Source: a virus
Direction: 5' to 3' (one strand)
IMG/VR virus record: IMGVR_UViG_3300045988_145476
Length of the DNA stretch: 64,000 nucleotides
Shown here piece after piece: positions 1 through 64,000 of this stretch; position 1 is the first letter of the stretch; the number at the start of each line of letters is the position of its first letter. The notes under the pieces were generated by a model. It did not search any database. It was not told where the DNA came from and worked only from the letters and a program-made list of their open reading frames with translations. Both the position numbers and the translations under genes were made by a program.

Positions 1-855
1 CAACTCTATGATTTCGGTATCAGAGAAATGCTTGTATCATTCTTTTATATAAAGAAAAACCCCTCTTACTATGATAAGATGCTCCCTCTCCTTAAAAAGG
101 AAGGGGGTATCTTTATGACAGACTCCGGAGCCTTCTCCTTTATGGCTAAGTTCCGTGAAGACTCTCCCGAATACAAGGATTCCGTATATGAAAAATTCTG
201 GATACCCTATCTTGAAGAATATGTAGCGTGGATACGTGCCCATAAGGACTATATATTTTCCGCTGCCAATCTTGACTTGGATACTATTGTCGGTAGGGAT
301 GTGGTTGATAAGTGGAATAAGGAATATTTTGAACCCCTTGAACGTGAGGGCATCCAGATTGTGTATGTTGCACACTGGGATGAAGATATTGATAAGACCG
401 GTTTACGCAGACTTGAGGAGTACTTGCAAAAATACCGATATGTAGGTATCAATCAAAATCATAAACAGTGGGCATCCCGTATCTACCAACTGGTGAAAAA
501 GTACCGGCGTAGAATACATGGTTTCGCTTGGACGGAGTTTGATTTGCTAAAGCATTACCCGTTTTTTTCTGTGGATTCCGTTACATGGTTGGGTGGTGTT
601 CGATTCGGTACAACGTATAATTATGACGGAAAGAATTTCAGCACTATTGACTACAAGCATAAATACCGGAGAAAGGCCAATCGTCTTAAATATGAAAGTA
701 GGGGAATTGACTATGAGGGAATAAAAAGTGAGAAACGTGTCCCTATTAATCAAATGAACCTAATCGGTTGGTTAGGGTTTAGAAAAGAATACCTGCGTAT
801 GGCAAATTTAAAACTTCACACCAGAGTAGTAGGTGATTATGAGAGAAAGTTGTAG
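1..855 (+). CDS. dpdA: DpdA-like 7-deazaguanine transglycosylase (TGT superfamily); 5' end lies outside the window
   Basis: The frame is open from nt 1, with no stop before the listed Met at 28. 'IFMTDSGAFSFM' resembles the DSGGF/DSGAF substrate motif of tRNA-guanine transglycosylase and phage DpdA proteins. queE lies 1.7 kb downstream. Confidence 0.65.
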   Translation, partial: QLYDFGIREMLVSFFYIKKNPSYYDKMLPLLKKEGGIFMTDSGAFSFMAKFREDSPEYKDSVYEKFWIPYLEEYVAWIRAHKDYIFSAANLDLDTIVGRDVVDKWNKEYFEPLEREGIQIVYVAHWDEDIDKTGLRRLEEYLQKYRYVGINQNHKQWASRIYQLVKKYRRRIHGFAWTEFDLLKHYPFFSVDSVTWLGGVRFGTTYNYDGKNFSTIDYKHKYRRKANRLKYESRGIDYEGIKSEKRVPINQMNLIGWLGFRKEYLRMANLKLHTRVVGDYERKL

Positions 856-904
856 ATTTGCTTTCATTTTAGTATATTTGAATAATCATTGAAACGTAAA
901 CCGC

Positions 905-1660
905 ATGGAAACCAGTATTAAAAAACGGATTGATATTGTAAAAGCAACCAGTGATTATGAGACTTTAAAAACTCACCTATGCTCATTCTTTGAGAAAGGG
1001 GATTGCCCCGATTGTGTAGGTTGTCGAAAAGCAGAATCCGATATAGACGATTGTCGTTCTTATTATCTTGAACGTATAGTTATTCATCCTATGGATATTT
1101 GGCGTGAAGAGTTCGATACGATAAAAGTTCTTTCTCGTGATAAAGTCGCTGTTGAGGATATTGTCGGTATCGGAGTAAGTTGTGACAGATGCTATATGTA
1201 TGATAAATGCCCGTTATACAAGAAAGGGTATGTGTGCGCAATTGATTGGGGTTCTTCAAGACCTACCAGCCCTAAAGCATTTTATGACTTTCTTGTTGAC
1301 TTGCAATATGAACGAGTACAACGGGCAGCAATATTTGAGAAAGTAGACGGTGGTGTTGCGGACGGTAACTTATCCAATGAGATTGACCGTTTGACTGACC
1401 TTATAGAATCACAAGCCAATCTTAATCGGGAACGATTGAACATCAATATCGAGGCTTCGGGTTCTGCTACTGCCCCCGCTACCGGCGGTGGTCTTCTTTC
1501 CCGAATATTCGGAAGCGGTTCTCCTACACCTGCGGTAGAAGAAAAGAAAACAATCGAAATACCGGCAACTCCGTCTTCACGGGAAGATATTGCCGAAGTA
1601 GCCGAAATAATTGAGGAACCCGAAAAAGTAAAGGTTCCCCGTAAACGTAAGAGCGTATGA
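905..1660 (+). CDS. hypothetical Cys-rich protein with low-complexity acidic C-terminus
   Basis: 251-aa ATG ORF. Clustered Cys pairs (CPDCVGC, CDRCYMYDKC). No family recognised. Confidence 0.55.
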   Translation: METSIKKRIDIVKATSDYETLKTHLCSFFEKGDCPDCVGCRKAESDIDDCRSYYLERIVIHPMDIWREEFDTIKVLSRDKVAVEDIVGIGVSCDRCYMYDKCPLYKKGYVCAIDWGSSRPTSPKAFYDFLVDLQYERVQRAAIFEKVDGGVADGNLSNEIDRLTDLIESQANLNRERLNINIEASGSATAPATGGGLLSRIFGSGSPTPAVEEKKTIEIPATPSSREDIAEVAEIIEEPEKVKVPRKRKSV

Positions 1661-1977
1661 CAACAGTAAAGAAACATCTTCGGAAAAGGAAAAACAAGAA
1701 ATCGGTAGTCCGTAGTTATGTCCGTAAAGACAGAACTCACCGTATCGTGAACGGTGAAAGACAAGTATATGTAGACCATTTCTGGAAACATGACGACTAT
1801 CCCAATGCTCCTAAGCCGGGCTGGTCGTATGAACATTTGATGAAAGAACGCAATAAATTACAGCGTGACTTATCCGAAGGTCTTTCCGGCGCACAAACGC
1901 TTCCCCCTCGTAAATACGGGTTATTAACTCGACGTATCAGAAAGATAAATCGTATCTTAAAATCGAAAGGACGTTAG
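1657..1977 (+). CDS. small highly basic protein, member of the shared N-terminal motif family
   Basis: ATGA overlap with the upstream stop. The N-terminus MTTVKKHLRKRKNKKSVVRSYVRKD is nearly the same as that of the ORF at 46258 (MTTVKTHKRKGRNRVSVVRQHNRKD). Confidence 0.6.
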   Translation: MTTVKKHLRKRKNKKSVVRSYVRKDRTHRIVNGERQVYVDHFWKHDDYPNAPKPGWSYEHLMKERNKLQRDLSEGLSGAQTLPPRKYGLLTRRIRKINRILKSKGR

Positions 1978-2045
1978 TATGAGAAAAAAACCTCGTTCTT
2001 TCCATTTATCGAAATACAGAAAGAAACCAACTAAATGTACTCATT

Positions 2046-2522
2046 ATGGAACACAGAAAGATGCAAGACAGTCCGACAGGACTTCCTGCCCACCTTGAAA
2101 AATCTTTGGTGGGTTCGACTATCGAATATTCGTTCGGTAAGAAAGTAAGTTCGGCGCTCTCTATTTCCGGAAATATTGATGCTGCTAAAGAGAGGATTAG
2201 AGAAAACGTAAAATTGGCCCATTCAGTTCAGGGTATTTATTGCGTGACGCTTCTCGGAGAAATGACCGCCTATTACCGGAATGAGATTTATTACATGGCG
2301 GTTAGAAGCTGTATAGAAATGAGACGGTTTAGAATACCCGTTCTTGAATACCTAAACCTTTCCGTTTCCGAACGTGCCGAAAGACTTTGTGACTTATTAT
2401 CTAAGTCCAAACATCGTGAACTGGTGATAGAAGCTCTCAGATACTTTCTGCTTATCTATCCTAACAGAACATCTTCATTTAAAAAGTATCTCTCACGAGA
2501 AGAATACATAACCGTAGCATAA
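2046..2522 (+). CDS. hypothetical protein
   Basis: 158-aa ATG ORF ending 2 nt before the queE start. No motif recognised. Confidence 0.5.
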   Translation: MEHRKMQDSPTGLPAHLEKSLVGSTIEYSFGKKVSSALSISGNIDAAKERIRENVKLAHSVQGIYCVTLLGEMTAYYRNEIYYMAVRSCIEMRRFRIPVLEYLNLSVSERAERLCDLLSKSKHRELVIEALRYFLLIYPNRTSSFKKYLSREEYITVA

Positions 2523-2523
2523 T

Positions 2524-3243
2524 ATGGAAAAAAGAAAATTAATGGTGAATACCATCTACCCAGCATTTATGGGGGAAGTAAATTTATTAGGTATAGGTGC
2601 TCCATGCACCTTTGTTCGTTTATCCGGGTGTAATCTCCGTTGTTACAAAAACACTATGGGAACCTTGTGTGATACGCCCGAAGCTCTTGAATTAAAGTGC
2701 GGGAAACCTATGAGTGTTGACGAGATTATCATGCAGCTCGACAAGTATGCAGAACGCCCTATTATTTGTCTTACTGGCGGTGAACCGCTTATGCAAGATG
2801 TGGCCGAATTACTGGAAGAGTTATCCAGTAAAGGTTATGTCGTCATTGTAGAAACAAACGGAAGTATCAGTATCGCTCCATATAAGCATATAAAGAATGT
2901 GTATTTCGTGGTTGACTGTAAGAGCGAAAGTTCCGGAGAGCATCTTCGTATGTTTGAGACCAACTATAAAGTCATGGGTAAAGGCGATTATCTTAAATTT
3001 GTTATCAATGACGAGCTTGACTACTATGGTATGCGCAAGTGGATAATAGAGCATCCGGATTTTAGAGGTAATGTTGCGGTAGGGCTTTTTTGGGGGAGTG
3101 AACTCTCCTATAAGGAACTTATGAACTCCTTACGTGAAGACCGTCTTAATGTGTACGTAAATATGCAGACGCATAAAATGACTTGTTTGTATGACGAGCA
3201 CAGTGGTGAGCTAAGTAAGCTAATTATTCCCAAAGATTTGTAA
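2524..3243 (+). CDS. queE: 7-carboxy-7-deazaguanine synthase (radical SAM, QueE-like)
   Basis: N-terminal Cys cluster 'SGCNLRCYKNTMGTLCDTPEA', the SAM-binding 'LTGGEPL' motif and a ~240-aa size are typical of QueE. Confidence 0.8.
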   Translation: MEKRKLMVNTIYPAFMGEVNLLGIGAPCTFVRLSGCNLRCYKNTMGTLCDTPEALELKCGKPMSVDEIIMQLDKYAERPIICLTGGEPLMQDVAELLEELSSKGYVVIVETNGSISIAPYKHIKNVYFVVDCKSESSGEHLRMFETNYKVMGKGDYLKFVINDELDYYGMRKWIIEHPDFRGNVAVGLFWGSELSYKELMNSLREDRLNVYVNMQTHKMTCLYDEHSGELSKLIIPKDL

Positions 3244-3267
3244 TTCTGAAATTTATTTGTACCTTTG
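3237..3267 (+). promoter_or_regulatory. Bacteroides-type promoter (TTTG-N19-TAccTTTG)
   Basis: TTTG at 3237-3240 and TACCTTTG at 3260-3267, about 58 nt upstream of the ATG at 3325. Confidence 0.5.
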
Positions 3268-3324
3268 AGACGTTTCTAAGAATGGTTGAACAACCCGATA
3301 TGTAGAACTTTTAAATTAAACGAA

Positions 3325-3558
3325 ATGGCTAAAATTACTGAACTGGTTATCTTGAACCCCTCGGACAAGACACGTATGTATGCAGTGTCAACCGGAAAAG
3401 GTGCTCCCGCCGATGCAGACGATGTTATTGTTACCAATGTGCGTGATTTCCCAGTCGGCTCCCAGTACACCGACTTGACAGGTAAGAAATTCTTCGTACG
3501 AGTAGCAGTTGACAAAGCCGTTGCCGATTGGAAAGAAATCGGTGGTGCTGCCGGCTGA
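3325..3558 (+). CDS. small hypothetical protein in its own promoter-to-terminator unit
   Basis: I prefer the ATG at 3325 (MAKITELV...) over the TTG at 3286 used by the ORF track. A consensus promoter lies upstream and a strong terminator downstream. Confidence 0.55.
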   Translation: MAKITELVILNPSDKTRMYAVSTGKGAPADADDVIVTNVRDFPVGSQYTDLTGKKFFVRVAVDKAVADWKEIGGAAG

Positions 3559-3570
3559 TAACTGAGAATT

Positions 3571-3604
3571 AAAAGGCAGTCCCTAAAAACGACTGCCTTT
3601 TTTC
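3571..3604. terminator. rho-independent terminator, potentially bidirectional
   Basis: Perfect 9-bp stem AAGGCAGTC (3573-3581) / GACTGCCTT (3591-3599) with a 9-nt loop. It is followed by a T-run and preceded by an A-run. Confidence 0.7.
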
Positions 3605-3618
3605 AAGCCCTTTCCATT

Positions 3619-3990
3619 ATGAAGATACTTTGCCAGATTATCCGTTTATATGTTCCTTTTATGTGTACCGTTCTTGGTTTGGTACACGGAATATTGTTTT
3701 TCACTCACCAACTAACAGATGAACGCATTTATTTGTTGTCGGCTCTTTTCTCTATGCTGGTTTCCCTGTATATTGTAGCCACTTCAAGAAAAATGTGCAG
3801 ATGGTATAAGCTCAATACCCTGTTTTTGTCAATCATCCAACTACTGGGTATCGTGTATTTTATTTCCGACCTTACAGAGGTAAGTTACTTCTATTTAACC
3901 ACCTTATTTTCCGCTACCGGAGTATTTTGTTTTCTTGTCTACCGGATTACAAAGACGGTTTTGTATATTCGCAGACGTTTAGTAGGATAA
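3619..3990 (+). CDS. integral membrane protein (3-4 predicted TM helices)
   Basis: 123-aa ATG ORF with several long hydrophobic stretches (VLGLVHGILFF, LLSALFSMLVSLYIV, LFLSIIQLLGIVYFI, TGVFCFLVY). Confidence 0.55.
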   Translation: MKILCQIIRLYVPFMCTVLGLVHGILFFTHQLTDERIYLLSALFSMLVSLYIVATSRKMCRWYKLNTLFLSIIQLLGIVYFISDLTEVSYFYLTTLFSATGVFCFLVYRITKTVLYIRRRLVG

Positions 3991-4253
3991 GAATTGCTCC
4001 TATACCCACCTCTCTTATTGCAGCCATAGAAAAGTGTTTCTTGTTCAAGTGCAATGTAGAGCAACACGACCTCTTTGTCGTTTCTCAGACTATTCCTTTC
4101 CCTTACATTTCTTAGGTGATTGTTCACTGTATGCGGAGAAATACATAGCTTCTCTGCAATTTCCTTTTCTGTATAGCCTTGCGCTAATAATTCCACAGCT
4201 CTTAATTCAGATGTAGAAAATGGCGTTTTTACGCTATTGGTTTGATTTTTCAT
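3939..4253 (-). CDS. LuxR/GerE-type helix-turn-helix transcriptional regulator
   Basis: 'TSELRAVELLAQGYTEKEIAEKLCISPHTVNNHLRNV' matches the GerE/LuxR C-terminal HTH signature. This is the only convincing minus-strand gene in the window. Its 3' end overlaps the 3' end of 3619-3990 by 52 nt. Confidence 0.75.
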   Translation of the reverse strand: MKNQTNSVKTPFSTSELRAVELLAQGYTEKEIAEKLCISPHTVNNHLRNVRERNSLRNDKEVVLLYIALEQETLFYGCNKRGGYRSNSYPTKRLRIYKTVFVIR

Positions 4254-4259
4254 AGCCTT

Positions 4260-4283
4260 TATCTTTGCATTATCGCAAAAGTA
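4260..4283. promoter_or_regulatory. pair of interleaved -7 boxes for divergent transcription
   Basis: TATCTTTG on + at 4260-4267. CAAAAGTA at 4276-4283 reads TACTTTTG on the minus strand, 23 nt upstream of the LuxR start codon. No good -33 box was seen for either. Confidence 0.4.
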
Positions 4284-4330
4284 ACAAATTCGTAGAAATA
4301 TTGTTCGGAAATAATTTGAAAAGTAAAACT

Positions 4331-4636
4331 ATGGGAATAAAGGAAATGTACTATGATATTCTACGCATTGTGGAAGAAGTAACAGGAGTTACCGCAAAGG
4401 AGATGCTTACTTCCAATGCGGAAGAAAATGTGGATGCCCGACACATACTTGTGTATGTACTGGGTAATCGTGGTTTCTCTGATAACAAAATTGCGGAATT
4501 GACCGGACTTACACGCCCGTCTATTAATGTGATACGGAATAATTTCAAATACAGGAAGAAACGGTATTTCGTGAACCTTAATTATCAGGAAGTTTACCAC
4601 CGTGTATTTTCAAGTAAAGAAATAGTAGAGAATTAG
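4331..4636 (+). CDS. DnaA C-terminal-domain-like HTH protein
   Basis: I prefer the ATG at 4331 over the TTG at 4265. 'VDARHILVYVLGNRGFSDNKIAELTGLTRPSINVIRNNF' resembles the DnaA domain IV pattern (ARQIAMYL...IG..FG.RDHSTV). Confidence 0.5.
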   Translation: MGIKEMYYDILRIVEEVTGVTAKEMLTSNAEENVDARHILVYVLGNRGFSDNKIAELTGLTRPSINVIRNNFKYRKKRYFVNLNYQEVYHRVFSSKEIVEN

Positions 4637-4744
4637 TGTCGGGATAGTAGCGTATTTCTTCTCCGTCTACCGATTATTGGAGAACTTTGAAGCAATTCCC
4701 GTAGAGGGGAAGAAACCAAATTTATTACTATAATTTCTATTGTT

Positions 4745-5245
4745 ATGACAGCAGAAGAATTAATGACCGTTGTTAACATGAACAAGGGTACGGACATGAG
4801 TTCCTACGAACATTTTGCAGTTGCCGAGAAGTCTGCACGCAGACCTTCGGGAGTTGGTATCGCTGGTTTGGCAATCGGTTCTACCGCTTTGCTCGCAGCT
4901 ATCGGTGCTTGGATTTTCGGTGGCGTTTATGCCAACGCACAGAGTAAAGGCAACCAACGTGCAATTGATATTCTTGCTACGACTGCTTTGGCAGAACGTA
5001 ACGAACGTATCACTACACAGAACGGTCAGATGCCGAGCAATCTGGATATTATCCGCATCATTACGAACGCTCAAAGCGGTGCCGGCGCTGGTGCTAATGC
5101 AAGTGCTCTTGCACAGGCAGAAGCTCTCGCTCTGTTGCTGAACGGTGGCGGTTCTCGTAACGGTCAGGTAAATCCTCAGCCCGTAGCATTGTATCAACCG
5201 GCTATGCCGTGTTGCTGCAATACCGGATGTGGTTGCAACGGCTAA
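4745..5245 (+). CDS. membrane-anchored protein with Gly/Ala-rich region and Cys-cluster C-terminus
   Basis: 166 aa. One TM segment (GVGIAGLAIGSTALLAAIGAWIFGGVYA). The C-terminus ends ...MPCCCNTGCGCNG. Confidence 0.6.
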   Translation: MTAEELMTVVNMNKGTDMSSYEHFAVAEKSARRPSGVGIAGLAIGSTALLAAIGAWIFGGVYANAQSKGNQRAIDILATTALAERNERITTQNGQMPSNLDIIRIITNAQSGAGAGANASALAQAEALALLLNGGGSRNGQVNPQPVALYQPAMPCCCNTGCGCNG

Positions 5246-5256
5246 GAGCCATTATC

Positions 5257-5290
5257 GAGGGGGTCTGTAAAGGGACTCCCTCTCTTTCAC
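5257..5290 (+). terminator. putative terminator hairpin
   Basis: GAGGGGGTC (5257-5265) pairs with GACTCCCTC (5274-5282), giving 9 bp including one G-U pair. A T-rich tail TCTTTC follows. It starts 12 nt after the stop at 5245. Confidence 0.45.
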
Positions 5291-5305
5291 TAAAATTGGA
5301 AAACT

Positions 5306-5659
5306 ATGTTTTGGAACAAAAATCAAATTAATGTGGAAGCGATGAAGAACATTAGGACTACAAGTAAGCTATCTCTCAAATTCTCTTGTTACGCTATATG
5401 TAAAGGAGACGTTGAAAAGGCGGAACAACTCTATGACTATTTCGCCAAAGATATGCAGTTACCGGATGTAGACCCTATTAGTCCTACCACGTTTCAACAA
5501 GTAAAAGATACTGCGGGAACGTTGTTCGGTTGGTTTAAGGAAAATCGGGATGATGTAGTACAAGCATTTAACTTCGTACAGTCACTACGAAAGGGACAAC
5601 CGATTATCACAACTCCCTCAGCCCCTATTGAATCTATTCCACCACTACCAAATGAATAA
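5306..5659 (+). CDS. hypothetical protein
   Basis: 117-aa ATG ORF. No motif recognised. Confidence 0.5.
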   Translation: MFWNKNQINVEAMKNIRTTSKLSLKFSCYAICKGDVEKAEQLYDYFAKDMQLPDVDPISPTTFQQVKDTAGTLFGWFKENRDDVVQAFNFVQSLRKGQPIITTPSAPIESIPPLPNE

Positions 5660-5664
5660 AAGCC

Positions 5665-5871
5665 ATGCAAGTATTTGAGATGCCAATATACATTTACGCT
5701 GACAATCAGCAGGAAGTAGACGAATGTCGTAAAGCGGTAATATCTTTCATAGATGAAAATCGTGCGGAAGGTCGTGCGGTTACTGCTAAGAAACTTTCAA
5801 CGGCCTTATCCCACTGGAAAGATAACATGTTGGTAAAGGCGGGTATTATAAACTTTTTAAATAAACAATGA
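5665..5871 (+). CDS. hypothetical protein
   Basis: 68-aa ATG ORF, tightly packed, with an ATGA overlap to the next gene. Confidence 0.45.
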   Translation: MQVFEMPIYIYADNQQEVDECRKAVISFIDENRAEGRAVTAKKLSTALSHWKDNMLVKAGIINFLNKQ

Positions 5872-6107
5872 TTATGGCTAAAACTGGATGTGATAAAAAT
5901 TGCAGCACTTGTGACATTGGAAACAGAGCTTTCTGCGCTGTGCAATTGGGTCTGAAAAATCAAGAGCTTCTTCTTAACGTGCAGAATACGGTACAAGCCC
6001 TTATAGGTGTACTCGCTCCGTTACTCCCTGCACAAGATGCTGCCCCTATATCACCAATTCCGGGTGGTGAAGAAGTGAAAGTCCCGGAGCAAAAAACAAA
6101 ATCTTAA
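5868..6107 (+). CDS. small Cys-rich hypothetical protein
   Basis: 79 aa. N-terminus 'GCDKNCSTCDIGNRAFC', Pro-rich tail. Confidence 0.45.
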   Translation: MIMAKTGCDKNCSTCDIGNRAFCAVQLGLKNQELLLNVQNTVQALIGVLAPLLPAQDAAPISPIPGGEEVKVPEQKTKS

Positions 6108-6119
6108 TAGAATACAGTT

Positions 6120-6560
6120 ATGATTAATGTAACGCCTATTGCTATTGCGGCTACCTCACAGCAGTATGCAGTGAGTATAACCGAGAACTTGTGCCAATGC
6201 TACTGCTTGAACGCAGACATTCAGCCACAAGCAGATGTGAAGTTCTCCATTGCTTCACAGCAAGTTGTTAATGGAATGACCTACATCACCGTTCTCGCTA
6301 AGGGTAGTATTACCTATATGCCGAGAAATGCGGGTAGATGCTGCTGCAAACCTCTTACAAAGATGTTTGCTGAAACATTCGATATTATCTTCGACACAGC
6401 CGAAACCGCAGCTCCGACACTTACTGTTGGAACTACCGTTGAAAGTCCGGCAAATGTGAAGTGTAATGGGAATGTGTTCGCTTACAACTTATTGACACCC
6501 GTAACCATAGCTTTTGCGGCTACTCCCTCTGAGGCTGCGGTTGCGAAGACTAATAAGTAA
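6120..6560 (+). CDS. hypothetical protein with CQCYC and CCC motifs
   Basis: 146-aa ATG ORF containing 'LCQCYCLN' and 'GRCCCKP'. Confidence 0.5.
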   Translation: MINVTPIAIAATSQQYAVSITENLCQCYCLNADIQPQADVKFSIASQQVVNGMTYITVLAKGSITYMPRNAGRCCCKPLTKMFAETFDIIFDTAETAAPTLTVGTTVESPANVKCNGNVFAYNLLTPVTIAFAATPSEAAVAKTNK

Positions 6561-6877
6561 TGTGGGACTTACTACTCATAATGCTAATAGCCGTCCTCTT
6601 TAATCATTTGGGGCTTGCGGATACGGTTACGTTTCATACGAAACGGAACGTGGTCTTGAACTGTTCCAAATGCTTGACTTTTTGGACGTCACTCGGATAC
6701 TCCCTACTGGTATTGCAGTGGGGATGTATTCCGGGTATTGCTGTTTCATTTACTCTATCCTATCTGGCATTATGGGTTGAACTCCTGCTAAATCTCCTCA
6801 ATTTAATTTATACAAAAACGTATGGCAAAATATATCCGTCCGAAACCGGCGAAAGGGATAGTTCCCAGACCGATTAA
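6560..6877 (+). CDS. small membrane protein (about 3 TM)
   Basis: 105 aa. The start overlaps the upstream stop (TAATG). Hydrophobic segments LLLIMLIAVLF, LGYSLLVLQWGCIPGIAVSF and LALWVELLLNLL. Confidence 0.5.
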   Translation: MWDLLLIMLIAVLFNHLGLADTVTFHTKRNVVLNCSKCLTFWTSLGYSLLVLQWGCIPGIAVSFTLSYLALWVELLLNLLNLIYTKTYGKIYPSETGERDSSQTD

Positions 6878-6904
6878 ATGCCCAAACTGTAAATAATTGA
6901 TGTT

Positions 6905-7426
6905 ATGGAAAAGAAAGAATTACTTGAAAAATTTTGTGCCCTCTATAATGAGGCTATCAATTCTGGCGATAAGGAAGACATTGAAGTATCATTGGGTATG
7001 TTTAAAAAAGCGTTCGGTATCTTGGTTGATACGAATGTTAGAGAAGCAAAAGAGCTTGTTGAGTGCTATGAAGGAACTTTGAAGTACTACAACTTCCTCA
7101 CAGAGTCAGAAGCCATGAAAGTGGTGGAGAATTTCTCCAATCAAGACGGTAGTGTCGGCCCGAAATGGAAAGACGTTACTGACTTCTTCAAACGCATTGA
7201 CGATATGAACGGGAAAGTTGAGTGTGAGCCGTACTATAATAAGTGGGCTTTGTACGTTGCCATGAATAAGGCATACTCCGACCAGAACACTGTTCTGCTT
7301 AAATGGGTAGGAGACGACCGTACTAAATACTTCGAGGCTTGCTATGACCTTGCACTCTCCCAGTTAAAGGACAAAGACCGTCCTTACTGGATACGCAGTT
7401 ACTACGGATTGAGTTCCAAAATCTGA
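6905..7426 (+). CDS. hypothetical protein
   Basis: 173-aa ATG ORF followed by a terminator hairpin. Confidence 0.55.
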   Translation: MEKKELLEKFCALYNEAINSGDKEDIEVSLGMFKKAFGILVDTNVREAKELVECYEGTLKYYNFLTESEAMKVVENFSNQDGSVGPKWKDVTDFFKRIDDMNGKVECEPYYNKWALYVAMNKAYSDQNTVLLKWVGDDRTKYFEACYDLALSQLKDKDRPYWIRSYYGLSSKI

Positions 7427-7447
7427 TAGTTACTTGGTGAAAGAGGA

Positions 7448-7480
7448 AAGGGAGACGCTAATAACGTTTCCCTTTTGTAT
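7448..7480 (+). terminator. rho-independent terminator
   Basis: AAGGGAGACG (7448-7457) pairs with CGTTTCCCTT (7465-7474), giving 10 bp with one G-U pair and a 7-nt loop. TTGTATTTT follows. Confidence 0.55.
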
Positions 7481-7489
7481 TTTCAGCCA

Positions 7490-7521
7490 TTTGGATGTTT
7501 CCTTGCTTTTTCGTATATTAG
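7490..7521 (+). promoter_or_regulatory. near-consensus Bacteroides-type promoter (TTTG-N20-TAtaTTaG)
   Basis: TTTG at 7490-7493 and TATATTAG at 7514-7521, with one mismatch to TAnnTTTG. Confidence 0.4.
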
Positions 7522-7530
7522 TGTATAAAA

Positions 7531-7550
7531 AATGAAATGAAATGAAATGA
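7531..7550 (+). repeat. pentanucleotide tandem repeat (AATGA)x4
   Basis: AATGAAATGAAATGAAATGA read directly. It sits between the putative promoter and the ATG at 7554. Confidence 0.95.
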
Positions 7551-7553
7551 ACT

Positions 7554-7961
7554 ATGGAACTTGCCATGCTTGTAGCTACCCAATTATCTCTAAACTTTTC
7601 GGACGCAGAAAAAATACTTTTCATAGTACGAAAAAGGAACTATGACGAAATACCCTATTTGCGAAGCCAAATTGATATTTCCCAGTTCTACGGAGAAATT
7701 CAGATTATAAACCCCTTGCAGGAACTTACAGATGACATACTGATAGGCGGTATGAACGGTTTACTTGACAGGATGGCGTTTGAAGACCTCATTGAAGAAG
7801 ACCTTACGTTCTATTCCCGTAAATGTAACGGGTTCGAGGTATTGTTTACCAAACGTATGGAAGAAATCGCCCTTTCCTCAAAAGCCCTTTCGGTAGTACG
7901 CTCTTGGGGCATCCCCAAATCAGACGGTGCAAGAGTTATTGAATGTGAACTAATAGACTAA
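7554..7961 (+). CDS. hypothetical protein
   Basis: 135-aa ATG ORF. Confidence 0.5.
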   Translation: MELAMLVATQLSLNFSDAEKILFIVRKRNYDEIPYLRSQIDISQFYGEIQIINPLQELTDDILIGGMNGLLDRMAFEDLIEEDLTFYSRKCNGFEVLFTKRMEEIALSSKALSVVRSWGIPKSDGARVIECELID

Positions 7962-7965
7962 GTAT

Positions 7966-9135
7966 ATGGAAAAACTACATTTTACGTTGGGAGATGATGC
8001 CGGATTGCTTCTTTCCCAAATCGCTTGGGAGCGAATGTTCATGGATTTATCTCCCGCAAAAGCCATATCCATATTTGTAGACTCCCTACAAGGATTACCT
8101 TATTCTCTCGCTCTTGAGCTTCTTCATGGTGATAAAGTGGTCGAGGTTTCCGATAAGACCAGTGGAATTATGTCAATCGTCCCTTATGATAAAGACAAAC
8201 ATGAGGAATACCCCGTATTTGACTATACGGGATGGTATGAGAGAAATCATAAGTGGATTGGTGATTGCGGCAGGGAACTTTACCAACTTCTTGATACTTG
8301 CAGCCGGGACGTGGTTTCCGAATGCGTTGAAGTGCAGGTAAAAAACGTTATCCAGATGCTTCTTCAACATGAAGATGAAAGTGTCCGTGATAGATTGTAT
8401 GAGGAGTTTTCACGTTCTCCCAGAGTAGACCGAATCGTTCAAATCTGCAAGAGCGCTGAACAGTACCTCAGAAGGGTTTCCCAGTTAGGAGTGGTATTTG
8501 ACTTCATAGAAGATGTATTCCCCAATGATGTTTCCAAATTAGACACTGGTAAGCATTTTGTGGTTTCTTACGTGGCTTCTAAACTGTCAAATCTAATCTC
8601 TTTAGATTCCGATGCTCTTGAAAGAATCTGTGAACTTGAGGATGCCCCGATTAAAAACCATGTCAAGGCTGCTATCGAAATTAGCGAAAAATTAAAAGAC
8701 CTCATACAGCCTGTAGACATTCTTGATAATTATTCTGCCGGATGGTTATCTCCCACGGGAGAATATTTCGGTCTGAACGGGGAAATCTCGAATATGCTTC
8801 ATAAGACTATTGCCGATGCTATACGGGAAAGAATGATTGTTCTTGATGGTGTGGACCCTCTTGAAGATGATGATAAAAACATGGATGGTTGGTTATCCTT
8901 GCACGGCTGGGTAAAGATACACGGTTCATGGATACTGTATGACGGATATATGCAGGGAGCACACAATATGAAAGTAGTTCCGCTTACCGATATTCAAATA
9001 GAGAAAATCTCTCTTTATGGGAAAGTCTGTCATGGAGATAAACTTTTCTGCGGTCTTGAGAAGAAGTTCTGTTCCGGAACCCGTTTCGGATTTACGGATA
9101 AACCTATGCTTGCCAAATTATTTGATGCCCTATGA
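7966..9135 (+). CDS. hypothetical protein (389 aa)
   Basis: Long ATG ORF. No family recognised. Confidence 0.6.
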   Translation: MEKLHFTLGDDAGLLLSQIAWERMFMDLSPAKAISIFVDSLQGLPYSLALELLHGDKVVEVSDKTSGIMSIVPYDKDKHEEYPVFDYTGWYERNHKWIGDCGRELYQLLDTCSRDVVSECVEVQVKNVIQMLLQHEDESVRDRLYEEFSRSPRVDRIVQICKSAEQYLRRVSQLGVVFDFIEDVFPNDVSKLDTGKHFVVSYVASKLSNLISLDSDALERICELEDAPIKNHVKAAIEISEKLKDLIQPVDILDNYSAGWLSPTGEYFGLNGEISNMLHKTIADAIRERMIVLDGVDPLEDDDKNMDGWLSLHGWVKIHGSWILYDGYMQGAHNMKVVPLTDIQIEKISLYGKVCHGDKLFCGLEKKFCSGTRFGFTDKPMLAKLFDAL

Positions 9136-9329
9136 GAAATGTAACGAAAATCGCAAAACTTATGAACAGCCGTAGTAGAATGTGCACTATATGCCCACTC
9201 GGAAAGCAAATGAGATGTAACCTTGATATAATGCGGGTATGCTCCGATGCTTTCGTTGAGGGTTTTAAGAAAGGTGTCCAACTTGCGGAGAAAAATCATA
9301 AAGAACATGCTAAAAAAGAGAACGTTTAG
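9132..9329 (+). CDS. small Cys-containing hypothetical protein
   Basis: 65 aa with an ATGA overlap to the upstream gene. Confidence 0.45.
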   Translation: MRNVTKIAKLMNSRSRMCTICPLGKQMRCNLDIMRVCSDAFVEGFKKGVQLAEKNHKEHAKKENV

Positions 9330-9531
9330 AGTTGATTTTCGTGCTTACGAATATACTAAAGGGTATATAGAAATGACCGAAGACTTGGTTTTACCCTATC
9401 GTACAGAAGAACCTTTCACGGAAGAAACTTCTACGGTATTTATTCACGCACGAAAAATTTTGCATGGGATATTGAATACAATCATAGAGATAAAAGGTAT
9501 TTATCCCCTAACCGTTTATGAAGAACTTTAA
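9307..9531 (+). CDS. hypothetical protein
   Basis: I chose the internal ATG at 9307 within ORF 9247-9531. The start is uncertain. Confidence 0.4.
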   Translation: MLKKRTFRVDFRAYEYTKGYIEMTEDLVLPYRTEEPFTEETSTVFIHARKILHGILNTIIEIKGIYPLTVYEEL

Positions 9532-9542
9532 AAGGAGAAAAT

Positions 9543-9944
9543 ATGAAACAGACAGTAGAAGAAGCAGCAAAAGAATATTACGAAAGATACAAAATTCATT
9601 TGGCAAAAGATATATTCAGACCAAGAATAATAGATGTTTTCAAATCCGGTGCCGAATGGCAGGCAAAGCAATCTCCGTGGATAAGCGTTGAGGAACGGTT
9701 GTCAGAAGAGGGGCAAAAAGTTTTTGTTTTGGTGATGTGTTATGGCACACCATGTATTCGAGAAGAAAAGTTTTGTAGAAATAGCAATTTAGATAAAAAG
9801 GGAATGTGGATTCACGGAAACAGTATCGTGCTGGCATGGTTTCCCACCCCCTCTTTCGATGAGATACTCGAAGCCAACAAGGATGTACTTGAACGGATTA
9901 AAGAGAAAGGAGACCGAATACAGACATGCAGCCCAATGAAATAA
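9543..9944 (+). CDS. DUF551-like phage protein
   Basis: 'WISVEERLSEEGQKVFVLV' resembles the DUF551 core (WISVeDrLPe...Vlv). GGAG lies 5 nt upstream of the ATG. Confidence 0.45.
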   Translation: MKQTVEEAAKEYYERYKIHLAKDIFRPRIIDVFKSGAEWQAKQSPWISVEERLSEEGQKVFVLVMCYGTPCIREEKFCRNSNLDKKGMWIHGNSIVLAWFPTPSFDEILEANKDVLERIKEKGDRIQTCSPMK

Positions 9945-10237
9945 TAAATATAATATTGGATAATGGTCATATATCATTGCATAGATACAGTGACAATCCA
10001 AGTGAAATAATATTGTCATCCCTGTTTGTAAGAAAACAAAGACGAAATGGAAACGGAATCAATTTAATGCTTCGTGCAGAACAAATAGCCAAAGGATTAG
10101 GATGTGTCCGTGTATTTCTTGAGGCAAAGAAAGGTAGTTGGCAAGAGAAATGGTATGAACGATTAGGATATAACTACTGTGAATGTTGCCAAGAAAGAAG
10201 CGGACTAATATGGATGAAAAAAAACTTAGACAAATGA
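9926..10237 (+). CDS. GNAT-family N-acetyltransferase (small)
   Basis: 'VRKQRRNGNGINLMLRAEQIAKGLG' fits the acetyl-CoA-binding R/Q-x-x-G-x-G/A motif A. '...WYERLGY' fits motif B. Confidence 0.55.
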   Translation: MQPNEIINIILDNGHISLHRYSDNPSEIILSSLFVRKQRRNGNGINLMLRAEQIAKGLGCVRVFLEAKKGSWQEKWYERLGYNYCECCQERSGLIWMKKNLDK

Positions 10238-10428
10238 AAAGATACAGAATATACAGATACGGACTTTTTGACCACATTTTTGACGTTCAAGTGAAAAAAT
10301 GGTATGGCTGGGTACTTGTTAAGAGGTTTAAGGCAGATATAAGTTCTGATGACACAATGATAGATAATATTTATTATTGTGAAATGTTATCCAAGGAACT
10401 TTTGGAAAAATTGGAGGAGGAATTATGA
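10234..10428 (+). CDS. hypothetical protein
   Basis: The ATG at 10234 forms an ATGA overlap with the GNAT stop. 64 aa. Confidence 0.45.
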   Translation: MKRYRIYRYGLFDHIFDVQVKKWYGWVLVKRFKADISSDDTMIDNIYYCEMLSKELLEKLEEEL

Positions 10429-10847
10429 AATCAAAACAAGTATTATCAGTCGAACAGATGATGCATTTGAAGGAGCTTGGATTGGACACAAGCGATGGAA
10501 GCATGTGTTTCGAGTGGAATGAATCAGATTCAGACAACATGGTTGTAGCCTCTCCGGATGCCGATACGAATTACGACTATTATCATGAAACTTACACTTT
10601 GCAGGACATTCTCGATAAGCTGCCTTGTTTTATTGGCACACATGTACTAACCTTACAGAAGCTTGCAAATAGCGGAACATGTTTATATATGGAGCCTTAT
10701 TCGCGTTCTATATTAAACCTGACAGAGAGTAAGGAACTTATTAATTCAGCCTACGAGATGCTGTGCTGGTGTATTGAAAACAGGTATATTAAAACTAATC
10801 AGTATGAAAGCGAGAATAAAATCAACCGGAGAGATTGTAGAGGTTGA
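10425..10847 (+). CDS. hypothetical protein, paralogue family with 12689 and 23881
   Basis: N-terminal 'LSVEQMMHLKELGLDT', mid 'YTLQDILDKLP' and C-terminal 'INSAYEMLCWCIENRYI' parallel the other two ORFs. GGAGGAGG lies 4 nt upstream of the ATG. Confidence 0.5.
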   Translation: MKSKQVLSVEQMMHLKELGLDTSDGSMCFEWNESDSDNMVVASPDADTNYDYYHETYTLQDILDKLPCFIGTHVLTLQKLANSGTCLYMEPYSRSILNLTESKELINSAYEMLCWCIENRYIKTNQYESENKINRRDCRG

Positions 10848-11094
10848 AGACTTATATGATGATGGGACTGCCTTAGTGAATGGTAGGTATTTCAAAGTGT
10901 CAGAACTCGACTTCTTTGATAATTTTGAAACTATTGATTGGGAGCAAAGGCGTTATGAAATAGCAAAGTCAATGATGGCGGCATTTCTTAGCAATTCATG
11001 CTCAAATGTTTATATGAATACTTATGAAAATCAAGCACAGGAAGCTGTAAAATATGCCGATATGCTTATTGATGAATTGAAGAAAGGAAAATAA
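10804..11094 (+). CDS. hypothetical protein
   Basis: I chose the ATG at 10804 (MKARIKSTGEIVEV...). The start is uncertain. Confidence 0.45.
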   Translation: MKARIKSTGEIVEVEDLYDDGTALVNGRYFKVSELDFFDNFETIDWEQRRYEIAKSMMAAFLSNSCSNVYMNTYENQAQEAVKYADMLIDELKKGK

Positions 11095-11096
11095 TT

Positions 11097-11300
11097 ATGG
11101 AAAACAGAAGAAAGCTGGCAATAGCCAACCTATGTCGTGGATTCCTCCGCATACAAGGATTTCTGACAGATTCAGAAAACAAGAAAATCTATCAACGAAT
11201 ATTGAATTGGCAGGATGAAAATGAGGTTGAAATTACCGAGGAACAACTTCTATCTGCTGATTTTACTTATGATGATAACGCCAAAGAAGAGGAGGAATAA
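11097..11300 (+). CDS. hypothetical protein
   Basis: 67-aa ATG ORF with an acidic C-terminus. Confidence 0.45.
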   Translation: MENRRKLAIANLCRGFLRIQGFLTDSENKKIYQRILNWQDENEVEITEEQLLSADFTYDDNAKEEEE

Positions 11301-11302
11301 CT

Positions 11303-11500
11303 ATGGAAATTAAAAATGGTATAGTAATTAACGGCGAATTTCACGAAGCTATTAAAGTTAATGAACAGGTAATCTCGTGTAATGATTGTTCCCTAAAGCC
11401 AATGTGCTATAAAATTGTGGATAGTCTTTGTGGTATGCTTGACGAAAGTGACAAGTTTGTCAATCGTGGTAAGATAGCAGAATTAAAAGTAGAGGAGTAA
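11303..11500 (+). CDS. small CxxC protein, tandem paralogue A
   Basis: MEIKNGIVINGEFHEAIKV...SCNDCSLKPMC...FVNRGK aligns with the next ORF. GGAGG lies 7 nt upstream. Confidence 0.5.
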   Translation: MEIKNGIVINGEFHEAIKVNEQVISCNDCSLKPMCYKIVDSLCGMLDESDKFVNRGKIAELKVEE

Positions 11501-11505
11501 TAATC

Positions 11506-11724
11506 ATGGAAGTAAAAAACGGAATATTAATTAATGGTGAGCTTCACGAAGGAGTTGAGGAAACTGTTTCTTGTTCTCTTTGCTCTTTGTACAATGTATG
11601 TGCAGAACTTAACTATGCAGTATGTCCTGCCGAAATATTGAGATGCGAGAGTTTTGTCAATCATGGTAAGGTAAAAGTTGAAAAAGAAAGTAACCATGAA
11701 GAAAATATCAATAACGGACTTTGA
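11506..11724 (+). CDS. small CxxC protein, tandem paralogue B
   Basis: MEVKNGILINGELHEGVEE...SCSLCSLYNVC...FVNHGK aligns with the previous ORF. GAGGAG lies 8 nt upstream. Confidence 0.5.
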   Translation: MEVKNGILINGELHEGVEETVSCSLCSLYNVCAELNYAVCPAEILRCESFVNHGKVKVEKESNHEENINNGL

Positions 11725-11896
11725 ATTTAAAGTAACGGGTTACGGACATTATAACGTGACTTACACCAGCCCTGTAACCGGCAAGCAGTGGACAACAGCC
11801 ATTGATGATATGTCAATTATTGACGCTACCAAGAATAACGAAAATCCTAAGAAAAAGGATTTAGAGATGTTGAAATGGATTTGTAAGAACACGTAA
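11696..11896 (+). CDS. hypothetical protein
   Basis: I prefer the ATG at 11696 over the TTG at 11678. 66 aa. Confidence 0.45.
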   Translation: MKKISITDFEFKVTGYGHYNVTYTSPVTGKQWTTAIDDMSIIDATKNNENPKKKDLEMLKWICKNT

Positions 11897-11901
11897 TATA
11901 C

Positions 11902-12093
11902 ATGACTATGATAGCTATGCACCAATGTGAATTTTGTTGTTGGTATGTCGAAAGATATGGAACCTGTGAATGTCCTACTTCTATGAAACGGATTGCATGT
12001 GAAAAAGCTCGTAGAATGAAGAATCGTGTTAATGAGGATAAATGGAAAGAACTTTATGGAAACGAAAAGAAGAACAGCGTACTTCGGGACTAA
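11902..12093 (+). CDS. small Cys-rich hypothetical protein
   Basis: 63 aa, containing 'CEFCCWYVERYGTCECP'. Confidence 0.45.
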   Translation: MTMIAMHQCEFCCWYVERYGTCECPTSMKRIACEKARRMKNRVNEDKWKELYGNEKKNSVLRD

Positions 12094-12421
12094 TGGTTGT
12101 CCCAGACATTATTTTAGTGCTATTTCCGGAGAATTTTCTCCTCAAGAGGAAGAAGAACTTAGTAAGATAGATGAAGACTTTCAGTTATTCGATTTTTTCG
12201 GCTTTAGTTTTTTCTATTACAAAGGGTATGGGTGCCTTTCTTTCTCTGCAAGTCCGGATGATAATCGTCCCGGCAGTAAGACTGTATTTTTTGTTGAGGA
12301 CGTCTGTTTAAAAACAGAGGTGTTAGAGGCTTTGGAAGAATCTCCGTTTGTGAAAAAACAATTCCAGAAGTTAGCCGATATGTATGGTGTAGAAATACCT
12401 AAAATAAAAGATTATGAATGA
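12056..12421 (+). CDS. hypothetical protein
   Basis: I chose the ATG at 12056 within ORF 12026-12421. It overlaps the upstream gene by 38 nt, and the start is uncertain. Confidence 0.4.
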   Translation: METKRRTAYFGTNGCPRHYFSAISGEFSPQEEEELSKIDEDFQLFDFFGFSFFYYKGYGCLSFSASPDDNRPGSKTVFFVEDVCLKTEVLEALEESPFVKKQFQKLADMYGVEIPKIKDYE

Positions 12422-12686
12422 TATAAAACTATCACTCCGGCAAATAGAAAAAATGGAACATGCTATCGGATTTAGCCGTGAGAAAATAAAAAGAAATAGA
12501 TATGAGGCTTATCGTAATAGATTTGTAGTAAGTAACTCCGATAAGGACTGGGAGGAATTGGTATCTATCGGATATGCAGAAAAGCGAGAGTTTGAGATTG
12601 AAAAACAAATCGGGTACTATGTTTCCGAACTTGGGATGAAATATTTAGGGGTGTTATTTGGGTGTATAATAATAGAAAGTAAATAA
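12414..12686 (+). CDS. hypothetical protein
   Basis: 90-aa ATG ORF. Confidence 0.5.
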   Translation: MNDIKLSLRQIEKMEHAIGFSREKIKRNRYEAYRNRFVVSNSDKDWEELVSIGYAEKREFEIEKQIGYYVSELGMKYLGVLFGCIIIESK

Positions 12687-12688
12687 CT

Positions 12689-13090
12689 ATGACCGAAGAA
12701 CTTGTAACATTAGAAACAGCGAAGCTGCTGAAAGATAAGGGCTTCAATAGGAAGTGTGAACACCTAATAGACCGCAATAAGGTTATTACAAAATATGACC
12801 TTCCGCAAAGTATGTCGTGTTGTACGGAAATAGATGGCGAATCAGTTGAATTTTTGTGTCCAACATTGTATATCGCCCAAAAGTGGCTGCGTGAAATAAG
12901 AGGTGTGTATGTATATGTAGAACCTGTTATTGGAAAAAGATGGAAGCTTTCTTTTTGTGATTTCAATGTTCCAACAGAAGAAAGCGACTGGATGGAGAAC
13001 GAAATAAACAAAGGGAATGGCTATAAAGTATATGTCACCTACGAGGAAGCACTGGAAGCCGGAATACAAGAAGTATTAAAACTTATATAA
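12689..13090 (+). CDS. hypothetical protein, paralogue family with 10425 and 23881
   Basis: 'LETAKLLKDKGF' at the N-terminus and 'YEEALEAGIQEVLKLI' at the C-terminus parallel 23881 (YETAKKLNAIGF ... STALKEGVDYLIEKL). Confidence 0.5.
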   Translation: MTEELVTLETAKLLKDKGFNRKCEHLIDRNKVITKYDLPQSMSCCTEIDGESVEFLCPTLYIAQKWLREIRGVYVYVEPVIGKRWKLSFCDFNVPTEESDWMENEINKGNGYKVYVTYEEALEAGIQEVLKLI

Positions 13091-13092
13091 TT

Positions 13093-13344
13093 ATGAAAGC
13101 AAACCTAATATTTTTTCTTGCAATATTCATCATATCAGCATTACTCATCGGTCACTTCCGACTGGCATTCTCACCGTTCAGTGTATCCTTTCCCTATTGG
13201 CATAGGGCTGTAGGAGTTGTTCTTATCGTTGTAGGATGCTTGGTCTACAACATAGGTGAGCATGTATCCGGTTACAAGAAAGGGCTGGATGAAGGTATGG
13301 AGATTGTTTTGAAAGAGTTAAAAGAAAGATACAACCATGAATAG
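13093..13344 (+). CDS. small membrane protein (2 TM)
   Basis: 83 aa. Hydrophobic segments LIFFLAIFIISALLIG and AVGVVLIVVGCLVY. Confidence 0.5.
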   Translation: MKANLIFFLAIFIISALLIGHFRLAFSPFSVSFPYWHRAVGVVLIVVGCLVYNIGEHVSGYKKGLDEGMEIVLKELKERYNHE

Positions 13345-13522
13345 AAAAGAATATCAGGAACACTGCAAGCATAGCCCCTACAGTGGGCAATGCTACAAAA
13401 AGTCATTCATATCGGGTGTAGCAAACAATGTGCATGTGAACATGCGGTGTGACGGGAAATGCCCCCGTATGAGTAATTACGACAAGAGAAATAAATTAAA
13501 TAGCCTTGGACGGGCTTTGTAA
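13337..13522 (+). CDS. small Cys-rich hypothetical protein
   Basis: 61-aa ATG ORF. Confidence 0.4.
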   Translation: MNRKEYQEHCKHSPYSGQCYKKSFISGVANNVHVNMRCDGKCPRMSNYDKRNKLNSLGRAL

Positions 13523-13535
13523 AATCCATATTGAT

Positions 13536-14252
13536 ATGAAAAAGTATATTGGAACAAAAGAAGTTGAAGCAATGCCTATGACACTGGGTGAGCTTATCAA
13601 CAAAAGCGGTCGAAATCCGTATGAGAATGACGAAAAGATGCACGGTAACGATGAAAAAGGTTATCTTGTGAAGTACAAGGATGGTTACGAAAGCTGGTCG
13701 CCTGCCGAACCGTTTGAGGAAGCATATAAATGTGCAGATACATTCCTTGACCGCTTGCATATTGAAATGCGGGATTTATATGAAAAGATGGATAAGCTCT
13801 CTCCATTTATTGAATCTGGCAAAATAGATGAAATTGTGACTGACAAATATCAGAACTATTTGCTTCGGTTGCAACATAGAATCATGAGCAGGTATATCAA
13901 TGTATTGGAATGCCGTATTGGTAGGCTTGATGGAAGTCCCGAAGCACCTTTACATCAAATGTCATTTGGTGATGCTATTGAAGTTCTCAAACAAGGTGGT
14001 GCTATCCGTAGAGCTGGATGGAACGGTAAAGGGTTATTTGTTGTTAAGCAAATTCCGGCTCATATCACCGAAGACATTATTCCTAAAATGCAGTCACTTC
14101 CCCAGTCAGCCAAAGACATCATTATGTCCCGTGAGAATAAAGTAATTGACTACACAAGTCAAATGCTTATTATTAATCCGGACGGCAGGGCAGATTCATG
14201 GGTTCCGTCTGTCAGTGACGTGTTCGCAGAAGACTGGGAGATAGTTATCTAA
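13536..14252 (+). CDS. two-domain protein with a C-terminal DUF2829 (Tad2-like) domain
   Basis: I prefer the ATG at 13536. The C-terminal 'MSFGDAIEVLKQGGAIRRAGWNGKGLFVVKQ' matches the DUF2829 signature (F.eAl.alk.Gkkv.R.gWngkg). The N-terminal 'IGTKEVEAMPMT...GYLVKYKDGYESWSPAEPFEEAY' is a recurrent phage domain. Confidence 0.6.
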   Translation: MKKYIGTKEVEAMPMTLGELINKSGRNPYENDEKMHGNDEKGYLVKYKDGYESWSPAEPFEEAYKCADTFLDRLHIEMRDLYEKMDKLSPFIESGKIDEIVTDKYQNYLLRLQHRIMSRYINVLECRIGRLDGSPEAPLHQMSFGDAIEVLKQGGAIRRAGWNGKGLFVVKQIPAHITEDIIPKMQSLPQSAKDIIMSRENKVIDYTSQMLIINPDGRADSWVPSVSDVFAEDWEIVI

Positions 14253-14291
14253 CCATAGGGAGCCTCGTGCTCCCTTAAACTTTATAGGGCT

Positions 14292-14699
14292 ATGAATATT
14301 ACTATTAAAACAAGACAGATTCTATTCAGAGGAAAAAGTATCGGTGATGGACGTTGGGTTATCGGTGATTTATTTCACAGAAAGGGTGTTCCCTCACCAT
14401 CTATTACACCCACGCAAATCGGTACTTCGGGTGTCGTTAAGGAAACGGTGGGACAATTTACCGGCGAACGGGACATTAATATGACAATGGTCTACGAGCA
14501 TGACTTGCTTAGAGTTCCCGAAACGTTATCCAACGCAGAGCTTCTATGTGCCGTTACATTTAAGTTCGGACGTTACGTGGGAATCTCCGTATCGTCCAAT
14601 ACGACTTGGGATTTGGAATACCTTTTGCACCTTAATGCGGTTGTAGTGGGAAATATCCATGACAATCCGGATAAGGCTCCTAACTTTACAATAGAATAA
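14292..14699 (+). CDS. YopX-family phage protein
   Basis: 'ILFRGKS...GRWVIGDL', 'ETVGQFTGERD' and 'VVVGNIHDNPD' match the YopX pattern (FRg...g.WvyG; TvGQyTGlkD; evIGNIhdNPEL). Confidence 0.7.
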   Translation: MNITIKTRQILFRGKSIGDGRWVIGDLFHRKGVPSPSITPTQIGTSGVVKETVGQFTGERDINMTMVYEHDLLRVPETLSNAELLCAVTFKFGRYVGISVSSNTTWDLEYLLHLNAVVVGNIHDNPDKAPNFTIE

Positions 14700-14700
14700 C

Positions 14701-14994
14701 ATGGGACGGTACTATACAGGAATGGTGGTACGTACCAGTTATAATACCGGCCCGTACCGGATACTTGACATTACGGAGAATTGCAGGTGTCCGTCTTTTA
14801 TGGATTCCATAACACTCATGGATAAAGCTCCCGCTTCCCGTCCGCATGTACATCTTACCTGCCGTAAAGTCGGAGAGAAAACCGGATTTTTCTATTTAAG
14901 CGGATATGATGATACACTGCACTCCGTATGGAACTCAGACTATCTGATTGACTGCGCACAGGAAACATTACTAACTATAATTACATTGTTATGA
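14701..14994 (+). CDS. hypothetical protein
   Basis: 97-aa ATG ORF starting 2 nt after the upstream stop. Confidence 0.5.
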   Translation: MGRYYTGMVVRTSYNTGPYRILDITENCRCPSFMDSITLMDKAPASRPHVHLTCRKVGEKTGFFYLSGYDDTLHSVWNSDYLIDCAQETLLTIITLL

Positions 14995-15197
14995 ATGCAC
15001 AAGAAACCGCATTGTGGATATTACAAAGTGAAGACCATTTTATTTTGTGGGAGAATCGCCCTTGCCGGCCGCACGTCCTGCAAAAGGAAAGTTCCTACCA
15101 GCCTCTTATTCGTGTGAACGGAACTTATTACCATGTGAAATATGATAACGGAGAACCCGTAGTAGATTATTCCTCTCCCGTAGATTGCGATGAATGA
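14991..15197 (+). CDS. hypothetical protein
   Basis: 68 aa with ATGA overlaps on both sides. Confidence 0.45.
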   Translation: MNAQETALWILQSEDHFILWENRPCRPHVLQKESSYQPLIRVNGTYYHVKYDNGEPVVDYSSPVDCDE

Positions 15198-15651
15198 TAC
15201 ACAGTTTACACAAGCACTTACAAAGGCAATGCCTATGCTGACGGGTTATTCCCGTAACCTTATCGCAGAGGTTTCCGATGCGGATGATTTGCTCCAGCAT
15301 ACGTTACTGAAAGCGTGGGATAATCGTGACAAGTTCTATGATACAGGAAGTTTCACCGCATGGCTCTGTACGATAATGCGGAACACGTTCATCAATTTTA
15401 TCCGAAAGGAGAAGTCCACAGTAGTAAGTGAGGACTGGGTGTTTGACGGTTTCGCAAAGGACGATGTGAACGACTACGATATTAGACAGGCGGTACAGTC
15501 GTTACCTTTTCCCGAAAGAGAATTGTGCGTTTGGTGGATGCACGGTTACTCCTATAAGGAACTTGCGGAAGCGTATGATATTCCTATGGGAACGTTAAAG
15601 AGCCGTGTCTTTCACGTAAAGAAGTTGTTGCGGGAAAAATTAAACCGCTGA
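15190..15651 (+). CDS. ECF-type sigma-70 family RNA polymerase sigma factor
   Basis: Region 2: 'LLQHTLLKAWDNRDKFYDTGSFTAWLCTIMRNTFINFIRKE'. Region 4 HTH: 'LPFPERELCVWWMHGYSYKELAEAYDIPMGTLKSRVFHVKKLL'. Confidence 0.85.
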   Translation: MNDTQFTQALTKAMPMLTGYSRNLIAEVSDADDLLQHTLLKAWDNRDKFYDTGSFTAWLCTIMRNTFINFIRKEKSTVVSEDWVFDGFAKDDVNDYDIRQAVQSLPFPERELCVWWMHGYSYKELAEAYDIPMGTLKSRVFHVKKLLREKLNR

Positions 15652-15714
15652 CTTATGACGAATGAAAAATCTACTTTGGGATAGGGAATTATTGGATGAT
15701 ACAATTTAATTTTT

Positions 15715-15722
15715 TATATTTG
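15715..15722 (+). promoter_or_regulatory. -7 box TAtaTTTG upstream of the fibre cassette
   Basis: Exact TAnnTTTG ending 4 nt before the ATG at 15727. This implies a leaderless or very short leader transcript, or a different true start. No clean -33 TTTG. Confidence 0.35.
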
Positions 15723-15726
15723 CCAC

Positions 15727-16023
15727 ATGGATATACGCATTAGAGAACCTCTGTATATCACTCAAAACGGAGCCGAGTATGTAGTCCGGCCCGGAACAGT
15801 GGGTGTTGAGAAGAATAAAGTGGTGTTCTTCTACGATGTTACACGAACAGCTTCCGTAGGATTTGCCCGTGATTTTTGTTTGGAGAACCCTCAAATGTTC
15901 CAAGTAGCACGTACACTTGAAGACAAGGAAATTCCGCTAAAGGCGGTCGCTAAGGTACTAAGTGAATTTAATATAGGGGATGCCCCCCGACAAATGATAA
16001 TAGAAACTTTAAAATCTTACTGA
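15727..16023 (+). CDS. hypothetical protein
   Basis: 98-aa ATG ORF, first gene after the 75-nt gap that follows the sigma factor gene. Confidence 0.5.
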   Translation: MDIRIREPLYITQNGAEYVVRPGTVGVEKNKVVFFYDVTRTASVGFARDFCLENPQMFQVARTLEDKEIPLKAVAKVLSEFNIGDAPRQMIIETLKSY

Positions 16024-16024
16024 T

Positions 16025-16282
16025 ATGTATGCAGCACGTGACGGAGCAGGAAACATCATGCCTGCGGTAGTGGTAACTACTTCTAAAGATATTACAGGAG
16101 AGTATAATCTTCCTCACGGATTTTACCGTGTTTGTGCCAAAGAAGACTCTGTTTTGAGTATTGAGGGTATCGAGGGAGATGGAATTTATTTTCCTGCGGG
16201 TGTTGTAGATTACTTGCAGTTTCCGGACTGTAAGATTACCGTAACCGGCTCCTTGAACTTCATGGGGTCAAACTTGGAATAA
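16025..16282 (+). CDS. hypothetical protein
   Basis: 85-aa ATG ORF. Confidence 0.5.
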   Translation: MYAARDGAGNIMPAVVVTTSKDITGEYNLPHGFYRVCAKEDSVLSIEGIEGDGIYFPAGVVDYLQFPDCKITVTGSLNFMGSNLE

Positions 16283-16285
16283 GCC

Positions 16286-17662
16286 ATGATTGTGTCTGTC
16301 GGAAGAATGATGCGAAAAGGGGGCGGTGGTCTTATATGGCCGAAAGGTTTAAAAGAATCTATCAAGGCTATCTATGACCCTGCGAAGCAAGGTATGACTA
16401 ACTATGATGTGATTGAGGCCTATGCGGAAGATTTTACAAAATGGGCATATAGAAATAGTAGAGGTACTGCTAAAATTACTAATAATGCTATTGTTATAAC
16501 AAACGTAGTTGAAACTAATAATATTGTAGAAGACGCTAAAGAACCCTACTCTGATTTGACCATTCGCGTTACTGGAGTTACAGAAGATAAATATCTTATT
16601 GTTAGACAAGGAAGAGGAAAGCCTGAAGCCCATATTAAAAAAGATGGTATTTACACCTTTAAAGATAATAATCTCTATTTTGGTTTTGGTGTTAGTGTTA
16701 TCGGTGAATGTAATATCACTATTGCCCAGCTTCCTACTTCTATTCTAAAAGATTATAGCGGCAACGGCAACCACGCCTATTTGTATGCTGGTAAAGGTAG
16801 ATTGAATAGTGGTGTTGGCATTTATGCTCAAGACTTTACAAAATGGATTTTTGGTTCTGTTATTCATAATATAAGTACAAAAGCTCATAACAAACTTCAT
16901 ATTGTTAAAAAGAATCCTAATAATTATTTTGGTTTTACCGTTGGTATTCGAAAAGATAATTATTATAATAAGCCTTATAAACTTAAGTTTAATTTTAATA
17001 AAGAAATAAATGATATTAAATTTAGCGTTGTTTCTACTGATGGTAATTTAATTACTACTCAATGTTTTTCGGCTATTATAAATAATGGTTCTGTTGTAGA
17101 TGTTCCTATTATAAGTGAAGAAATATTTAACAATCAAAAAGAACCAAATATTTATTATGATTTTGGTACTAATAAAGATATTGAAATTGACGTAGAATTA
17201 ATTCCTGATTATCCTAATCAGCTCTGCTACGACGGCATGATGTACGCCGTCTGCTACGACTTCCCGATATTAACGGATTACACGGTGATGGCGGATAGGA
17301 CGTGGTTTGAGAGACAAAATAGAGCTTGTTTCTTGTCTAAAATTACTACGAGTGGAACTGGAGCTTTTGGATTTGAATTTTATAATGAATATAATGAAGA
17401 TACAACTTATAGTTTTGGTCGTGTGAACAATGTAGAGCAATTTAAAGACGGTATAACCTATCAAATAACAAATTCATATAATGGAATAGTGAAACTTGAT
17501 TACATTGTTAATGGTAAAGATAATGCAGAGTTGTATATTGGGAAATTACGTCCTTCTGAACGTCCTGCTTTTATCGGCTGTCACGGTGCCATCATAGTCG
17601 CCGACCGCAGCTTCACCGAAGAAGAGATAAACTGGCTAAAGGATAATTTATTTAGAAAATAA
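16286..17662 (+). CDS. LamG/concanavalin-like domain protein (putative receptor-binding or fibre accessory protein)
   Basis: 'LKDYSGNGNHAYLYAGKG' and C-terminal 'GAIIVADRSFTEEEINWLKDNLF' resemble the LamG-jellyroll signatures (D.SGNGN.g.l.G; G.IdevriynRaLs.eEI). It lies directly upstream of a fibre gene. Confidence 0.55.
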   Translation: MIVSVGRMMRKGGGGLIWPKGLKESIKAIYDPAKQGMTNYDVIEAYAEDFTKWAYRNSRGTAKITNNAIVITNVVETNNIVEDAKEPYSDLTIRVTGVTEDKYLIVRQGRGKPEAHIKKDGIYTFKDNNLYFGFGVSVIGECNITIAQLPTSILKDYSGNGNHAYLYAGKGRLNSGVGIYAQDFTKWIFGSVIHNISTKAHNKLHIVKKNPNNYFGFTVGIRKDNYYNKPYKLKFNFNKEINDIKFSVVSTDGNLITTQCFSAIINNGSVVDVPIISEEIFNNQKEPNIYYDFGTNKDIEIDVELIPDYPNQLCYDGMMYAVCYDFPILTDYTVMADRTWFERQNRACFLSKITTSGTGAFGFEFYNEYNEDTTYSFGRVNNVEQFKDGITYQITNSYNGIVKLDYIVNGKDNAELYIGKLRPSERPAFIGCHGAIIVADRSFTEEEINWLKDNLFRK

Positions 17663-17665
17663 TAT

Positions 17666-19003
17666 ATGGCTTCAAATGAAAAAGACTCTCCGATTAGTCT
17701 ACTTGAAACTCTATCGGAAATTGATGGTAACTTGGAGTATTTTGCGGTCGCTAAGGACGGGACTACCTATAAATGTACTCCCGCCCAATTAAAGGATTTT
17801 GTACTGAAAGGCGAAACTCCAGTGGTTCGCATACCTTTAGCGGTATTGAACTTGAGCAATTCTTCAAGCAGCGAGGATATACTCAACGCTTTTGGCGGTA
17901 AGGAAACTTTCATCGCCCTTTGTGAGAAAATCTATGGCAGGGATGTGGTATGCGTCTGTCAGGGTTTTGCCAGTGATGATGATGAAAACATGAAGACTGG
18001 ATATGTAACGCAGGCGATTTCCTGCAAGCATATTGACGCTGAGAACGCAATACTCATGTTCCTTATCAACATAGACAACGTTTCCCACCGGCTTATGATA
18101 AATTGCGTGGACGGTACGGCATCATTCTCCAAGACTACGGTGGATGATGCCAGTGTTATTTTGCTCCCCGATGATGTGAACAGTATTGAACAAAATTACT
18201 CGTCCAAACAGATATTTGACGCTTTTGGCGGTAAGGATGCCTATAACGGTTACGTAAGCAAAATCACCCAGAAGTCGGTTATAAAAATCGGAGATGCTTT
18301 ATATGCCGTTTCACAGGTGTTAGGTTCTTCCTATACCGACGAAAACAATAGCCAGTTAGTCGTGCAGACCATTGCTATGAACGTGATAAAGTACATACAG
18401 GTTACTGTAACCGGCGGTACCGCAAAAGCCATTGTCGGGAAATGGGACGTCGTTGACGCTGAGAAGATACTCACCAAAGACAATACGACCGCTTATACTC
18501 CGACCAATGATTATCATCCCGCTACGAAGAAGTATGTGGATAATATCAATTATGGTAAGGTTATTAACGTTTCTGTGGGCACTTATCTTACTACCAATAA
18601 AAACGAAAAAGACAGGGAAGCAATAGACCTTATAAATACCATTTTTGGTTCGGTTGATAATCTGAAAGAAATAATCCAGGATATTATAGCGAACCACACC
18701 AAGTATTATTTTCACAGTTATAATAGCAAAGATAATTGTATTGAACTTAGTAGCATTTACTCTTTTCACAACCCTGAAACTGAAGAATATAACTTGCAAT
18801 GCAATATCAGTTATTATACTAATAACGGTCCTGTTTCCAAGCGTATGGGATTTAAACTAATGCCCAATGATGAAGACTGCGCTGCCTCTATAGAAGATAT
18901 ACTCACTTCCGATAATCTACAAAGAGTTGTTAAACGTACTAAATCTGAATACGATGGTATTGGTATTAAAGATAATTCTACAATGTATGCAATAACTGAA
19001 TAA
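17666..19003 (+). CDS. tail fibre / receptor-binding protein
   Basis: 'TPTNDYHPATKKYVDN' matches the common fibre motif (..d.aaTKgYVD). There is an internal duplicated segment: 'EDILNAFGGKETF' and 'KQIFDAFGGKDAY'. Confidence 0.6.
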   Translation: MASNEKDSPISLLETLSEIDGNLEYFAVAKDGTTYKCTPAQLKDFVLKGETPVVRIPLAVLNLSNSSSSEDILNAFGGKETFIALCEKIYGRDVVCVCQGFASDDDENMKTGYVTQAISCKHIDAENAILMFLINIDNVSHRLMINCVDGTASFSKTTVDDASVILLPDDVNSIEQNYSSKQIFDAFGGKDAYNGYVSKITQKSVIKIGDALYAVSQVLGSSYTDENNSQLVVQTIAMNVIKYIQVTVTGGTAKAIVGKWDVVDAEKILTKDNTTAYTPTNDYHPATKKYVDNINYGKVINVSVGTYLTTNKNEKDREAIDLINTIFGSVDNLKEIIQDIIANHTKYYFHSYNSKDNCIELSSIYSFHNPETEEYNLQCNISYYTNNGPVSKRMGFKLMPNDEDCAASIEDILTSDNLQRVVKRTKSEYDGIGIKDNSTMYAITE

Positions 19004-19015
19004 AAATTCAAAGGT

Positions 19016-19395
19016 ATGGATAGTAATTTAAAAGTTGGTTCTAATAATGCAGGATTGTTTGTTGGTAATATTGAGATATTAGGGGGATAACAGTTGATTA
19101 TGAAGATGGCTTCTTTAATGATAATGGTTCGGCGTGTATTATAGTTAATAATTCGCAAGAAACTAAATCTTTTAATATAGATAATAATACAGTTAATGTT
19201 GCTTCAAATAGTATTTCCTTTTTATATAGTTATTCCAATTGGAAAATATCTACTAATACAGATATTATATATGATTTTCGTTTTGGCGATGCTGATAATG
19301 GAGAAGCTAATGATACTATTACAGCAAAGGCAAATGATGTATTATTTAATTTTACTGGTTATGGTTCTTATTTAGTTTTAGTAATAAAAGAATAA
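19016..19395 (+). pseudogene. frameshifted small gene, interrupted at a G5 tract; paralogue of 19407-19868
   Basis: From the ATG at 19016 there are 24 codons to a TAA at 19088. The -1 frame is open from 19087 to the TAA at 19393-19395. One extra G in the 19082-19086 run, or a -1 slip, would give one ORF of about 126 aa. Confidence 0.5.
19082..19086 (+). repeat. G5 homopolymer at the frame break
   Basis: Read directly: TTAGGGGGATAA. Confidence 0.95.
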
Positions 19396-19406
19396 ATATA
19401 ATTGAT

Positions 19407-19868
19407 ATGGATAAAGATACGAAAGATATTAACGGGGGGGGGGTAAGAGTAGGTATAAGTAATACGAGTATTCGTATTGGAAATCAACTTATTGCTGGCA
19501 AAGAATTTGATATTAAACAACTTGTTGATAATATTATATTTGCAGATGATTTAGTACATAAAGAAATTAATGGACAACTTGTTCTTATTTGCAATCTTAG
19601 TAGTATCCCTATTTATTTATATCGAGATTCAGTAAGAATTGAAATAAAAAAACAACATATCGAATGGTATTCATTTAGAGCACCTACTGCTATTAGTCTT
19701 TTTAATGAAGATAATACTCCAATAAGAGCTATTACACAAAAGGAGTCTATATCCAATAATTTTGTTATAGAAATAACTGATTCTGTCGTTAATAATGGCG
19801 ATAGTGTATTTGATATTGCAGATAGTACAGGGATTTTCGGTTTGGTTTGTGTTCTAATGAATGCGTAA
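19407..19868 (+). CDS. hypothetical protein with a G10 tract in codons 10-13
   Basis: 153-aa ATG ORF. The tract encodes 'NGGGV'. It lies in a very AT-rich context downstream of the fibre genes. Confidence 0.55.
   Translation: MDKDTKDINGGGVRVGISNTSIRIGNQLIAGKEFDIKQLVDNIIFADDLVHKEINGQLVLICNLSSIPIYLYRDSVRIEIKKQHIEWYSFRAPTAISLFNEDNTPIRAITQKESISNNFVIEITDSVVNNGDSVFDIADSTGIFGLVCVLMNA
19434..19443 (+). repeat. G10 homopolymer inside a coding region
   Basis: Read directly: AACGGGGGGGGGGTAAG. Confidence 0.95.
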
Positions 19869-19912
19869 AACAATAATATTAATAAAATAACAAAGTGTTT
19901 ACTTTTTTGATT

Positions 19913-20356
19913 ATGAGAGTAAAAGTATTTTATGAGAATTGGCTCGCTAAAGCCATTCTGTTCAAGAACTACGGTACGATGATGTTCTTTGGTTTCATCA
20001 TTACCAAACATGCAAGTTTGCCTATTGAGGCACAACGTGAGGAGCGTATTCATCAGCTCCAGTTCAAGGAATGTATGGAAATTGCTACGATACCGGCGGT
20101 TTTCCTTTCTCTGTATGTGAGCTGGTGGTGGATGCTTCTTATTCCCACCTTGTACTATATAATGTACGGTGTGGAATGGTTTATCAGTTTTATATATCAT
20201 TTGTTCAAGGACAAACAAATCGGTGATGGGAAAGTGAACGCCAATGCCTATTATGCAAGCGCCTTTGAAATGGAAGCTAAGGAGAACCGGAACAGCCAGA
20301 TTTATCTGCGTTTCCGCAAATGGGGGGCTTGGTTCAAATATTACGGGAAGTTATAG
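19913..20356 (+). CDS. membrane protein
   Basis: I prefer the ATG at 19913 over the GTG at 19895. Hydrophobic segments GTMMFFGFIIT and IPAVFLSLYVSWWWMLLIPTLYYIMYGVEWFISFIY. Confidence 0.5.
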   Translation: MRVKVFYENWLAKAILFKNYGTMMFFGFIITKHASLPIEAQREERIHQLQFKECMEIATIPAVFLSLYVSWWWMLLIPTLYYIMYGVEWFISFIYHLFKDKQIGDGKVNANAYYASAFEMEAKENRNSQIYLRFRKWGAWFKYYGKL

Positions 20357-20361
20357 GAGCG

Positions 20362-20393
20362 TTTGCAATATTGCGTAGTATTTCCTATATTTG
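20362..20393 (+). promoter_or_regulatory. consensus Bacteroides-type promoter (TTTG-N20-TAtaTTTG)
   Basis: TTTG at 20362-20365 and TATATTTG at 20386-20393, 20 nt upstream of the folE ATG. Confidence 0.6.
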
Positions 20394-20413
20394 TATATCA
20401 AACTTAAATCATT

Positions 20414-21088
20414 ATGCTGGACAAATCAAAAACGGACCCGAAGTTAGGTAGGGAAATCCACCAACTTCTACATGACACAGGAATCGAAACCCCTATGATA
20501 GACTCAACGTTTCAGACCGAATCTGAAAAGTTTACCGCCATACGGGACAGCTTTAAGACTATCATGCAAACTCTTGGAATGGACTTGACCGATGATAGCC
20601 TTTCGGAAACCCCAAATCGTATTGCCAAGATGTACCTCAACGAAATATTTTGGGGTCTTGATTACAACAACTTCCCGAAAGTAACCACCATAGACAATAA
20701 GATGCAGTATAATTCCATGCTGCTGGAAAGAAACATAAAAGTTTCTTCATTCTGTGAGCACCACTTTGTGAACTTTGTAGGCAGTGCGTATGTTGCTTAC
20801 ATCCCGCACGGGAAAATAATCGGTTTGTCAAAGATAAACCGCATTGTTGAGTTCTTCTGCCGCAGGCCACAAGTGCAGGAACGCCTGTGTGAACAAATAT
20901 GGGCGGCTCTCTGCCATGTACTTGAAACCGAAGACATTGCCGTTCTTATTCGTGCAGAACATTTCTGCGTTAAGTCAAGAGGAGTTGAGGATATTAATTC
21001 CGATACGGTTACTTCCCGTTTGGGCGGTTTGTTCTATGACAGTGAGCAAAGGGACGAGTTTTATAAGGTACTCAACTTTGGTGTATGA
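20414..21088 (+). CDS. folE: GTP cyclohydrolase I
   Basis: 'SFCEHHFVNFVGSAYVAYIPHGKIIGLSKINRIVEFFCRRPQVQERL' contains the FolE hallmark motifs CEHH, GLSK and RPQVQERLT. Confidence 0.9.
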   Translation: MLDKSKTDPKLGREIHQLLHDTGIETPMIDSTFQTESEKFTAIRDSFKTIMQTLGMDLTDDSLSETPNRIAKMYLNEIFWGLDYNNFPKVTTIDNKMQYNSMLLERNIKVSSFCEHHFVNFVGSAYVAYIPHGKIIGLSKINRIVEFFCRRPQVQERLCEQIWAALCHVLETEDIAVLIRAEHFCVKSRGVEDINSDTVTSRLGGLFYDSEQRDEFYKVLNFGV

Positions 21089-21657
21089 AAGGATTTACTC
21101 TGATTGATAACGTATGGGTGGAGAATAGAATATTTCCCACCTATTTTTCTTGTGACTATGACAAGTGTAAGGGAGCGTGCTGCTGGGCTGGTGATGCCAA
21201 AGATTATGACGGTGGTACATTGCTCGCCGAGGAAGCTCAGGAAATACTCCTTAGAAAAACCGCTCTCTCTCCGTTCACGAGTGAAGACTTGCGTAGTATT
21301 GCCGAGAATAGTCCAGTATATACCCGTAACGGCGGCATTTACACGAAACTTCATTCTGACGGTAGATGCGTGTACATGAACGGAAAAGGATGCGCATTGA
21401 AAGACGCATGTGCTGCTGGAAAACTTTCATTCGATATTCCCGTTTATTGTCAGTTGTACCCGTTATGGGTGAGTGAACATTCTGACGGGAACATGAAGCT
21501 TTTCTTGGCTGATTCGTTCGAGGAGTTCTGCCGGCCCGCCTTTGAAAAGGGGCTTCGTGATAAAACAACTCTGTTACAGTTTTGCCGGATACCACTAATA
21601 AGATTTTTCGGTGAACCTTTCTACCAGACCTTATTCAATATGGTTACTCAAGAATGA
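21085..21657 (+). CDS. Cys-rich DUF3109-like protein
   Basis: ATGA-coupled to folE. 'FSCDYDKCKGACCWAGD...GGTLLAEEAQEIL' and 'DGRCVYMNGKGCALK' resemble the Bacteroidota DUF3109 / CxxCxxCC-type family, from memory only. Confidence 0.45.
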   Translation: MKGFTLIDNVWVENRIFPTYFSCDYDKCKGACCWAGDAKDYDGGTLLAEEAQEILLRKTALSPFTSEDLRSIAENSPVYTRNGGIYTKLHSDGRCVYMNGKGCALKDACAAGKLSFDIPVYCQLYPLWVSEHSDGNMKLFLADSFEEFCRPAFEKGLRDKTTLLQFCRIPLIRFFGEPFYQTLFNMVTQE

Positions 21658-21661
21658 ACGA

Positions 21662-21970
21662 ATGATACCACTTTGGCAAACAGTATTACTCCTCGGCAAT
21701 TCTACCGAGGAGTTTTCATTTACGTATAACGGTGAACAAAAAATATTTCTTGACGGTAAGAAATTAGACGGTGAGTGGGTAATATCTTTACGAGTTATTA
21801 TGTTTGCCCAGTTCGCATGGGGAGTAAACCGTTTCCGTACGAGAATGAATGGAAGCTCCCATGAGGTTACCCGCTATTATTTGACAGTAATACTCAACTG
21901 GCTTGTTGAAAACCATATCGTGAAGGGACGTGAGGAACTTAAATCACTTATAAAGGCTCATTTGGAATAA
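21662..21970 (+). CDS. hypothetical protein
   Basis: I chose the ATG at 21662 within ORF 21611-21970. Confidence 0.45.
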   Translation: MIPLWQTVLLLGNSTEEFSFTYNGEQKIFLDGKKLDGEWVISLRVIMFAQFAWGVNRFRTRMNGSSHEVTRYYLTVILNWLVENHIVKGREELKSLIKAHLE

Positions 21971-22014
21971 TACTTATCTTTTTGTATATTTACGATATAT
22001 GAAACGAAAAACGT

Positions 22015-22320
22015 ATGAAAACAGTACACGAAGGTATGGTAGAGCAACGGTTTTTCCCAGTAAGTAAGCTTACTGATATAATCGAAATTCAGCCGGGAGA
22101 ATTAATCTATGTTAGGTACGCAAAATATAACGTACTTTTTCAGAACGCCTATAAGACCATTTCCGCACCCAATATGAAGTTGTGGGCTATTCCGGGTACT
22201 TCCGTATATGCCGAAACACTCAAACCATGCGGATATAATGTTATCGGCGTTAGTATTTCTCAATGTAGGTTTCCTACACATAGTGAATTTAGTAAATATG
22301 AATTATGTCAGACAGTATAA
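22015..22320 (+). CDS. hypothetical protein
   Basis: 101-aa ATG ORF. Confidence 0.5.
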   Translation: MKTVHEGMVEQRFFPVSKLTDIIEIQPGELIYVRYAKYNVLFQNAYKTISAPNMKLWAIPGTSVYAETLKPCGYNVIGVSISQCRFPTHSEFSKYELCQTV

Positions 22321-22646
22321 TAACATTTTGCTCTGAGGAAGGGAAAAAAGATTACGGTTATCACGCCATATATGAATATGTTAGAACTCTCGAATTGAGT
22401 GAGGGTACCGTTCTTGCTTTTCCTTGTGGTGGTGATTTTGTAGCTCTGTTCCAAACCTCACGGAATATAGACCTTCTTGAAAATGAGATTGACATACTGA
22501 ACGGCTCACTGGTTATTCTGGGTGATGGAGATGCTAAACTTCACCATTACGCTTCCGTTTATGAGCTTGAATCTATTGCCACAGGAGCTTGCCGGCTCCC
22601 TACTAAGGAAGAATATGATGAATACCAAAAAAGACCGTCCGTTTAG
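22305..22646 (+). CDS. hypothetical protein
   Basis: 113-aa ATG ORF. Confidence 0.5.
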   Translation: MSDSIITFCSEEGKKDYGYHAIYEYVRTLELSEGTVLAFPCGGDFVALFQTSRNIDLLENEIDILNGSLVILGDGDAKLHHYASVYELESIATGACRLPTKEEYDEYQKRPSV

Positions 22647-22648
22647 TT

Positions 22649-22909
22649 ATGAAAGATATTCTTCTTTACAGTTTCCCGTTACTGGCAACGCTTTGGCTTG
22701 TTGCCCATTGCTGGCTCTGGTACAGATATATCCGTTTGCGTAAACAAAAAGAGAATGAATACTATACGGATTATGTGCATAACAATCTTATCTTGCGCAT
22801 TTACAAACCGGAGTTCGAGTATCAAGCTATTGGAAATGTGCCTCTTGACAAACTATTGGATAGAGGAAATTTCTCCCAGTTTTATGTTTGGGCTTTAATA
22901 GAAAAGTAA
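22649..22909 (+). CDS. small protein with N-terminal TM segment
   Basis: 86 aa, starting 'ILLYSFPLLATLWLVAHCWLWY'. Confidence 0.45.
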   Translation: MKDILLYSFPLLATLWLVAHCWLWYRYIRLRKQKENEYYTDYVHNNLILRIYKPEFEYQAIGNVPLDKLLDRGNFSQFYVWALIEK

Positions 22910-22910
22910 T

Positions 22911-23165
22911 ATGGAAAGTTATGAATGGAAATTTGACGGAGCAGTAAAATATCGTATCGTTGAAGTCCATGTAGACACAATTAGACCGGGGGATACGGTA
23001 CTTTTATCTGATGGGATTCTTCATACGGTAGGTAAAAAAGATATTTCTTATAACCCATTCATGGGAACGAGTATCTTTGGGTATAATTACAAATGCGGGA
23101 CTGAACCCGTAAAAAAAGCAATAATTTATCATGGATTTAAACAAATTTGCAAAACGTGCGTTTAG
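22911..23165 (+). CDS. hypothetical protein
   Basis: 84-aa ATG ORF. Confidence 0.45.
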   Translation: MESYEWKFDGAVKYRIVEVHVDTIRPGDTVLLSDGILHTVGKKDISYNPFMGTSIFGYNYKCGTEPVKKAIIYHGFKQICKTCV

Positions 23166-23430
23166 TAATGCACTTAAAAGAAAAAAGATTACCGACACGT
23201 CTAATCTGGGCGTACAAGGTGCTGAGGCTCTCAAAGGCCTTATGAGTGAAGTGGAAGAATTTCACAAAGCAAACCCTTGTGAGCCGTCCGAACATCTTCC
23301 CCAGTATTCAGAAGAAGTAGAGGAACTCGCTGATATTGCGATAACCGCATTTACCGAACTCTACCGTAGAGGTGTTGATATAGAGAAAGTGTTACATGAA
23401 AAAATGAAATTCAATGAGCAAAGAACTTAA
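23131..23430 (+). CDS. MazG-like nucleotide pyrophosphohydrolase (all-alpha NTP-PPase)
   Basis: 'EVEEFHKA' followed by 'EEVEELADIAITAFTELYRRGVDIEKVLHEKMKFNEQR' fits the MazG pattern E..E...(E)E.aD. Confidence 0.6.
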   Translation: MDLNKFAKRAFSNALKRKKITDTSNLGVQGAEALKGLMSEVEEFHKANPCEPSEHLPQYSEEVEELADIAITAFTELYRRGVDIEKVLHEKMKFNEQRT

Positions 23431-23481
23431 TCTTCCAGAACGAGTAGCGAAATTCCAAACGGATGTGCTACAAACTTTGAA

Positions 23482-23697
23482 TTGTCCGGCCACTTATCCG
23501 TTCTCCGTCTTGAAAACGGAACGATACAGGTTGACCGCAAGGACTGTGATGCCGATGAACTACTGTTGAAAGTATCCCGCTGCCCGATTGCAGGAAAACT
23601 TCGTGTACAGGGTAGCGTGCTTGAACTTGATTACCCCGAAACAAGAGACTGCATCAAGACTCTTTCGGAGTCCTTATCTTTAGATGTTACCTTATGA
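23482..23697 (+). CDS. hypothetical protein with unresolved start
   Basis: This frame has only a TTG start and is the same frame as mazG, directly continuing past its TAA. Its stop forms an ATGA overlap with the next gene. An ATG ORF (23414-23569) overlaps it in another frame. Confidence 0.3.
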   Translation: MSGHLSVLRLENGTIQVDRKDCDADELLLKVSRCPIAGKLRVQGSVLELDYPETRDCIKTLSESLSLDVTL

Positions 23698-23870
23698 CAC
23701 AATCTGATTTAAAACTAATCGAAAAAGCCCGTATGGTTAGCTGTTATGACTTCGGTGAGATTGATAATCTTATTGCTCTTGCCGAAAGTGATGAAGCCAA
23801 AGAACAACTTCGTCTTATACGGAACCGAAAGTACCACATGGAAGAAATGCGGTATGATATGGGCCGCTAA
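23694..23870 (+). CDS. small hypothetical protein (58 aa, below the ORF-track cutoff)
   Basis: My own translation: MTQSDLKLIEKARMVSCYDFGEIDNLIALAESDEAKEQLRLIRNRKYHMEEMRYDMGR. It fills the space before 23881 and has an ATGA overlap upstream. Confidence 0.45.
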   Translation: MTQSDLKLIEKARMVSCYDFGEIDNLIALAESDEAKEQLRLIRNRKYHMEEMRYDMGR

Positions 23871-23880
23871 TATTTTAACT

Positions 23881-24261
23881 ATGGCAAATACCGTTGTACC
23901 CTATGAAACAGCCAAGAAGCTGAACGCTATTGGCTTTTGTGAACCGTTGAACAGATATTATACCAAAAGAGGTGTATTCATAACAACCATTGGGCATATA
24001 TCTCCCAAGGCGTTTTCTTTACCCTCCTTGTTTGACGTTCTGGCTCCCACTTACCAAGAAGCTGCCGATTTTCTCCGGAAGAAGTCCTATTGTGTAGGTG
24101 TTATCCCTATGATTGATAAAGATGGAATATACTTTCATGTGAAGGTTCTCTACGCTCCGAACTTTATCGAAGAGCATTTTGAGAAACGTTATGCTCATTT
24201 TTCTACTGCATTGAAAGAGGGTGTTGACTATTTAATCGAAAAGCTATATGAAGTACGCTAA
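23881..24261 (+). CDS. hypothetical protein, paralogue family with 10425 and 12689
   Basis: I prefer the ATG at 23881 (MANTVVPYETAKKLNAIGF...). The upstream part of ORF 23746 overlaps the small gene. Confidence 0.5.
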   Translation: MANTVVPYETAKKLNAIGFCEPLNRYYTKRGVFITTIGHISPKAFSLPSLFDVLAPTYQEAADFLRKKSYCVGVIPMIDKDGIYFHVKVLYAPNFIEEHFEKRYAHFSTALKEGVDYLIEKLYEVR

Positions 24262-24619
24262 AGTATTAAGGCAAGCACTGAACGCCTTATTTTATCTCTG
24301 CTCTCTAATAGGATTCATGCAGTTCTTATCTCTTATAATGTTTCCTCACTTGAGATTGGTTGTTCTCATACTTATTGCCGTTGGAATTTTCCTATGGTGT
24401 ATTATCTATGCTGTGGAAACCCCAAGCCAGTATTACTACTATGTGGTCGCACAAGTAGAGGGGAAATTCTTATATACTCGAATAAAGTCCGAAAAGGAGC
24501 TTACCTATTGGGGAGCCACTGAACTAATTTCGAGGGAAAGGGAACTCGCTTATCCTATTATCGTTATTAACATGCAAAGAATAACCGAAGAAGAATATAA
24601 CTCCGTATATTTTCCCTAA
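24248..24619 (+). CDS. membrane protein (2 TM)
   Basis: 123 aa. Hydrophobic segments LFYLCSLIGFMQFLSLIMF and LVVLILIAVGIFLWCIIYAV. Confidence 0.5.
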   Translation: MKYAKVLRQALNALFYLCSLIGFMQFLSLIMFPHLRLVVLILIAVGIFLWCIIYAVETPSQYYYYVVAQVEGKFLYTRIKSEKELTYWGATELISRERELAYPIIVINMQRITEEEYNSVYFP

Positions 24620-25014
24620 TGCTTAGCCCCTTGCAAATTCGGATGCTTAAAGGACTTGTTTGCCCTTATTGTCACCGACCCACCCAGCTTGTAGACAGTT
24701 CCGAAGTGTATGGCCGTTCTTATGGTATGATTTATTTGTGTAGACCTTGTAATGCGTACGTGGGATGCCACCAAGGAACGACCAACGCTTTGGGACGTGT
24801 CGCAAATGCTGAATTGAGGATAGCCAAAAAGTTGGCGCATGAAAAGTTTGACCCGTTATGGAGAAACGGTTACATGACAAGGCATGAAGCGTACAAGTGG
24901 TTGTCTGACAAATTAGGAATCCCTGCCGAATATACCCATATAGGAATGTTTAATGTGGACACTTGTCACAAAGTTGTTTCCCTTTGTATAAATTATCTTC
25001 AAGAAAAGTTATGA
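24619..25014 (+). CDS. DUF3268-like zinc-finger protein
   Basis: 'CPYCHRPTQLVDSSEVYGRSYGMIYLCRPCNAYVGCHQGTTNALGRVANAELRIAKKLAHEKFDPLW' matches the DUF3268 zinc-ribbon pattern as I remember it. Confidence 0.6.
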   Translation: MLSPLQIRMLKGLVCPYCHRPTQLVDSSEVYGRSYGMIYLCRPCNAYVGCHQGTTNALGRVANAELRIAKKLAHEKFDPLWRNGYMTRHEAYKWLSDKLGIPAEYTHIGMFNVDTCHKVVSLCINYLQEKL

Positions 25015-25307
25015 ACCTTACTTTTGACGAAATGATAGAGAGGACTTTACGCCCGAATGTACATACGATATTCTATTCCTTGAAGAAAGTGGTAGATGAA
25101 GTTCTCCCTTTACTTGGGATAAAGGAGTTTTATGTGAAACCCGCCCATCCGGGTTGCAGAGGGGTCGAGTTCTTTGTACTATCTAAAGAAGACAAAGAGA
25201 AGATGGAATCCCTTTTGTGTAAAAACTACAAATACGGTGATAGGATAATCATTTTCTCCCCATTAAGAGAAAAAGGCATATTCTATGCTTCTGTACGTAG
25301 AAGTTAA
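25011..25307 (+). CDS. hypothetical protein
   Basis: The ATG at 25011 forms an ATGA overlap with the upstream stop. Confidence 0.5.
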   Translation: MNLTFDEMIERTLRPNVHTIFYSLKKVVDEVLPLLGIKEFYVKPAHPGCRGVEFFVLSKEDKEKMESLLCKNYKYGDRIIIFSPLREKGIFYASVRRS

Positions 25308-25348
25308 CTTTAAATAAACGTGTATTTACTCATCAAAAGATATAGGCT

Positions 25349-25678
25349 ATGATTATAAAAGTACCAATTGTTACAGTAAGTAATGAAGAGGAATATTACT
25401 ATTACTGCTGTTGTAAAGACCTTCGTTGCTCCACAAAAGGTAATTCCGTAGAAAAAGTGGAGAAACAAATAGTACAAATGATTAAGAGCGTACTCACCCC
25501 TCTGGATATTGACTATCTGAAAGAGTTGGGCTGGTCGTATTCAGGCTCCGTATTGGAAAACCCAAAATATACTACCTATGACTTGCAGGATTTCCTAAAG
25601 GCTAACTGCCCATTCACTATTACGGAATCAACTCATATATTTCCCGTAAAGACAGTATCTATTCCAGTCGGTGAGTAG
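25349..25678 (+). CDS. hypothetical protein (weak HicB/UPF0150-like N-terminus)
   Basis: 109 aa. 'IIKVPIVTVSNEEEYYYYCCCKDLRCSTKGNSVEKVEKQIVQMIKSVL' loosely resembles the HicB-fold pattern. The resemblance is weak. Confidence 0.45.
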   Translation: MIIKVPIVTVSNEEEYYYYCCCKDLRCSTKGNSVEKVEKQIVQMIKSVLTPLDIDYLKELGWSYSGSVLENPKYTTYDLQDFLKANCPFTITESTHIFPVKTVSIPVGE

Positions 25679-25708
25679 ACCGTTTTCCACCTTTTAAGAA
25701 GGGGTAAT

Positions 25709-25740
25709 TTTGGTTTTGTCGTTCCGATAGACTATATTTG
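25709..25740 (+). promoter_or_regulatory. consensus Bacteroides-type promoter (TTTG-N20-TAtaTTTG)
   Basis: TTTG at 25709-25712 and TATATTTG at 25733-25740, 29 nt upstream of the dps ATG. Confidence 0.6.
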
Positions 25741-25769
25741 TGGTGTTGTACAACTTAAAAGATTTGATT

Positions 25770-26222
25770 ATGGTAACTATTCAAGAAGAAACAGCAGTTA
25801 AAATGCGCAGCTTGCTTGCGTCTTTGACAGTGTTTTATCAAAAGACCCATGTATATCACTGGGATTTGGTCGGTAGAAGTTTCAATCAGCTCCATGCGTT
25901 CTTCGAGGAACTCTATAATGAGGCGGTGAAAAATACCGATGCAGTCGCAGAACGTTTACGACAGGCAAATATACGTACTAACCTATCGTTGACGGAAGCG
26001 GTAAGACTTTCCGGAGTAGAAGATGACGTATCTGCCGAGAGTGACGAGGAAATGGTAACTGATTTGATACGTTCTCTGGCAATATTAACTGCCTTGCAAA
26101 CGGAAATATTCATGGAAGCCAATGATGCAAACGATTATGTAACGGCTGACCTAATGACCCAGCTAACCAAACAGGCCGATTTCAATAGTTGGTTCTTGAC
26201 CTCTTGGAAAGAAAACAGATAG
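25770..26222 (+). CDS. dps: Dps / ferritin-like DNA-binding protein
   Basis: 'FYQKTHVYHWDLVGRSFNQLHAFFEELYNEAVKNTDAVAERLRQ' matches the Dps signature (hvyHWnv.G..F..lH..fee.y.e....D.iAERi). I prefer the ATG at 25770 over the GTG at 25740. Confidence 0.8.
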   Translation: MVTIQEETAVKMRSLLASLTVFYQKTHVYHWDLVGRSFNQLHAFFEELYNEAVKNTDAVAERLRQANIRTNLSLTEAVRLSGVEDDVSAESDEEMVTDLIRSLAILTALQTEIFMEANDANDYVTADLMTQLTKQADFNSWFLTSWKENR

Positions 26223-26392
26223 TGAAAAAACAGTTTTTGTGTGTTAGTTTAATTCATTCAGTTAAGAATAGCGGTTCCCGTAGGTTATTTAGTAATGTTT
26301 CGTTTCGTATTAGTAGTAAATTGAAATGCACAGGATTTGCGTCCTTATAGACCAAGCGAGGTCGAACTATTGGAATTAGTTATTCGGTAAAG

Positions 26393-26422
26393 AGAGTGGC
26401 TTGTGAAAGTCGCTCTTTTTTC
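26393..26422 (+). terminator. rho-independent terminator
   Basis: AGAGTGGC (26393-26400) pairs with GTCGCTCT (26409-26416), giving 8 bp including two G-U pairs. A T6 run follows at 26417-26422. Confidence 0.55.
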
Positions 26423-26872
26423 TGCCTTGTCAGAACGAAAAACGGGTAAATTTATCTCTGAAACTAAGACAACCTCATTTTTCTATTTTAAAAAGACCAA
26501 TTTTTACCCTCTTCCAACAGATACTATCCACATGCAGGAAAAATTTCCTTTTTTGCAGGGAAAATCTTCCCTTTTCCATAGAAATAACATAACTGCCTAA
26601 CTAAGCTAACCAATAGAAAGTGTAGGGTAAACCGTACTTCTTTAAGTAATTACGTATGAACGCTCCCAAAAGAAAACAGATTCGCGGCTGAATGTTTTCT
26701 GTACTCTATAATACTTAATACTATATAATACTACATAAAAGATATATGTGGTGGGTTTCTCTCAAATTACGTAAACTCATGTGGTGGGTAATGGGTAGAT
26801 AGGTAGAAAAGAAAGGTTATTGTAGATACCGATAGAAAATGGCCCTACGCATACGTGTAGACGTGGTTGTGG

Positions 26873-27072
26873 GCTTATTCTAATTAGCTATTTACGGCAA
26901 TAAGCATTATTTTCCATGCGTAATTAGCGTTATTTACTGCGTGTAATTAGCTATTTTCTCTCTGTACGAGCGTTTATTTTAATTAGAAACGCAGTTATTT
27001 TAATTAGAAATACGCTTATTCTAACTGGAAATAGGTTTATTTTTCTGTGCAAATAAGCTATTTTAGGCGAAA
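26873..27072 (+). repeat. iteron-like array built on TTATT(N)TAATTAG(A/C)(A/T)A
   Basis: Core motifs at 26980 (TAATTAG), 27001 (TAATTAG) and 27022 (TAACTGG) are phased exactly 21 bp apart, each ending in GAAA. Degenerate units lie on both sides, including TAATTAG at 26881, 26921 and 26944. Confidence 0.75.
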
Positions 27073-27207
27073 TTTCCATAGATGTTTACAAAAACGCCTA
27101 TTTTTTAATTTAAGCCGATATTGATTATCAGATAGTTAGCAAAAAATCTCCTATGAAAGTATAAAAAACGCAGATTTAGAAATATTTTTACTTTCTAATT
27201 AGATTTT

Positions 27208-27223
27208 GGTTATTGCAATAACC
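27208..27223. repeat. perfect 16-bp palindrome GGTTATTGCAATAACC
   Basis: Read directly. Related GGTTATTG half-sites lie at 26815-26822, 28084-28098 (GGTTATTGTAATAAC) and 28147-28154 (reverse complement). Confidence 0.9.
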
Positions 27224-27428
27224 ACAACTACGTATGTAGATAACCAGTTACGCAGTAGAATTGGTGGTTTATTATGTGTAATTAGTATATAGCTGTATGT
27301 AACTATATGTAATTACCGCAGATTTATTATATAACTACCGGATTAATTGTTCCTGCGTGTTATTTTTCCGTATTAATTAAGTAGGAAATATATTATATAG
27401 AGTAATTGGGAGTTATTTTATTTATCGT

Positions 27429-27681
27429 ACGGCGAAAAATTTAATTTTTGGCGGGATAATTTCTAATTAGCGTATTATAATAAGTAATTAATCACCGTAA
27501 TAAGGAAAGATTTTATTCTCCGTGCGGATTATTCGTATTATCTACGGGAATATTATATGAATTTCTAACTGGAAACCTTTTTACGGCGGAAAATTAAGTA
27601 GTAATTATATTAGTTAGCGTATAAAGCGAAAAACAATTCGGCGAATTTTTAATTTACGGCGGGATAATAGTACGTAGCGTA
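27429..27681 (+). repeat. three copies of a composite ~40-45-bp repeat (CGGCG-A/T run-GGCGGGATAAT-TAGCGTA)
   Basis: R1 27429-27474, R2 27583-27621 (degenerate) and R3 27639-27681. GGCGGGATAAT occurs at 27450 and 27658. TAGCGTA occurs at 27468, 27615 and 27675. Confidence 0.7.
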
Positions 27682-28171
27682 GACAGGATTTCAGTTCACG
27701 GAGCTGAATTTACTGGCAGGGGGGTACCCTTAAATGGAATGCGGCGCACGGTCGGCTTGGGGTAGTACGGTTAGGTAAGAAAGGAGTGGTGGAAAGTCGG
27801 ACAATAATTAGTGTATATATGATAACTTCGGAAGTTTGTGTATGTGTGGTAACTTTGGTGGATACGGGTGGTGTGCGTGTGAAAATCGGTGGTAACGGGT
27901 GAAAAACGGGTGATTTGGAAATGTACTTGAAAATACAGGGTGCGGTTGACGTTTGGTGTGGAAATAAATTGCCGGAAGTTTGGAGTTCTCACTAAATATT
28001 AGTATATTAATATATAATTACTTGTATATAGTACTATGAAAGATATAGTGTCCGGATGTTTGGGATGCTTATCGGTCGGTTATGGTTATTGTAATAACTG
28101 GTAGTCGGTACGGTGGTATTTCCGTTAAATAATGTTATTATATAAACAATAACCAAATATTTTACCGGATA

Positions 28172-28207
28172 TGTTTGGTTATCTTATATAAAGTAACTAT
28201 ATTTGTA
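28172..28207 (+). promoter_or_regulatory. consensus promoter inside 36-bp repeat copy 1
   Basis: TGTTTGGTTATCTTATATAAAGTAACTATATTTGTA. TTTG at 28174-28177, N20, TATATTTG at 28198-28205. It is identical to 30727-30762. Confidence 0.7.
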
Positions 28208-28270
28208 ATGTGAAAAACGAAACGCACCTATCGGTATATTGCTGACGGGTAACCAGAAAATCCTACGACA

Positions 28271-28462
28271 ATGAAAACGAAAGAAATCAAGAAGCAACTC
28301 GAAATGATGTACAATTTCTATGAAGCGGATGCGCAGCTCTGTGCGATGGCTGACATGAACTACAATTGGGGAATGCATATCGAACAGGGGTACCAAATAA
28401 TCTCTGAGCGATTAGGAGTCAGTGTTGACGAAGTAAGAAGCGTTGACGAATGTTGTGAATAA
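28271..28462 (+). CDS. hypothetical protein
   Basis: 63-aa ATG ORF, first gene after the promoter. Confidence 0.5.
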   Translation: MKTKEIKKQLEMMYNFYEADAQLCAMADMNYNWGMHIEQGYQIISERLGVSVDEVRSVDECCE

Positions 28463-28476
28463 AAAGCATAAGGACT

Positions 28477-29019
28477 ATGGAACGAAACGAATTAATCATG
28501 GAGATACACAAATGTTCTCCGATGTATCCAGTTAAGAAGTTGCAGCAGATGAATGACGACACGCTGGCTAATCTCTACAAGTGGACGTGCAAACCTGCGA
28601 AAGTGGTAAAGGACGACCGTCTTTATTCCCAATCGGGAGACGTGGTGAAAGTAAAGGAAACGTATGAGGAGAAATGCGGTGAGTTGCTTGACCCGTACGA
28701 CCCGGATTATCTGAGCACGTCCCCTACGAAGGACGACCCTATCTCCCCTTATGAGAAACGGTTCCTGCATAAGGTGTCTATCTTGCAGAACAAGTTGCGC
28801 AGGGAAGGCGTTTCCGCTGACTGGGACGAGTACCGCCAGTGTTTCCGTGTCGCAAGGTACATAAGTTCGTACCCGACTTATCGGTATGTGCGGGTGAACT
28901 TGGACGAGAACGACTATTCGTTCGGTGACGAAAAGGACGATTTCTTTTGGGACGGTAAAGTATCTGCCGTGGTTGCGGAAGTGAAAAAATGGGTGAACGC
29001 CAAACTTATCAAAAAATAA
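28477..29019 (+). CDS. hypothetical protein
   Basis: 180-aa ATG ORF in a GC-richer region. The long antisense shadow ORF is judged spurious. Confidence 0.6.
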   Translation: MERNELIMEIHKCSPMYPVKKLQQMNDDTLANLYKWTCKPAKVVKDDRLYSQSGDVVKVKETYEEKCGELLDPYDPDYLSTSPTKDDPISPYEKRFLHKVSILQNKLRREGVSADWDEYRQCFRVARYISSYPTYRYVRVNLDENDYSFGDEKDDFFWDGKVSAVVAEVKKWVNAKLIKK

Positions 29020-29025
29020 AACGCT

Positions 29026-29223
29026 ATGAAAAGGATATGTGATTTTATACACGGACGGTTCGGACGCAAAGTTTTGAAACCGGGTTACAGGGAAATATGG
29101 GTTCGCACGATGTATTGCCTGCTGCTCGTAATCGGAGTACTGGCTATGGCGGTGGTCGTGCAAGTGTGGAGCTGGCTGGTCGGTTTCCTTAATGCGATGG
29201 CTTGGGGGACTACGGTATGGTGA
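29026..29223 (+). CDS. small membrane protein
   Basis: 65 aa. Hydrophobic segments 'MYCLLLVIGVLAMAVVVQVWSWLVGFL'. Confidence 0.45.
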   Translation: MKRICDFIHGRFGRKVLKPGYREIWVRTMYCLLLVIGVLAMAVVVQVWSWLVGFLNAMAWGTTVW

Positions 29224-29981
29224 CTATCGGTATATTCGGCAGGGAGTACAGGTTTTGTCGCAGTGTGAAGGCCTCTTACAGTGACCGGCATAATCGTGCG
29301 GTGAAACTTGCGGAAAGGTTCGAGAGCCTGTCCGAGAAGTTTGACGGTATGTTCAGTAGGGGCGGTTGCGGTGAGACGCTCAATTCCCGTCTGGCGCTTG
29401 CCTGCAAGATGATGATGTACACCGGCATCCGTATCGGTAACGAGGGAAGTGCCGAGGGGTATATGACTAAACCGCACCCCAATTCCAAGGAACAGCCCCA
29501 GTTCGTGCAGACGTACGGCCTTACCACGCTTCTTCCCCAGCACATGAGTATCAGACGTGGGAAAGTGTACCTTAACTTTCTTGGTAAGAGACGTGTGGAC
29601 AACAGCTTTGTACTTGACGGTAAACTCGCAGGACAGGTTAGGGACATGTCCGGGTATATCTCCGAGGGGGAAACCCTTTTCGAGATTACTTCCTACGAAC
29701 TTACCAAGTTCATAAAGAAGTATGTGGGCAGACAGTTTACCCCGAAGGACTTCCGTACCATGAGGGCTAATATGTACGCATGGGAAAAGTTCGAGGAGAT
29801 ATGCGAAAGGGAGCTGCCCAGTACCAAGACCGAGTATAACGGAGAGGTTAAGGAAATCGCCACTTATGTCAGCGAGAAACTCAACAATACTCCGGGTGTA
29901 TGTAAGAAAAGCTATATTGATGAACTGCTTTGGGACGAGTTCAGTGACGCCCGTCCCGTAACTAAAAGGAATAAAAAATGA
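29217..29981 (+). CDS. type IB DNA topoisomerase (compact, bacterial/poxvirus-like catalytic domain)
   Basis: All five catalytic-pentad contexts are recognisable: 'TGIRIGNE' (Arg), 'YGLTTL...LNFLGKRRV' (Lys), 'FTPKDFRTMRAN' (Arg), 'LNNTPGV' (Asn/His position) and 'CKKSYI' (Tyr). I prefer the ATG at 29217 over the TTG at 29202. Confidence 0.8.
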   Translation: MVTIGIFGREYRFCRSVKASYSDRHNRAVKLAERFESLSEKFDGMFSRGGCGETLNSRLALACKMMMYTGIRIGNEGSAEGYMTKPHPNSKEQPQFVQTYGLTTLLPQHMSIRRGKVYLNFLGKRRVDNSFVLDGKLAGQVRDMSGYISEGETLFEITSYELTKFIKKYVGRQFTPKDFRTMRANMYAWEKFEEICERELPSTKTEYNGEVKEIATYVSEKLNNTPGVCKKSYIDELLWDEFSDARPVTKRNKK

Positions 29982-30298
29982 ATAAACAAGAAGCTATCCA
30001 ATGGATGTTGCGTGGCGCAAGGCTCACGCACAAGTATTTCTCCTCTGACGAATGGGTTACTATCGGTGAGGACGGTCTTATCGAACTCGAAGACGGGGTG
30101 AGGTGTACCCCCGCTGAATTTTGGTCGTGCCGCAGTGGAGAATGTTTTGAGACGGGGTGGGATTTTGTAAGCTCCCCCGATGTATATACGTGTATTGCCG
30201 CAAGGGAGTTCAACTGTGCGGTTGAGGATGTTTCCCCTCTTGAGCGGGCATGTATGAAAAGCAAATATTTCGTTTTTATGTATAATTCTAAAAGATAA
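29978..30298 (+). CDS. hypothetical protein
   Basis: 106 aa with an ATGA overlap to the topoisomerase stop. 'EAIQWMLRGARLTHKYF...EW' is only loosely DUF2829-like. Confidence 0.5.
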   Translation: MNKQEAIQWMLRGARLTHKYFSSDEWVTIGEDGLIELEDGVRCTPAEFWSCRSGECFETGWDFVSSPDVYTCIAAREFNCAVEDVSPLERACMKSKYFVFMYNSKR

Positions 30299-30303
30299 AT
30301 GTT

Positions 30304-30657
30304 ATGGGTATTCATTTAAGTAAAAAACACGGGGTAAACCCAAGTATAGAAATTTGTGCCGTTTGCGGTAAGGGAATTGGAGTTGCATTACTCGGTAGGT
30401 TAAAGAATGATGCAGAGGCTCCCGGAGAAGTGTGCCTTGGAAATCTTTGTGACACTTGTCAGGGTGTAGTTGATGCCGGCGGTACCCTTATCATAGAGAC
30501 TGTTGACGGTGAACCATGCAGTAAGAACCCTACCCGTACGGGGCGTATCGTTGGTATCACGCACGAAGCCGCTGAAAGGCTCTTCCATAGTCACGCACCC
30601 GTTGCCTATATGGTACATACCGACTTTACAAATATATTCGGAGAATCATTCAATTAG
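30304..30657 (+). CDS. hypothetical protein with two CxxC pairs
   Basis: 117 aa, with 'CAVCGKG' and 'CDTCQG'. Confidence 0.5.
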   Translation: MGIHLSKKHGVNPSIEICAVCGKGIGVALLGRLKNDAEAPGEVCLGNLCDTCQGVVDAGGTLIIETVDGEPCSKNPTRTGRIVGITHEAAERLFHSHAPVAYMVHTDFTNIFGESFN

Positions 30658-30726
30658 TCGGTATCACTCTGATATAACAGTACTTATTCGGTTATTCCTT
30701 ATGCGTTAACTATTATTAATACTCTT

Positions 30727-30762
30727 TGTTTGGTTATCTTATATAAAGTAACTATATTTGTA
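30727..30762 (+). promoter_or_regulatory. consensus promoter inside 36-bp repeat copy 2
   Basis: Identical 36-mer to 28172-28207, lying 29 nt upstream of the ATG at 30792. Confidence 0.7.
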
Positions 30763-30791
30763 CATGAATTAAAACTAACAGTTGAGGATAT

Positions 30792-31460
30792 ATGAAGACT
30801 AACAGACAACAAGCGAAAGATATCATGGCACGTATCCATGAATTATTGCAGCCCCTCGCATCGGAGTTTAACATGAACGCATACGTGGACAGTGCAACGT
30901 TTTCCAGCGAGGGAACCTCTTTGAACTCACTTACTTGTAAGTTGCGGATAGTTCCTTTGGAAGGCGGAACGAAAGTAAGTTTTGAAAAAGCTCCCTCTGG
31001 CAAGTACCCCGTTGGCACTGTATGGTATTCGTCCAGTAAGGACATGTATTACAAAGTTCTCGAATGTGTTCTGAAACGGAAGTATTCCTATTCTGTTATG
31101 GCTTACGATGGTAAGAACGTTGTCAGCAGAACGACAGGAACCTTTCTTGATTCTTGCACGCAGGTAACTATTCCGACATTTGCGGATTTCCGACTTTACC
31201 TTACGATGGCTTATGACGACGACAGGCTTACTTCCCAACAGCTTACTATTTGGGATTCCGTTGATAATACGTACGCTTTTATCTTTCGTGAAAACGAGGA
31301 ACTGGCTCAGAAAGTGCTTGATTTGGTTGACAAACTTTCCGAAGCCACCCGAAAGGCTAACGTCAAGAGTATCTACGATACGCTGTTCATTAAGAAATCA
31401 ACCACCGCTCTAAATGATACTTATTTATTACTCAAAAAATTGTATAAAGATGGAAAGTAA
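30792..31460 (+). CDS. hypothetical protein
   Basis: 222-aa ATG ORF. Confidence 0.55.
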   Translation: MKTNRQQAKDIMARIHELLQPLASEFNMNAYVDSATFSSEGTSLNSLTCKLRIVPLEGGTKVSFEKAPSGKYPVGTVWYSSSKDMYYKVLECVLKRKYSYSVMAYDGKNVVSRTTGTFLDSCTQVTIPTFADFRLYLTMAYDDDRLTSQQLTIWDSVDNTYAFIFRENEELAQKVLDLVDKLSEATRKANVKSIYDTLFIKKSTTALNDTYLLLKKLYKDGK

Positions 31461-31782
31461 AAGAAACACTTCTGAGGTTAAAACCTTAATTCGTATCGGT
31501 TTTGAGAAACCGTCCTATTTTAAACGAAGCGTCTGGGTAAAAGTTGAACGGATAATGACGTTCCTGCAACACAGAGGCGAGGTTTATGAAAACAACGGCG
31601 AATGTAAATTCATCCCCCGTAACGGTAACTATACCGAACATGATTTGGAACGTTGGGCTAACATGTGGTTGGACTCTCCTTTTGAAGACCACCTTGACGA
31701 ACTCCGCAGATTGTCAGCGGAAACGGGACTCCCGTTAAATGACAAGCGTTTATTGAACAAATATTATAACTGTAAAAACTAA
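31450..31782 (+). CDS. hypothetical protein
   Basis: I chose the ATG at 31450 (MESKRNTSEV...). Confidence 0.5.
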   Translation: MESKRNTSEVKTLIRIGFEKPSYFKRSVWVKVERIMTFLQHRGEVYENNGECKFIPRNGNYTEHDLERWANMWLDSPFEDHLDELRRLSAETGLPLNDKRLLNKYYNCKN

Positions 31783-31787
31783 AGATT

Positions 31788-33251
31788 ATGGAAGCAAAAA
31801 AATTCGTATCAACAATCAAAGGTTATAGAACTCGTTTTACAAATAAGCCTAATGCCGAACTTGAGAAGAAACAAATCGAAGGAACTATTGAGAACTTCGG
31901 TGGTAAGATAACCGCATTTACCGAATTGAAAAAAGCCGATGCCGAATTGCTGGCATACGTTAAGGGAGTTCTTGGTATGGTTAAGGTTGCACCCGTTGAA
32001 AATGCTGAGAAACCAGTTGAAAAAGCTGCACCTAAAAAGTCCTCTAAGAAGCAGGCTCCTGTTGAAGCCGACAGTGAGGAAGAAACGCTCGCTTCCTCTA
32101 CAAGCGGAAGTCTGTACGAAATAGATACCGTTAAGAAAACATGCAAACGTATCTTTAAGGATTTGAAACAGATTGACATTGACGCTATCGAAGTTACGGA
32201 AATGCCAATGACTACCTATCACAGATATTTGCTTGATACATTCCCCGGCGAAGGAGCCAAACTGAACAAAAAAGGACAACTTACTTTTCGTGGCTACCGC
32301 ATACAGTGTACTATTGAGAACGGTTTCACTATTGAGGACATTAAAACACGTGCATTGGTGGCTACACCTTTCGAGGGCATCCCTACTCCGAGAGAATTGG
32401 GAGACTTTTTCAAACGACCCGTTGTTGAACATACACCCGAAGAACTTCAAGAGGCTGTAAAACGTGGTAAGGAACTGATGGAGAAATCCGAAAAAGAACA
32501 TAAGGAAGAAGCTCCTATTGATTTTGAACTTCTGAGAAAGAAAGTTATCGGTAAAATCATAGCTATTCGTAACAAGAAGGTTTCCGATTTCGACCCAGAA
32601 ACTTTCCCCGAAATGATACCGTTCAGACGTTGGAAAATCAATGCCCGTATGCTTCTTAATAAGTGGAAAGAACGTAAGATGCGTTATCCTAAATTCTTGG
32701 ATGAACTTGAAAAACTTACTCGTGAAGAAACCTTTGAAACGAAAAAACAAAAGGCTCCCAAGTTTGTTGGAACTTTACTTCCCGAATACACATCGGTAGG
32801 TGAACTCAAAGGCGATACGATAATCGTTGACGGTAAGAGCGTTCCCGCTTCTCCGTTTATACGGGATGTTCTTCTCCACTTTGAACCGGCAGTGATGCCG
32901 CAACTTATGCGATATGCTACGGGAGCTATTGACAGGATACAACTTCTTACCTCTCCGATTGAGAAGCATCCCGAAATAGAATATAATTCAAAGGTCTGTG
33001 AACATGTATCAGCGGAATTATTAACTTTGCTGTGTACGAGCGTCGGTATTGTTCCCCCGCAAGATTTACTCTATGACAGCGGTCTGGAAGTTGACGACAG
33101 AGTTCTGTTCCATGACGGTGATGAATGGGTGGTTAAGAAAGTTACCGAAATCTCGGATGCGGTTTATCTCGGCAAGGACTTTGCTTTACTCAAAACGGAT
33201 AAGTGGTTAAAACTTGAAGAAGGTGAAAAATCGAAGAAACAAAAGAAGTAA
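31788..33251 (+). CDS. hypothetical protein (487 aa, Lys/Glu-rich)
   Basis: Long ATG ORF with a charged linker 'AEKPVEKAAPKKSSKKQAPVEADSEEE'. The antisense 313-aa ORF is judged a shadow. Confidence 0.6.
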   Translation: MEAKKFVSTIKGYRTRFTNKPNAELEKKQIEGTIENFGGKITAFTELKKADAELLAYVKGVLGMVKVAPVENAEKPVEKAAPKKSSKKQAPVEADSEEETLASSTSGSLYEIDTVKKTCKRIFKDLKQIDIDAIEVTEMPMTTYHRYLLDTFPGEGAKLNKKGQLTFRGYRIQCTIENGFTIEDIKTRALVATPFEGIPTPRELGDFFKRPVVEHTPEELQEAVKRGKELMEKSEKEHKEEAPIDFELLRKKVIGKIIAIRNKKVSDFDPETFPEMIPFRRWKINARMLLNKWKERKMRYPKFLDELEKLTREETFETKKQKAPKFVGTLLPEYTSVGELKGDTIIVDGKSVPASPFIRDVLLHFEPAVMPQLMRYATGAIDRIQLLTSPIEKHPEIEYNSKVCEHVSAELLTLLCTSVGIVPPQDLLYDSGLEVDDRVLFHDGDEWVVKKVTEISDAVYLGKDFALLKTDKWLKLEEGEKSKKQKK

Positions 33252-33291
33252 CAATACATTGTTGGGAGCTTTACGGCTCCCGCAATCTGTT

Positions 33292-33582
33292 ATGCAGTTA
33301 CGAGGTGACTTGGCAGTTCTCTCAAAGGATGCGTTTATGGATGTACATGAATGTTCCGAACAGGATTACTGGAAATACTTCGACCAGTTCGGGCCTTCCG
33401 AATTGCTGGCGTTTATTCATAGCTTGATTACAGACCTTATGATAGGACGTATTCGTTGTGAGCCTGCCGAACTTATACCTTTTATTATACACAACTATTT
33501 AAAAAGATACATTGAATTAACTTTTATAAAAGACGGATATGAAACGACTAACTTTTACCTTAGCGATTTTGATGTTTGCTAA
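33292..33582 (+). CDS. hypothetical protein
   Basis: I prefer the ATG at 33292 over the TTG at 33214. Confidence 0.45.
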   Translation: MQLRGDLAVLSKDAFMDVHECSEQDYWKYFDQFGPSELLAFIHSLITDLMIGRIRCEPAELIPFIIHNYLKRYIELTFIKDGYETTNFYLSDFDVC

Positions 33583-33997
33583 TTTGGCATTCGCACAAGT
33601 AAGATTTGACTTATTACCTCGGAACGTGTACAAAGTTCTCGGCCATACCGACCGGACATCCTTTGAAGCTATCGTAGGGGAACCAGTCGGTGAGGAGAAC
33701 GGGTGTATCGTCTATGAAGTCGAATCGGCTTACGATAACATGGTAACGGCTATCCGCTGTACCTACAAGAATGACACCCTTGTAGCCATTACATTCGGCA
33801 CCGCATATTATTCTGCGTACTGGCTTGGCATGGTTACACTAAAATCTCCGCACAAGACACAGCGTACTTTCCGTGAAAATGAGTACGGACAGAGAACCGC
33901 CATTTATTCTTGGAACGGTAAGTTCGGCTGTAACATTCTTGGAATAAAACAAGACTCCGAACGCTCTACGGCAATCATCAATTACTTTTTAAAATGA
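33539..33997 (+). CDS. secreted protein (signal peptidase I-type signal peptide)
   Basis: The N-terminus 'MKRLTFTLAILMFANLAFA/QV' has the n-h-c layout with an AxA cleavage motif. There is no lipobox Cys. Confidence 0.55.
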   Translation: MKRLTFTLAILMFANLAFAQVRFDLLPRNVYKVLGHTDRTSFEAIVGEPVGEENGCIVYEVESAYDNMVTAIRCTYKNDTLVAITFGTAYYSAYWLGMVTLKSPHKTQRTFRENEYGQRTAIYSWNGKFGCNILGIKQDSERSTAIINYFLK

Positions 33998-34105
33998 TAA
34001 CGCTCGGAATTATCTTCGTGATATGTGCTTGCTGCACGAAACGAACCTTTTGGAAATGCGTGTTTTGGACACTCGCTATATTATCAGTATTTTAAAACAG
34101 TAATT

Positions 34106-34414
34106 ATGGAACTTAGAAGTACAAACGTTCAACGGATTTGGAAAGAAACTGTTCTCTGTGTTATCGGAGAAGACCTCGGTATCAATAAACAAAAGTTCGA
34201 GGAGAATAAAAGTAATATTAAATCAATGCTCTCGCAGATTAAGACCGAAGACGGTTATGCGTATTGTTGCGGTTGCCACATACGGACTGACGGTGAACAA
34301 TGGACACCTTACATTCAGATAATCGAAATGCTTCTTCGTATGGGAAAGAAAATCGGTTGCATAAAATATGTCGGAGCATTGAAAGAACATACATTAATTA
34401 AAATCATACTATAA
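34106..34414 (+). CDS. hypothetical protein
   Basis: I prefer the ATG at 34106 within ORF 34025-34414. Confidence 0.45.
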   Translation: MELRSTNVQRIWKETVLCVIGEDLGINKQKFEENKSNIKSMLSQIKTEDGYAYCCGCHIRTDGEQWTPYIQIIEMLLRMGKKIGCIKYVGALKEHTLIKIIL

Positions 34415-34698
34415 TGGCAAAGATAAACAGACCTAAAGGAACACCCATTGAACTTGCGGCCATACGCAAGCGTTTACGGGAAGTAGTGATTGATAAATAT
34501 GGAAGTATCCCTAAATTCCTGCGTACTGACGAGGGAATTAAACTTGGCGGTATGCGTATAAAGCCTTGTTTCTACGATAAGGGTACGGTTAGTATATCTG
34601 TATTAAATAACCTTTGTCAGTATTTCGGCATCGGTGAATTAACTCGAAAAGTTCGCATTATACGAACGGTTGATTATTTCCTGAATACTCCTATTTAA
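34414..34698 (+). CDS. hypothetical protein (possible HTH)
   Basis: 94 aa. 'VSISVLNNLCQYFGIGEL' is weakly XRE-like. Confidence 0.45.
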   Translation: MAKINRPKGTPIELAAIRKRLREVVIDKYGSIPKFLRTDEGIKLGGMRIKPCFYDKGTVSISVLNNLCQYFGIGELTRKVRIIRTVDYFLNTPI

Positions 34699-34753
34699 TA
34701 ACCTAAAAAGTTCCGCAAATCGCCCGAAAATGCGTGTTTTTTATGCTAAATTT

Positions 34754-34805
34754 CCTACACCGTTACGACTTATGAAAGTTTTTTCTATCTTTGTAACGGT
34801 GTAGG
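34754..34805. promoter_or_regulatory. -7 box bracketed by a perfect 13-bp inverted repeat (operator-like)
   Basis: CCTACACCGTTAC (34754-34766) and GTAACGGTGTAGG (34793-34805). TATCTTTG at 34786-34793 overlaps the right arm by 1 nt. The ATG is at 34835. Confidence 0.6.
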
Positions 34806-34834
34806 ATTTAATCTATTAGCTAATAGTATTTCGT

Positions 34835-35305
34835 ATGAAAAAAGAGAAAACAATTAAAACCTATCAGCGTCGCACGAAAACCGGAAAGACTGTGACGGTG
34901 AGAGCGCATAAATCTTCCTACGAGGCTGGTAACGGTAAACGTGATACTGTGAAGACCCGTTCCAAGAAAAATGCGGGCGTTGAATTTGAGAAGCGTACTT
35001 CCATGCCCGACCCTAAATTGTCGGCAAAGGATTATTTGGATGCCTTGAAAAAACGACAGGCTGATTTACGTAAAGAGAAAATCAAAAAGACCAAACGCCC
35101 AGTCAACGGTAGCATTACTGGTCTTGAACCGAAAAAGAAATCTCCTGCAAAAAAGAAGGGTGCTTCTCGTAGAGAAAAACCATCTGAAAAAAATGCGAAG
35201 AAACTTATATATAGTTCAAGCTCGGATGTGTATAAGAGAGATAGTAAGGGAGAACTTATTAAAGTTGGAAAATGGGATGGTAAGAAACCCTCTGTAAAAA
35301 AGTAA
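34835..35305 (+). CDS. Lys-rich basic protein, shared N-terminal motif family (tandem copy 1)
   Basis: MKKEKTIKTYQRRTKTGKTVTVRAHKSSY..., then 'KKNAGVEFEKRTSMPDPKLSAKDYLDALKK'. It is collinear with copy 2 over about 75 aa. Confidence 0.65.
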   Translation: MKKEKTIKTYQRRTKTGKTVTVRAHKSSYEAGNGKRDTVKTRSKKNAGVEFEKRTSMPDPKLSAKDYLDALKKRQADLRKEKIKKTKRPVNGSITGLEPKKKSPAKKKGASRREKPSEKNAKKLIYSSSSDVYKRDSKGELIKVGKWDGKKPSVKK

Positions 35306-35309
35306 CGCT

Positions 35310-36221
35310 ATGAAAAAGGAAAAACAAGTCAAATCATATCAACGCAGAACCAAGTCGGGTAAAGTGGTTACTGTAAAAGCCCATACTGCAAAGTATGATG
35401 CTGCTGAAAAAGCTAAGGAAGCTGCCAAGAAAAAAGGTGCTGGTAAAGAACTTGAGGATAAGTTCGGTAAAAAGAAAATGCCTGACCCTAATCTTTCTAT
35501 GAATGAATACCTTGATGAATTGAAGAAAGGAAAAAAATCTGGGTCTAATGAGGTGGCTAATGAGGACGAGAAAACTCAACGTAGTGGTCTTTCATCTTTG
35601 GAAAAGAAACTTACCTCTAAGGAGAGTAAGCTTAAAGAGTTAAAGAACTCCCATTCTACTATGAAACGGAGTGACCCCAAAAAGTTGGCACTCGCTAAGA
35701 AAATCCAAAAATTGCAGTCTGATATTATTGAGACTAAGAGTGCTGTGGCTTCACAAAGAAAGGTTGTTACAGACCTGAATACTTCAAAGTCTAAAAAACG
35801 CTCTGAGGGTGAAGGTGCTTCTATGGTTGAACATAATGGGAAGCAGTATTTTGTCAATTTTAAGACTGGTAAGGTTGAAACTTCTTCTGGAAAACCTATT
35901 AGTAGTAATGGAGCTATCGCAAAAGCAATTTTATCTAAACATAAGGAGAACCGTGTTACTCCTAAAGATAAGAAACCTATGGTACAAACTACCAAGAGTT
36001 CTGCTAAACCGACATCTTCTGGACAGGCATTTACGGCCGCTGAATTTAAAGAATGGTATCGTGGTACAGGAAGTGCTGCCGATAAAAAAGTCGCTAAAGC
36101 ACTCCGTTCGCAATTAGGACGTTCCGGATACCGTAAATTTGAAGACGAAGCCATTAACAATTATTCCTCAAGAGGACATTTGTCGATGTTCAAGAGAATA
36201 GGAGCAAATATCGAAAAATAA
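35310..36221 (+). CDS. Lys-rich basic protein, shared N-terminal motif family (tandem copy 2)
   Basis: MKKEKQVKSYQRRTKSGKVVTVKAHTAKY..., then 'KKGAGKELEDKFGKKKMPDPNLSMNEYLDELKK'. 303 aa. Confidence 0.65.
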   Translation: MKKEKQVKSYQRRTKSGKVVTVKAHTAKYDAAEKAKEAAKKKGAGKELEDKFGKKKMPDPNLSMNEYLDELKKGKKSGSNEVANEDEKTQRSGLSSLEKKLTSKESKLKELKNSHSTMKRSDPKKLALAKKIQKLQSDIIETKSAVASQRKVVTDLNTSKSKKRSEGEGASMVEHNGKQYFVNFKTGKVETSSGKPISSNGAIAKAILSKHKENRVTPKDKKPMVQTTKSSAKPTSSGQAFTAAEFKEWYRGTGSAADKKVAKALRSQLGRSGYRKFEDEAINNYSSRGHLSMFKRIGANIEK

Positions 36222-36241
36222 AATTCAAAAGGTATAATATT

Positions 36242-36613
36242 ATGTCAATACAAGTAAAGTCCTACACATATAAGCGTAATGGGAAAACTATTGTTGTGAA
36301 AGGATATACAAGAAAAGGAAATTCTGCACAGAGTAAATCTCCTCGTAGTAGAAAAGGAGCAGGAGGTGAACTTAAAGACAGGGTTTTGCCTAAAATTAGG
36401 TATAATTCTCTGCACGCTATGGAAGATTATCCTTCAACAAATGCTCCACAAAGCCGTCATGGACAAAATTCAAAGGCTGATTGGGAGGGTTATGTAGCTC
36501 GTTTACAAAAGGCGATTAGTATGGAAAACTTACATGGAGGTAGTAAGGAAAGAATTACTAAGCTAAAGGGTAAACTTCGCAGTGCAGAGAAAAAAGTAAG
36601 GACTTGGAAATGA
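36242..36613 (+). CDS. basic protein, shared N-terminal motif family (tandem copy 3)
   Basis: MSIQVKSYTYKRNGKTIVVKGYTRKG..., then 'RKGAGGELKDR'. Confidence 0.6.
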   Translation: MSIQVKSYTYKRNGKTIVVKGYTRKGNSAQSKSPRSRKGAGGELKDRVLPKIRYNSLHAMEDYPSTNAPQSRHGQNSKADWEGYVARLQKAISMENLHGGSKERITKLKGKLRSAEKKVRTWK

Positions 36614-36625
36614 CCGTCAATGCTA

Positions 36626-36695
36626 TTTAGGTAATTCAAATTAAATTTTTATCTTTGCAGGTGAACATCAGTAAAATGGTGTTCACCTATTTTTG
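36626..36695 (+). promoter_or_regulatory. promoter-like element followed by a leader hairpin and T-run
   Basis: TTTA at 36626-36629, N20, TATCTTTG at 36650-36657. Then GGTGAACA (36660-36667) pairs with TGTTCACC (36680-36687), followed by TATTTTTG. Confidence 0.45.
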
Positions 36696-36715
36696 CGTCT
36701 AAAGCGTAGTAAGGT

Positions 36716-36928
36716 ATGAATATATCTTCGTCAAATATCAGAACGGCTGACTATGATAGAAAATCACGGACGTTGACTATGGTCTTTATCAATAGACCCC
36801 GATGGGTATATACCTATTATAATGTCCCCCCTACTGTATGGACACGTTTTTTACAGTCAAACAGTAAAGGACAATATTTTTCTGCCGCTATCCGAGACAT
36901 TTACCAGTATTCGAGAACAATCAAGTAA
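36716..36928 (+). CDS. KTSC-domain protein
   Basis: 'SSNIRTADYDRKSRTLTMVFINRPRWVYTYYNVPPTVWTRFLQSNSKGQYFSAAIRDIYQY' follows the KTSC pattern (SS.I..v.Yd...~.L.v.F..g..Y.Y..VP..vy..l..a.S.G.yfn..Ir..Y). Confidence 0.75.
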   Translation: MNISSSNIRTADYDRKSRTLTMVFINRPRWVYTYYNVPPTVWTRFLQSNSKGQYFSAAIRDIYQYSRTIK

Positions 36929-36945
36929 CTTAAATATCAAAGACT

Positions 36946-37482
36946 ATGGCTACAATTACAAGAGCGTTTGAGTTCGACGCAGCACATCGTGTAATGAATG
37001 AGAAAGTAAAATGCTTCAATTTGCACGGGCACCGTTTTAAAGTGGAAATGACTTTTGAGTATAACTCCAAGAGTCTTCTTGGATACGCTATTGACTTTAA
37101 GGAGATAAAGCGTATTGCCTGCGGATATATTGATGAACATTTAGACCACGCTTGCCTACTTAACCCCGAAGATACCGAGCTTATTGAGCTGTGCAGAAAA
37201 CAAAACTGGCGTCTGTGGGTTATGGGAATGGGTGTGTATGGTGACATCAACCCGTCTGCGGAGAATATTGCTTCCGAGCTTTTCTATATTATCAGACAGT
37301 TATTCATTAATGAGCCTTGCGGTTTGCGTCTTACAAACTTACGGCTGTATGAGACACCGAATTGCTGGGTTGATTGTTCCCGCATTGATTATGTGGCTAC
37401 AAATATGTTCCTTGAGAATCTTGGTACATGGAGAAAACAAAAGGGTTCAATGAAGTACGACATAAGAGAAGACCATGAGTAA
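36946..37482 (+). CDS. queD: 6-carboxy-5,6,7,8-tetrahydropterin synthase (QueD/PTPS family)
   Basis: 'FEFDAAHRV...KCFNLHGHRFKVEMTFE' contains the QueD Cys-x3-His-Gly-His zinc/catalytic motif. 'DFKEIK' is typical. It overlaps the terL start by 8 nt. Confidence 0.85.
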   Translation: MATITRAFEFDAAHRVMNEKVKCFNLHGHRFKVEMTFEYNSKSLLGYAIDFKEIKRIACGYIDEHLDHACLLNPEDTELIELCRKQNWRLWVMGMGVYGDINPSAENIASELFYIIRQLFINEPCGLRLTNLRLYETPNCWVDCSRIDYVATNMFLENLGTWRKQKGSMKYDIREDHE

Positions 37483-40198
37483 AAAGAAAAAAATAACGCC
37501 TAAAGAAGAAGGATACGTATTTCCTACCGAGGGTGGTAGAATCGAAGACATCCACACCGAAGAACTTGCGGGTAAATCGGTATCGTTTGACGCACACGAA
37601 ATCACTTCCAAGATTATAGAGTTCGGTAAAATACTTACCGGACTTTCTTTGTATAAATACCAAGAAGAAGCGGTGTATGCGATTATTTATTCTATCATAA
37701 CTTTTTCCGGCGATGTGAAAACAATGCTTTTCAGTCGTCAATCAGGTAAATCGGAAGCTATGGCTTTTGTTATTGATACGCTTACCGTATTACTTCCGGC
37801 CCTTGCCAAAGTGATACCCGATTTGGAGCAATTCTCCAGCGGTTTCCGTATCGGATTGTTTGCTCCGCAATCAGACCAAGTTGTTACTACCTATTCTCGT
37901 GCAATGACCCGTATAAATTCGGCTAATGCGGAGATGGTTCTTAGTGACCCAGATATTGACGTGTACTTAGAAAGTTCCGCCCGTCTTGAACTTTCAAACG
38001 GTTCTTATCTTGCCGGACAGGTTGCGAGTAAACAGTCCAAGATTGAATCAAAGACGTATGATTTGGTAATAGTCGAAGAGGCACAGGACGTTGACGACCT
38101 TATTGTTCAGAAATGTTATGCTGAGGATACTTTAATAAATTTGCCCTATGGAGATTATGCCACTATTAAAGATGTGGTTGAGAGAAAACTTCCCGTGTTA
38201 ACTCCAGAGGGAAAAATGAAACCGTCTGCATGGCATAATACGGGTGTTCAGGGTGTTTATAAAATCACATTATGCAACGGCAGGGAGCTTGAAGTAACTT
38301 CTCAACATAGACACTTGGTTAGACGTAGGAATGTTAAGGAGTCTTTTGAACTTCATACAGATAAACTAAAAGTTGGTGATAGACTTGCTGTTCCCGATTT
38401 TATTCCGACATTCGGACATTATGGTGACTATTCTATGGGAGTAGTTATCGGTTTTTTGCTTGGTGACAGATGCTTTAGCGGAAGTCAAGTGCAGTTCTGC
38501 GGTTTTGAAGAAGTTTGGAATTTCGTTTCCCCTCATGTGGAAAAACTCGGCTGTGTTGCTTTTACCAATTGCTTTAATAAAAACGGTTTATATGAGGGTA
38601 CTTTCCGAAACGTTGATGGAAAAAATACTCCTAATAAAATAATTGGTCTTTTGAAAGATTTAGGTCTTTGGGGATTAAAAGGAGAGAATAAGTTTATACC
38701 TAATTTACCCTACTCTAAAGAGTTTCTTGTAGGCCTTATTTGCGGACTATTTGAAAGTGATGGAAGTGTACAGGCTCTTAAAAAGGGTAACATACGATAT
38801 GCGTCAATTTCTAAGAAGTTGGTTTATGGTTTAAGCCTTCAATTGCAAAAGTTTGGAATACACTGCTCTATATCTGTAAAGAGTAACATTGGTAAAGGAG
38901 TGTATGAAAATACCAAGCCCTTATATGAATTGCATATTAGGGATAACATTTCGGTTATACGTTTTTGTGAGAATTTTCGCCTTGTAACAAAAAATGAGAA
39001 GCTCGATAAGGCTAAGTTAATTGCTGAAAGAATTAATAAGAAAGCCGGAGCTACTAAGGTATATGATGGTAACAGATATGTAAGAATCAAGTCTATTGAA
39101 TACACAGGTGAAAAACAGACCTATTGTGTAACGGTTCCTACCGAGGGGCATTGGATAATCGCTAACGGAATTGTAAGTGGTAACTCAATAGAACCTATGT
39201 TATCTGCCACTGGTGGAACACTTATAAAGGTAGGAACTACTGGTATGGTTAAAAACCATTTTTGGTATGAGATACAACATAACAAGAATATTGACCGGAA
39301 AATAGTAGACCCCCGTATAAAGAATCATTTCGAGTATGACTACAAGCGTATTATCCATGACCGTAGACTTCAATACGATATAGACCATAAACGTTTCCAC
39401 CTTAACTATGAAGCGGATATTCAACGTAAAAAGGAACGTTGGGGTGAAGACTCACAAGCTTTCAAACTCGCTTATGCGCTTATTTGGGACTTAGAAAGCG
39501 GTATGCTTCTTTCCGATAAGGAGTACAACGGTATCATAAACAGGAAACTCGGTTTGCAAGATGCCCGTAATGAGGATTACGTGGTTGCCGGCCTTGATAT
39601 TGGTAAGCATCCTGCCGAAACGGTTCTTACTATTGTCAAGGTATTCCACGGTGAAGATGTATTCGACCGACCGTATAAACAGATACTTGCGTGGGCTTGT
39701 CTTGGTGGTCTTGATTATGAGAGCCAGCATCATGTGATAATGGATTTTATTGTAGAGTTTAATATTTCTGTTATCTTTGCGGATTATACGGGTGTCGGTA
39801 AGCCAGTTGTTGACCGTCTTATGTATGCCTGCGGAGAGTATGTGACAATAGAACCTTATACGTTCACCGCACAAAGCAAATCGGATATGTGGTTTAACTT
39901 CCTTTCCGATATACAGACCCACCACCTTATTGTACCGGCCAATAAGAAGACCCGTATGACACCGGAGTACATGAAGTTTGAGGAGCAAATGAAAAATTGC
40001 CAGAAGTACTATAATGGGACATATTTGGTATGTGAAAAGAGTGAGGGTTACTTTGATGATATGGTAGACAGTTGTGCCCTTGCTTGCATGGCCGCTACTT
40101 ATGAACAGGAAGTAAAGGAAGAAATGGAAGTTACTCCGAATCCTTTGTATGAAGGAGTAACAAGTACCATACAAGCGATAAGAAGACATTCATTTTAA
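37475..40198 (+). CDS. terL: terminase large subunit, interrupted by an intein
   Basis: Walker A 'LFSRQSGKSE' and Walker B 'YDLVIVEEAQ'. The C-terminal half has the size and layout of a nuclease domain. It is followed directly by the portal gene. The 907-aa length is explained by a 357-aa insertion. Confidence 0.9.
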   Translation: MSKKKKITPKEEGYVFPTEGGRIEDIHTEELAGKSVSFDAHEITSKIIEFGKILTGLSLYKYQEEAVYAIIYSIITFSGDVKTMLFSRQSGKSEAMAFVIDTLTVLLPALAKVIPDLEQFSSGFRIGLFAPQSDQVVTTYSRAMTRINSANAEMVLSDPDIDVYLESSARLELSNGSYLAGQVASKQSKIESKTYDLVIVEEAQDVDDLIVQKCYAEDTLINLPYGDYATIKDVVERKLPVLTPEGKMKPSAWHNTGVQGVYKITLCNGRELEVTSQHRHLVRRRNVKESFELHTDKLKVGDRLAVPDFIPTFGHYGDYSMGVVIGFLLGDRCFSGSQVQFCGFEEVWNFVSPHVEKLGCVAFTNCFNKNGLYEGTFRNVDGKNTPNKIIGLLKDLGLWGLKGENKFIPNLPYSKEFLVGLICGLFESDGSVQALKKGNIRYASISKKLVYGLSLQLQKFGIHCSISVKSNIGKGVYENTKPLYELHIRDNISVIRFCENFRLVTKNEKLDKAKLIAERINKKAGATKVYDGNRYVRIKSIEYTGEKQTYCVTVPTEGHWIIANGIVSGNSIEPMLSATGGTLIKVGTTGMVKNHFWYEIQHNKNIDRKIVDPRIKNHFEYDYKRIIHDRRLQYDIDHKRFHLNYEADIQRKKERWGEDSQAFKLAYALIWDLESGMLLSDKEYNGIINRKLGLQDARNEDYVVAGLDIGKHPAETVLTIVKVFHGEDVFDRPYKQILAWACLGGLDYESQHHVIMDFIVEFNISVIFADYTGVGKPVVDRLMYACGEYVTIEPYTFTAQSKSDMWFNFLSDIQTHHLIVPANKKTRMTPEYMKFEEQMKNCQKYYNGTYLVCEKSEGYFDDMVDSCALACMAATYEQEVKEEMEVTPNPLYEGVTSTIQAIRRHSF
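38114..39184 (+). mobile_element. intein with LAGLIDADG homing-endonuclease domain
   Basis: Starts with Cys ('QK|CYAEDTLINLP'). Block B is 'VTSQHRH'. Two LAGLIDADG motifs: 'VVIGFLLGDRCF' and 'LVGLICGLFESDGSV'. Ends 'HWIIANGIVSGN|SIEP' with a +1 Ser. 1071 nt, in frame. Confidence 0.85.
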
Positions 40199-40209
40199 AA
40201 TAAACGACT

Positions 40210-41784
40210 ATGGGAATTGATGTTGGTGGAATGAACCCTACGGGAGTTGGTAGCTATAACGGTTATCCGGGTTCTAAATATTGGAATGTGGACTCTCGTC
40301 CTCTTAGCGAGGCTACTAATGTATTGCGCTCTTTCGTATTGCAGAATATCGTTCAAGATAACCAGTGGGAACTTGACCGTATTACTAAATACTACTTGTA
40401 TTGGAAGTTCTATGACGGGATGCATTATAAGGACTTCAATGATGGGATGCTTTCTTTCAACTATATCAAGGCATTTATTGATAAGGTTAACATGTTCCTG
40501 CTTGGAAACGAGGCTTTCAATTTTCGTGTGCAGAGCTATTATACCACCCAAGTTGATAAGGAAGTTGAGAAGAACGCTGAGGAACTTATGATGTACCACT
40601 GGGGTAAGTCCGATAAATTGCAGCTCGCCTATGAAATGCTCCAGATGGGTAGTATTACTGGTGATTGTTGGCTCGGTGTTAATTGGGAAGAAGAGGAACG
40701 TTACTGCCGTATTTCTGTTTATGACAGCCGTCAGTGCTTCGTTACATTTAAGAACGGAGATTACAATAGACAAGAAAGCTTTATGGTTCGTATGCCCCTC
40801 GACCAGAACTCCAATGAGAAACATTACCGTTTGTACGTGGTTCGCTGGACGGAAGAAAGTTACGAGACTTGGTACCAGACTGATGTTTCCATTGAGGAGA
40901 GTAAAGTCGCCAAATACGAATACCAGAGAACTGATAACCCGTATGGCTTTATACCAGTAGTCCATATAAAGAATAAGCCTAACTCTGCTGGGTATTACGG
41001 TAAATCGGACGCAAATGATATTCTCAAAATCAATAAGATTTATAACGAGATTATGCAACAGTTGAAAGCCGTAATTGATTATCATGTTACACCGACAACG
41101 GTAATTACCGGAGCTTCTGCTAAGTCGCTTAAAAAAGGCCTCGGCCAAATATGGTCTGGACTACCTGCCGAAGCTAACGTGTTTAATCTTGGCTTGGATG
41201 TTGACCTTTCCGCTACGGTGAATTTTGCCAAGGACTTAAAGACAGCCATGCACGAACTTTCCGATGTTCCGGAAAACGCACTCGGTAAAATTCAGGCTAT
41301 CAGTAATACTTCTGCGGCCGCTTTACAAATTACTTATCACCCGCTGATACAACAGGCGAATATCAAAGCTCTTACTTATGGTGAGGGAATTACCAAAGTA
41401 AACAGCATGATACTCCGGATGCTTCAAGTAATGGACCCCGATAATTCACGTTTGAAGAAACTGCTCCGGAAGTCCAAAGACTTTTTAGTTGAAAACAAAA
41501 TCGAGCCTGTATTCGCTTACGGTTTTCCGAAAGATAAAATGGATGAACTTCAACGGGCACAACTTGAATTGCAAATGAAGTTGAGTTCCCGTAAGGACAT
41601 TATGGAACGTATGGGTAAACAAAATATTCCCGAACTTCTGGATGAAATTGATGAAGATACCATACATCAGGCGATGGTTCAAGAACAAATTAACCGTCTT
41701 TCGGGTTTTGGTACTGTGAGTGAACAAGCCGGTGAAAATACTGGCGAAGATACTGGTGAAAACGGTCTGGAAAATGAAGAATAA
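40210..41784 (+). CDS. portal protein
   Basis: 524 aa, immediately after terL. '...ISNTSAAALQITYHPLIQQA...' resembles the SPP1-gp6-type portal core (SG.ALk..Y.PL). Acidic C-terminal tail. Confidence 0.8.
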   Translation: MGIDVGGMNPTGVGSYNGYPGSKYWNVDSRPLSEATNVLRSFVLQNIVQDNQWELDRITKYYLYWKFYDGMHYKDFNDGMLSFNYIKAFIDKVNMFLLGNEAFNFRVQSYYTTQVDKEVEKNAEELMMYHWGKSDKLQLAYEMLQMGSITGDCWLGVNWEEEERYCRISVYDSRQCFVTFKNGDYNRQESFMVRMPLDQNSNEKHYRLYVVRWTEESYETWYQTDVSIEESKVAKYEYQRTDNPYGFIPVVHIKNKPNSAGYYGKSDANDILKINKIYNEIMQQLKAVIDYHVTPTTVITGASAKSLKKGLGQIWSGLPAEANVFNLGLDVDLSATVNFAKDLKTAMHELSDVPENALGKIQAISNTSAAALQITYHPLIQQANIKALTYGEGITKVNSMILRMLQVMDPDNSRLKKLLRKSKDFLVENKIEPVFAYGFPKDKMDELQRAQLELQMKLSSRKDIMERMGKQNIPELLDEIDEDTIHQAMVQEQINRLSGFGTVSEQAGENTGEDTGENGLENEE

Positions 41785-41811
41785 GGTATTAACCGTTAAA
41801 ATTTAATTGTT

Positions 41812-41819
41812 TACCTTTG
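41812..41819 (+). promoter_or_regulatory. -7 box TAccTTTG
   Basis: Exact TAnnTTTG in the 113-nt gap between the portal gene and the next gene. No clean -33 box. Confidence 0.4.
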
Positions 41820-41897
41820 CAATTTAAAAAATAAGGCGTATTTTTGATGCGCTATCAGTAGAAATCATAGTATGTTTCACATTTAAAATTTAGAATT

Positions 41898-42095
41898 ATG
41901 GCTGGACTACAAACGTTAGACCCCAAAAATCCCGAAGCTCTGCACGATATAGGGCAGAACAAAGGTATGCAGGTAAGCGAGAAGTTCGTGAATCCGGGTA
42001 CACCGGACGCTCCTCTTGTAAACAGAGAACAAATGACACAGGCTACCATTAAAGGTAACGGTGCGGACATCTTGAAAGCAAACCTCATTAAGTAA
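41898..42095 (+). CDS. small hypothetical head-module protein
   Basis: 65-aa ATG ORF. It shares a 12-nt leader with the gene at 43968. Confidence 0.45.
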   Translation: MAGLQTLDPKNPEALHDIGQNKGMQVSEKFVNPGTPDAPLVNREQMTQATIKGNGADILKANLIK

Positions 42096-42134
42096 ACCAA
42101 CAATTTGTAAAACTTCTAATTGTAGAAAAGAACA

Positions 42135-42887
42135 ATGAACGAAGACGAAAGAAAAGTAGGAATACCGGAAAGTATTACGATTAATGGCGTTACTTATTCT
42201 GTAAAGGATACTCCAGAACTGCAACAGTTCATTCAATCAGTCGCCAAAGTAGAAAAAGCTAAATTGTACTCCCAGTTTGAGAGTATGAAGCGGCAAATTG
42301 ATGCCCTCGGCAAAGTACAGGTTTTACCGGAAACATCCACTGTACAAGAAATGCTCGAACAGGTTAAAAGTACACTCAAAGAGGATTTGCGGAATGAACT
42401 TCCCTCTCTCCTTAAAGAAGTTGTTCAACCAGTACTTACCGCTACCGAGCAATCCCGTTTGAATGAAATTGAAGCGTTCAAGGAAAAACTTTTGAAGGAA
42501 AACGAGGGAGCCTGCTTCCCCGAACTTGTAGAAGGAAACACACGAGAAGAGTTACTCGCATCTATGGAAAAATCAAAGAATCTCCGTGCTAAGTATAGCG
42601 CTCCTTTCATTAATCCAAATGCGGATACTCACGTAACAGACCCGTTGCTTGAAAAACAAAGAGCGGAAATGATGGGGCAACAATCTACTCCTACGCCAGC
42701 TCCCGCACCTGCTCCCGCACCTCAAGCACCGTCTACTCCTACGGTTCCACCGGCAGCACCACGTGTTCCCTCTCCAGAGGCTTCCGAACCGACTAACATC
42801 AAACGGATGTCAATGTCAGAGTTTGAAAAGAACCGTGAGCAGTTGAGAGCACAGCTTGAACAGACTTACGGTAACGGAACTCTCTAA
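42135..42887 (+). CDS. scaffolding protein (putative)
   Basis: It lies between the portal and capsid genes. Long helical, charged sequence with a 'PTPAPAPAPAPQAPSTPTVPPAAP' linker. Confidence 0.55.
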   Translation: MNEDERKVGIPESITINGVTYSVKDTPELQQFIQSVAKVEKAKLYSQFESMKRQIDALGKVQVLPETSTVQEMLEQVKSTLKEDLRNELPSLLKEVVQPVLTATEQSRLNEIEAFKEKLLKENEGACFPELVEGNTREELLASMEKSKNLRAKYSAPFINPNADTHVTDPLLEKQRAEMMGQQSTPTPAPAPAPAPQAPSTPTVPPAAPRVPSPEASEPTNIKRMSMSEFEKNREQLRAQLEQTYGNGTL

Positions 42888-42921
42888 GACAAGTAATTAC
42901 AATTAAAATTTAAAGCTCTTT

Positions 42922-43920
42922 ATGAATACACTTTTGTTTATTGTGGTAGCCTTTGTGCTTCCATTCTTATCCGGATTGTTCTTTGGTACTACCACTTCGG
43001 CGGGTGCCAATGAGGGCGGATATACTTCAATTCCCCAAGCAGTTCGTGATTTCTATTCACGTGAAGTTCTTTTCCAAGCACAGCCCCGTTTACGTTTCTT
43101 GCAGTTCGCTAAGGTAAAACGTGACTTACAAGCGGTACGAGGAAAGTCTATTGTTTTTGTTAAATATGATAATTTGGCCGGCGGTGGTTCACTGGAAGAA
43201 AGTGATGTATTGACACCCGAAGGTATGAGTACTTCGGAAATCATTTGTCCAGTTAAAGAACAGGCTAATTCCGTACAAGTAACAGAATATTTATTGCGTA
43301 CATCATTGTTGGACGTATTAGGAGACGCTTCAAAATTGCTCGCTAATAACATGGCGGTTGTTTTGGATAAGCAATTCCGTGATACCGTATTGGGTACGAC
43401 TAACGCTGTTTATGGTGGAGACGCTACCTCACTTACAACACTTGCAGCCGGTGACGGATTTACTACTAAGACCGTTAAAGACGCAGTTGAAACGCTTGCT
43501 ACACATAACGCCCCTCGTATTAATGGAGACTACTATGTATGTATAGCCCACCCGCATCAATTAAGACAGCTTCGTGATGATAGTAACTGGATTAATGCCA
43601 ATACTTATATGGGCCGTCGTCAGTTGTATATCGGAGAGGTAGGTATGTATGAAGGATGTATCTTCATTGAAACTACACAGATGCCTGTATTGGACGCTGC
43701 TGCTATTAAGGAAAAATATGGTGACGGAGCCACTATCTCTACCGCTTATGAAGCAGTGTTCTTCGGAGATAACGCATACGCATGGGGTGTAGCTCTTGAC
43801 GTTGAGCTTCGTGACGATGGTGTTGTAGAACTCGGCCGTAAACACACACTTGGTTGGTACGGTATTTGGGGTACTACTATCCTCGAAGAAAAGAATATTG
43901 TAAAGGCTCTCACCGCATAA
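42922..43920 (+). CDS. major capsid protein
   Basis: 332 aa, after the scaffold gene. 'LRFLQFAKVK...GKSIVFVKYDNL...LTPEG...ICPVKEQANSVQVTEYL' resembles the N4-gp56/HK97-fold capsid families, from memory. A hairpin follows the stop. Confidence 0.7.
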   Translation: MNTLLFIVVAFVLPFLSGLFFGTTTSAGANEGGYTSIPQAVRDFYSREVLFQAQPRLRFLQFAKVKRDLQAVRGKSIVFVKYDNLAGGGSLEESDVLTPEGMSTSEIICPVKEQANSVQVTEYLLRTSLLDVLGDASKLLANNMAVVLDKQFRDTVLGTTNAVYGGDATSLTTLAAGDGFTTKTVKDAVETLATHNAPRINGDYYVCIAHPHQLRQLRDDSNWINANTYMGRRQLYIGEVGMYEGCIFIETTQMPVLDAAAIKEKYGDGATISTAYEAVFFGDNAYAWGVALDVELRDDGVVELGRKHTLGWYGIWGTTILEEKNIVKALTA

Positions 43921-43924
43921 CGGT

Positions 43925-43943
43925 GGGAACCTTTTCCCTTTTT
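43925..43943 (+). terminator. weak terminator hairpin after the capsid gene
   Basis: GGGAA (43925-43929) pairs with TTCCC (43934-43938) across a 4-nt loop. A T5 run follows. Confidence 0.35.
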
Positions 43944-43967
43944 AAATTCATCTAAAAAATTTAGAAT

Positions 43968-44243
43968 ATGGCTAAAGTTAAAAATCCCGTAGACACAGAG
44001 CTTGAAGAAACTCTGAATAATGAAGAAAGAAATGAAACCCAAGCCCCACAGGAAGAAGCCCATGCTCCGGAACCTACGCCAGTGGTGAACACCCGCACAA
44101 AGAATGTGCGTATTCGTGTAGTCGAAGACGTTGATTGTATTGTAGCGCAAAAACGTTATACGTACAAAAAGGGTGTAGATGTTGCAGTGCCTACTGATGT
44201 AGCAGCTATTTTATCAAACTCAAAAAAAGCGTATAGACTATAA
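43968..44243 (+). CDS. hypothetical head-module protein
   Basis: 91-aa ATG ORF with an acidic N-terminus. Confidence 0.5.
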   Translation: MAKVKNPVDTELEETLNNEERNETQAPQEEAHAPEPTPVVNTRTKNVRIRVVEDVDCIVAQKRYTYKKGVDVAVPTDVAAILSNSKKAYRL

Positions 44244-44246
44244 TCT

Positions 44247-45227
44247 ATGGCTCAATCTAAGGTAACTTTGAATGAAATAATGACAGCGGTTCGGGAGCTT
44301 ACTTTCGACCGCTTCATTATTCCCGCATTTGCCGTTAAGCAAATGGGAAAGGGAACTTTTTTGAAAGTTGACAAGACGTATCAACCGGAAGTAAGTGACG
44401 AAACCGAAGAAGTTATATTGGGAAAATTATCCATATACACCGTAACATCCGCCACTGAGGAAACCGAAGAACCTATTGAAAAAGAAATCGTAGCTTTGCC
44501 TTTCCAAGATTATCCCAATCTTGAAAGACTTATGGAAGGACTTATTGACCGAGGAATTGTTGTTGCATATACCCCGTACTTTAGAGGTGAAGAACCGTCT
44601 ACCTCACTTATTCAAGTTACTAAAGAGCTTACCGAAGATTTGACGCTTTTCCGGAAATACTTTTTCTCGGATGAAGATATAAAGGACATGATACGTTGGT
44701 ATTACCGATGTGTCTTGGATATTCCCGATGTAGACCTCAATGATGAAACGGTAGGTAAATTGAAAAGACCTTCCGAAAAACACCTTATTATATGGGTATC
44801 CTATTACCTTGTTGATAAACGCAGATTGTACGAAAACGCTGCTGGCGCAATAGGACAGTCGTTTACTGACGGCTCCGATTACAATGGTTCTACTGATATG
44901 AGCAATAGTGCCGGAACTACGACCACCGTACAAATCGGCTCTGTATTCTCCGTTACCGAAGACCCGTCCAAAGGTTATTTCTATGAAGATTATAATCGTG
45001 TCGGTTCTGATAATGTTTGGGGAGACAGATATTCGTTTTGGTATAGGCTTATGCTTTATTTGCGTGACTTGCTGGAAAATACTTTCGGAGATTACTCTTT
45101 ACGGAAAGACAACGTTATACCGGGTTATATCTCGTTGCAGCGTGAACTTGACTTTAGAGAATACTTCGACTCGTACCCTTTCGTTTTATCACCTCTTTCA
45201 AGAGGTATTATTTCAAAGACACCTTAA
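44247..45227 (+). CDS. hypothetical structural protein
   Basis: 326-aa ATG ORF in the head module. Confidence 0.55.
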   Translation: MAQSKVTLNEIMTAVRELTFDRFIIPAFAVKQMGKGTFLKVDKTYQPEVSDETEEVILGKLSIYTVTSATEETEEPIEKEIVALPFQDYPNLERLMEGLIDRGIVVAYTPYFRGEEPSTSLIQVTKELTEDLTLFRKYFFSDEDIKDMIRWYYRCVLDIPDVDLNDETVGKLKRPSEKHLIIWVSYYLVDKRRLYENAAGAIGQSFTDGSDYNGSTDMSNSAGTTTTVQIGSVFSVTEDPSKGYFYEDYNRVGSDNVWGDRYSFWYRLMLYLRDLLENTFGDYSLRKDNVIPGYISLQRELDFREYFDSYPFVLSPLSRGIISKTP

Positions 45228-45228
45228 T

Positions 45229-45810
45229 ATGGAACTTGGAATTTTACATAGTATTATTGGCGAGGTTTGGAAACCTATTAAGGATTTTCCTAATTATGTT
45301 GTATCTAATCGTGGAAGAGTGTATTCTTTTGCACGAGAGGAAATATACTGTGGAGTTATTCGTATGCGACATGGAAGATTTCTTGTGCCACGTTTAGGAA
45401 AGCAAGGATATTTGTATGTTGCCCTATGTAAAGAAGGACATACAAGTACTAAAAAGATTCATAGGCTTGTTGCTGAGGCTTTTTTGGACAATCCTAATAA
45501 CTTAGAGTGTGTAAACCATAAAGATGAATGTAGAACTAACAATAACGTAGAAAATCTTGAATGGTGTACCGTTGCTTATAATGTTACCTATGGAGATGCA
45601 AAAAAGAAAGCACAAAAACGGTTTATTGAAACTGGTTGGGCAAAAGGGGTTGAACAGTATGATATGAATGGAAATCTAATAGGAGTATTTTCTTCTATTT
45701 CTGAGGCTTCAAGAAACTCTGCATCATCTATGGCTGGAATTTGCTCTTGTTGTAGAGGGAGTAGAAACTCTGACAACGGGTTCATTTGGAAATATAAAAA
45801 AGCATCATAA
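45229..45810 (+). CDS. free-standing HNH homing endonuclease (NUMOD4 + HNH + C-terminal DNA-binding module)
   Basis: 'VWKPIKDFPNYVVSNRGRVYS' is the NUMOD4 part. 'HRLVAEAFLDNPNNLECVNHKDECRTNNNVENLEWCT' is the HNH_3 part. 'ISEASRNSASSMAGICSCCRG...GFIWKY' is IENR/NUMOD1-like. The ATG at 45229 starts 2 nt after the upstream stop. Confidence 0.9.
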   Translation: MELGILHSIIGEVWKPIKDFPNYVVSNRGRVYSFAREEIYCGVIRMRHGRFLVPRLGKQGYLYVALCKEGHTSTKKIHRLVAEAFLDNPNNLECVNHKDECRTNNNVENLEWCTVAYNVTYGDAKKKAQKRFIETGWAKGVEQYDMNGNLIGVFSSISEASRNSASSMAGICSCCRGSRNSDNGFIWKYKKAS

Positions 45811-45812
45811 TC

Positions 45813-46256
45813 ATGTTAGTTTCAAGAGCTTCTTTTCTGCGTTACCAGAATATGTTTTACCAGAAAATTCTTGCTACGCCATACGAAATTTCCTTGGAGA
45901 TTGTTACAGTACAACCTACACAACCTACCGAAGAATTTTCCTATGAGGCTTTTGTCGGTAACAGCCCCCGAACTTCTGAAACGTTTAAATTCAAGGCTCT
46001 CTACGAGAAGGAGATTCCTACTCGTGTTCGTGAAAAATATGGTATCCCTAAAGAAGTAAACGGAGTTGTTTATCTTTCACCAAAGCAGCTTACTCCGATT
46101 TTCGGAGATTTTCATTTAGATTGGAACCGCACCAAAGTTCACTTTGAAGGACGGGTGCAAGTAATCGAAAAAATAGTTTACCTTGAGGAGCTTACCCTGT
46201 ACAAAGATTGTGTAGGTATCCAGATATTCGTCAAGGACGACTTAAAAGGTGGATAA
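45813..46256 (+). CDS. hypothetical head-completion/adaptor-region protein
   Basis: 147-aa ATG ORF. The call is based on position only. Confidence 0.5.
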   Translation: MLVSRASFLRYQNMFYQKILATPYEISLEIVTVQPTQPTEEFSYEAFVGNSPRTSETFKFKALYEKEIPTRVREKYGIPKEVNGVVYLSPKQLTPIFGDFHLDWNRTKVHFEGRVQVIEKIVYLEELTLYKDCVGIQIFVKDDLKGG

Positions 46257-46257
46257 T

Positions 46258-46566
46258 ATGACAACTGTAAAAACGCATAAAAGAAAGGGACGTAATAGAG
46301 TCTCTGTTGTACGGCAGCACAATCGTAAAGATAAAGTGTCTGCCTTTCGTGGTGCTAAGACCTTTAGTTCCGCAACACGTGAAAATATGGCTGATAAGGG
46401 GACTGCTTTACCGGACGGTTCTTATCCGATAAAAAGTAAGCGTGATTTGGCTAACGCTATTTCTGCCTACGGTCGTGCAAAAAACCCAGAAGTGGTGAAA
46501 CGTTGGATTAAGAAACGTGCGAGAGCACTCGGTATGTGTGATATGTTACCCGCTAAATGGAAATAA
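46258..46566 (+). CDS. basic protein, shared N-terminal motif family
   Basis: The ATG at 46258 gives MTTVKTHKRKGRNRVSVVRQHNRKDKVS. The C-terminal half is 'LPDGSYPIKSKRDLANAISAYGRAKNPEVVKRWIKKRARALG'. Confidence 0.6.
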   Translation: MTTVKTHKRKGRNRVSVVRQHNRKDKVSAFRGAKTFSSATRENMADKGTALPDGSYPIKSKRDLANAISAYGRAKNPEVVKRWIKKRARALGMCDMLPAKWK

Positions 46567-46567
46567 T

Positions 46568-46903
46568 ATGAAAAGACATCGTGTTACACGGCATTGCAAG
46601 TCAGGAAAGTGTATTACCTATTGGAGAGGTAAAGAGGGTTCCCGTAGATTTGGTGAGGGTTCTGAATTTGAAAAGAAATTTTCTTCTTCCCGTGTAAACC
46701 GGATTAACAGAGCCTATGATGAAGCTGGAGTTTCCGCACCGAAAGGTAAGGGAATACATACAGTCGCTTTCCATGAACGTGCTACCGCTATTATGGGTTC
46801 TATGAAAAAAGGCAATAAACCCGTTAATAGAAACATGGCTTATGCGATTGCCATGAAACAACTTGGCCGTAAGAAGTCAGTTCTTAAACCACATAGGAGA
46901 TAA
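46568..46903 (+). CDS. basic protein, divergent member of the shared N-terminal motif family
   Basis: The ATG at 46568 gives MKRHRVTRHCKSGKCITYWRGKEGSRRFGEGSEFEKKF. Confidence 0.5.
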   Translation: MKRHRVTRHCKSGKCITYWRGKEGSRRFGEGSEFEKKFSSSRVNRINRAYDEAGVSAPKGKGIHTVAFHERATAIMGSMKKGNKPVNRNMAYAIAMKQLGRKKSVLKPHRR

Positions 46904-46907
46904 CGCT

Positions 46908-47126
46908 ATGAGTAAGACTAATAAGGATTTGATACACAACCCGTCCAAGATACCTCGTTATCCGGAGTTGGAAAGGGTTATCATGCGTGAACGGACTCCT
47001 CATGCTCCCATACGGGAAACCAATGAAGTACAGGCCGCTTATGAACAAATAGGATACACCCCTAACCACAATACGAAAAGCTGGTACAGGGATATTTATG
47101 AGTTCTACCAAAACAACGAAGTATAA
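46908..47126 (+). CDS. hypothetical protein
   Basis: The ATG at 46908 gives a 72-aa ORF. Confidence 0.45.
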   Translation: MSKTNKDLIHNPSKIPRYPELERVIMRERTPHAPIRETNEVQAAYEQIGYTPNHNTKSWYRDIYEFYQNNEV

Positions 47127-47599
47127 TGGGTAAGTTTCCTAAGATGCCTAAGTCTTTGCTCCGACTTCCACCGGGTTTCAAGAAACCTAAAGTGTCCGAT
47201 TTCAAAGACGATATGCAACACCTCGGAGAGGAAATCGCTGAGGAATTTAAGGAGACTGTCATTAACAATATCGAAAACAACGAGTACGGATTTCCTCTTG
47301 CAGAATCTACGGTAAAACGGAAAGGTTCTTCAACCCCGTTAATAGATAGTGGGCAACTTGTAGACTCTATCTACCGTGAAGGGACTTCCGTTTCCGTAAA
47401 GAATACCCCACGTGATGATAGCCCGCTTACTAATCTTGAATTGGCTATGGTACAAGAATACGGTACGAAAGACCGGCATATTCCTGCTCGTCCAGTATGG
47501 AGAAATACCTTTCGTGATTTTAAGGAAACCGCCCACGAGCGCATTTCCGATTTTTTAGAGAAACCAAAATTCAAAGACAGTGGAAGAAGTTCAGATTAA
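47126..47599 (+). CDS. virion morphogenesis / head-tail joining protein (HK97 gp10- or Mu G-like)
   Basis: 'LAESTVKRKGSSTPLIDSGQLVDSI...VQEYGT..RHIPARPVWR' resembles the family pattern (..kg...pLidtG.L..si ... e.Gt...iPaRPf). Confidence 0.5.
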   Translation: MGKFPKMPKSLLRLPPGFKKPKVSDFKDDMQHLGEEIAEEFKETVINNIENNEYGFPLAESTVKRKGSSTPLIDSGQLVDSIYREGTSVSVKNTPRDDSPLTNLELAMVQEYGTKDRHIPARPVWRNTFRDFKETAHERISDFLEKPKFKDSGRSSD

Positions 47600-47981
47600 A
47601 CCTTATAAACGCAGAGGTAAAAACGGTTCGATGGTTTCTGTAAGCGGTTATACCCGTAGAGTTGGACGTAAAGGACAACGCTCTCCCAAAAGGGAGAAAA
47701 AGTCTTCTTCCAACGCTGCTGCACCGGGTTCCGAATTTATCAATAAAAAAGCTGCTGCCGAAAGCGTGAAAAAACGACCTCTGACACCCAAAGAAGAAAA
47801 ATGGATGCGTGATTGGGATGCCGCTGCCCGTAAAGCGAGTATGCGGAACTCCTCTTTTGCATACGACCGACAAAAAGGAATTAACAGTTATTCCGCTAAG
47901 GAAGAACCCAAGAAGTCTTCCATGTCGGATATAAAGAAACTAACCAAACGAGTATTTAACTTTATAAAGAAGAAAAAATAA
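47580..47981 (+). CDS. basic protein, shared N-terminal motif family (GTG start)
   Basis: (GTG)MEEVQIKPYKRRGKNGSMVSVSGYTRRVGRKG, then 'APGSEFINKK'. There is no in-frame ATG before the motif. Confidence 0.5.
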   Translation: MEEVQIKPYKRRGKNGSMVSVSGYTRRVGRKGQRSPKREKKSSSNAAAPGSEFINKKAAAESVKKRPLTPKEEKWMRDWDAAARKASMRNSSFAYDRQKGINSYSAKEEPKKSSMSDIKKLTKRVFNFIKKKK

Positions 47982-48283
47982 TGGACGGTTTATTTATCAG
48001 ATTATTCGATATATTCTCTTTAGAGTATATGTTCTCCGTGATTATCGCTACATACTTTCTTATCAAGCTGATAGACATTCTGAACGGGGAAGCTACTGTA
48101 CCAACGTGGCAAAAACGGTTAGTCACTTTTGCGGTGGGAACCGCTGCTTTCGTTATCTTTCGGAAGTTTACCGATATTCCTACCGATAGTTTGATTGCTT
48201 CTTACTTTGCGGCCCTTTTCGTTTATGATACGGCTATAAAGTTCCTTATTAAGAAATTCAATGTTGACTATAAGAAATGCTGA
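47981..48283 (+). CDS. small membrane protein (2 TM; holin-like topology)
   Basis: 100 aa. Hydrophobic segments 'YMFSVIIATYFLIKLIDIL' and 'LVTFAVGTAAFVIF'. Confidence 0.45.
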   Translation: MDGLFIRLFDIFSLEYMFSVIIATYFLIKLIDILNGEATVPTWQKRLVTFAVGTAAFVIFRKFTDIPTDSLIASYFAALFVYDTAIKFLIKKFNVDYKKC

Positions 48284-48867
48284 CTACAATAAAACAGGTA
48301 AACGAGGAGTTTTTCCGTATTTTTCACGGCGTTAAAATCAATGTGAACGGTACAGAAAAACTCCTTTTGTGTCGTTATGCCAAGAAGTCCAGTTACGACT
48401 ATGTGGAAGAACAGGAGAACCAGATTTATCCTTGTATCGCCATTCAGGATTACGTTCCCACTCCGAAACAGGAATGGTTTATTGACATGAAAGCCTATTT
48501 TGGTGGTAAGTCATTAGATGGTCTTACCGGATATTTGTATCAAAGACCTATATGGATGAATTTCCGCTATGATGTCAGTATCGTTTCCAAGAGTTACTTC
48601 GAGTTTATGGCTATGCAGGAGTACTTTATGAAGAATCTTGTCTACGGAAAACGCTTCTTGTTTAATTCCCAGTTGACTGGAGACGACCAAGTAGGGGATG
48701 TTGTTCCGTACACCATAAGGGAAACCGATATTCCCCGTACAGACGGGGTACATGAAATGAACTACGAGTTCAATCTTTCCGTATGGCTTTATCCGAAAGA
48801 TGCAGAGGAAGTTTCTCTTGTGCAGAATGTTGTCCTCCAACTTATACAAAAAGATTTGGATAAGTAG
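48277..48867 (+). CDS. hypothetical structural protein (neck/tail-terminator region)
   Basis: 196-aa ATG ORF. The call is based on position only. Confidence 0.5.
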   Translation: MLTTIKQVNEEFFRIFHGVKINVNGTEKLLLCRYAKKSSYDYVEEQENQIYPCIAIQDYVPTPKQEWFIDMKAYFGGKSLDGLTGYLYQRPIWMNFRYDVSIVSKSYFEFMAMQEYFMKNLVYGKRFLFNSQLTGDDQVGDVVPYTIRETDIPRTDGVHEMNYEFNLSVWLYPKDAEEVSLVQNVVLQLIQKDLDK

Positions 48868-48886
48868 TTTTTAGTTTATATATTTG
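48855..48886 (+). promoter_or_regulatory. consensus Bacteroides-type promoter (TTTG-N20-TAtaTTTG)
   Basis: TTTG at 48855-48858 and TATATTTG at 48879-48886. Confidence 0.55.
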
Positions 48887-48906
48887 AGCATAAAAAGTTA
48901 TTGGCT

Positions 48907-49116
48907 ATGAGTAAGAACAAGACAGAAGTCACCGAGCAAATCGGCGCAAAAAAATCTCCGAATGTCAAGACTAAAGTTCTCCGTAACAACGGGTTCAATA
49001 AAGTAGAACTTATCTTGGACGGTAAAAACGTTACGGTAGTGAAACCGGGTGATACCGTAACAGTTCCGGCAAATTATGTAGTACCTAAAGGTGTATCATT
49101 GATTGAGAGATTATGA
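48907..49116 (+). CDS. hypothetical protein
   Basis: I prefer the ATG at 48907 over the TTG at 48901. Confidence 0.45.
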   Translation: MSKNKTEVTEQIGAKKSPNVKTKVLRNNGFNKVELILDGKNVTVVKPGDTVTVPANYVVPKGVSLIERL

Positions 49117-49601
49117 AAGGAGACGTTGTAGGTTTTATCGTAACCGATTATAAAGGTTATGAGAAATACGCAGTAAAGTTTATCCAGACCTACTGTATTC
49201 TTGACGATTTACGGATTGCCGAGAATATCGTAAAAGTAGGGCCGGGTCTTCCTATCTATACTGCTGACCTAAACGTACTTTCAGAGGAGTTCCTCGCACA
49301 ACAGCCTTTTGAGTGTACTCCGATAATAACCGAGCCGGGAACATGGATGATAATCTCCCTTGTGAATTTTATTGTGGAGATTCCTTATAACGGAACGACA
49401 ATGCGCTTGCGTCCTTGCGAATACAGAAATGTTTATCCCTCTGATGTAAGCCAGTTCAGGTTCTTTGAACGTCAAGGACTTATAAGACTGATTGAAACCT
49501 CGTTGCACGCACCGAGTATTCAGCTTGAACAAGGCGGTTATTTGCTTCTTGAGAATGGTGGACGAATAAATATTTCCGTTTATGAACAGTATCGTGGATA
49601 A
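49113..49601 (+). CDS. hypothetical protein
   Basis: 162 aa with an ATGA overlap to the upstream gene. Confidence 0.5.
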   Translation: MKGDVVGFIVTDYKGYEKYAVKFIQTYCILDDLRIAENIVKVGPGLPIYTADLNVLSEEFLAQQPFECTPIITEPGTWMIISLVNFIVEIPYNGTTMRLRPCEYRNVYPSDVSQFRFFERQGLIRLIETSLHAPSIQLEQGGYLLLENGGRINISVYEQYRG

Positions 49602-49950
49602 TCTCGAACTTATCTGTGACAAAGAAAACCCACAGGATAGGAAGTTGTTGCTGCTGGCTCACCTTATGCAGTCCAAGTGCGACACGTTAAACGCTAACCA
49701 ACAAGAACTCAAGAGTAGCCTAAAGGATACCAATGAGAAACTTGACCGCCTTTTAAATGTTATGACCGCTTATGAAGAGGTTATTGACAATAAAGAGTCT
49801 TTCGAGCATTTGCTTATGATAGTCAAATATCCGAAAGCATTTATCCTGCTTTTAGTGGGATGTTTGTCTTTGGTAGGCGGTGCTTTTGGAAATAAAATTT
49901 GGGACTTTATAAAAATGTTACTTAGCGCATTATGGAAAATGTTATCGTAA
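49582..49950 (+). CDS. coiled-coil protein with C-terminal TM segment (holin candidate)
   Basis: 'KAFILLLVGCLSLVGGAFG' lies near the C-terminus. The gene overlaps the amidase start by 19 nt. Confidence 0.45.
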   Translation: MNSIVDNLELICDKENPQDRKLLLLAHLMQSKCDTLNANQQELKSSLKDTNEKLDRLLNVMTAYEEVIDNKESFEHLLMIVKYPKAFILLLVGCLSLVGGAFGNKIWDFIKMLLSALWKMLS

Positions 49951-50549
49951 TCTTAGACCCTGCACATGGTAAAGACGTGCTCGGTAAATGTTCTCCGGAC
50001 AAATCTCATTTCGAGTGGATATGGAGTCGTGAACGTTGTAAAGAACTTGAAGGTATCCTTACTGATATGGGATATGAGGTACATCTTACCAATTGTAGTG
50101 ATAACGAAATCGGACTTACTAAACGTAAGAACTTTGCTTCCAGTATCCGACCGGGTAAACGGAAACTTCTTCTCTCCCTGCATAACAATGCGGCCGGCAA
50201 CGGTGATAAGTGGAAAGATGCGACTGGTGTTGAGTTCTGGACTACGGTAGGAGTTACCGATGCGGATATTTGTGCGGATATTCTGTTTCAACAATTTAAA
50301 ACGGACTTTCCGGAATTGCGATTTCGTCTGAATGAAGACGTGTACTTACGGCGTGACAAGGAGAAGAACTTTACGGTTCTTACCGGAAATGGTTACATGG
50401 GTGTGCTAATAGAGTGGTTGTTCCAAGACAATATTGGTGATGTTGAAAGATTAAAGACCCGGACGTACAATGACCGTTTTAATCTTTCACTTGTATATGG
50501 CATAGAAAAAATCAACGCTTATTTTTCTAAACATGAAGAAACCAAGTAG
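49932..50549 (+). CDS. N-acetylmuramoyl-L-alanine amidase (endolysin, Amidase_3-like)
   Basis: 'VILDPAHGKD', 'LLLSLHNNAAG' and 'GVLIEWLFQDN' match the Zn-amidase pattern (DpGHGg, SiHaNA, E.gF.sN). Confidence 0.8.
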   Translation: MENVIVILDPAHGKDVLGKCSPDKSHFEWIWSRERCKELEGILTDMGYEVHLTNCSDNEIGLTKRKNFASSIRPGKRKLLLSLHNNAAGNGDKWKDATGVEFWTTVGVTDADICADILFQQFKTDFPELRFRLNEDVYLRRDKEKNFTVLTGNGYMGVLIEWLFQDNIGDVERLKTRTYNDRFNLSLVYGIEKINAYFSKHEETK

Positions 50550-50928
50550 AGTGAATTTATTTTTATTAGGTATAGCGTTAGTTTCTGTTATATTTGCTAT
50601 ATTTGCGCTGTTCGATAACTCACAACCGGCACAAGAAAACAGTGCCTATGAGAGAGAACTGCGGGCTATGGAAGATACTATCAAGTCTTTGCGTAGGGAT
50701 GTTTCCCGTTATGAGGAACAAATTACCCAGCTTGATTTGGAACGTACTAAGTTGAAAGCGGATTTAATTCAAATACTAAAGGATTATGAAAAGGTTGATA
50801 ATGTTCTCACTAACGGCTCTCTTGATGATAATGTCAAGTTTCTCTCAGAGTACTTATCCAAAGATAATATTGAACGAGGGAGATACGGTAGTAGCAGTGA
50901 CACCCAATCAATTGGTACGGATAAATAG
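50533..50928 (+). CDS. i-spanin-like protein (N-terminal TM + coiled coil)
   Basis: 'VNLFLLGIALVSVIFAIFALF' is followed by heptad-rich charged sequence. It lies directly after the endolysin. Confidence 0.45.
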   Translation: MKKPSRVNLFLLGIALVSVIFAIFALFDNSQPAQENSAYERELRAMEDTIKSLRRDVSRYEEQITQLDLERTKLKADLIQILKDYEKVDNVLTNGSLDDNVKFLSEYLSKDNIERGRYGSSSDTQSIGTDK

Positions 50929-51208
50929 GGATTTGAATAGCTTCAACTATCTTCAAAAGTCCTATTTGAACATAGTCAATCAGCTTTCTGTTGCAGACTC
51001 TCTGAATACTGTACAGAAACAAATGCTTTCCACGCAGGATGAAATTCTTGCTGTGGAAAGTTTGAAGTTTGAGAGGGTTATGTTAGTGAATGACAATTTA
51101 CGTACCACTTTTAAAAAAGAGAAAAAGGAAACCCGCAATAAAGCCCTGCTAATCGGTGGGGGAGTGGGTTTATCAATAGGATTTATCGTAGGAGTAATTA
51201 TAAAGTAA
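50786..51208 (+). CDS. protein with N-terminal signal-like and C-terminal TM segments (spanin-like)
   Basis: 'MKRLIMFSLTALLMIMSSFSQS' at the N-terminus and 'ALLIGGGVGLSIGFIVGVII' at the C-terminus. It overlaps the previous gene by 143 nt in another frame. No lipobox Cys. Confidence 0.45.
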   Translation: MKRLIMFSLTALLMIMSSFSQSTYPKIILNEGDTVVAVTPNQLVRINRDLNSFNYLQKSYLNIVNQLSVADSLNTVQKQMLSTQDEILAVESLKFERVMLVNDNLRTTFKKEKKETRNKALLIGGGVGLSIGFIVGVIIK

Positions 51209-51217
51209 TTTTAAAGT

Positions 51218-52939
51218 ATGGCTAATATTGGTTTAACAATCACAGAAGGCGTTGCCAATGGCGCAACCGGCTATTCTGAACCTGCCAAAAGAAACATCGG
51301 TCTTTTAGGACAGTTCATTCGTGGAGCATCTTTTGTTCCCAATAGAGTGGAGTCTATGGAAGATTTTAATGTGATGTTCGGTGGACAGAGTTCATCATTC
51401 TATGGCCCTGCTATTGTCAAGAGTATTTTTGACGAGGCAGGTGATGCGCAAGTGACCTTGTATATAGCTCGTGTAACTGGTAGTGATACGGTTGCTGCTA
51501 ATGGAGAAGTTTCCATTGGCGAAACAGCCGAAAGTGCCAAGATGAACGCAACGGCTGCATATAAGGGTACTGCCGACCCAGGTACTTGGGCTAATGGTAT
51601 CAAAGTCGCTCTTTACTCTTACGGGTATCGTGTAAAGGATTGCTTTACGCTTACTATCACATATAAGGATACAGTAGAGACTTACTCTTATAACTCGCTG
51701 GCTGAAATACAGGAAGCTGTGAACAAAGTCAGCAAGTATGCAATGATAACTTTCGACAAGGAAATCGAGAAGACTGTTCTTGAGGCCGTTGAAGGTACCG
51801 TAACCACACTTACCACAAGTAAGGAAGTTACTGGTGTTGGTACGTCTTTCAAGACTTCCGTTGCTGTCGGAAATGTTCTGTATGATACGAACGGAAAGAT
51901 TATCGGTACGGTAGCTTCTATTGAAAGCGATACGGAACTTACTCTTACAAGTAAGGCTTTTGTCGCTGTAAATGCCGCATCTATCAAGAAACGTAAGGAT
52001 GCTGTTTACGAACTTACAATGGCTAACGGTGTTGACGGGGATGTTTCCGAAAGCGATTTCTATCCCGTTTATGACGTAGCTAACCCGAAAGGTCTTGCCT
52101 GCTTTGACGGATACGATATTCAGATACTCACCACTACGGAGTACCACTCTTTGTCTATGGCGAAAGTACTGAACGAATATCTGAAAGAGTGGAAGAACCC
52201 TATCGGAGTTATCAACCTGCCTATGGATGCTGACGAAGGTACTGCCGAATTGTACGCTATCGAATTGCAGACCAACGACAAGAGTTTCATGGCCGGTGCT
52301 TATATGGGATGGGCTAAAGTACCCGATGAAAACGGAAACCCGATTCTTATCCCCGCTATCGGGCCAGTATTGGGAGCAGCTTACTTGCGTACCCCGTACA
52401 TTCAAGGAGACTTTATCCATATACCGCCCGGCGGTGTAGACTCCTTGTTCAATAATGTATTGGATATGGTTCCGCAGCGTTTGTCACAGTCTGTAATCAA
52501 CAGACTTGTTCAGCAATACTCTTGTAACGTTATCCAGTATGTTGAGAACTTGGGCTTCTATGTTGGAAGTTCCCGTACGTACTCTACGAATAAACTGTAC
52601 CAGAGTATTCATATCCGTTTGCAGACATCTTACTATGTACGTGCGCTCAATTCCAAGATGCGTTTTGCTGAGCAGAAACCCAATACTCCCGAACTTAAAC
52701 GGGAATGCTTGGTTGAATTGGATACGTTCTTCCGTACAGAGTACGACAACGGAGCACTCGAAAGAAGCGTTGATTTCAGCACCGCTTACAAAGGTATCTG
52801 CGATAAGAGTAACAATCCTGCTACTCAAGACCGCAAACTGTTGAACATTACAGTACTGTGGATACCTACCGAGTGTACCGAAAGCATCCAGATTGCCCTG
52901 CAAAGAAATGACGGAGTACTAACCACAACAGAAGTATAA
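51218..52939 (+). CDS. contractile tail sheath protein
   Basis: 573-aa ORF directly followed by a ~150-aa tube-sized gene, two small ORFs and a tape-measure gene. This is the canonical myovirus order. Confidence 0.7.
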   Translation: MANIGLTITEGVANGATGYSEPAKRNIGLLGQFIRGASFVPNRVESMEDFNVMFGGQSSSFYGPAIVKSIFDEAGDAQVTLYIARVTGSDTVAANGEVSIGETAESAKMNATAAYKGTADPGTWANGIKVALYSYGYRVKDCFTLTITYKDTVETYSYNSLAEIQEAVNKVSKYAMITFDKEIEKTVLEAVEGTVTTLTTSKEVTGVGTSFKTSVAVGNVLYDTNGKIIGTVASIESDTELTLTSKAFVAVNAASIKKRKDAVYELTMANGVDGDVSESDFYPVYDVANPKGLACFDGYDIQILTTTEYHSLSMAKVLNEYLKEWKNPIGVINLPMDADEGTAELYAIELQTNDKSFMAGAYMGWAKVPDENGNPILIPAIGPVLGAAYLRTPYIQGDFIHIPPGGVDSLFNNVLDMVPQRLSQSVINRLVQQYSCNVIQYVENLGFYVGSSRTYSTNKLYQSIHIRLQTSYYVRALNSKMRFAEQKPNTPELKRECLVELDTFFRTEYDNGALERSVDFSTAYKGICDKSNNPATQDRKLLNITVLWIPTECTESIQIALQRNDGVLTTTEV

Positions 52940-52942
52940 CGT

Positions 52943-53401
52943 ATGAAACCTCAGAAACCACAAGATTTATATGTAGTTAACGGGTGGTATCTTACCATAC
53001 CCGTTGCTGGCATTATGAGTGACGGTATTTTCGAGACTTTGGAAGGTATGCAAGCGCAGTCCGGGTCTGTCGAAATTGTTGATGCCGGCACGAATAAGAA
53101 ATATCGGTTCTCCGACCAGATTACTGACTACGGAGAAATGACCTTAACTCGTACTTATCAAGGCAATGCTGCCGATAGAGCTTTGGAAGTACTGGTTCGC
53201 ACTATGATTGATAACGGACTCAAACTTCCCGTTACCGCTGTGAAGATGCACAACGGACAGGAAGTTTTCACAGTTGTGTTCGAGGGCTTCCGTTTCAATT
53301 CTACTACGTTCCCCACATGGGACGTAAATGGAACTGATAAGTTCACTGTAAGTTATGGCGCTACTTGTGACGGATGGACTATTATTCCGGCCGGTAGCTA
53401 A
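52943..53401 (+). CDS. tail tube protein
   Basis: 152 aa, immediately after the sheath gene. Confidence 0.65.
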   Translation: MKPQKPQDLYVVNGWYLTIPVAGIMSDGIFETLEGMQAQSGSVEIVDAGTNKKYRFSDQITDYGEMTLTRTYQGNAADRALEVLVRTMIDNGLKLPVTAVKMHNGQEVFTVVFEGFRFNSTTFPTWDVNGTDKFTVSYGATCDGWTIIPAGS

Positions 53402-53429
53402 TTATTAATCATAAAAACACTATCGTAAA

Positions 53430-54311
53430 ATGGACTCTTTGTATTACGAGCTTCCTATCGGTTTGTCCTCAAACGGGGAAATGCTCAAAAATGTAGAACT
53501 GCTTAGAACTAATGGTGTTGCAGAAAAAGTATTTGTCACAAAGATTGCTGAGAAACCGTACACATGGCAGGGAAACGTGCTTTCCGTAGCCATTAAGAGT
53601 ATCGGAAATGTCGAAATCGGTGCGGGAGTACGTGAAAAGTATCTTAAAGAGGGTTCGGTTACTATACCCGAAGCCATTCTTCATCTTACTTTAGCGGATG
53701 TAAATACTTCCCTTGTGGAGATTCACCGCCGTTGTTGGGTATCCCAGATTCCAAAACAAGAAGTCGTATGTAAGTTCTGTGGCCGACGTTTAGAGGCTGA
53801 TATTGATTTGGATAAAATTGACTATCTCCCCGAAACCAAGCAACAAATGCAGGAAACTCTGGATTACTCACAACTGGCGGTTGATTTGAAATACGGATTT
53901 CAACCACCGGCTCTTGGAAAAATCACTGAACAAGAAAAGTATGCAGGAATTACGGATACAGTCTATAACCGTTTCGTGTTCCGCCCACCGTTACTGAAAG
54001 ACGCTATTCGCAATGAAGCCTATTTTACTGATAGCATTACGTTCTGGCGACGCATTGCCCTTGACTGTCTTGTAGGTATTCAGTTGGTAGAGAACGGAGA
54101 AGTTATTGATGTTCTTCCGGACGAGTTCAAGACTTATTACGGATTGAAGATTTTCAATGAGTACCTTACTGGTTCTGATTTGAAGGCCGTTCGTGATATT
54201 CTTACCGAGCATCTTCCTACATTACCTTTTGCGTACTACGAGCCTTGCGGTTGCAATGAACAACGGATGATTCCCGTTATCATGGAAGCCAGCAATTTTT
54301 TCTCGGAATGA
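53430..54311 (+). CDS. tail assembly protein (chaperone position)
   Basis: 293 aa, between the tube and tape-measure genes. Contains 'CKFCGRR' and 'CGCNEQ'. Confidence 0.45.
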   Translation: MDSLYYELPIGLSSNGEMLKNVELLRTNGVAEKVFVTKIAEKPYTWQGNVLSVAIKSIGNVEIGAGVREKYLKEGSVTIPEAILHLTLADVNTSLVEIHRRCWVSQIPKQEVVCKFCGRRLEADIDLDKIDYLPETKQQMQETLDYSQLAVDLKYGFQPPALGKITEQEKYAGITDTVYNRFVFRPPLLKDAIRNEAYFTDSITFWRRIALDCLVGIQLVENGEVIDVLPDEFKTYYGLKIFNEYLTGSDLKAVRDILTEHLPTLPFAYYEPCGCNEQRMIPVIMEASNFFSE

Positions 54312-54595
54312 CGTTTCATCCCGACAACTATCAGCTTTGGCAGAAAGAATATCCCCTATTTACCCTTTGGGCATTAAGAAGGGATATTCTTTTTCTACCA
54401 AAATCTCTTTCCGAAGTAGATGAAGATAAACAGTGGGATTTAACGTCAAAAGCATACATCTTAATGAAACGTTTGGGACAGAGTTATGGTGAGATAATGC
54501 AAATGGACGCTTCCGAACGTGATACACTCTTTGAGATGGAAATGAAACTTATCAAAGAGGAAGCTAAAGACAATAAAACTCAACCACATGGCTAA
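54308..54595 (+). CDS. tail assembly chaperone-position protein
   Basis: 95 aa with ATGA coupling upstream. It overlaps the tape-measure start by 8 nt. Confidence 0.45.
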   Translation: MTFHPDNYQLWQKEYPLFTLWALRRDILFLPKSLSEVDEDKQWDLTSKAYILMKRLGQSYGEIMQMDASERDTLFEMEMKLIKEEAKDNKTQPHG

Positions 54596-56771
54596 AACGT
54601 CTATAAATCAAGCGCAATTCACTTATGACTTTGGCATAATGATTGCACAAAGCACAGTCAACAAAGTGGCACGTCTTACCGGCGTAACACTTTCGTTGGC
54701 TTCTGCTTTTTATGCCTTGCAGACTACTGGTGATAAATACGTAAAAACGCTTCGGGAAAATTCCCTGCGTTTTGGCGGTTTCATCTCCACTATACAACAA
54801 ATGGAGAAAGCGCAGGAACGTCTTATCAAAGGACAAACATCCTTTTCCGTTGACGACCAATTGAAAGGACTTAATCAGTTGGCCGCTGTCGGTATCAATG
54901 TGCGAAAGGATTTTGACTTTATCAATAAGTCGGCCCACGCTACCGGAAAATCATTCAGTGAATTTTCTTCGGCAATCGCAAATGCTGTTCAAGGAAACAT
55001 GCAGTCCCTTGTTGATATGGGTTTAATGACGCAACGGGCTACACGCATGTTTGATAAATATACGGCCAATACGGTTATGCGTCAACAGGCTATTCTTAAT
55101 TTCGTCAAGCAACATAAGGGATTAAACGACCTTATTAAAAATGACTTTGAGAATATCCAAGACCAAATTGTTCGTATCAAGGCTACGTGGTCTGGCTTCT
55201 TAAAAGGAGTGGTCGGTAAACCGAATGACCCAGAAAGTCTTTATGGAATGGTGAATAAGTCACTGAAAAGCATTGCACAAAAGTTCTCCCAAAGCTACAA
55301 GGACTTGAAACAGTACGGTAAAGGTATCGGTATCGTAATGGGTTGGACTGTACGACAAATCGGACGTACTATCGAATGGCTTGGAAGGCAGGGTAAAAAA
55401 GCTATTAACTTCTTGCTCGGTTCTTCTGAAACTTTCGTAGAACGTATGAGAACTCTTGTCGTATGGCTTGAGTTTTGGCGTCTTAAAGTACGGGATTTCT
55501 TTGATGAATACGGTAACTCCATAAAGAGCATCATTAAATGGCTTCTGATATTCAAGGGTCTTAAAACTGTATTTGTTATCAGTAAGGCCGCTATCGCATC
55601 TGCCTATGCCTACAATGCGGCTTTGTTCGGTAGACTTGGATTCTTTACCCGTATCAAGAGGGTTCAGAAAAGTATCGGTGGTATCTCATGGTGGAAAGCG
55701 TTCTGGCTTTCTGTTATCCCCCGTTGGCTTAGACGAACGCTTACATGGTTCTCCCGTTTCTTTAGCGTAACGCTTCCTAAAGCCCTGCCCAAAACTCTCG
55801 GCCTTTTTAAGAAAATCGGTTCGTTTATTGGTGGTGGTCTTACAAGTTCCGCAGGTAAACTTATAGGTAAATTTGCCGGCGCAGTAGGTATATGGACCAC
55901 CGTTTATGAAACTCTTCAATGGATTGACCGTAAAGTGTTCGGGATTGACAATTCATTCGGTACGATGATGAAGAATCTAAAGACTTCTTGGATTTCTTTG
56001 AAGAATAATTTCTTTAGCTTCTATGATGATTTCCGTTATCAATGGAGCAGTTTTTCTGATTGGTGGTCTGAACATGTAACCGAACCGATACGGAAACGCT
56101 GGCAAGATGCCGGATGGTCTGACTGGTTTACGAACATGAAGAATAACTTTAAAGACCTCATTGATACTGTTAAGGGTTGGTTGGAACCTATATTCAAGCC
56201 GTTCCGTTCGCTTATGAACTGGTTTGATGAAAGAGTTGCCACATTCAAGAGTGTACAGGGGCAGAAACTTATCCAACAGAATAACTTTAGAAACCAACAG
56301 GCTCTCAACAATATCAATTGGGTAAACGCCAAACGTAAAGAAGCGGTTGCCCGTGGCTATGACCCGAACCGCTATCAATATACGCCAAGAGCGCAGGAGC
56401 TTATTGAACAAGGTAAGAAAATCAATGCGAAGAACTCTCGTACTGACGGAACCACACCGCTTACACCGAAAGAACGTAATGCTTTTGTCGGAGCACTCCG
56501 TTCCCAGTACGCATCAACCAAGCCACTTTCCGAGGGAACCGAAAAAGTTGAGAATCCGATTACTGCTGTTAAAAATGATACACAGCCTACCTATACTGCG
56601 CAAGACGTATTTAATGAGACTGACTATTCCTCTCCTATCACGTTGGAAAACGGTGCGGTACAGATTATCGTACAGAAAGGAGAAGGCATTGATGAACAAA
56701 AACTCGCTTCCAAAGTAAAACGGATTATTTCCGATTTGCAACGTGAAACAAGAATGAGAAAGGGACAATAA
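54588..56771 (+). CDS. tail tape measure protein
   Basis: 727 aa, in the position after the chaperone-like ORFs. Long helical stretches and Trp/hydrophobic central segments ('SWWKAFWLSVIPRWLRRTLTWF'). Confidence 0.75.
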   Translation: MAKTSINQAQFTYDFGIMIAQSTVNKVARLTGVTLSLASAFYALQTTGDKYVKTLRENSLRFGGFISTIQQMEKAQERLIKGQTSFSVDDQLKGLNQLAAVGINVRKDFDFINKSAHATGKSFSEFSSAIANAVQGNMQSLVDMGLMTQRATRMFDKYTANTVMRQQAILNFVKQHKGLNDLIKNDFENIQDQIVRIKATWSGFLKGVVGKPNDPESLYGMVNKSLKSIAQKFSQSYKDLKQYGKGIGIVMGWTVRQIGRTIEWLGRQGKKAINFLLGSSETFVERMRTLVVWLEFWRLKVRDFFDEYGNSIKSIIKWLLIFKGLKTVFVISKAAIASAYAYNAALFGRLGFFTRIKRVQKSIGGISWWKAFWLSVIPRWLRRTLTWFSRFFSVTLPKALPKTLGLFKKIGSFIGGGLTSSAGKLIGKFAGAVGIWTTVYETLQWIDRKVFGIDNSFGTMMKNLKTSWISLKNNFFSFYDDFRYQWSSFSDWWSEHVTEPIRKRWQDAGWSDWFTNMKNNFKDLIDTVKGWLEPIFKPFRSLMNWFDERVATFKSVQGQKLIQQNNFRNQQALNNINWVNAKRKEAVARGYDPNRYQYTPRAQELIEQGKKINAKNSRTDGTTPLTPKERNAFVGALRSQYASTKPLSEGTEKVENPITAVKNDTQPTYTAQDVFNETDYSSPITLENGAVQIIVQKGEGIDEQKLASKVKRIISDLQRETRMRKGQ

Positions 56772-56772
56772 C

Positions 56773-57642
56773 ATGGGAGTATTTGACGTACTGGGGAGTT
56801 CCCCCATAAATTCTGCCGTTACTGCGGGTCTTGGGAAATTCACTTCCCTTTTCCGAGATAAACCGTCTGGCGCATATATGGAAGATGCCGGACGTTATCC
56901 ACGTAGGTATGTTACCACACGTGGAATACTTATTGATAAGAGCAGTCTTGAGAAGAACCAGTTCGATAAAGGATATTTCTTCCAGTTTAACCCTGCACAG
57001 ATACAGGATATAAAATCCACGTTGTATGAAGTCAGACCTTATGCCGGACTTTCCTATAACGACTATATATGGAGTAATGGCGGAGAGAGAATCATTACTT
57101 TTCAACTCTTTCTTGACAATACCCCCCAATCAAAGACATCCGCTTTCCGACCTACGGCTTTCGGTTTTCCTACCGCAAATACCGTTAGGGCGGATGGCGT
57201 GACGTTTGGTAAGAACGGTGAGATAAAAGTCAAACGCAGCCTTACCGATAAAGTTAAAATGGAATTTGGTGTTGATGTCAATAAAGGAGACACTGCGCTA
57301 TCATGGAATAGTGAAGGTGCTTGGAGTAATTCACGGGTTTCCGAAAGGGGTATTCTTGATGAAGTAGAGCTTATCCAGTCCTATCTTAGACCTGCGGCTA
57401 TTGACGGTGAGGCTACTCCGAAATTTTCAGAGGGTGGTATCATATCCGCAACACAATTCAGGCCACCGTCTACGGTCGTGTTTTCTATGGGTCCGTTTTA
57501 CCTTGAGGGAATCATAAAAAGCGCACCCGTAACTTATACGCTTTTTGATTCAGACCTTACACCTTTGCGTGGAACCGTTGATATAGAGTTTGCCGTATTT
57601 GAATATGAGAACATTAATAAAGTGGAGATACCTACAAAATGA
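56773..57642 (+). CDS. tail/baseplate protein (position-based)
   Basis: 289 aa, between the tape-measure gene and the LysM-like gene. Confidence 0.45.
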   Translation: MGVFDVLGSSPINSAVTAGLGKFTSLFRDKPSGAYMEDAGRYPRRYVTTRGILIDKSSLEKNQFDKGYFFQFNPAQIQDIKSTLYEVRPYAGLSYNDYIWSNGGERIITFQLFLDNTPQSKTSAFRPTAFGFPTANTVRADGVTFGKNGEIKVKRSLTDKVKMEFGVDVNKGDTALSWNSEGAWSNSRVSERGILDEVELIQSYLRPAAIDGEATPKFSEGGIISATQFRPPSTVVFSMGPFYLEGIIKSAPVTYTLFDSDLTPLRGTVDIEFAVFEYENINKVEIPTK

Positions 57643-57971
57643 TTAGCCCTAATTTCTATACGACCAAGAACCTTATCGCTACTTTTCTCGGCGGTAAGGT
57701 TTTGCATTATCCAGTAAAGGATGCTTCTATCACCGTAGAGTGGTATGACTACCTCATTAAGGCCAATGAGACGGTTTACACGATTGCCGCTAAGATATTC
57801 GGCGACAATTTGGAGTATATGTGGACGTATATCGCTGATAACAATCCCCCTCGGATGCCGGATGATTGGAATGTAGGCGATACGATACGTCTTCCGAAAA
57901 TAATAATCAGAGATTCAGATACAATTCATACCAATTACAGCGATGTACCAACCTCTACAACCACAATTTAA
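57639..57971 (+). CDS. LysM-like tail protein (P2 gpX-like)
   Basis: 'YTIAAKIFGDNLEYMWTYIADNN...NVGDTIRLP' resembles a LysM / tail protein X motif. Confidence 0.5.
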   Translation: MISPNFYTTKNLIATFLGGKVLHYPVKDASITVEWYDYLIKANETVYTIAAKIFGDNLEYMWTYIADNNPPRMPDDWNVGDTIRLPKIIIRDSDTIHTNYSDVPTSTTTI

Positions 57972-59343
57972 GATACGTCTGTATCCTCGTGGATACCGGC
58001 CGAGCAGTGGAGAATCTTTCGCTGCTAAGGGACTTTCATATAGTTCTTCGTCTTTTGACAAGTATATGGATATTGAGGAGTGCGTTTCTTATCCCGTCAC
58101 ACTTAAAGAGGGTGCGGATATGTTGAATACACTCTCCTTTACAGTAAATAAACATGCAGATGTTATTTTGCAGCGTTGCTATTTGGGAATGTGGGTTGTT
58201 ATGTATGGTGGTTACTATTCTCCGGACGGTTCGGGTGTTAGGAAAGTCTTTTCCGGCACTATAACCCGTATCAAAACCTCTTTTCCAGATAACGGAGCAA
58301 TCAGTTTCAACGTTGAGTGCATGAGTTACGGATATAACCAACTCGGTAAGGACACTTATAAAAGTTATGTATATCCGGATAAAGGAAGTGAACGTGGTTT
58401 CGCAAAGGGTAAATCCGAACTTAGCCTTGAGCAACTCGTTAGGGGTATCGCTGAGGATAACAAATTTCAAATCGGGGAAATCGCCCTCCCCAAGCAAAGT
58501 GCTAAGATGAAGTTTACCCTTACGAGGCCACGTTATCAAAAAAACGTTTCCGATTGGGGATTCTTATTGCAACTTGCCAGCTCTTACGGTTGTTCCGTAT
58601 GGATTGATATGAAAAACGGACAAGAATACCTGTATTTTGTTGACGTTTCCCGTGCCAAGAATGTTATTAACGACCGGATTACATTCGTATTCCCTCTTAA
58701 AAGTGAGAAAATAGAAAATGCTACGGAATCTTCTCCCGCAGACCGTAGTGTAAAGTCCTTGCAAGGCTCAGAAATACAAACTTTCCCCGATAGTACTTGG
58801 AACCGCCCCCGTCTTTTACGCAGCGTTACCGTTGACGAGGATATTTCTCTTGCTACGGCTGTCGTCCGTTCATCTACAAACATAGACCCAGTTGACGGAA
58901 CCATAAAGGAAGTCGTTACCGAAATCGGTGAAGAAGACGGCCGGCGTGTTATCTATCAATATGAACTTGACGAGGCACGTGTGGAATACATACATCGTAC
59001 AGACCCTAAACTTGCCGATGATTTACGGAATCAGGGCCTTGCAAACTGGAAATGGAGCAGTGGTTGTAAAATAGAGGATGAAGACCCACACTACGCCCGT
59101 TATTACTATAAACTTGTGAAGCGTGTTGAGGCTGATGTAGCCGTATTCGACCAGTCATTCTTTGGAATCAGTATCTCCGCTACGGTAAATCAGGATTTGG
59201 ACATCAAGACTCAACGTTCCTACTCCATTCGTGGGATTTCCCGTTATAATACAAGTGGAAATACTGACCGTTATTTCTTACGGGAACTTACTCATGTATG
59301 GGATTCCGATGGAACTCGAACCGAATTAGATTTTATACGATAA
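57943..59343 (+). CDS. baseplate hub protein (P2 gpD / Mu gp44-like, position and size)
   Basis: 466 aa, following the gpX-like gene as in P2/Mu-type baseplate modules. Confidence 0.5.
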   Translation: MYQPLQPQFKIRLYPRGYRPSSGESFAAKGLSYSSSSFDKYMDIEECVSYPVTLKEGADMLNTLSFTVNKHADVILQRCYLGMWVVMYGGYYSPDGSGVRKVFSGTITRIKTSFPDNGAISFNVECMSYGYNQLGKDTYKSYVYPDKGSERGFAKGKSELSLEQLVRGIAEDNKFQIGEIALPKQSAKMKFTLTRPRYQKNVSDWGFLLQLASSYGCSVWIDMKNGQEYLYFVDVSRAKNVINDRITFVFPLKSEKIENATESSPADRSVKSLQGSEIQTFPDSTWNRPRLLRSVTVDEDISLATAVVRSSTNIDPVDGTIKEVVTEIGEEDGRRVIYQYELDEARVEYIHRTDPKLADDLRNQGLANWKWSSGCKIEDEDPHYARYYYKLVKRVEADVAVFDQSFFGISISATVNQDLDIKTQRSYSIRGISRYNTSGNTDRYFLRELTHVWDSDGTRTELDFIR

Positions 59344-59768
59344 TGGAAGCAGAATTTGCAAAACTGACCGATGAAATGGAAGGCGATTACGTAAAATGCG
59401 TAATGCGTACGGGAGAAGCCATCTATGCTCCTATGATTAATATAGGAACAGCTTCTTTTATGCCCTCTAAAAAATGGCTTACTGCCAACAAGGATAATTT
59501 TATCGCTCTTATAACGTATGAAAGGAACTACTATTCAAACCCGCTTATTATCGGATTTTATCCAGTAAAAGGTGCTAAGATGGATTCTTTCAATACGTTG
59601 TACATGATTGAGGAACTCCTCTTTAAACTGGTTGAACAATTGGGTAAGGCTAAAATCAATACGCAACTCGGCCCCCAACAATTTATGCCGGATACACTTG
59701 TCGTACTGGACGAAATCAAGCAGTCCCTTACTGACACTATGAGTAACGTTTTAAAATTGGAAAAATAG
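59343..59768 (+). CDS. baseplate spike/assembly-position protein
   Basis: The ATG at 59343 overlaps the upstream stop (TAATG). 141 aa. The call is based on position only. Confidence 0.4.
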   Translation: MEAEFAKLTDEMEGDYVKCVMRTGEAIYAPMINIGTASFMPSKKWLTANKDNFIALITYERNYYSNPLIIGFYPVKGAKMDSFNTLYMIEELLFKLVEQLGKAKINTQLGPQQFMPDTLVVLDEIKQSLTDTMSNVLKLEK

Positions 59769-59769
59769 T

Positions 59770-60336
59770 ATGGAAACAAGAGCTGTTGAAGAAGATGTTG
59801 ACAAGGCTGCAAAAGAAGCCCTTGCAAATTTACGTGGTAGCATCAGTGTTCCCGGACTTGACCCAAGTTCCGTTGTAGATAAGTACTGTGAGGTCGAGTT
59901 CAAAGAGTCCCTCGATAATGCGACCACTCCCGAAAAACGTGAGGAAATGAAAAAGAAGTTTGTGGACTACTACATAGTAGGGCCGGGTAAAGCGTTTATT
60001 GACGAATGTATCTCTCAGATACAGTTTTACTATAAACAGGCTAAAGAGGGGTTGGAATCTCTGCAAACAAGTGTAGCCAAAGTTACGGCTTCCAATGCTA
60101 TCCCGTCTGTACTTACTACGGGTTCCGCTACTTCTACGGCCAATCCCGCATGGACAGTTATAGAGAACTCCCAGAAGAAGAACTCCCTTGCTTCAATCAT
60201 AAAGTCGGTAACGGATTTTCTTTCTGGTGTTCTCAGGTATTGCATACTTCTTCATTTTGAGGTTCCCTCTCCTATTATGGCTACTATTACGTTACTTGGA
60301 ACAGTCAGTGGTCTTATAGATGCGATTCCCGGATAA
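59770..60336 (+). CDS. hypothetical baseplate-module protein
   Basis: 188-aa ATG ORF. Confidence 0.45.
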   Translation: METRAVEEDVDKAAKEALANLRGSISVPGLDPSSVVDKYCEVEFKESLDNATTPEKREEMKKKFVDYYIVGPGKAFIDECISQIQFYYKQAKEGLESLQTSVAKVTASNAIPSVLTTGSATSTANPAWTVIENSQKKNSLASIIKSVTDFLSGVLRYCILLHFEVPSPIMATITLLGTVSGLIDAIPG

Positions 60337-60347
60337 CGGAACATTTA

Positions 60348-60379
60348 TTTGCTTAATCGGGTTATTATTTTTATTTTTG
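60348..60379 (+). promoter_or_regulatory. consensus Bacteroides-type promoter (TTTG-N20-TAttTTTG)
   Basis: TTTG at 60348-60351 and TATTTTTG at 60372-60379, upstream of the ATG at 60402. Confidence 0.5.
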
Positions 60380-60401
60380 AACGGTTTTAAGTTTATGTGA
60401 T

Positions 60402-60767
60402 ATGGGAAAAGGATTGCCATGCAGATTTTTTCTACAAGACGGAAGATTTCAACTTGCGAGTGGAACACAAAAAGCCAAAGACGCAATATGGTTCTATTGT
60501 ATCTTTGATAAATTCCGCATTTATACATCGGATTTCGGTGCGAATTTTCATACACTTGTGCAGAGGTCGGTGGCTTTCCTTTTTGCCAACCGTAATTTGA
60601 TACTAGGAAATCTCCGTAGAGGGATAACCAAATATGTGGAAGACGTTTCCATTAAGGATTTGGACATCGGTTATGTGGATAACGACCGTACCCACATGCT
60701 TCTTAGGGTGGAGTACACTTCCGTAGAGGAAAACAAGACCACAATCAATGATGTTACTTTTGTATAA
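60402..60767 (+). CDS. gp25/GpW-like baseplate wedge protein
   Basis: 121 aa. Size, position before the J-like gene and the pattern 'KDAIWFYCIFDKFRIYTSDFGANFHTLV...' are compatible with the GPW/gp25 family. Confidence 0.45.
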   Translation: MGKGLPCRFFLQDGRFQLASGTQKAKDAIWFYCIFDKFRIYTSDFGANFHTLVQRSVAFLFANRNLILGNLRRGITKYVEDVSIKDLDIGYVDNDRTHMLLRVEYTSVEENKTTINDVTFV

Positions 60768-60783
60768 CTTATAATTTACGGAT

Positions 60784-62289
60784 ATGGCTCAAACTAAAGA
60801 ACAACTTCTTCAATACTTTGCCGGACTTGACCTTTCCTTGTTGCAAAAACTGGAGAAATATTCAAAGCTGCTGATTATCCCCGATGAAGACTTGCTTACC
60901 TACGCCACTATGGTACAGATGGTAGAGAAAGCCCATTCTGTTGCGGATTCCCTTTTCCCCGAATGGACTGACAGGAGTAAATCTGATTTCGGAGAATTTT
61001 TGGTGGAGCTTATTGCGCTTTTCTCCGAAAAGGACTTTTGGTATTTGAACGCTTTCGCAAATGAAGGCATTCTCCGTAAGATGCGTTCTTACAGTAACGC
61101 TTTTTCAAAGGCTTCCTCTCTCGGATACTTTCCTACGGTGTGCGCTTCTGCCAAAGCCACGTTCAATATAACGTTCTCCGCTGGAGAGGCTTCCACTTAT
61201 AAACAAGGAGACTTGGTTATTGACGTTGACGGTAAGAAATTTACCAACGTAGAGGATATTTCCCTTGAGACTTCCTCTGCCGAAGTCACGCTTCCTATTG
61301 AGCTTCACGAAGGAAATTATTTTGCGGAAGATATTACCTATAACGGGTACTCGGTTATTATCCGTAAGGAAAATATTGACATTGACAGCATTAGGCTTAT
61401 CATTGACAATATCATTTATACCAGAGTTCGGACATTCGGAGAGTCTGATGCCGGCAGTACGCACTATATGGTTCTTCCAGATGAAGACGGTTCTGTGAAC
61501 ATATTCTTCGGCTCAGAGGGATATGGTATTTCTCCGTCTATCGGTAAAGGTATCCGTGTTGAATATCTAAAATGTAACGGTTCTGACGGAAATATTACTT
61601 CCCGTGAGGCTACTGTTACAGACTCTCTTGCTTCCCGTGAGGCTACTGCCGTTACCATGCTTACAGATGCAACCGGCGGTACTTATGCGGAAACTCTTAC
61701 TTCCATTAAGAACCGTACTTCATTGATATTCGCTACGAAAAATGCAGCTATCAATGAACAGGTTTCTACGGACATTCTGAACAGCTTCAATTTTGTGTAC
61801 CAGTCACGTGTGGAAGTTGTGGGTCGAAACGTAAACTATTCCGTAATAGTGAATACCGGAACTCCGGAACCTACCGAAGAACAGAAACAATATTTGGTGG
61901 ATAATTTCACTCCCTACCTTTTGGTGGGTTATGTTGGTGTTTATACTCCGAATAACTATGTGGATGCTCTTGAATATCTCGGCGCTGACAGCATGGTAGT
62001 AAAAGTTATCATTCTTTCCGGATATAACGCTAAGAGTATAAAGGCTTCCGTTGTCAGCTTGGTACAAGATTACACCAATCCGTTGGTGAAAGCTACTTAT
62101 GGCGGTTCTTTCCTAAAGACTGAACTGGATGTGCTGATACGTTCCTCTGTACAAGGAGTGCAGAACTGTACTTTCTTCGTAAAGAAAGGGGAAAGTGAAG
62201 AACTTATGTCTGATATTACGCTTTCTGCGGGGGATATATTCTCTACATTGAGCGCAGACAAAATAACCGTTACTACAAATGTCCTATAA
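60784..62289 (+). CDS. baseplate J-like protein
   Basis: 501 aa, directly after the gp25-like gene, which is the canonical W-J-I order. Confidence 0.55.
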   Translation: MAQTKEQLLQYFAGLDLSLLQKLEKYSKLLIIPDEDLLTYATMVQMVEKAHSVADSLFPEWTDRSKSDFGEFLVELIALFSEKDFWYLNAFANEGILRKMRSYSNAFSKASSLGYFPTVCASAKATFNITFSAGEASTYKQGDLVIDVDGKKFTNVEDISLETSSAEVTLPIELHEGNYFAEDITYNGYSVIIRKENIDIDSIRLIIDNIIYTRVRTFGESDAGSTHYMVLPDEDGSVNIFFGSEGYGISPSIGKGIRVEYLKCNGSDGNITSREATVTDSLASREATAVTMLTDATGGTYAETLTSIKNRTSLIFATKNAAINEQVSTDILNSFNFVYQSRVEVVGRNVNYSVIVNTGTPEPTEEQKQYLVDNFTPYLLVGYVGVYTPNNYVDALEYLGADSMVVKVIILSGYNAKSIKASVVSLVQDYTNPLVKATYGGSFLKTELDVLIRSSVQGVQNCTFFVKKGESEELMSDITLSAGDIFSTLSADKITVTTNVL

Positions 62290-62935
62290 AGATTCTACTC
62301 CCGAAATAGTACTGGAGCAAAATGTAAACGCTTCCAGATTTTTGGATGTTCTTGATGCGGTACAGGAGTATAAGACCGAAAACATCTCTAATGCGTTACG
62401 TACATTCAACGGAGCCGTTTCCATGAACAGGAAATGGCTTATCAAGTATATTGCGGAGTACGGTCTTACGGATATTCCCTATGATTATCCGATACAGATT
62501 CTTACTCAGACTCTTTTGAACATAGATTCCCTTTTCCGTATGCGGGGAAGTATTGCCGGCCTTGAATTTATGCTAAGTCTTTTTTCTCTTGGGGACGTAC
62601 TGGTTGATGCCGGCGGTTTCTATGCCAAGCCCGGAGTTCTTCTTTTGGACGACCTCATACAAGGACACCTTACCGGCGATAATGATACCGATTTCTACTG
62701 TTTGATAGATGATAATGCATCCCTTAATGAGGATATGACGTTAATCATAAAGGTTAAAAGTAAATTTTTCAGCGATGCCTATCCCGTTGAAACTCAAGAC
62801 CTTATAAAAGATTATATCCAAAAAAAGACTCCCGAATTTTTAGGTTTCTCTCCAAGTAAGCAGATAACCTATACATTCGAGCCGTATGATAGATTTGTGT
62901 ACTCAAAATATCTGAATCCGTATTTTCACCCTTAA
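62279..62935 (+). CDS. baseplate protein (P2 gpI position)
   Basis: 218 aa. It overlaps the end of the J-like gene by 11 nt. Confidence 0.4.
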   Translation: MSYKDSTPEIVLEQNVNASRFLDVLDAVQEYKTENISNALRTFNGAVSMNRKWLIKYIAEYGLTDIPYDYPIQILTQTLLNIDSLFRMRGSIAGLEFMLSLFSLGDVLVDAGGFYAKPGVLLLDDLIQGHLTGDNDTDFYCLIDDNASLNEDMTLIIKVKSKFFSDAYPVETQDLIKDYIQKKTPEFLGFSPSKQITYTFEPYDRFVYSKYLNPYFHP

Positions 62936-62948
62936 AAAATTAAAGACC

Positions 62949-64000
62949 ATGAGTGCTATTATAGATAAAGTTTATGACGCTACCAAGCGTATATACAAGA
63001 GTGTTTTCAAAGGTGCTCCCAACCTTATCACCACAGCCGACTTGAACCGCCAGATGTCTGCGTTCCAAGCCCAGCTTGAAAATCTCTACCGTTTTGTCGG
63101 CCCTATTACCGACTTATCATTTACATTTGAACAGGATAATGAGACTCCGTCTTTCTCCGCTTCCTATACTCTTTCCAAGATGGTTGCACGAGGTTGCGAC
63201 TTTACCAACCTTTTACCAGCAAGCGGTACATTATCCGGCGATTTACCCGTTACGGCTAATGAACGGTTATGGGTGTTACTTATCGCTACCCAGAAACTTG
63301 TTACTTATGCTGACGACCCCTCTCACGATATTGCAGGAGCGAAATTTTCGGACGGTACTACCTATCCTGCTGCCGACCAGATTGTCTATGAAACAGCTTC
63401 TTTAGTAACTTCCCCAGATAACTACGATTCTGTTGAGAATGTGGTTGAGGCTCTCGGTTACTTTTATCGTGACAGCTCTACACCTCAGATGGTAAAGTTC
63501 ATGCCTAACTTTGTGCCTTTGAAGACTTTATATACGGGCCACATGTTTCCGGCATCTCCCCAAATGACGTTACCTCAGGCTATTGCCGCAAATACGCTTA
63601 CTGACGGAAGCATTCCCTCAGCTCTTAATGTTGGCATGGGTTCTACATTTAATGTAGCTCTCAAGAAGTTCTATGATAAATATGCTTCATACACTACGGA
63701 TACCACTTCGGATATTACCAAAATTAAAAACTCCTTAAGACTATCCTATAATAAGGCAGTTAGTTCATACGAGATTAAACAATTAGGTTCTGAGACAGGT
63801 ATTATGCAACAATATGTAGTTATGGCTACTTTTAATTACGACCAATTTGATTTTGGTATTGAGGGTAATAGACCTGAACGAGGAACTTTTTTCTTAGTGA
63901 ACGCTCATAGGTTTCAGGGAGACGCTGATTACAAAGGGTATTTTGACTTTCCGGCATTTTTTATACCTCCTTCCGAATATTCTGATGAAGACCCACAAAT
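62949..64000 (+). CDS. tail fibre / baseplate-distal structural protein, 3' end outside the window
   Basis: It is absent from the ORF track because no stop occurs. My translation from the ATG at 62949 (MSAIIDKVYDATKRIYKSVFKGAPNLITTADLNRQ...) stays open to nt 64000. Confidence 0.6.
   Translation, partial: MSAIIDKVYDATKRIYKSVFKGAPNLITTADLNRQMSAFQAQLENLYRFVGPITDLSFTFEQDNETPSFSASYTLSKMVARGCDFTNLLPASGTLSGDLPVTANERLWVLLIATQKLVTYADDPSHDIAGAKFSDGTTYPAADQIVYETASLVTSPDNYDSVENVVEALGYFYRDSSTPQMVKFMPNFVPLKTLYTGHMFPASPQMTLPQAIAANTLTDGSIPSALNVGMGSTFNVALKKFYDKYASYTTDTTSDITKIKNSLRLSYNKAVSSYEIKQLGSETGIMQQYVVMATFNYDQFDFGIEGNRPERGTFFLVNAHRFQGDADYKGYFDFPAFFIPPSEYSDEDPQ

Follow-up and report, generated by a model that had tools for sequence, protein, structure and literature searches.

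Our analysis of a 64,000-nucleotide stretch of viral DNA (hereafter the window), which comes from a Bacteroides phage of lytic type with a genome of roughly 89 kb and a close resemblance to Bacteroides phage BS162P1, identified two identical 36-bp direct repeats that each carry a perfect Bacteroides-type promoter with a palindrome in its spacer. These copies, P1 and P2, are probably one regulated promoter that occurs twice at the heads of neighbouring operons, forming an old, conserved and mutually homogenised pair, with the block between them constituting the operon of a type IB DNA topoisomerase (TopoIB). The window is ~99.5% identical to the isolate record of BS162P1 (L001). An initial annotation, made from the letters of the window, had proposed that the same block was a recently acquired, GC-richer cassette, and this claim is evaluated below together with other explanations of the arrangement.

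Two copies of a consensus promoter

Just two exact occurrences of the 36-mer were found, at 28172-28207 and 30727-30762 on the + strand, in agreement with the repeat pair reported in the initial annotation. The bases flanking the two copies differ and the repeat is thus exactly 36 bp long. No third copy was detected in the 64-kb window at up to 3 mismatches, 0/100 shuffles gave any match, and the 36-mer is the sole 100%-identical direct repeat of such length in the window. A search of IMG/VR with the exact 36-mer returned no match. P1 is the first promoter after a 2-kb noncoding region and stands at the head of the TopoIB operon, 66 nt from the first start codon, while P2 heads the g222-g110-g487 operon at a distance of 32 nt from the g222 start codon (Table 1).

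The sigma-ABfr consensus of Bayley et al. (2000), in the form quoted in PMC7366714, consists of TTTG at -33 and TAnnTTTG at -7, the first element standing some 19-21 nt ahead of the second. Each copy of the 36-mer contains a perfect TTTG-N20-TATATTTG promoter, as the initial annotation had claimed, in which both elements of this consensus are present with a 20-nt spacer just 5' of a gene, and P1 and P2 are predicted to be active promoters on the strength of this match. Sites of the form TTTG-N17-23-TAnnTTTG numbered 11 in the 64-kb window against 2.8 expected, and P1 and P2 differ from sigma-ABfr promoters in that their spacer holds a conserved 20-bp dyad, carried by just these 2 of the 11 promoter-like sites. 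No terminator-like site was found near P1 or P2, nor a terminator-like hairpin between g117 and P2, and the predicted folding of 30630-30730 is not more stable than that of shuffled sequence (z=+1.0).

Table 1. Positions of the promoter copies, palindromes and genes in the 64-kb window
Feature	Position	Strand	Remarks
Noncoding region of ~2 kb before P1	26223..28171	.	AT-rich, TAATTAG iterons, then C-poor, G/T-rich tract 27690-28130
Auxiliary palindrome GTTATGGTTATTGTAATAAC	28079..28098	.	Upstream of P1; GTTA-N12-TAAC site
Auxiliary palindrome GTTATTATATAAACAATAAC	28134..28153	.	Starts 44 bp upstream of P1 operator
Promoter copy P1 (36-bp repeat)	28172..28207	+	-33 TTTG 28174-28177; palindrome GTTATCTTATATAAAGTAAC 28178-28197; -7 TATATTTG 28198-28205
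g63	28271..28462	+	Small accessory ORF just after P1; present/absent within species
g180	28477..29019	+	Conserved partner of TopoIB; GC3 0.62
g65	29026..29223	+	Small hydrophobic protein, partly conserved; GC3 0.58
TopoIB	29217..29981	+	Type IB DNA topoisomerase (bacterial/poxvirus type); PF01028; GC3 0.62
g106	29978..30298	+	Accessory ORF, patchy; phrog_3474 (unknown function), E=1.2e-11
g117	30304..30657	+	Cys-rich accessory ORF; GC3 0.38, ordinary
Auxiliary palindrome GTTATTCCTTATGCGTTAAC	30691..30710	.	Starts 42 bp upstream of P2 operator
Promoter copy P2 (identical to P1)	30727..30762	+	-33 TTTG 30729-30732; putative operator 30733-30752; -7 TATATTTG 30753-30760
g222	30792..31460	+	First gene after P2; species-restricted
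g110	31450..31782	+	Conserved small protein of P2 operon; conserved in relatives
g487	31788..33251	+	Conserved core gene of P2 operon; 42-55% identity in all family relatives

A putative operator in the promoter spacer

In both copies a 20-bp palindrome, GTTAT-N10-(A/G)TAAC, exactly fills the spacer between the -33 and -7 elements. The looser motif GTTA-N12-TAAC occurs at five places in the 64 kb (28079, 28134, 28178, 30691 and 30733), all of which lie in or adjoin the promoter copies, with three at P1 and two at P2, and the other 26.5 kb of BS162P1 contain one further site, within a coding region. Auxiliary dyads are present upstream of both promoters in relatives too, including sites analogous to the 28134..28153 palindrome in L022, L023, L024, L029 and L031. 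The dyad was found between -33 and -7 in 27 promoters from 15 lineages, where its fifth base T and a preceding AA-A were conserved although the search did not require them. The dyad is imperfect in L082 and in the oral-clade relatives L025 and L032, where the 3' half-site reads GTTAC or ATTAC.

We read the dyad as a putative operator for a dimeric regulator that would co-control both operons, where the binding of a protein and the sign of the regulation are both inferred. In the mechanism that we favour, the host primary sigma factor would read P1 and P2 through the -33 TTTG and -7 TAnnTTTG elements, and a dimeric DNA-binding protein, encoded by the phage or by the host, would bind the spacer dyad along with the one or two additional dyads located 40-55 bp upstream. 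Such binding would switch both promoters together, most likely by occlusion of RNA polymerase leading to shut-off or autoregulation. P1 would drive g63, g180, g65, TopoIB, g106 and g117, and P2 would restart transcription for g222, g110, g487 and the genes leading into the packaging module. Gene conversion between P1 and P2 would keep the copies alike, and the conserved TopoIB operon would have gained small accessory ORFs beside the promoters.

Pfam analysis of the 97 window proteins found no HTH family other than one phage ECF-type sigma factor, encoded at 15190-15651. A profile of g110 had its best PDB match to MarR-family proteins at a non-significant E=0.08, and its single-sequence AF2 model was unusable (pLDDT 50), making g110 a weak lead as a candidate winged-helix regulator. 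The combined operator and promoter pattern matched at least 120 Bacteroidota genome contigs, which is about the level given by promoter abundance alone and is uninformative as to whether the regulator is encoded by host or phage; the dyad may be recognised by a factor of the host or by none.

Genes of the two operons

The six + strand ORFs between the copies are the same six annotated in GenBank OP172706, and together with Pfam they confirm the six genes, including a type IB topoisomerase, that had been called initially. TopoIB matched PF01028 with E=1.3e-14 and a score of 54.6 bits (curated cutoff 23.7) and appears intact, and in the PDB it matched the TopIB enzymes of Deinococcus radiodurans (2f4q, E=2.7e-8) and of a poxvirus (2h7f, E=6.7e-4). 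Type IB topoisomerases use a catalytic pentad of Arg-Lys-Arg-Asn/His-Tyr. Residues K124, R180, N224 and Y233 of TopoIB align with chain positions K174, R239, N280 and Y289 of 2f4q, which we take to be catalytic residues, and R72 is invariant across the family alignment. TopoIB thus resembles the D. radiodurans and variola enzymes in its catalytic domain and aligned Lys/Arg/Asn/Tyr residues but differs from them in its short length (254 aa), in being encoded by a phage and in its place as second conserved gene in a promoter-proximal operon.

Homologues of g180 at 22–59% identity were found in 14/18 relatives tested, mostly just upstream of TopoIB; its AF2 model, of adequate quality (pLDDT 79), gave a best E of 0.31 with Foldseek against the PDB, where sequence and profile searches were empty. 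The small gene g63 had no homologue in distant relatives and no Pfam or PHROG match, and has undergone two independent deletions, one in L002/L006 and one in L020, that used other microhomologies and not the promoter repeats. Among distant relatives g106 was found only in L030, and homologues of g117 only in L027, L029 and L030, with an intact g117 ORF not called in L004. PHROG searches with the block genes returned families of unknown function only. Beyond P2, g222 is represented by just 4 clusters in the database, each at ≥97% identity, with at most weak (23–24%) tblastn matches in two relatives, and as a probe for relatives it found nothing outside the species; a profile of g487 found nothing in the PDB.

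Conservation of the arrangement

Both repeats and the block between them occur in 21/21 near-identical genomes examined, including BS162P1, with P1 showing spacer variants among them. TopoIB has 365 homologues at 59–74% identity on contigs of 77–90 kb, in the same position in 5/5 contexts inspected, and g180 and TopoIB remain syntenic in 77–91 kb relatives down to ~50% protein identity. A promoter-bearing repeat of 31–112 nt with 87–100% identity brackets the TopoIB block in 23/35 testable relatives, a P1 equivalent of the same architecture was found in 15 lineages, and each locus has exactly two operator-promoters in 22/22 genomes examined. Relatives have between 5 and 14 genes in the interval from P1 to P2; g180 and TopoIB are family-wide, and g63, g106, g117 and g222 are patchy or species-restricted. 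TopoIB has decayed by internal deletions in L075, where both promoters are kept, and is absent from the lineage L082/L084. Conservation of this arrangement across the phage family indicates that a long-established topoisomerase operon, rather than a recent cassette, lies between the repeats. The possibility of a duplicated promoter, also raised in the initial annotation, is supported, with the duplication being a conserved trait of the family.

Concerted evolution and recombination

The bracketing repeat differs between lineages and is near-identical within each genome, a combination that indicates concerted evolution. In N10 spacer as well as flanks, the sequence is specific to a lineage yet common to both copies of a genome, and identity between the copies within a genome exceeded that of equivalent copies between genomes in 160 of 191 genome pairs. 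Within the L036 clade, L040, L042, L050 and L055 have private variants in both copies (permutation p=0.0004), and in the species to which the window belongs a two-base spacer haplotype, ATAATAAC, was seen at P1 of eight genomes and at P2 of L008. These sequence patterns point to gene conversion as the homogenising mechanism, but selection on promoter and operator positions, rather than conversion, could explain part of the copy identity.

Backbones in a sister clade have swapped TopoIB blocks, and trees of TopoIB and of g487 conflict there: L036 and L040 stand at 100% in TopoIB and 93% in g487, and L040 and L050 at 87% in TopoIB and 100% in g487. Divergence between L040 and L050 ceases almost exactly, to within a few bases, at the 3' edge of P2, while the 5' breakpoint between L036 and L040 lies inside g180 and not at P1. 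Within the species, a SNP-density profile gave no haplotype block at P1 or P2. Excision of the block by recombination of P1 with P2 would leave a junction reading ...ACCGGATA + 36-mer + CATGAATT..., and no such pattern was found in the JGI metagenomes, a search of little power since the collection has only one contig of this phage (L060, with the native P2 context).

Base composition of the block

The block has 47.0% GC in comparison to 40.1% in the rest of the window, and its 1-kb stretch 28501-29500 reaches 50.5%, the maximum of the 64 kb. Third-position GC (GC3) is 0.58–0.62 for the genes from 28477 to 29981 and averages 0.39 in other genes (sd 0.067, max 0.53). The GC-richer segment that had been proposed from sample lines is therefore real by windowed GC and GC3 in comparison to the rest of the window, albeit with an excess in GC3 limited to 28477-30298, as the last block gene (30304-30657) has 0.38; the sample line near 10.4 kb that had been put at ~42% GC has about 36%. 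Long antisense ORFs, of which the initial annotation had reported three, are also present, at 28492-29163, 29085-29543, 29276-29647 and 29962-30315, and are expected from a GC3-rich sense frame.

The GC3 excess of TopoIB is common to its orthologues in most relatives, indicating that it is not the footprint of a recent transfer into this genome. AGG, GTG, ACG and GAG are not known to be preferred codons in Bacteroides. The g180-TopoIB island shows a general rise of G3 and C3 that includes these four codons, and translational selection was thus judged an unlikely cause of the island. TopoIB GC3 is elevated only in genomes with both promoter copies, with complete separation (10 vs 6 genomes), but trees of g487 and g180 suggest a single origin of the two-promoter state and one loss; the association is therefore confounded by phylogeny and was set aside.

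Alternative explanations

Morons of lambdoid phages are said to have been described by Juhala and Hendrix. It is extremely improbable that the 2.5-kb block is a module of this kind, recently acquired, GC-richer and excisable by recombination between the 36-bp repeats, even though GC and GC3 of the window both peak there, exact direct repeats lie on either side of it and its TopoIB is missing or decayed in a few relatives. A P1-led unit of atypical base composition is indeed moron-like, but the block lacks a terminator, is not variably present in close relatives and shares its composition with orthologues. The empty-site allele that had been suggested as a check was represented by none of the 21 near-identical genomes, each of which carries the block with both repeat copies; recent acquisition is further contradicted by g180/TopoIB synteny, by the shared GC3 excess and by L075, where TopoIB decayed through internal deletions and both promoters are still there. 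In addition, the conserved genes are the GC-rich ones and the variable genes have ordinary GC3, and no deletion junction was found, although that test had low power. Only g63 varies in its presence, in the manner of an indel gene. What survives of the cassette idea is the exchange of the block in the sister clade, with the L040/L050 breakpoint at the 3' edge of P2. A further idea is that P1 and P2 form a family-wide switch under a GTTAT-N10-ATAAC regulator and also recombination junctions, where gene conversion or module exchange would homogenise the promoters and maintain the GC3 island by GC-biased conversion; it draws support from the restriction of raised TopoIB GC3 to genomes with both copies but is, in our view, highly doubtful.

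PeSL regulatory cassettes occur in T4-type phages (Arbiol et al. 2010, PMC2839356; Comeau et al. 2014, PMC4122927), and the repeated promoters could likewise serve mainly as portable homology for modular shuffling of adjoining genes, with regulation secondary. The variable ORFs g63, g106, g117 and g222 directly adjoin the promoter copies, as small nonessential ORFs adjoin repeated strong host-type promoters in PeSL, and P1 and P2 likewise match the consensus of the host; P2 lies at a module boundary, where the L040/L050 divergence stops, and the conflict between trees and the varying gene number between the copies also fit. We nevertheless consider this unlikely, as there are two copies per genome rather than a family dispersed in hyperplastic regions, neither has an attached terminator stem-loop, they bracket a conserved operon, and no repeat-mediated indel was observed. 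The g63 deletions used other microhomologies, the L036/L040 breakpoint is away from P1, and no deletion or mini-circle junction of P1 with P2 was seen in the JGI metagenomes with their single contig of this phage. An extended element for the transcription machinery, fixed by selection at every position and recognised, for example, by the host's polymerase when it carries a sigma factor that the phage modifies or encodes, would account for dyad half-sites that abut the -33 and -7 elements, for the ECF-like sigma factor gene and for the occurrence of the pattern in Bacteroidota genomes. This is quite improbable given that auxiliary upstream dyads have no following -7 box, that the N10 spacer varies between lineages and auxiliary sites yet is identical in P1 and P2 of one genome, that homogenised tracts of 89–112 nt extend far past any polymerase contact, and that an ECF -10 element would lie outside the conserved 36 bp.

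Comparison with phage lambda and significance

In phage lambda several dyad operators overlap two promoters (OL/PL and OR/PR) under one repressor. The preferred reading, one regulated promoter used twice, has parallels to that system, as two promoters with an overlapping dyad and adjacent auxiliary dyads share a common recognition sequence in a phage. P1 and P2 differ from the lambda promoters, which diverge around the immunity region, in having the same direction, in having cores that are identical at every base and co-evolving, in a repressor that was not found by Pfam among the 97 window proteins, and in a 64-kb window with no lysogeny genes.

To our knowledge, the regulatory DNA of Bacteroides phages is almost undescribed, and a literature search found no paper mentioning BS162P1 or phage TopoIB in Bacteroides. 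The present finding provides a concrete, testable putative promoter-plus-operator unit of about 60–120 bp that could become a switchable part for Bacteroides genetics, and its dyad points to a putative regulator that would recognise it. A cultured isolate and host exist (BS162P1 on B. salyersiae BSC162), and metagenomes of the human gut frequently contain this phage, with hundreds of sample blocks in which its exact proteins are indexed. The co-variation of P1 and P2 offers a clean, small case of concerted evolution of viral regulatory DNA. Our analysis also corrects a tempting misreading, since it is the GC-rich block between the repeats that represents the old core, and the mobile part consists of small ORFs of ordinary appearance next to the promoters.

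The noncoding region before P1

Scans of the window for tRNA genes and Rfam families found nothing. All 9 TAATTAG heptamers of the window lie within 26881-27805, and the tract that follows (27690-28130) contains 11% C. Relatives have an equivalent gene-free gap of 1.2–3 kb before the TopoIB block, with iterons demonstrated in L024 and L025.

Two host-type promoters bracket the TopoIB operon

The window shares ~99.5% identity with BS162P1 (OP172706), an 88.9-kb Bacteroides phage of B. salyersiae isolated from sewage, position 1 of its record falling at window position 27390, and a human-gut metagenome contig (L019) matches the window base for base across the region studied here. The BS162P1-like phage is common, since its exact g222 protein was indexed in 435 sample blocks and its exact type IB topoisomerase (TopoIB) in 287. 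P1 and P2 are host-type promoters, conserved as a pair, each bearing a putative operator, on either side of an old TopoIB operon. Both copies of the 36-mer were recovered exactly where the initial annotation had placed them (see table), and a window search at ≤3 mismatches returned no third copy, with 0 in 100 shuffles. The repeat is exactly 36 bp long, the adjoining bases differ between P1 and P2, and no other perfect direct repeat of that size occurs in the window. As annotated, each copy holds a perfect promoter, TTTG-N20-TATATTTG, matching the Bacteroidota primary sigma factor consensus of TTTG near -33 and TAnnTTTG at -7 (PMC7366714), a type of site seen 11 times in the window against a chance expectation of 2.8. 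The -33 box of P1 was TTTA rather than TTTG in contigs L007 (5381-5416) and L021 (6956-6991).

Features of the window, with positions and supporting matches
Feature	Position	Strand	Remarks
36-mer TGTTTGGTTATCTTATATAAAGTAACTATATTTGTA (P1 and P2)	28172-28207 and 30727-30762	+ / +	exact; only two occurrences in window
Type IB topoisomerase (TopoIB)	29217-29981	+	Pfam PF01028, E=1.3e-14
Loose dyad sites (GTTA-N12-TAAC)	28079, 28134, 28178 (inside P1), 30691, 30733 (inside P2)		only five in window
Noncoding region, ~2 kb	26223-28171		between Dps-like gene and P1
ECF-type sigma factor, phage-encoded	15190-15651		Sigma70_r2 E=9.7e-16, region 4 E=9.4e-5
907-aa protein, intein with LAGLIDADG endonuclease	37475-40198		between QueD and portal
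Radical-SAM protein	2524-3243
GTP cyclohydrolase I	20414-21088
PTPS/QueD-like protein	36946-37482
Protein with crAss001_48 and Tad2-like (anti-Thoeris) domains	13536-14252
AT-rich stretches	16286-17662 and 18500-20200		GC 0.28-0.33, GC3 down to 0.25

For each of 37 relatives (35 with enough flank), 3.5 kb upstream of TopoIB was searched against 6 kb downstream. In 23 of the 35 loci the best match, by a clear margin, was a repeat 31-112 nt long and 87-100% identical that bears the promoter, one copy closing the noncoding region and the other preceding g110-g487 (genes 3' of P2). This upholds the earlier suggestion of a duplicated promoter and extends it to relatives. In oral-clade relatives only P1 is present, and TopoIB leads directly into g110-g487. 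One duplication followed by losses is suggested by the g487 and g180 trees, as two-promoter lineages group together with single-promoter L033 nested inside.

The promoters borne on these paired repeats all have in common a 20-bp dyad, GTTAT-N10-(A/G)TAAC, that exactly fills the spacer between the -33 and -7 boxes. The dyad was found at none of the window's other promoter-like sites, its loose form gave one match, inside a gene, in the remaining 26.5 kb of BS162P1, and relatives carry 1-3 extra dyads ~40-80 bp upstream of both promoters. Because dyads overlapping a promoter are the classic operator layout of a dimeric regulator, we interpret P1 and P2 as a co-regulated pair, with the dyads as their putative operators. 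Pfam searches of 97 window proteins returned no DNA-binding family besides the ECF-type sigma factor, and the g110 profile had MarR-family proteins as its best PDB match at E=0.08, a lead only. A host-encoded regulator is also conceivable, since the operator plus promoter pattern has many Bacteroidota genome matches, at about the rate predicted from promoter abundance. Certain N10 spacers recurred among the bacterial matches listed (L086-L205), TTGACAAACA seven times and TCCACTCAGA four times, which hints at conserved host promoter families carrying the same dyad. Regulatory elements of Bacteroides phages are little known and the P1/P2 design is directly testable, hence a moderate interest.

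The TopoIB block is an old operon

Six plus-strand ORFs lie between P1 and P2 (g63, g180, g65, TopoIB, g106 and g117), the identical set being annotated in GenBank, so that the gene content first proposed, including the topoisomerase, stands. TopoIB matched D. radiodurans TopIB (2f4q, E=2.7e-8), with K124, R180, N224 and Y233 aligned to K174, R239, N280 and Y289 of the 2f4q chain, which we take to be its catalytic residues, and R72 was invariant in the family alignment. The block is GC-richer, as had been noticed by eye (47.0% versus 40.1% in the rest of the window), and the highest 1-kb value of the window, 50.5%, falls inside it. GC3 was 0.58-0.62 in genes at 28477-29981 versus a mean of 0.39 (sd 0.067, max 0.53) in other genes, with third-position G and C both raised across the board. 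The long antisense ORFs reported earlier are present over the block and are expected, because a GC3-rich sense frame produces them. In L004 (7514-7827) the gene calls show no intact g117 ORF but a 32-aa ORF plus one in antisense.

The initial annotation had interpreted this composition as the possible mark of a recently acquired moron-like module, and had proposed a search for relatives with an empty site and a single promoter. Codon statistics bore out a GC3 above that of other genes; the excess does not extend to the final gene of the block (g117, GC3 0.38), and it is common to most relatives (g180-TopoIB 0.53 vs 0.38 in L023, 0.45 vs 0.32 in L027 and 0.52 vs 0.40 in L036). No empty-site allele was found among 21 near-identical genomes, as the block and both promoter copies occur in the same order in 20/20 fetched metagenomic contigs and in the isolate record. 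Deletion between P1 and P2 would give the junction ...TTTTACCGGATA + 36-mer + CATGAATTAAAAC..., and the reciprocal circle or duplication ...TTAATACTCTT + 36-mer + ATGTGAAAAACG...; the deletion junction had 0 matches in a collection with one contig of this phage only, a weak test. For TopoIB there were 365 homologs, of which the 120 matches listed had 59-74% identity and in many cases lay on 77-90 kb contigs; homologs of g222, the gene following the block, were all at least 97% identical. Genes g180 and TopoIB are family-wide, and g63, g106, g117 and g222 have a patchy or private distribution. In four relatives inspected, one from an oral metagenome, TopoIB directly follows a 1.2-3 kb gene-free region and precedes g110/g487 homologs, QueD, terminase and portal. 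Presence in all close genomes, the syntenic, family-wide g180/TopoIB and the common GC3 excess argue strongly against recent acquisition, and they indicate that the GC-rich part of the block is its old part.

A second retrieval of relatives through g487 rather than TopoIB, which avoids circularity, gave 25 contigs, with TopoIB present in 21 and one further contig truncated upstream. In L075 (8934-9710) TopoIB is reduced to a remnant that has two internal deletions when compared with L080, and both promoters are kept (91 nt, 97% identical to each other); the L082/L084 lineage (L082 6400-10000) has the order g180-g110-g487 without TopoIB or second promoter, its P1-like promoter being TTTGTTATCTAACATAAAATTACTATCTTTG. 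TopoIB is therefore near-core yet losable. Within the species g63 is polymorphic (present/absent) and was removed by two different deletions, one common to L002 (5562-5710) and L006, the other in L020 (7125-7270), where the g63 start is fused to g180 through the similar start sequences ATGAAAACGAAAGAAAT / ATGGAACGAAACGAAT.

Block exchange and concerted evolution of P1 and P2

The TopoIB and g487 trees conflict. L036 and L040 have virtually identical TopoIB blocks on backbones ~10% apart, and L040 and L050 differ by ~13% across the block, a divergence that drops to almost nothing no more than a few bases from the P2 3' edge; the other mapped exchange boundary lies inside g180, away from P1. The tree conflict and the breakpoint at P2 argue that the block is exchanged among related phages and that a promoter copy can serve as the junction. 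In this respect it resembles the PeSL cassettes of T4-type phages (PMC2839356), but their defining stem-loop terminator and multi-copy dispersal are both absent at P1/P2.

The N10 spacer and flanks are lineage-specific, yet alike in the two copies of one genome. Over a 123-nt segment, copies within a genome were more alike than equivalent copies between genomes in 160/191 divergent genome pairs. The densely sampled L036 clade has private substitutions in both copies (eight in L040, seven in L050, three in L042, one in L055), a sharing with permutation p=0.0004, and in this species the two-base spacer haplotype ATAATAAC (vs AAAGTAAC) was carried by P1 in eight genomes and by P2 in one other. 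Selection on the promoter boxes may contribute part of the identity, but it leaves unexplained the identity at free positions and across tracts of 90-110 nt. Their homogenisation would be most simply accounted for if one site were converted by, or repeatedly re-copied from, the other (gene conversion).

TopoIB GC3 was elevated in 10/10 examined two-promoter genomes (z=1.1-3.4) and in none of the six single-copy genomes (z=-0.4 to 0.9). As the two-promoter state probably had a single origin, this association may simply mark a clade. An attractive candidate cause of the rise would be GC-biased conversion between the repeats that bound the interval.

Neighbouring features of the window

The noncoding region upstream of P1 may be a replication origin or genome ends. 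All nine TAATTAG heptamers of the window fall within 26881-27805, three of them forming the palindrome CTAATTAG, followed by a G/T-rich, C-poor tract (11% C) at 27690-28130, and equivalent gaps in relatives are iteron-rich. The ECF-type sigma factor implies a second, presumably phage-directed promoter class. The 907-aa protein is presumably the large terminase, and L023, L024 and L025 have an intein-less version of ~550 aa. The radical-SAM, GTP cyclohydrolase I and PTPS/QueD-like genes form a combination typical for 7-deazaguanine modification of DNA. The second AT-rich stretch contains the one minus-strand ORF of appreciable size in the window (19613-20200).

Follow-up and report, generated by a model that had tools for sequence, protein, structure and literature searches.

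Type IB topoisomerases (TopIB) are textbook enzymes of eukaryotes, poxviruses and some bacteria, and in the poxvirus and bacterial forms the N-terminal domain closes the clamp and reads the major groove. The bacterial enzymes, such as DraTopIB of Deinococcus radiodurans (PDB 2f4q/3m4a) and PAT of Pseudomonas aeruginosa, contain 310-350 aa, with an N-terminal domain of ~90-100 aa (Top1B_N_bact; IPPAW and GRxQYxY motifs), and the poxvirus enzymes (vaccinia/variola, 314 aa; 1a41, 2h7f, 3igc) have an N-terminal domain of 80 aa. Both the poxvirus and the Deinococcus TopIB target CCCTT. In the poxvirus N-terminal domain, Gln69, Tyr70 and Tyr72 read the CCCTT site, and most of the base-specific contacts come from that strand; in bacterial TopIBs, Asn replaces His in the catalytic pentad; and the vaccinia enzyme has been termed "the smallest topoisomerase known" (PMC2666729).

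TopIB-like proteins also exist in unrelated jumbo phages of Proteobacteria, namely Pseudomonas phage PaBG (562 aa), Achromobacter phage Motura (541 aa) and Xanthomonas/Erwinia phages of ~228 kb, the last with proteins annotated as "topoisomerase" that were matched by tblastn. To our knowledge, no jumbo-phage TopIB-like protein has been characterised biochemically. In the literature on phage type IB topoisomerases, BS162P1 and crAss-like phages, we found no paper describing a phage TopIB. Candidate papers turned out to concern topoisomerases II and IV.

Here, we analyzed a compact TopIB gene in virus record IMGVR_UViG_3300045988_145476, of which the whole stretch of 64,000 nucleotides is referred to as the window. 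The 254-aa product is likely a catalytically competent minimal TopIB, the most plausible role of which would be to relieve torsional stress during phage replication and transcription.

The TopIB gene and its predicted fold

The sequence-only reading had proposed that the gene encodes a compact TopIB, and the ORF proved to be real, with a translation of 254 aa (Table 1). The window gene is 100% identical to its GenBank counterpart, BS162P1_00004/WAX08783.1 in OP172706.1 (Bacteroides phage BS162P1). That record already labels the gene "top1E, DNA topoisomerase 1B"; hence, the identification as TopIB is not new. Among the other products of OP172706.1 are a helicase and a DNA polymerase; no second topoisomerase is annotated, though the record is mostly unannotated. 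A small uncertainty surrounds the predicted start: a TTG at 29202 would add five residues (MGDYG), as in the homolog P0054, whereas the ATG at 29217 is the start in most homologs and in the GenBank record.

Table 1. Features of the TopIB locus, in window coordinates.
Feature	Position	Strand	Description and basis
AT-rich non-coding gap, ~2 kb	26223..28270	.	Upstream of the gene block; single large intergenic gap
Promoter candidate, Bacteroides-type (TTTG-N20-TATATTTG)	28174..28205	+	Upstream of the six-gene TopIB block
g28271 (63 aa), g28477 (180 aa), g29026 (65 aa, hydrophobic)	28271..29223	+	Upstream ORFs
TopIB CDS	29217..29981	+	254 aa plus stop; ORF and translation; Pfam PF01028; AF2 model
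TopIB residues 1-21	29217..29279	+	Short β-hairpin, strands 2-6 and 9-13 (DSSP of AF2 model)
Arg72 codon	29430..29432	+	First catalytic Arg, vaccinia Arg130; hhalign pairs IRIGN with IRFGK
TopIB residues 76-97 (EGSAEGYMTKPHPNSKEQPQFV)	29442..29507	+	Contains the family-specific insertion of ~14-15 aa; hhalign gap
Lys124 codon	29586..29588	+	General acid, vaccinia Lys167; HMMER alignments to 2h7f and 1a41
Arg180 codon	29754..29756	+	Vaccinia Arg223; HMMER and hhalign alignments
Asn224 codon	29886..29888	+	Vaccinia His265; Asn as in bacterial TopIB (Deinococcus Asn280)
Tyr233 codon	29913..29915	+	Nucleophile, vaccinia Tyr274
g29978 (106 aa), g30304 (117 aa, Cys-rich)	29978..30657	+	Downstream ORFs, up to the second promoter copy
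Second promoter-like copy, identical	30729..30760	+	End of the TopIB gene block

The proposal of a compact phage TopIB is borne out: HMM and structure matches reach significance, and the Tyr, Arg and Lys of the active site fall on their TopIB counterparts. Pfam PF01028 (Topoisom_I) matched with an E-value of 1.3e-14 and a score of 54.6 bits (gathering cutoff 23.7), residues 24-230 aligning with profile positions 12-201 of 228, and the same domain is present in all 120 listed homologs. The best PDB sequence match is bacterial TopIB, at an identity of ~25-35%: with the single sequence, phmmer gave E 2.7e-8 for Deinococcus TopIB 2f4q and ~1e-3 for variola/vaccinia TopIB, and with the family profile these values became 3.8e-15 and 2.7e-10, respectively. 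Profile-profile alignment (hhalign) to full-length bacterial-type TopIBs reached E 9.6e-43, beginning only at Y21.

The AF2 model (pLDDT 86.1, pTM 0.83) is closest to TopIB structures, those of poxviruses and Deinococcus among them. The 22 best Foldseek matches in the PDB are all TopIB, with a probability of 1.00, E-values down to 2.4e-8 and TM-scores of 0.5-0.67 normalised to the query, and the poxvirus enzymes are the top structural matches (E ~2.5e-8). Confidence is low in the Lys124 loop (residues 123-127, pLDDT <50) and in residues 71-100 (~65). In BFVD, the top matches of the model are poxvirus, giant-virus and jumbo-phage topoisomerases. The PaBG and Motura proteins share the fold (E 4e-7 to 5e-6), but they are twice as long and only ~15% identical to the window TopIB in structural alignment; by tblastn, the jumbo-phage proteins are ~26% identical to a bacterial-type TopIB.

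TopIB has an ancestral catalytic fold and tyrosine-phosphoryl chemistry in common with tyrosine recombinases and telomere resolvases, and weak fold matches to XerH, Cre and phage integrases were obtained. However, every strong match, by sequence or by fold, is to a topoisomerase, and the recombinases are at least six orders of magnitude weaker: XerH and Cre gave Foldseek E-values of at least 0.075 (XerH ~0.08 or worse) versus 2.4e-8 for TopIB. Pfam returned no tyrosine recombinase match in TopIB, and no telomere resolvase (TelK/TelA/ResT) occurs in the top 50 PDB fold matches or among the PDB sequence matches. The motif contexts in the phage protein (IRIGN, GK, KDFRT, NTP, SY) are those of TopIB, unlike those of recombinases. 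A recombinase or telomere-resolvase identity was rejected on this ranking of folds and sequences.

The catalytic pentad

The five motifs quoted in the sequence-only reading, IRIGN, FLGKRRV, KDFRT, LNNTPGV and KKSYI, are present at residues 71, 121, 177, 222 and 230, and the pentad that they carry aligns residue for residue with that of the likewise virus-encoded poxvirus TopIB. The spacing between Asn224 and Tyr233 is the same as that between His265 and Tyr274 in vaccinia. With Asn at the fourth position instead of the poxvirus His265, and in the fold of its catalytic domain, the phage enzyme resembles bacterial TopIB.

All five residues are invariant in 33 homologs (58-74% identity). In a wider check of 149 other 50%-identity representative clusters, scored where the positions aligned, RKR(N/H)Y was found in 114 of the 115 representatives with both the first Arg and the Tyr aligned, the fourth residue being Asn in 84 full pentads and His in 30. 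This conservation across homologs and clusters reflects purifying selection on the catalytic residues. The protein is shorter than every characterised TopIB, as a decayed and non-functional remnant of a bacterial TopIB gene would be; we give this reading almost no credence, and the conservation pattern effectively refutes it. The ORF is intact, many positions besides the pentad are invariant over the 33 sequences, the pentad is kept where aligned in the other representative clusters, the fold prediction is confident, and TopIB is the best-conserved gene of its neighbourhood.

The N-terminal hairpin and the insertion after Arg72

The sequence-only reading had also noted the lack of a separate N-terminal domain, and the profile searches agree: PF21338 (Top1B_N_bact), found in bacterial TopIB, has no match in the phage TopIB even at E<=1, although fusion homologs do match it, and in the hhalign alignment to full-length TopIBs residues 1-20 are left unaligned. 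A hairpin of ~20 residues stands in place of the canonical N-terminal domain of 70-135 aa, and in the AF2 model a 13-residue hairpin is all that precedes the first helix. Within this segment, Y11 is invariant in the family alignment, and hhalign pairs Y21 with the last conserved Tyr of the N-terminal domain (vaccinia Tyr72), which is at most what the phage enzyme keeps of the poxvirus domain. The first catalytic Arg is numbered 72 in the phage TopIB versus 130 in vaccinia, and the whole protein is 60 aa shorter than the vaccinia enzyme.

Unlike bacterial TopIB, the phage enzyme carries ~14 additional, invariant residues following its first catalytic Arg. The insertion sits between this Arg and the TYGLTT strand, opposite a gap in both vaccinia and bacterial-type TopIBs, and the region was modelled at low confidence (pLDDT ~65). 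The invariant positions here are E80, G81, Y82, T84, P86, P88, S90, F96 and V97.

Nearly the same architecture as that of the natural phage TopIB is found in the engineered fragments Topo(81-314) of vaccinia and PATCAT(99-333) of P. aeruginosa. Being truncations made in the laboratory, these fragments work less efficiently and bind DNA more weakly, whereas the phage form is naturally selected, and its hairpin and insertion might compensate for the loss of the N-terminal domain. The PATCAT fragment, lacking that domain, relaxes DNA (PMC2666729), and so does the vaccinia fragment without it, according to the account of Cheng and Shuman 1998 given in PMC2666729. By analogy with these two fragments, we expect activity from the phage enzyme, and its sequence preference would probably be weaker or different.

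Lacking the clamp domain, the enzyme may be a poor DNA binder by itself and may need a partner. Leishmania TopIB is heterodimeric, and the phage protein could similarly be one subunit of a two-part topoisomerase, with the cap supplied in trans by g28477, g29026 or g30304. The genes g28477 and g29026 are syntenic with TopIB across the clade, share its atypically high GC3 and are translationally coupled with it, and the C-terminal half of g28477 is confidently modelled as a five-stranded β-meander with helices on the flanks. We nevertheless consider a two-part enzyme highly improbable. The g28477 product has no Pfam domain, its PDB fold search gave a best E-value of 0.54 with no TopIB chain in the top 50, and the gene is absent beside the compact TopIBs of other lineages (L032-L038), where the proteins are equally short; g29026 looks like a small membrane protein. 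An N-terminal domain provided in trans by g28477 was rejected, as the model (pLDDT 77) and the fold search showed nothing TopIB-like.

Gene block, upstream gap and probable DNA modification

The genes around TopIB are tightly packed: the g29026 stop overlaps the TopIB start (ATGGTGA), and the g29978 ATG overlaps the TopIB stop (ATGA). Pfam detected no domain in the flanking genes g28271, g28477, g29026, g29978 and g30304, of which g30304 is kept in several relatives. The motif TTTGN{19,21}TANNTTTG was observed 11 times versus 1.2 expected (9-fold), and none of 100 shuffles reached 11. We take its consensus to be that of a Bacteroides-type (host-type) promoter and the elements to be candidate promoters. 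The promoter-like element lies within a 36-nt exact repeat.

The gap upstream of the block holds 21-nt iteron-like repeats at 26972-27065 as well as inverted repeats. It is conserved in position in 11 of the 11 related loci examined and also in L056, and the TopIB gene always lies 0.4-2 kb downstream of it. The GenBank record begins and ends within the gap, position 1 of the record being position 27390 of the window. A TopIB gene adjoining a conserved AT-rich gap with such repeats could encode a site-specific nicking-joining or recombination enzyme, instead of a general relaxase, that acts within the gap in the manner of tyrosine recombinases and telomere resolvases. It might work at an origin or terminus, for instance, or serve to resolve concatemers or telomeres or to recombine DNA. 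Besides the catalytic fold shared with tyrosine recombinases, the strong site specificity of poxvirus TopIB (PMC2666729) fits such a role. Several observations make it very unlikely, in addition to the ranking of the fold and sequence matches given above. The base-reading strand of the N-terminal domain (poxvirus Gln69, Tyr70 and Tyr72) is largely missing, the sequence of the gap is not kept among relatives except for the promoter-like element, and the terminase and portal encoded by the phage indicate conventional packaging. Moreover, CCCTT is not enriched (102 sites versus 120.8 +/- 11.3 expected) and is unclustered in the gap, which has 2 sites, although site counts cannot reveal the specificity of an enzyme.

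All large ORFs of the window are on the + strand, and the GC skew is monotonic. The window encodes QueE-like, GTP cyclohydrolase I, PTPS/QueD and TGT/DpdA-like proteins of a 7-deazaguanine pathway, which is also found in a 59%-identical relative. These genes are consistent with the earlier guess of a modified genome, and the DNA of the clade is probably 7-deazaguanine-modified.

Proposed function

On the general function of the family and the architecture of the genome, we infer that the phage TopIB serves as a swivelase. According to the established TopIB mechanism, Tyr233 would attack one strand of the duplex to form a 3'-phosphotyrosyl intermediate, the cut duplex would swivel, and the strand would then be religated, so that both positive and negative supercoils would be relaxed without ATP. 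The enzyme performing this reaction would be essentially the catalytic domain alone, plus the hairpin of ~20 residues and the invariant insertion of ~14 residues. It would be expressed from the host-type candidate promoter in the tightly packed six-gene block behind the large gap, and would remove the torsional stress arising from replication and transcription of the near-unidirectional genome, and possibly from packaging too.

The modification pathway bears on two further readings. 7-deazaguanine alters the major-groove face at guanine position 7, and the phage TopIBs of ~250 aa could form a natural mini-TopIB class, smaller than the 314-aa vaccinia enzyme and without the groove-reading domain. 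In this clade the loss may be an adaptation to 7-deazaguanine DNA, with the hairpin and the post-Arg72 insertion forming a new minimal DNA-binding element in place of the clamp. Such an enzyme would work on the modified phage genome, or would tell modified phage DNA from unmodified host DNA; we regard this reading as unlikely. Alternatively, TopIB could be a host-takeover or counter-defence factor that relaxes or nicks the host chromosome, with the modified phage DNA spared or handled differently. Host transcription that depends on supercoiling would thereby be shut down, or recombination provoked. Vaccinia TopIB is harmful and recombinogenic when expressed in E. coli, which would suit this role, as would the 7-deazaguanine pathway of the phage and its relative, the location of the block behind a host-type candidate promoter and the unusually high GC3 of the block, which could reflect strong expression. 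However, unrelated phage lineages have compact TopIBs as well (crAss-like L033; contigs of 105-245 kb), and a general relaxase role is the simpler account of the same observations; we judge a takeover function to be quite improbable.

If active, the phage TopIB would be the smallest natural topoisomerase known and a natural experiment on the need for a clamp in controlled rotation and site choice. It would thus lend itself to studies of TopIB mechanics as a minimal model, and possibly to use as a small relaxase reagent. Genetics and biochemistry are feasible, since BS162P1 is cultured and its host is known.

Conservation, distribution and origin

The sequence-only reading had held that TopIB is not a standard function of tailed phages. 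This agrees with the searches: a TopIB-like tblastn match occurred in 7 of 50,697 deposited phage records, and for the 254-aa protein PHROGs had no matching family and NCBIfam no usable match. A weak match to phrog_23460 (E 0.057, profile of 565 positions) may represent the PaBG-type family. Among the 150 closest 50%-identity clusters in metagenomes, ~100 are compact forms of 220-280 aa, and the phage TopIB belongs to a large family of "mini" TopIBs, which related phages have conserved.

In ~25 related viral contigs the gene is syntenic, with an identity of 52-73% versus 33-50% for the neighbour genes, and it is present in 5 of the 5 close relatives found independently via TerL (terminase), as well as in L056. 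TopIB is a conserved core gene of a Bacteroides phage clade with genomes of ~77-89 kb. This clade is widespread in the human gut and sewage, and the presence of the gene in its core raises the question of why these phages need a swivelase of their own, given that almost no other tailed phage relies on TopIB.

The suggestion that TopIB sits in an acquired cassette does not hold for a recent transfer, given this clade-wide synteny and conservation. The three-gene block g28477-g29026-TopIB is GC3-rich and the excess is real, but it is equal in diverged relatives, and a recently acquired cassette was rejected. A scan of genome contigs for cellular homologs gave one match, on a 5.8-kb contig of a Patescibacteria MAG; the patterns used were specific to the compact family, and the scan has little bearing on distant cellular relatives. 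As hints to a donor, Deinococcus outranks the poxvirus and archaeal/eukaryal TopIBs in the sequence searches, Asn occupies the fourth position of the pentad, and Top1B_N_bact is present in the nearest long homologs.

Identity and fold of the phage topoisomerase

The gene, an uninterrupted ORF with 254 codons, shares bases with both neighbours: its ATG with the stop of the small ORF before it (ATGGTGA), and its stop with the ATG of the ORF after it (ATGA). Translation might instead begin at a TTG five codons upstream, as in one homolog; the ATG is the start in most homologs and in the GenBank record. The product is 100% identical to that of a gene of the Bacteroides phage BS162P1 (OP172706.1; 88,902 bp; host B. 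salyersiae; source municipal sewage) annotated as "top1E, DNA topoisomerase, DNA topoisomerase 1B". Therefore, the identification as a type IB topoisomerase (TopIB) already exists as a database annotation and is not new; we found no paper in the literature on BS162P1 or on any phage TopIB.

Residues 24-230 match Pfam Topoisom_I (PF01028) with an E-value of 1.3e-14 and 54.6 bits, above the gathering score of 23.7, and NCBIfam and PHROGs contained no matching family. The best PDB sequence match is the Deinococcus radiodurans TopIB (2f4q/3m4a; E 2.7e-8, or 3.8e-15 with the family profile), followed by the vaccinia and variola TopIBs and the Caldiarchaeum enzyme. From 33 homologs, AlphaFold2 gave a confident model (pLDDT 86.1, pTM 0.83), and the 22 PDB structures that Foldseek ranks highest against it are all TopIBs, from variola, Deinococcus, human, Leishmania, and Caldiarchaeum. 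In this ranking, tyrosine recombinases first appear at E ~0.08, and no telomere resolvase is among the best 50 matches. In the viral structure library, the best matches are topoisomerases of poxviruses, giant viruses, and jumbo phages. The sequence-only reading had proposed a compact phage-encoded TopIB from five motif contexts; all five are present, at residues 71, 121, 177, 222, and 230, and this core interpretation is supported by the family match, the fold, and the aligned catalytic Tyr, Arg, and Lys residues.

Catalytic pentad

HMMER alignments place K124, R180, N224, and Y233 opposite K167, R223, H265, and Y274 of the vaccinia enzyme, with a spacing from N224 to Y233 identical to that from H265 to Y274. 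In the hhalign alignment, for which the vaccinia sequence was checked by its length, published residue numbers, and the 1a41 segment from HMMER, IRIGN lies opposite IRFGK; therefore, R72 corresponds to vaccinia R130. In contrast to vaccinia His265, the fourth pentad residue N224 is in the bacterial-type state, as are Asn280 of Deinococcus and Asn283 of Pseudomonas (PMC2666729). The five catalytic residues are invariant in the 33 homologs (58-74% identity), and the protein is under strong purifying selection. In the 149 further representative clusters that the exhaustive metagenome search supplied, the pentad is RKRNY in 84 and RKRHY in 30, the remaining representatives being fragments or local alignments that do not span all five positions.

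A natural catalytic-domain-only enzyme

The phage protein has 254 residues compared with 314 for the vaccinia enzyme, which has been called the smallest topoisomerase known (PMC2666729). Pfam Top1B_N_bact does not match it, although some long homologs do match. When compared by profile with 12 full-length bacterial-type homologs and vaccinia (probability 100%, E 9.6e-43), the protein aligns only from Y21 onward, a residue that faces the conserved Tyr closing the canonical N-domain (vaccinia Tyr72), and residues 1-20 are left unaligned; therefore, the earlier statement that a separate N-terminal domain is lacking is correct. In the AlphaFold2 model, strands 2-6 and 9-13 form a hairpin within residues 1-20; the helices of the catalytic domain begin at residue 24. 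Residues 76-97 hold an insertion of ~14-15 residues relative to the vaccinia and bacterial enzymes, with many invariant residues and low model confidence. Vaccinia and Pseudomonas fragments deleted of the N-domain still relax DNA, with lower efficiency and weaker target binding (PMC2666729).

Distribution of compact TopIBs

A tblastn search of 50,697 deposited phage records with the phage protein found only BS162P1 and an uncultured 485-kb phage; a bacterial-type TopIB query added five Xanthomonas and Erwinia phages of ~228 kb, and the structure library added the PaBG and Motura proteins of ~550 aa. Thus TopIB is rare in deposited phage genomes, as had been supposed, though not unprecedented. 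A word-indexed metagenome search returned 365 clusters; the members of the 120 that were listed range from 244 to 272 aa, and many come from 77-89-kb contigs. With the exhaustive search, 2,466 clusters (50% identity) passed E<=1e-3, 53 of them at E<=1e-30; among the best 150, ~100 are 220-280-aa forms with end-to-end alignments, and 62 of the 115 evaluable representatives have their first catalytic Arg at residue 65-80. IMG/VR holds 37 viral contigs with TopIB relatives (27-73% identity), some of 105-245 kb, and 185,579 species genomes, scanned with patterns that reach close relatives only, yielded one small MAG contig.

One 226-kb IMG/VR contig (L033) encodes a 38%-identical compact TopIB (5980-6792) and, ~1.2 kb downstream, a 1572-aa protein (8002-12717) with a Crassvirus muzzle-protein domain (E 6.6e-36). 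Judged by this gene, the contig is crAss-like, so crAss-like phages also carry compact TopIBs, here beside a virion gene. Some compact-type TopIB domains sit inside giant proteins (L032 4324-7458, L035 5980-8274; P0140, P0145, P0229). In proteins of 1000-1044 aa containing TopIB, the C-terminus carries DUF5754; a form of 764 aa extends far beyond TopIB at the C-terminal end, and the largest, of 1701 aa, joins pentapeptide repeats, a methyltransferase, and a zeta-toxin/AAA kinase to Top1B_N_bact and TopIB.

The TopIB locus

Features of the window around the TopIB gene and elsewhere
Position	Feature	Details
28-855, 905-1660, 2524-3243, 20414-21088, 36946-37482	7-deazaguanine (queuosine-precursor) pathway genes	
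3237, 20362, 25709, 41816, 48855, 60348	Further + strand sites of the promoter pattern	
24619-25014	DUF3268 zinc-finger protein	
25740-26222	Ferritin/Dps-like gene, last before the gap	PF00210, E 1.7e-15; relatives at 50-54% identity
26223-28270	Single large intergenic region	non-coding, AT-rich, ~2 kb
26972-27065	Four 21-nt iteron-like direct repeats	in the gap
27390	Position 1 of the GenBank record	record ends fall inside the gap
28127-28204	Inverted repeat	one of several in the gap
28172-28207, 30727-30762	36-nt exact repeat, putative promoter	includes TTTG-N20-TATATTTG
28271-30657	Tightly packed six-gene block	directly after the gap
28477-29981	g28477, g29026, and TopIB	GC 0.48-0.50, GC3 0.58-0.62; rest of window ~0.40
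29217-29981 (+)	TopIB	
37475-40198	Large terminase (TerL)	907 aa
~38114-39109	Intein in TerL	332 aa, residues 214-545

The fullest gene order, found in ~18 related loci, is Dps-like, long gap, g28477, g29026, TopIB, g31414, g31788 (ORFs named by start coordinate), several more genes, PTPS, and TerL, with identities of 52-73% for TopIB and 33-50% for its neighbours; other relatives in the clade keep fewer neighbours, and TopIB still lies upstream of g31788. TerL served as an independent marker: the five close relatives (at least 70% in TerL) all have TopIB 8-10 kb upstream, and relatives with TerL at ~30% show none within the available flank. Therefore, TopIB is a conserved core gene of this gut-phage clade: a known enzyme family in an uncharacterised, catalytic-domain-only architecture. 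An NCBI contig (L056; GCA_015471965.1, BNJU01000003.1) has the same layout with a 59%-identical TopIB, and a protein with a 'Sequestin' domain at the position of the Dps-like gene. Its 238,388 bp are almost exactly three times the 78-79-kb genomes of its TopIB subclade, and it may be a concatemeric assembly rather than a larger genome or prophage.

The sequence-only reading had placed TopIB in a putatively acquired cassette. Recent insertion is rejected, since the synteny is conserved and the GC/GC3 offset is common to relatives whose TopIB is only 52-60% identical. The compositional feature itself is real (GC3 ~0.6 vs 0.40) and is probably what had been sensed; this offset of three genes is old and has been maintained, and could stem from ancient transfer or from codon selection that favours high expression.

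The Bacteroides promoter consensus consists of TTTG at -33 and TAnnTTTG at -7, and the element in the 36-nt repeat fits it, which makes each copy a candidate promoter. Two copies flank the six-gene block; thus TopIB would lie between two identical host-type promoters. The window has 11 occurrences of the pattern TTTGN{19,21}TANNTTTG, a number that none of 100 shuffles reached (1.2 expected), and those on the + strand immediately precede genes, which suggests that the host RNA polymerase transcribes genes across the genome. The gap, a candidate origin or genome-end region, keeps its position in 11 of 11 relatives examined, but the promoter element is the only part of it whose sequence is conserved among them.

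Possible roles

By the established chemistry of the family, Tyr233 would form a 3'-phosphotyrosyl link to DNA, which would swivel before the nick is resealed, relaxing supercoils of either sign without ATP. The most economical role would be relief of torsional stress from replication and co-directional transcription: all large ORFs of the window lie on one strand, as do all annotated CDS but one in the other half of the record, and the remaining annotations of the BS162P1 record include a helicase and a DNA polymerase and no other topoisomerase. A site-specific enzyme is a weakened alternative because the base-reading N-domain is lost, CCCTT gives no signal (102 sites vs 121 expected), and the fold ranking is against it. 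Likewise, a two-subunit topoisomerase with g28477 as partner is weakened because g28477 has no TopIB-like fold and equally short TopIBs occur in lineages without it. A role in host takeover, or a link to the 7-deazaguanine pathway of the phage, is possible but less likely.

Two adjacent ORFs match the queuine tRNA-ribosyltransferase PHROG, one the N-terminal and the other the C-terminal part of the profile, and are possibly a split DpdA/TGT-like gene. The other pathway genes are a QueE-like radical SAM, GTP cyclohydrolase I, and PTPS/QueD, the last directly upstream of TerL; L056 has GTP cyclohydrolase I and PTPS at the same places. Such genes suggest that the phage DNA is modified.

The TerL insertion, which none of the 15 relatives has, is identified as an intein with a homing endonuclease by its matches to Pfam Intein_splicing (47.7 bits; gathering score 35.8) and LAGLIDADG_3; a PHROG 'DNA primase' match at TerL residues 254-443 is probably the same intein. 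A different insertion of ~960 nt lies near TerL residue 867 in the related locus L045.

Follow-up and report, generated by a model that had tools for sequence, protein, structure and literature searches.

A predicted cationic beta-hairpin module heads seven small basic proteins of a human-gut Bacteroides phage and is a candidate address tag for head-internal proteins

In phage T4, a capsid-targeting sequence (CTS) of about 10-20 aa attaches to the scaffolding core and is removed by gp21 (PMC7411985). In phage P1, the first 30 or fewer residues of DarB, the cargo of which is anti-restriction, suffice for head loading, and the Dar proteins have no consensus N-terminus (PMC9024508). The ejection (inner-body) proteins of phiKZ and SPN3US carry propeptides of 110-130 aa and are served by a known dedicated protease, gp245; an S/A/G-x-E (AXE) specificity has been reported for SPN3US and giant-phage proteases, and it is reminiscent of T4 gp21 (PMC7411985). 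A further class, the polyvalent proteins, combines 2-15 effector or enzymatic domains per polypeptide and is predicted to be packaged and injected (Iyer, Burroughs, Anand, de Souza, Aravind 2017; PMC5512222).

The stretch of viral DNA analysed here (IMG/VR record IMGVR_UViG_3300045988_145476; 64,000 nucleotides, termed the window) belongs to a human-gut phage related to the virulent myovirus Bacteroides phage BS162P1 (host B. salyersiae BSC162). The lineage is abundant among human-gut Bacteroides phages. Seven open reading frames of the window, named after their first positions (1657, 34835, 35310, 36242, 46258, 46568 and 47580; Table 1), start with the consensus [VI]-K-x-[YH]-x-R-[RK]-x-K-x-G-K-x-V-x-V-[KR]-x-[HY]-x-R-K, which is found at the extreme N-terminus in every copy (from residues 1-7 onward in 1657, 46258, 46568 and 47580). 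A first-pass annotation had reported three consecutive genes with this start (the trio), with coordinates and N-termini that match ours, and had assigned the signature to the other four genes, all of which carry it, 46568 being the weakest, as had been stated. A G-x-G-x-E-[FL] box follows the hairpin after 6-20 residues in six of the seven (as the remnant GAKTF in 46258, where orthologues have GAKEF) and is degenerate in 1657; the box had been ascribed to the trio, where all three genes have it, but it is also present in 47580 and 46568, and it is conserved in nearly all families.

Table 1. Coordinates of the tagged genes, their elements and the neighbouring features in the window.
Feature	Coordinates	Strand	Remark
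Family D gene, 106 aa, pI 11.1	1657..1977	+	overlaps stop of DpdA C-terminal half
1657 hairpin, aa 4-24, then second degenerate hairpin-like stretch	1666-1728	+	
TATCTTTG, Bacteroides-type -7 promoter box	34786..34793	+	49 nt upstream of first trio gene
Tagged gene 1, 156 aa, pI 10.5	34835..35305	+	
Gene 1 hairpin, aa 7-29	34853-34921	+	
Gene 1 box NAGVEFE, aa 46-52	34970-34990	+	
Gene 1 MPDPKLSAKDYLDALKK	35003-35053	+	
Gene 1 linker KRPVNGSITGLEPKKK	35093-35140	+	
Tagged gene 2, 303 aa, pI 10.1	35310..36221	+	prototype of 577-cluster family
Gene 2 hairpin, aa 7-29, then helix (predicted)	35328-35396	+	
Gene 2 box GAGKELE, aa 43-49	35436-35456	+	
Gene 2 MPDP module	35478-35528	+	
Gene 2 conserved EFKEWY...SSRGH domain, aa 241-298	36030-36203	+	
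Tagged gene 3, 123 aa, pI 10.5	36242..36613	+	
Gene 3 hairpin, aa 5-25	36254-36316	+	
Gene 3 box GAGGELK, aa 39-45	36356-36376	+	
Terminator-like hairpin, 12-bp stem + T-run	36659..36698	+	closes trio
Head-neck morphogenesis block	37475..48867	+	no protease family matched
TerL with intein	37475-40198	+	
SPP1-type portal	40210-41784	+	
Acidic helical scaffold candidate	42135-42887	+	
Major capsid protein	42922-43920	+	
Conserved 326-aa core protein	44247-45227	+	
Family B gene, 102 aa, pI 11.3	46258..46566	+	ATG start; alternative GTG at 46249
46258 hairpin, aa 4-24	46267-46329	+	
46258 box remnant RGAKTFS	46348-46368	+	
46258 conserved ALPDGSYPI..DLANAI..GRAKNPE part, aa 50-102	46405-46563	+	within three-helix C-terminal region
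Family C gene, 111 aa, pI 11.2	46568..46903	+	
46568 divergent hairpin, C-x-x-G-K-C at turn	46568-46633	+	
46568 box GEGSEFE	46652-46672	+	
Neck1/tail-completion gene	47126-47599	+	
Tagged gene, 133 aa from GTG start, pI 10.6	47580..47981	+	overlaps end of Neck1 gene 47126-47599
47580 hairpin, aa 6-27	47595-47660	+	
47580 box APGSEFI	47721-47741	+	

The motif is more than a chance similarity. Exactly these seven proteins of the window have a K+R fraction of at least 0.24 (next highest 0.20), and their pI values range from 10.1 to 11.3. When HMMs built solely from external orthologues of one family were run against the six-frame translation of the window, the family-A model retrieved 47580 (E=5e-5), 36242 (E=0.04) and, marginally, 46568 (E=0.07; 0.035-0.07 overall), the family-B model and 1657 matched reciprocally (E=2e-7 and 3e-8), the best six of 1054 stop-to-stop segments for the family-A model were all motif ORFs, and with every model the clearly significant matches (E below 1e-4) were motif ORFs only. 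The tags of 34835 and 35310 share 20 of 29 residues and only six identical codons, so that the tag peptide has been kept by selection and not by recent duplication. Synonymous sites are near saturation within the otherwise conserved tag, which shows purifying selection on the module.

For residues 1-72 of 35310 (52 sequences), AlphaFold2 predicted a hairpin (pLDDT 80, 94 and 84 for residues 1-30), in agreement with an earlier guess of a beta-hairpin. The predicted fold is an amphipathic cationic beta-hairpin of about 25 residues, with strands at about 4-13 and 19-28 and the turn T-K-S-G-K, followed by a short helix and then by the G-x-G-x-E-[FL] box, which caps and starts a second helix; with a shallower family-B alignment (22 sequences), the tag was predicted to be disordered. 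The claim that the motif does not belong to a named family has stood: Pfam, PHROGs and NCBIfam gave no meaningful match to the seven proteins, 120 relatives and selected cargoes, and no recognised effector or enzymatic domain in the seven proteins and the 120 relatives, PDB sequence searches with family-B and tag profiles gave no match, and PDB fold searches with both AF2 models gave no significant match. The best fold matches, non-significant at E above 2, were to Tn5 transposase, the coronavirus N N-terminal domain and Alba hairpins, BFVD contained uncharacterised homologues from gut Myoviridae contigs only, and the literature searched mentioned neither BS162P1 nor the motif strings. Hairpin and box are, by sequence, an undescribed, widespread small module. 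Its shape resembles that of the beta-ribbon arms of HU/IHF, the Tn5 transposase hairpin and the coronavirus N finger, which are long two-stranded K/R-rich hairpins with aromatics on one face; however, there is no sequence match to such arms and the fold matches have E values above 2; the analogy is one of shape only.

The profile search that had been proposed at the outset led far beyond this genome. An exhaustive search of 1.8 billion proteins yielded 577 protein clusters at E<=1e-3, 126 of them at E<=1e-10, with the tag mostly at residues 3-53 and cargo of 56-707 aa that is mostly unannotated, basic and highly variable (of those exceeding 120 aa, 99% have a pI above 8). The identity of 121 cluster representatives is below 50% over the whole protein and amounts to 79% in tag residues 1-30. 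In an unrelated phage, the polyvalent protein P0147 combines an InPase domain with four hairpins, and hairpins are also present close to the N-termini of the neighbouring proteins, one of which is an ART-PolyVal protein; P0155 is encoded 1.4 kb downstream of a portal gene and adjoins two ADP-ribosyltransferase genes, one of which carries the hairpin too. In a cellular genome, small proteins have a Sec signal peptide followed by two tandem hairpins, and therefore the hairpin cannot be a capsid-specific signal. A prophage origin was rejected, since one cellular tandem-hairpin protein was the sole instance of the family-A tag among 185,579 species-representative genomes.

The window has an SPP1-type head module, in which the scaffold is a separate protein and the capsid protein has no delta domain; scaffold, capsid protein and portal are all acidic (pI 5.1), and the 326-aa protein is an unnamed, highly conserved core protein. 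Tagged genes were found amid terminase, portal, capsid and neck genes, and one in a 7-deazaguanine DNA-modification cluster. Six of the seven, together with extra copies in relatives, lie within or directly upstream of the packaging/head/neck block: the trio just upstream of KTSC, QueD, TerL and portal, and 46258, 46568 and 47580 between the capsid and sheath genes with near-zero gaps, while two relatives have further tagged genes, L003 between TerL and portal and L014 between the core genes for the 326-aa and 147-aa proteins. The seventh, 1657, is outside the structural block and inside a conserved DNA-modification operon (QueC, DpdA-N, DpdA-C, D, x, QueE; the order is conserved in L034), which speaks against a head-loading reading. 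Gene callers choose an internal ATG for 47580 that cuts the hairpin, whereas orthologues with a further-upstream ATG (P0098, L018) keep it whole. The orthologue of 46568 in BS162P1, gene 00027, has the same length, and the gene was seen in 350 blocks of the collection.

With its upstream promoter box and the terminator-like hairpin that closes it, the trio appears from its sequence to be a transcription unit of its own. On the plus strand of the window, 22 of 46 copies of TAnnTTTG fall into the 11.8% of intergenic sequence (p=1.7e-9), and such boxes precede early and structural genes alike. An HNH endonuclease gene encodes a free-standing homing endonuclease; a group I intron around it was considered and rejected, as there was no Rfam match and the gene is missing from that site in L032.

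The sequences behind the motif had been described as otherwise unrelated, which does not hold throughout: 34835 and 35310 share MPDPxLxxxxYLDxLKK, and 84 of 121 family-A relatives share the EFKEWY...SSRGH domain of about 58 aa. Between phages that are 99% identical (the window and BS162P1), cargo has been exchanged behind identical tags. Gene 1 has a different C-terminus in this sister phage, gene 3 is missing whole from it despite flanks that are 97-99% identical (it is present in L032), and at the family-B position a relative (L017) has the same tag with a different cargo of 81 aa. The C-terminal region of 46258 (tblastn query aa 34-102) is found as a C-terminal appendage of the portal in GX15bay and also ends the capsid maturation proteases ChisanaKitsune gp30 and Cece gp70. 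Family-A proteins resemble polyproteins, with repeated G-rich linkers, many of them without Glu.

Tested for a short N-terminal peptide common to unrelated proteins, the seven genes were found to encode one. The CTS of T4 IPI, IPII, IPIII and Alt, to which the tag is likened by description, is likewise a short N-terminal peptide on unrelated basic proteins encoded near morphogenesis genes, and at the T4 internal-protein loci cargo likewise varies greatly between close relatives. In contrast to the T4 CTS, however, the module described here comprises about 50 aa, consists of a cationic beta-hairpin plus the G-x-G-x-E box, and is not accompanied by a recognised protease gene in the head module or the early region. 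Unlike the P1 Dar proteins, the tagged proteins have a clear consensus, which is shared by seven or more proteins per genome and extends over hundreds of clusters. The phiKZ and SPN3US ejection proteins are paralogous head-internal families with an A-x-E cleavage motif that resembles the G-x-E of the box (PMC7411985), but they have no hairpin motif, and their genomes are those of giant phages with T4-like head genes, in contrast to the SPP1-type head module of the window. The polyvalent proteins mentioned above (P0147, P0155 and the ART-PolyVal neighbours) have the same hairpin between domains and near N-termini, with portal or ADP-ribosyltransferase genes adjacent, and the tagged genes of the window are similarly encoded with portal, terminase and virion genes; however, the window proteins are small and have no recognised effector domain. 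The passages of the polyvalent-protein article that were searched do not describe the hairpin and use the word for unrelated things (PMC5512222).

Our preferred reading, which is put forward tentatively, is that the tag binds polyanions or DNA and serves as an address by which head-internal proteins are loaded. The seven genes encode small, strongly cationic, largely disordered proteins in which the module would serve as an address or anchor and not as a catalytic domain. The hairpin may bind a polyanionic partner, as its charge and shape suggest: during assembly this could be the acidic procapsid interior, which is proposed because scaffold, portal and capsid protein all have a pI of about 5, and after packaging it could be the DNA. 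The cargo would then be incorporated into the head, remain attached to the genome and probably be released along with it on infection; binding to procapsid or DNA, presence in the virion and ejection are inferred, and packaging, processing and ejection are proposed by analogy with T4. Families B and C and the 47580 family constitute a conserved group of small-protein cargo, and family A a fast-evolving, recombining cargo, a possible origin of injected factors for host takeover or anti-defence. Since the hairpin also occurs in a DNA-modification operon and in secreted cellular proteins, it is more likely to bind polyanions or DNA in general than to be an address for the capsid alone. The two alternatives of the first-pass annotation, packaged proteins and a nucleic-acid-binding hairpin, are therefore probably both partly right. 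We consider it unlikely that the hairpin is a portable "load-and-ride" tag in several phage lineages not related to one another (gut Bacteroides myoviruses as well as phages that encode polyvalent and Alt-like ADP-ribosyltransferase proteins) that places in the capsid proteins that stay on the genome and are injected.

It is possible, if somewhat doubtful, that the hairpin belongs, as a DNA-binding arm, to cytoplasmic proteins that stay out of the virion altogether, for example, nucleoid-like or DNA-condensing proteins, helpers of DpdA-type 7-deazaguanine insertion, or small regulators, and that the shared N-terminus is a common grip on DNA. The position of family D in the conserved QueC, DpdA, D, x, QueE cluster, the pI of 10-11 of all seven proteins, the isolated long cationic beta-ribbon, the top geometric matches of which (non-significant) are nucleic-acid-binding hairpins, and the host-type promoter of the trio, which is like that of early genes, would all fit. 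However, structural operons have the same promoter box, six of the seven genes and the copies in relatives lie at the packaging/head/neck block, one cargo domain is a portal/protease appendage, the hairpin recurs in putatively packaged polyvalent proteins, and the secreted cellular versions would not ordinarily meet DNA.

A T4/phiKZ-style propeptide is improbable. The hairpin would then target the prohead core, and a protease would cut after the Glu of the box G-x-E, and likewise at G-L-E or G-P-E in the linkers (pattern [KR]-P-V-G-G-G-x-T-G-x-E-P-K-K), freeing the mature cargo. The box, with its near-universal conservation, would fit the S/A/G-x-E specificity (PMC7411985), family-A proteins are polyprotein-like with their repeated linkers, and the hairpins of the L030 phage each have a T4-like site, [IL]-x-E-A, in front of them. 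Nevertheless, no prohead protease was recognised by sequence among the head-module proteins, scanned one by one, and none in the early region, scanned as two concatenated polyproteins with a reduced sensitivity that missed QueE, although the PHROGs scan matches QueE; the scans covered the head module and the early region, outside of which lie the tail half of the window and about 25 kb of genome beyond it. When the 326-aa, scaffold and capsid proteins were searched against PDB sequences, nothing useful emerged. In addition, the SPP1-type head module has its own scaffold and no delta domain in the capsid protein, the capsid protein has no conserved G-x-E site, its N-terminal A-N-E (an A-x-E) was rejected as a maturation site because it is not conserved among orthologues, the box is predicted by AF2 to be the start of a helix, and many linkers lack the Glu. 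The T4-like head-protein idea of the first-pass annotation is thus favoured by the N-terminal module, the head context, the portal/protease-type cargo and the swapping of cargo, but not by the protease scans or the capsid protein.

Cationic amphipathic beta-hairpin peptides include those of the thanatin, tachyplesin and arenicin type. That the hairpin binds LPS or membranes, helps ejected proteins to cross or remodel the Bacteroides envelope and has related roles in secreted bacterial proteins is very improbable: the cellular Sec-signal proteins with two tandem hairpins, the amphipathic residue pattern and the Cys-x-x-G-K-Cys turn of family C would agree with it, but the tagged window proteins have no signal peptide and no membrane segment, antimicrobial-peptide entries in the PDB gave no sequence or fold match, and both the member linked to DpdA and the cargo of portal/protease type suggest an inward target, DNA or capsid, and not the envelope. 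An artefact, i.e. a chance resemblance of lysine-rich low-complexity N-termini, is scarcely credible, because, although the motif has few residues and a biased composition and 46568 is detected only marginally, models of one family find other families, the motif always stands at the N-terminus, 126 clusters reach E<=1e-10 in so large a search, the columns are conserved despite saturated synonymous sites, and the AF2 hairpin is confident.

The first line of a phage against host defences consists of the proteins that it packages with its genome, and, to our knowledge, outside T4, P1, N4 and the giant phages such proteins are not recognisable from sequence. If the address-tag reading is true, the tag would be a sequence handle for cataloguing injected or head-internal proteins among several hundred clusters of dark matter, and a "load-and-ride" tag would mark a hidden repertoire of injected effectors of at least 577 clusters. 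It would also identify a fast-evolving cargo cassette that may set host range, and it would be a candidate peptide for the loading of foreign proteins into Bacteroides phage capsids and their delivery into gut Bacteroides. Even if the hairpin is only a DNA-binding arm, it would be an undescribed, widespread small fold shared by the products of head genes and of a 7-deazaguanine operon, by polyvalent proteins and by secreted proteins of bacteria.

The three tandem genes (34835-35305, 35310-36221 and 36242-36613) begin exactly with the N-termini quoted in the first-pass annotation, and the signature it ascribed to four further open reading frames (1657, 46258, 46568 and 47580) is present at the start of each. 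The box that it described for the trio is indeed found there, but is not limited to it, being carried also by 46568 and 47580; nor are the sequences behind the motif all unrelated, as had been stated, because 34835 and 35310 have an MPDP..YLDxLKK element in common. In a 35-sequence alignment, a single template fits every family (A, the trio type with 35310 as prototype; B, 46258; C, 46568; D, 1657; and the family of 47580), namely [VI]-K-x-[YH]-x-R-[RK]-x-K-x-G-K-x-[VI]-x-V-[KR]-x-[HY]-x-[RA]-K, followed 6-20 residues later by G-x-G-x-E-[FL]. Profiles built from the foreign orthologues of one family alone recover the other families among 1054 six-frame segments of the window, with 46568 as the weakest member. 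The tags of 34835 and 35310 are identical in 20 of 29 residues but in only 6 codons, and thus the tag peptide is under purifying selection. The seven tagged proteins are exactly the seven most basic of the window (pI 10.1-11.3, net charge +20 to +37).

The earlier suggestion of a small beta-hairpin is supported by AF2 prediction from 52 family-A sequences, which gives a two-stranded hairpin (E4-7/E10-13, turn 14-18, E19-22/E25-28; pLDDT 80, 94 and 84), a helix at residues 31-40 and another that begins within the box (residues 46-53). With 22 family-B sequences, residues 1-30 have a pLDDT of ~50, and only the three-helix C-terminal domain is predicted to fold. The conserved K, Y/H and R residues occupy alternating positions on both hairpin strands, which would give the hairpin one cationic, aromatic face and one rich in valine. 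A fold search of the PDB with the hairpin model gave no significant chain match; the top geometric superpositions, non-significant at E > 2, are nucleic-acid-binding hairpins.

Searching a word index with the seven N-termini yielded 97 unnamed proteins, which fall into four orthologue families, and a profile search of the kind proposed in the first-pass annotation, run exhaustively on 1.84 billion representatives, recovered the motif beyond this genome in 577 clusters at E<=1e-3 (126 at E<=1e-10). In about 130 of the best 150 clusters, the tag occupies residues 3-53 and is followed by a cargo of 56-707 aa, which has essentially no match in Pfam and PHROG and is almost always basic (median pI 9.8; 99% above 8 among cargoes longer than 120 aa). 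A ~58-aa EFKEWY...SSRGH domain occurs in 84 of 121 cargoes, and some contain the linker [KR]-P-[VI]-G-[GST]-G-x-[TN]-G-x-x-P-K-K in repeated copies. Additional small families join a B-type hairpin to an A-type GAGEEF box and thereby tie the hairpin families together. The tag module is described neither in the curated family libraries searched (Pfam, PHROGs and NCBIfam) nor in anything that the structure and literature searches brought up.

Between 34000 and 40500, the window is 99% identical to the Bacteroides phage BS162P1 (OP172706.1, 88.9 kb; from sewage, host Bacteroides salyersiae) across the aligning 84% of the region; nearly every gene of this sister phage is annotated as 'hypothetical'. 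The flanks of the trio are 97-99% and the tags 98-99% identical, whereas the C-terminus of gene 1 and the middle and end of gene 2 differ and gene 3 is wholly missing; family-A cargo is hypervariable behind near-identical tags. Phages of this lineage abound in gut metagenomes: the collection records one core protein in 350 blocks, of which 165 have contigs of 50-200 kb. In 185,579 reference genomes, the family-A tag occurs nowhere but in one cellular tandem-hairpin protein, which suggests that phages of this lineage are not common prophages. Almost all window genes lie on the + strand.

Recognisable genes and elements of the window, and a cellular homologue of the hairpin
Feature	Position	Strand	Match or record
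DpdA, first ORF (7-deazaguanine set)	28-855		phrog_887
DpdA, second ORF (7-deazaguanine set)	905-1660		phrog_887
QueE (7-deazaguanine set)	2524-3243		
GTP cyclohydrolase I (7-deazaguanine set)	20414-21088		
Bacteroides-type -7 box of trio	34786	+	
Strong terminator-like hairpin of trio	36659-36698	+	
KTSC-domain protein, stand-alone	36716-36928		PF13619
QueD (7-deazaguanine set)	36946-37482		
TerL with intein	37475-40198		
SPP1-type portal	40210-41784		
Scaffold candidate, acidic, helical	42135-42887		
Major capsid protein	42922-43920		phrog_1357
326-aa acidic core protein	44247-45227		
Neck1/tail-completion protein	47126-47599		
Sheath-like protein	51218-52939		
Tandem-hairpin secreted protein	L033 5641-6120		Armatimonadetes MAG CAWIET010000004.1

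The 7-deazaguanine DNA-modification set comprises split DpdA, QueE, GTP cyclohydrolase I and QueD, with QueC seen in a relative (L034). In every relative examined, the KTSC-domain protein keeps its place between the trio and QueD/TerL. TerL (907 aa) is split by an intein carrying a LAGLIDADG endonuclease; without the intein, it measures 549-553 aa in the related loci L003, L013 and L014. The major capsid protein starts with a ~22-residue hydrophobic, transmembrane-like leader (42922-43010), unusual for a capsid protein, of which the character but not the sequence is kept in all orthologues and which precedes a conserved FFG[DE]TTSAG..GGY. The 326-aa protein, encoded between the capsid and neck genes, has 350 relatives (the best 120 at 64-98% identity) and no family, name or PDB match, and its region is unannotated in BS162P1. 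Between its gene and 45813 lies a free-standing HNH/NUMOD homing endonuclease (~45229-45810), found also in BS162P1 and L031; L032 lacks it at this position, and an Rfam search revealed no group I intron. About 2 kb of AT-rich DNA (26223-28270, GC 0.35) with no ORF above 73 aa, rich in inverted repeats and in short direct repeats with TAATTAG, may serve as an origin of replication or in regulation. Also encoded are Tad2-like (Thoeris anti-defence) and crAss001_48 domains, a sigma-70 region-2 protein, a Dps/ferritin-like protein and a type IB topoisomerase (13536-14252; 15190-15651; 25770-26222; 29217-29981).

The context of the tagged genes points toward the head. The trio is directly upstream of the KTSC, QueD, TerL and portal genes, and 46258, 46568 and 47580 are packed nearly gapless among the genes between capsid and sheath. 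Relatives have further tagged genes, inserted in L003 between TerL and portal and in L014 between the core genes for the 326-aa and 147-aa proteins, and at the syntenic family-B position L017 has the same tag on another cargo (81 aa, Cys-rich). The -7 promoter box TAnnTTTG is not over-represented in the whole window (75 copies versus ~65 expected); on the + strand, 22 of 46 copies fall within the intergenic 11.8% of the sequence (p=1.7e-9), and intergenic boxes precede early and structural genes alike. The C-terminal domain of 46258 (ALPDGSYPI..DLANAI..GRAKNPE) forms the extreme C-terminus of the portal protein in Caudovirales GX15bay and also ends the capsid maturation proteases of Gordonia phage ChisanaKitsune (gp30) and Microbacterium phage Cece (gp70). 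In those phages, the domain enters the procapsid as part of a head protein, to which it is covalently fused; in the window, it bears the tag instead.

The hairpin also occurs outside this lineage. P0147, a 1936-aa protein on a 94.6-kb phage contig (L027, Logan ERR12421933), has an N-terminal polyvalent-type InPase domain, an HExxH motif and four internal hairpins, three preceded by G-x-Q-[LMI]-G-M-F and the third in order by G-Q-Q-L-R instead; it adjoins a 1968-aa ART-PolyVal protein, and three neighbouring proteins have a KGEQLGLF...hairpin near their N-termini. P0155 (885 aa, HEMGH motif; contig SRR12927082, L030) has five hairpin matches in the exhaustive profile search, three of them re-detected locally, and its gene follows a portal gene at a distance of 1.4 kb and immediately precedes two genes for ADP-ribosyltransferases; one of these enzymes and a 164-aa neighbour also contain the hairpin, which at this locus always follows [IL]-x-E-A. 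Polyvalent proteins and Alt-like ADP-ribosyltransferases are the classes for which packaging and injection are predicted or known (PMC5512222). On these two unrelated contigs, the hairpins of polyvalent proteins, an ADP-ribosyltransferase and small proteins have different boxes before them (G-x-Q-[LMI]-G-[LM]-F in L027, [IL]-x-E-A in L030), and hairpin plus flanking box may be a lineage-specific form of the same two-part signal. Small proteins in a cellular context (P0146, P0151, P0152, P0173 and P0274) combine a Sec signal peptide, Ala/Pro-rich spacers and two tandem VKGYTRKTKSGKxVTVKGYTRK hairpins; one such secreted protein is encoded in an Armatimonadetes MAG, on a contig of 2.16 Mb.

The simplest account that fits all contexts is a cationic hairpin that grips polyanions or DNA and that, in the window, would anchor head-associated basic proteins by their N-termini. 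We give this head-anchor reading slightly less than an even chance. Its main rival is a purely cytoplasmic DNA-binding role, because one member is linked to DpdA: family D (1657) lies within the conserved gene cluster QueC, DpdA, D, x, QueE. A T4-style variant of the anchor, in which the tag is cut off at G-x-E, is attractive because giant-phage proteases have an A/S/G-x-E specificity that the box matches (PMC7411985). However, no protease was recognised in the head module, scanned protein by protein, or in the early region, scanned as concatenated polyproteins with a reduced sensitivity that missed QueE; in addition, the A-x-E of the capsid protein is not conserved, and the box is predicted by AF2 to be helical. 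An envelope-binding role is a minor rival, raised by the secretion of the cellular homologues.

As an anchor, the tag module would behave as a capsid-targeting system like the T4 CTS and P1 DarB (PMC7411985, PMC9024508), as far as sequence and predicted structure indicate. Unlike these, it shows a clear consensus over many proteins, its hairpin is reused in other contexts, no recognisable protease accompanies it in the scanned parts of the window, and its length, fold and charge differ. Given the acidity of scaffold, capsid protein and portal (pI 5.1), it is plausible that the tagged proteins would dock electrostatically in the procapsid and then pass to the packaged DNA.
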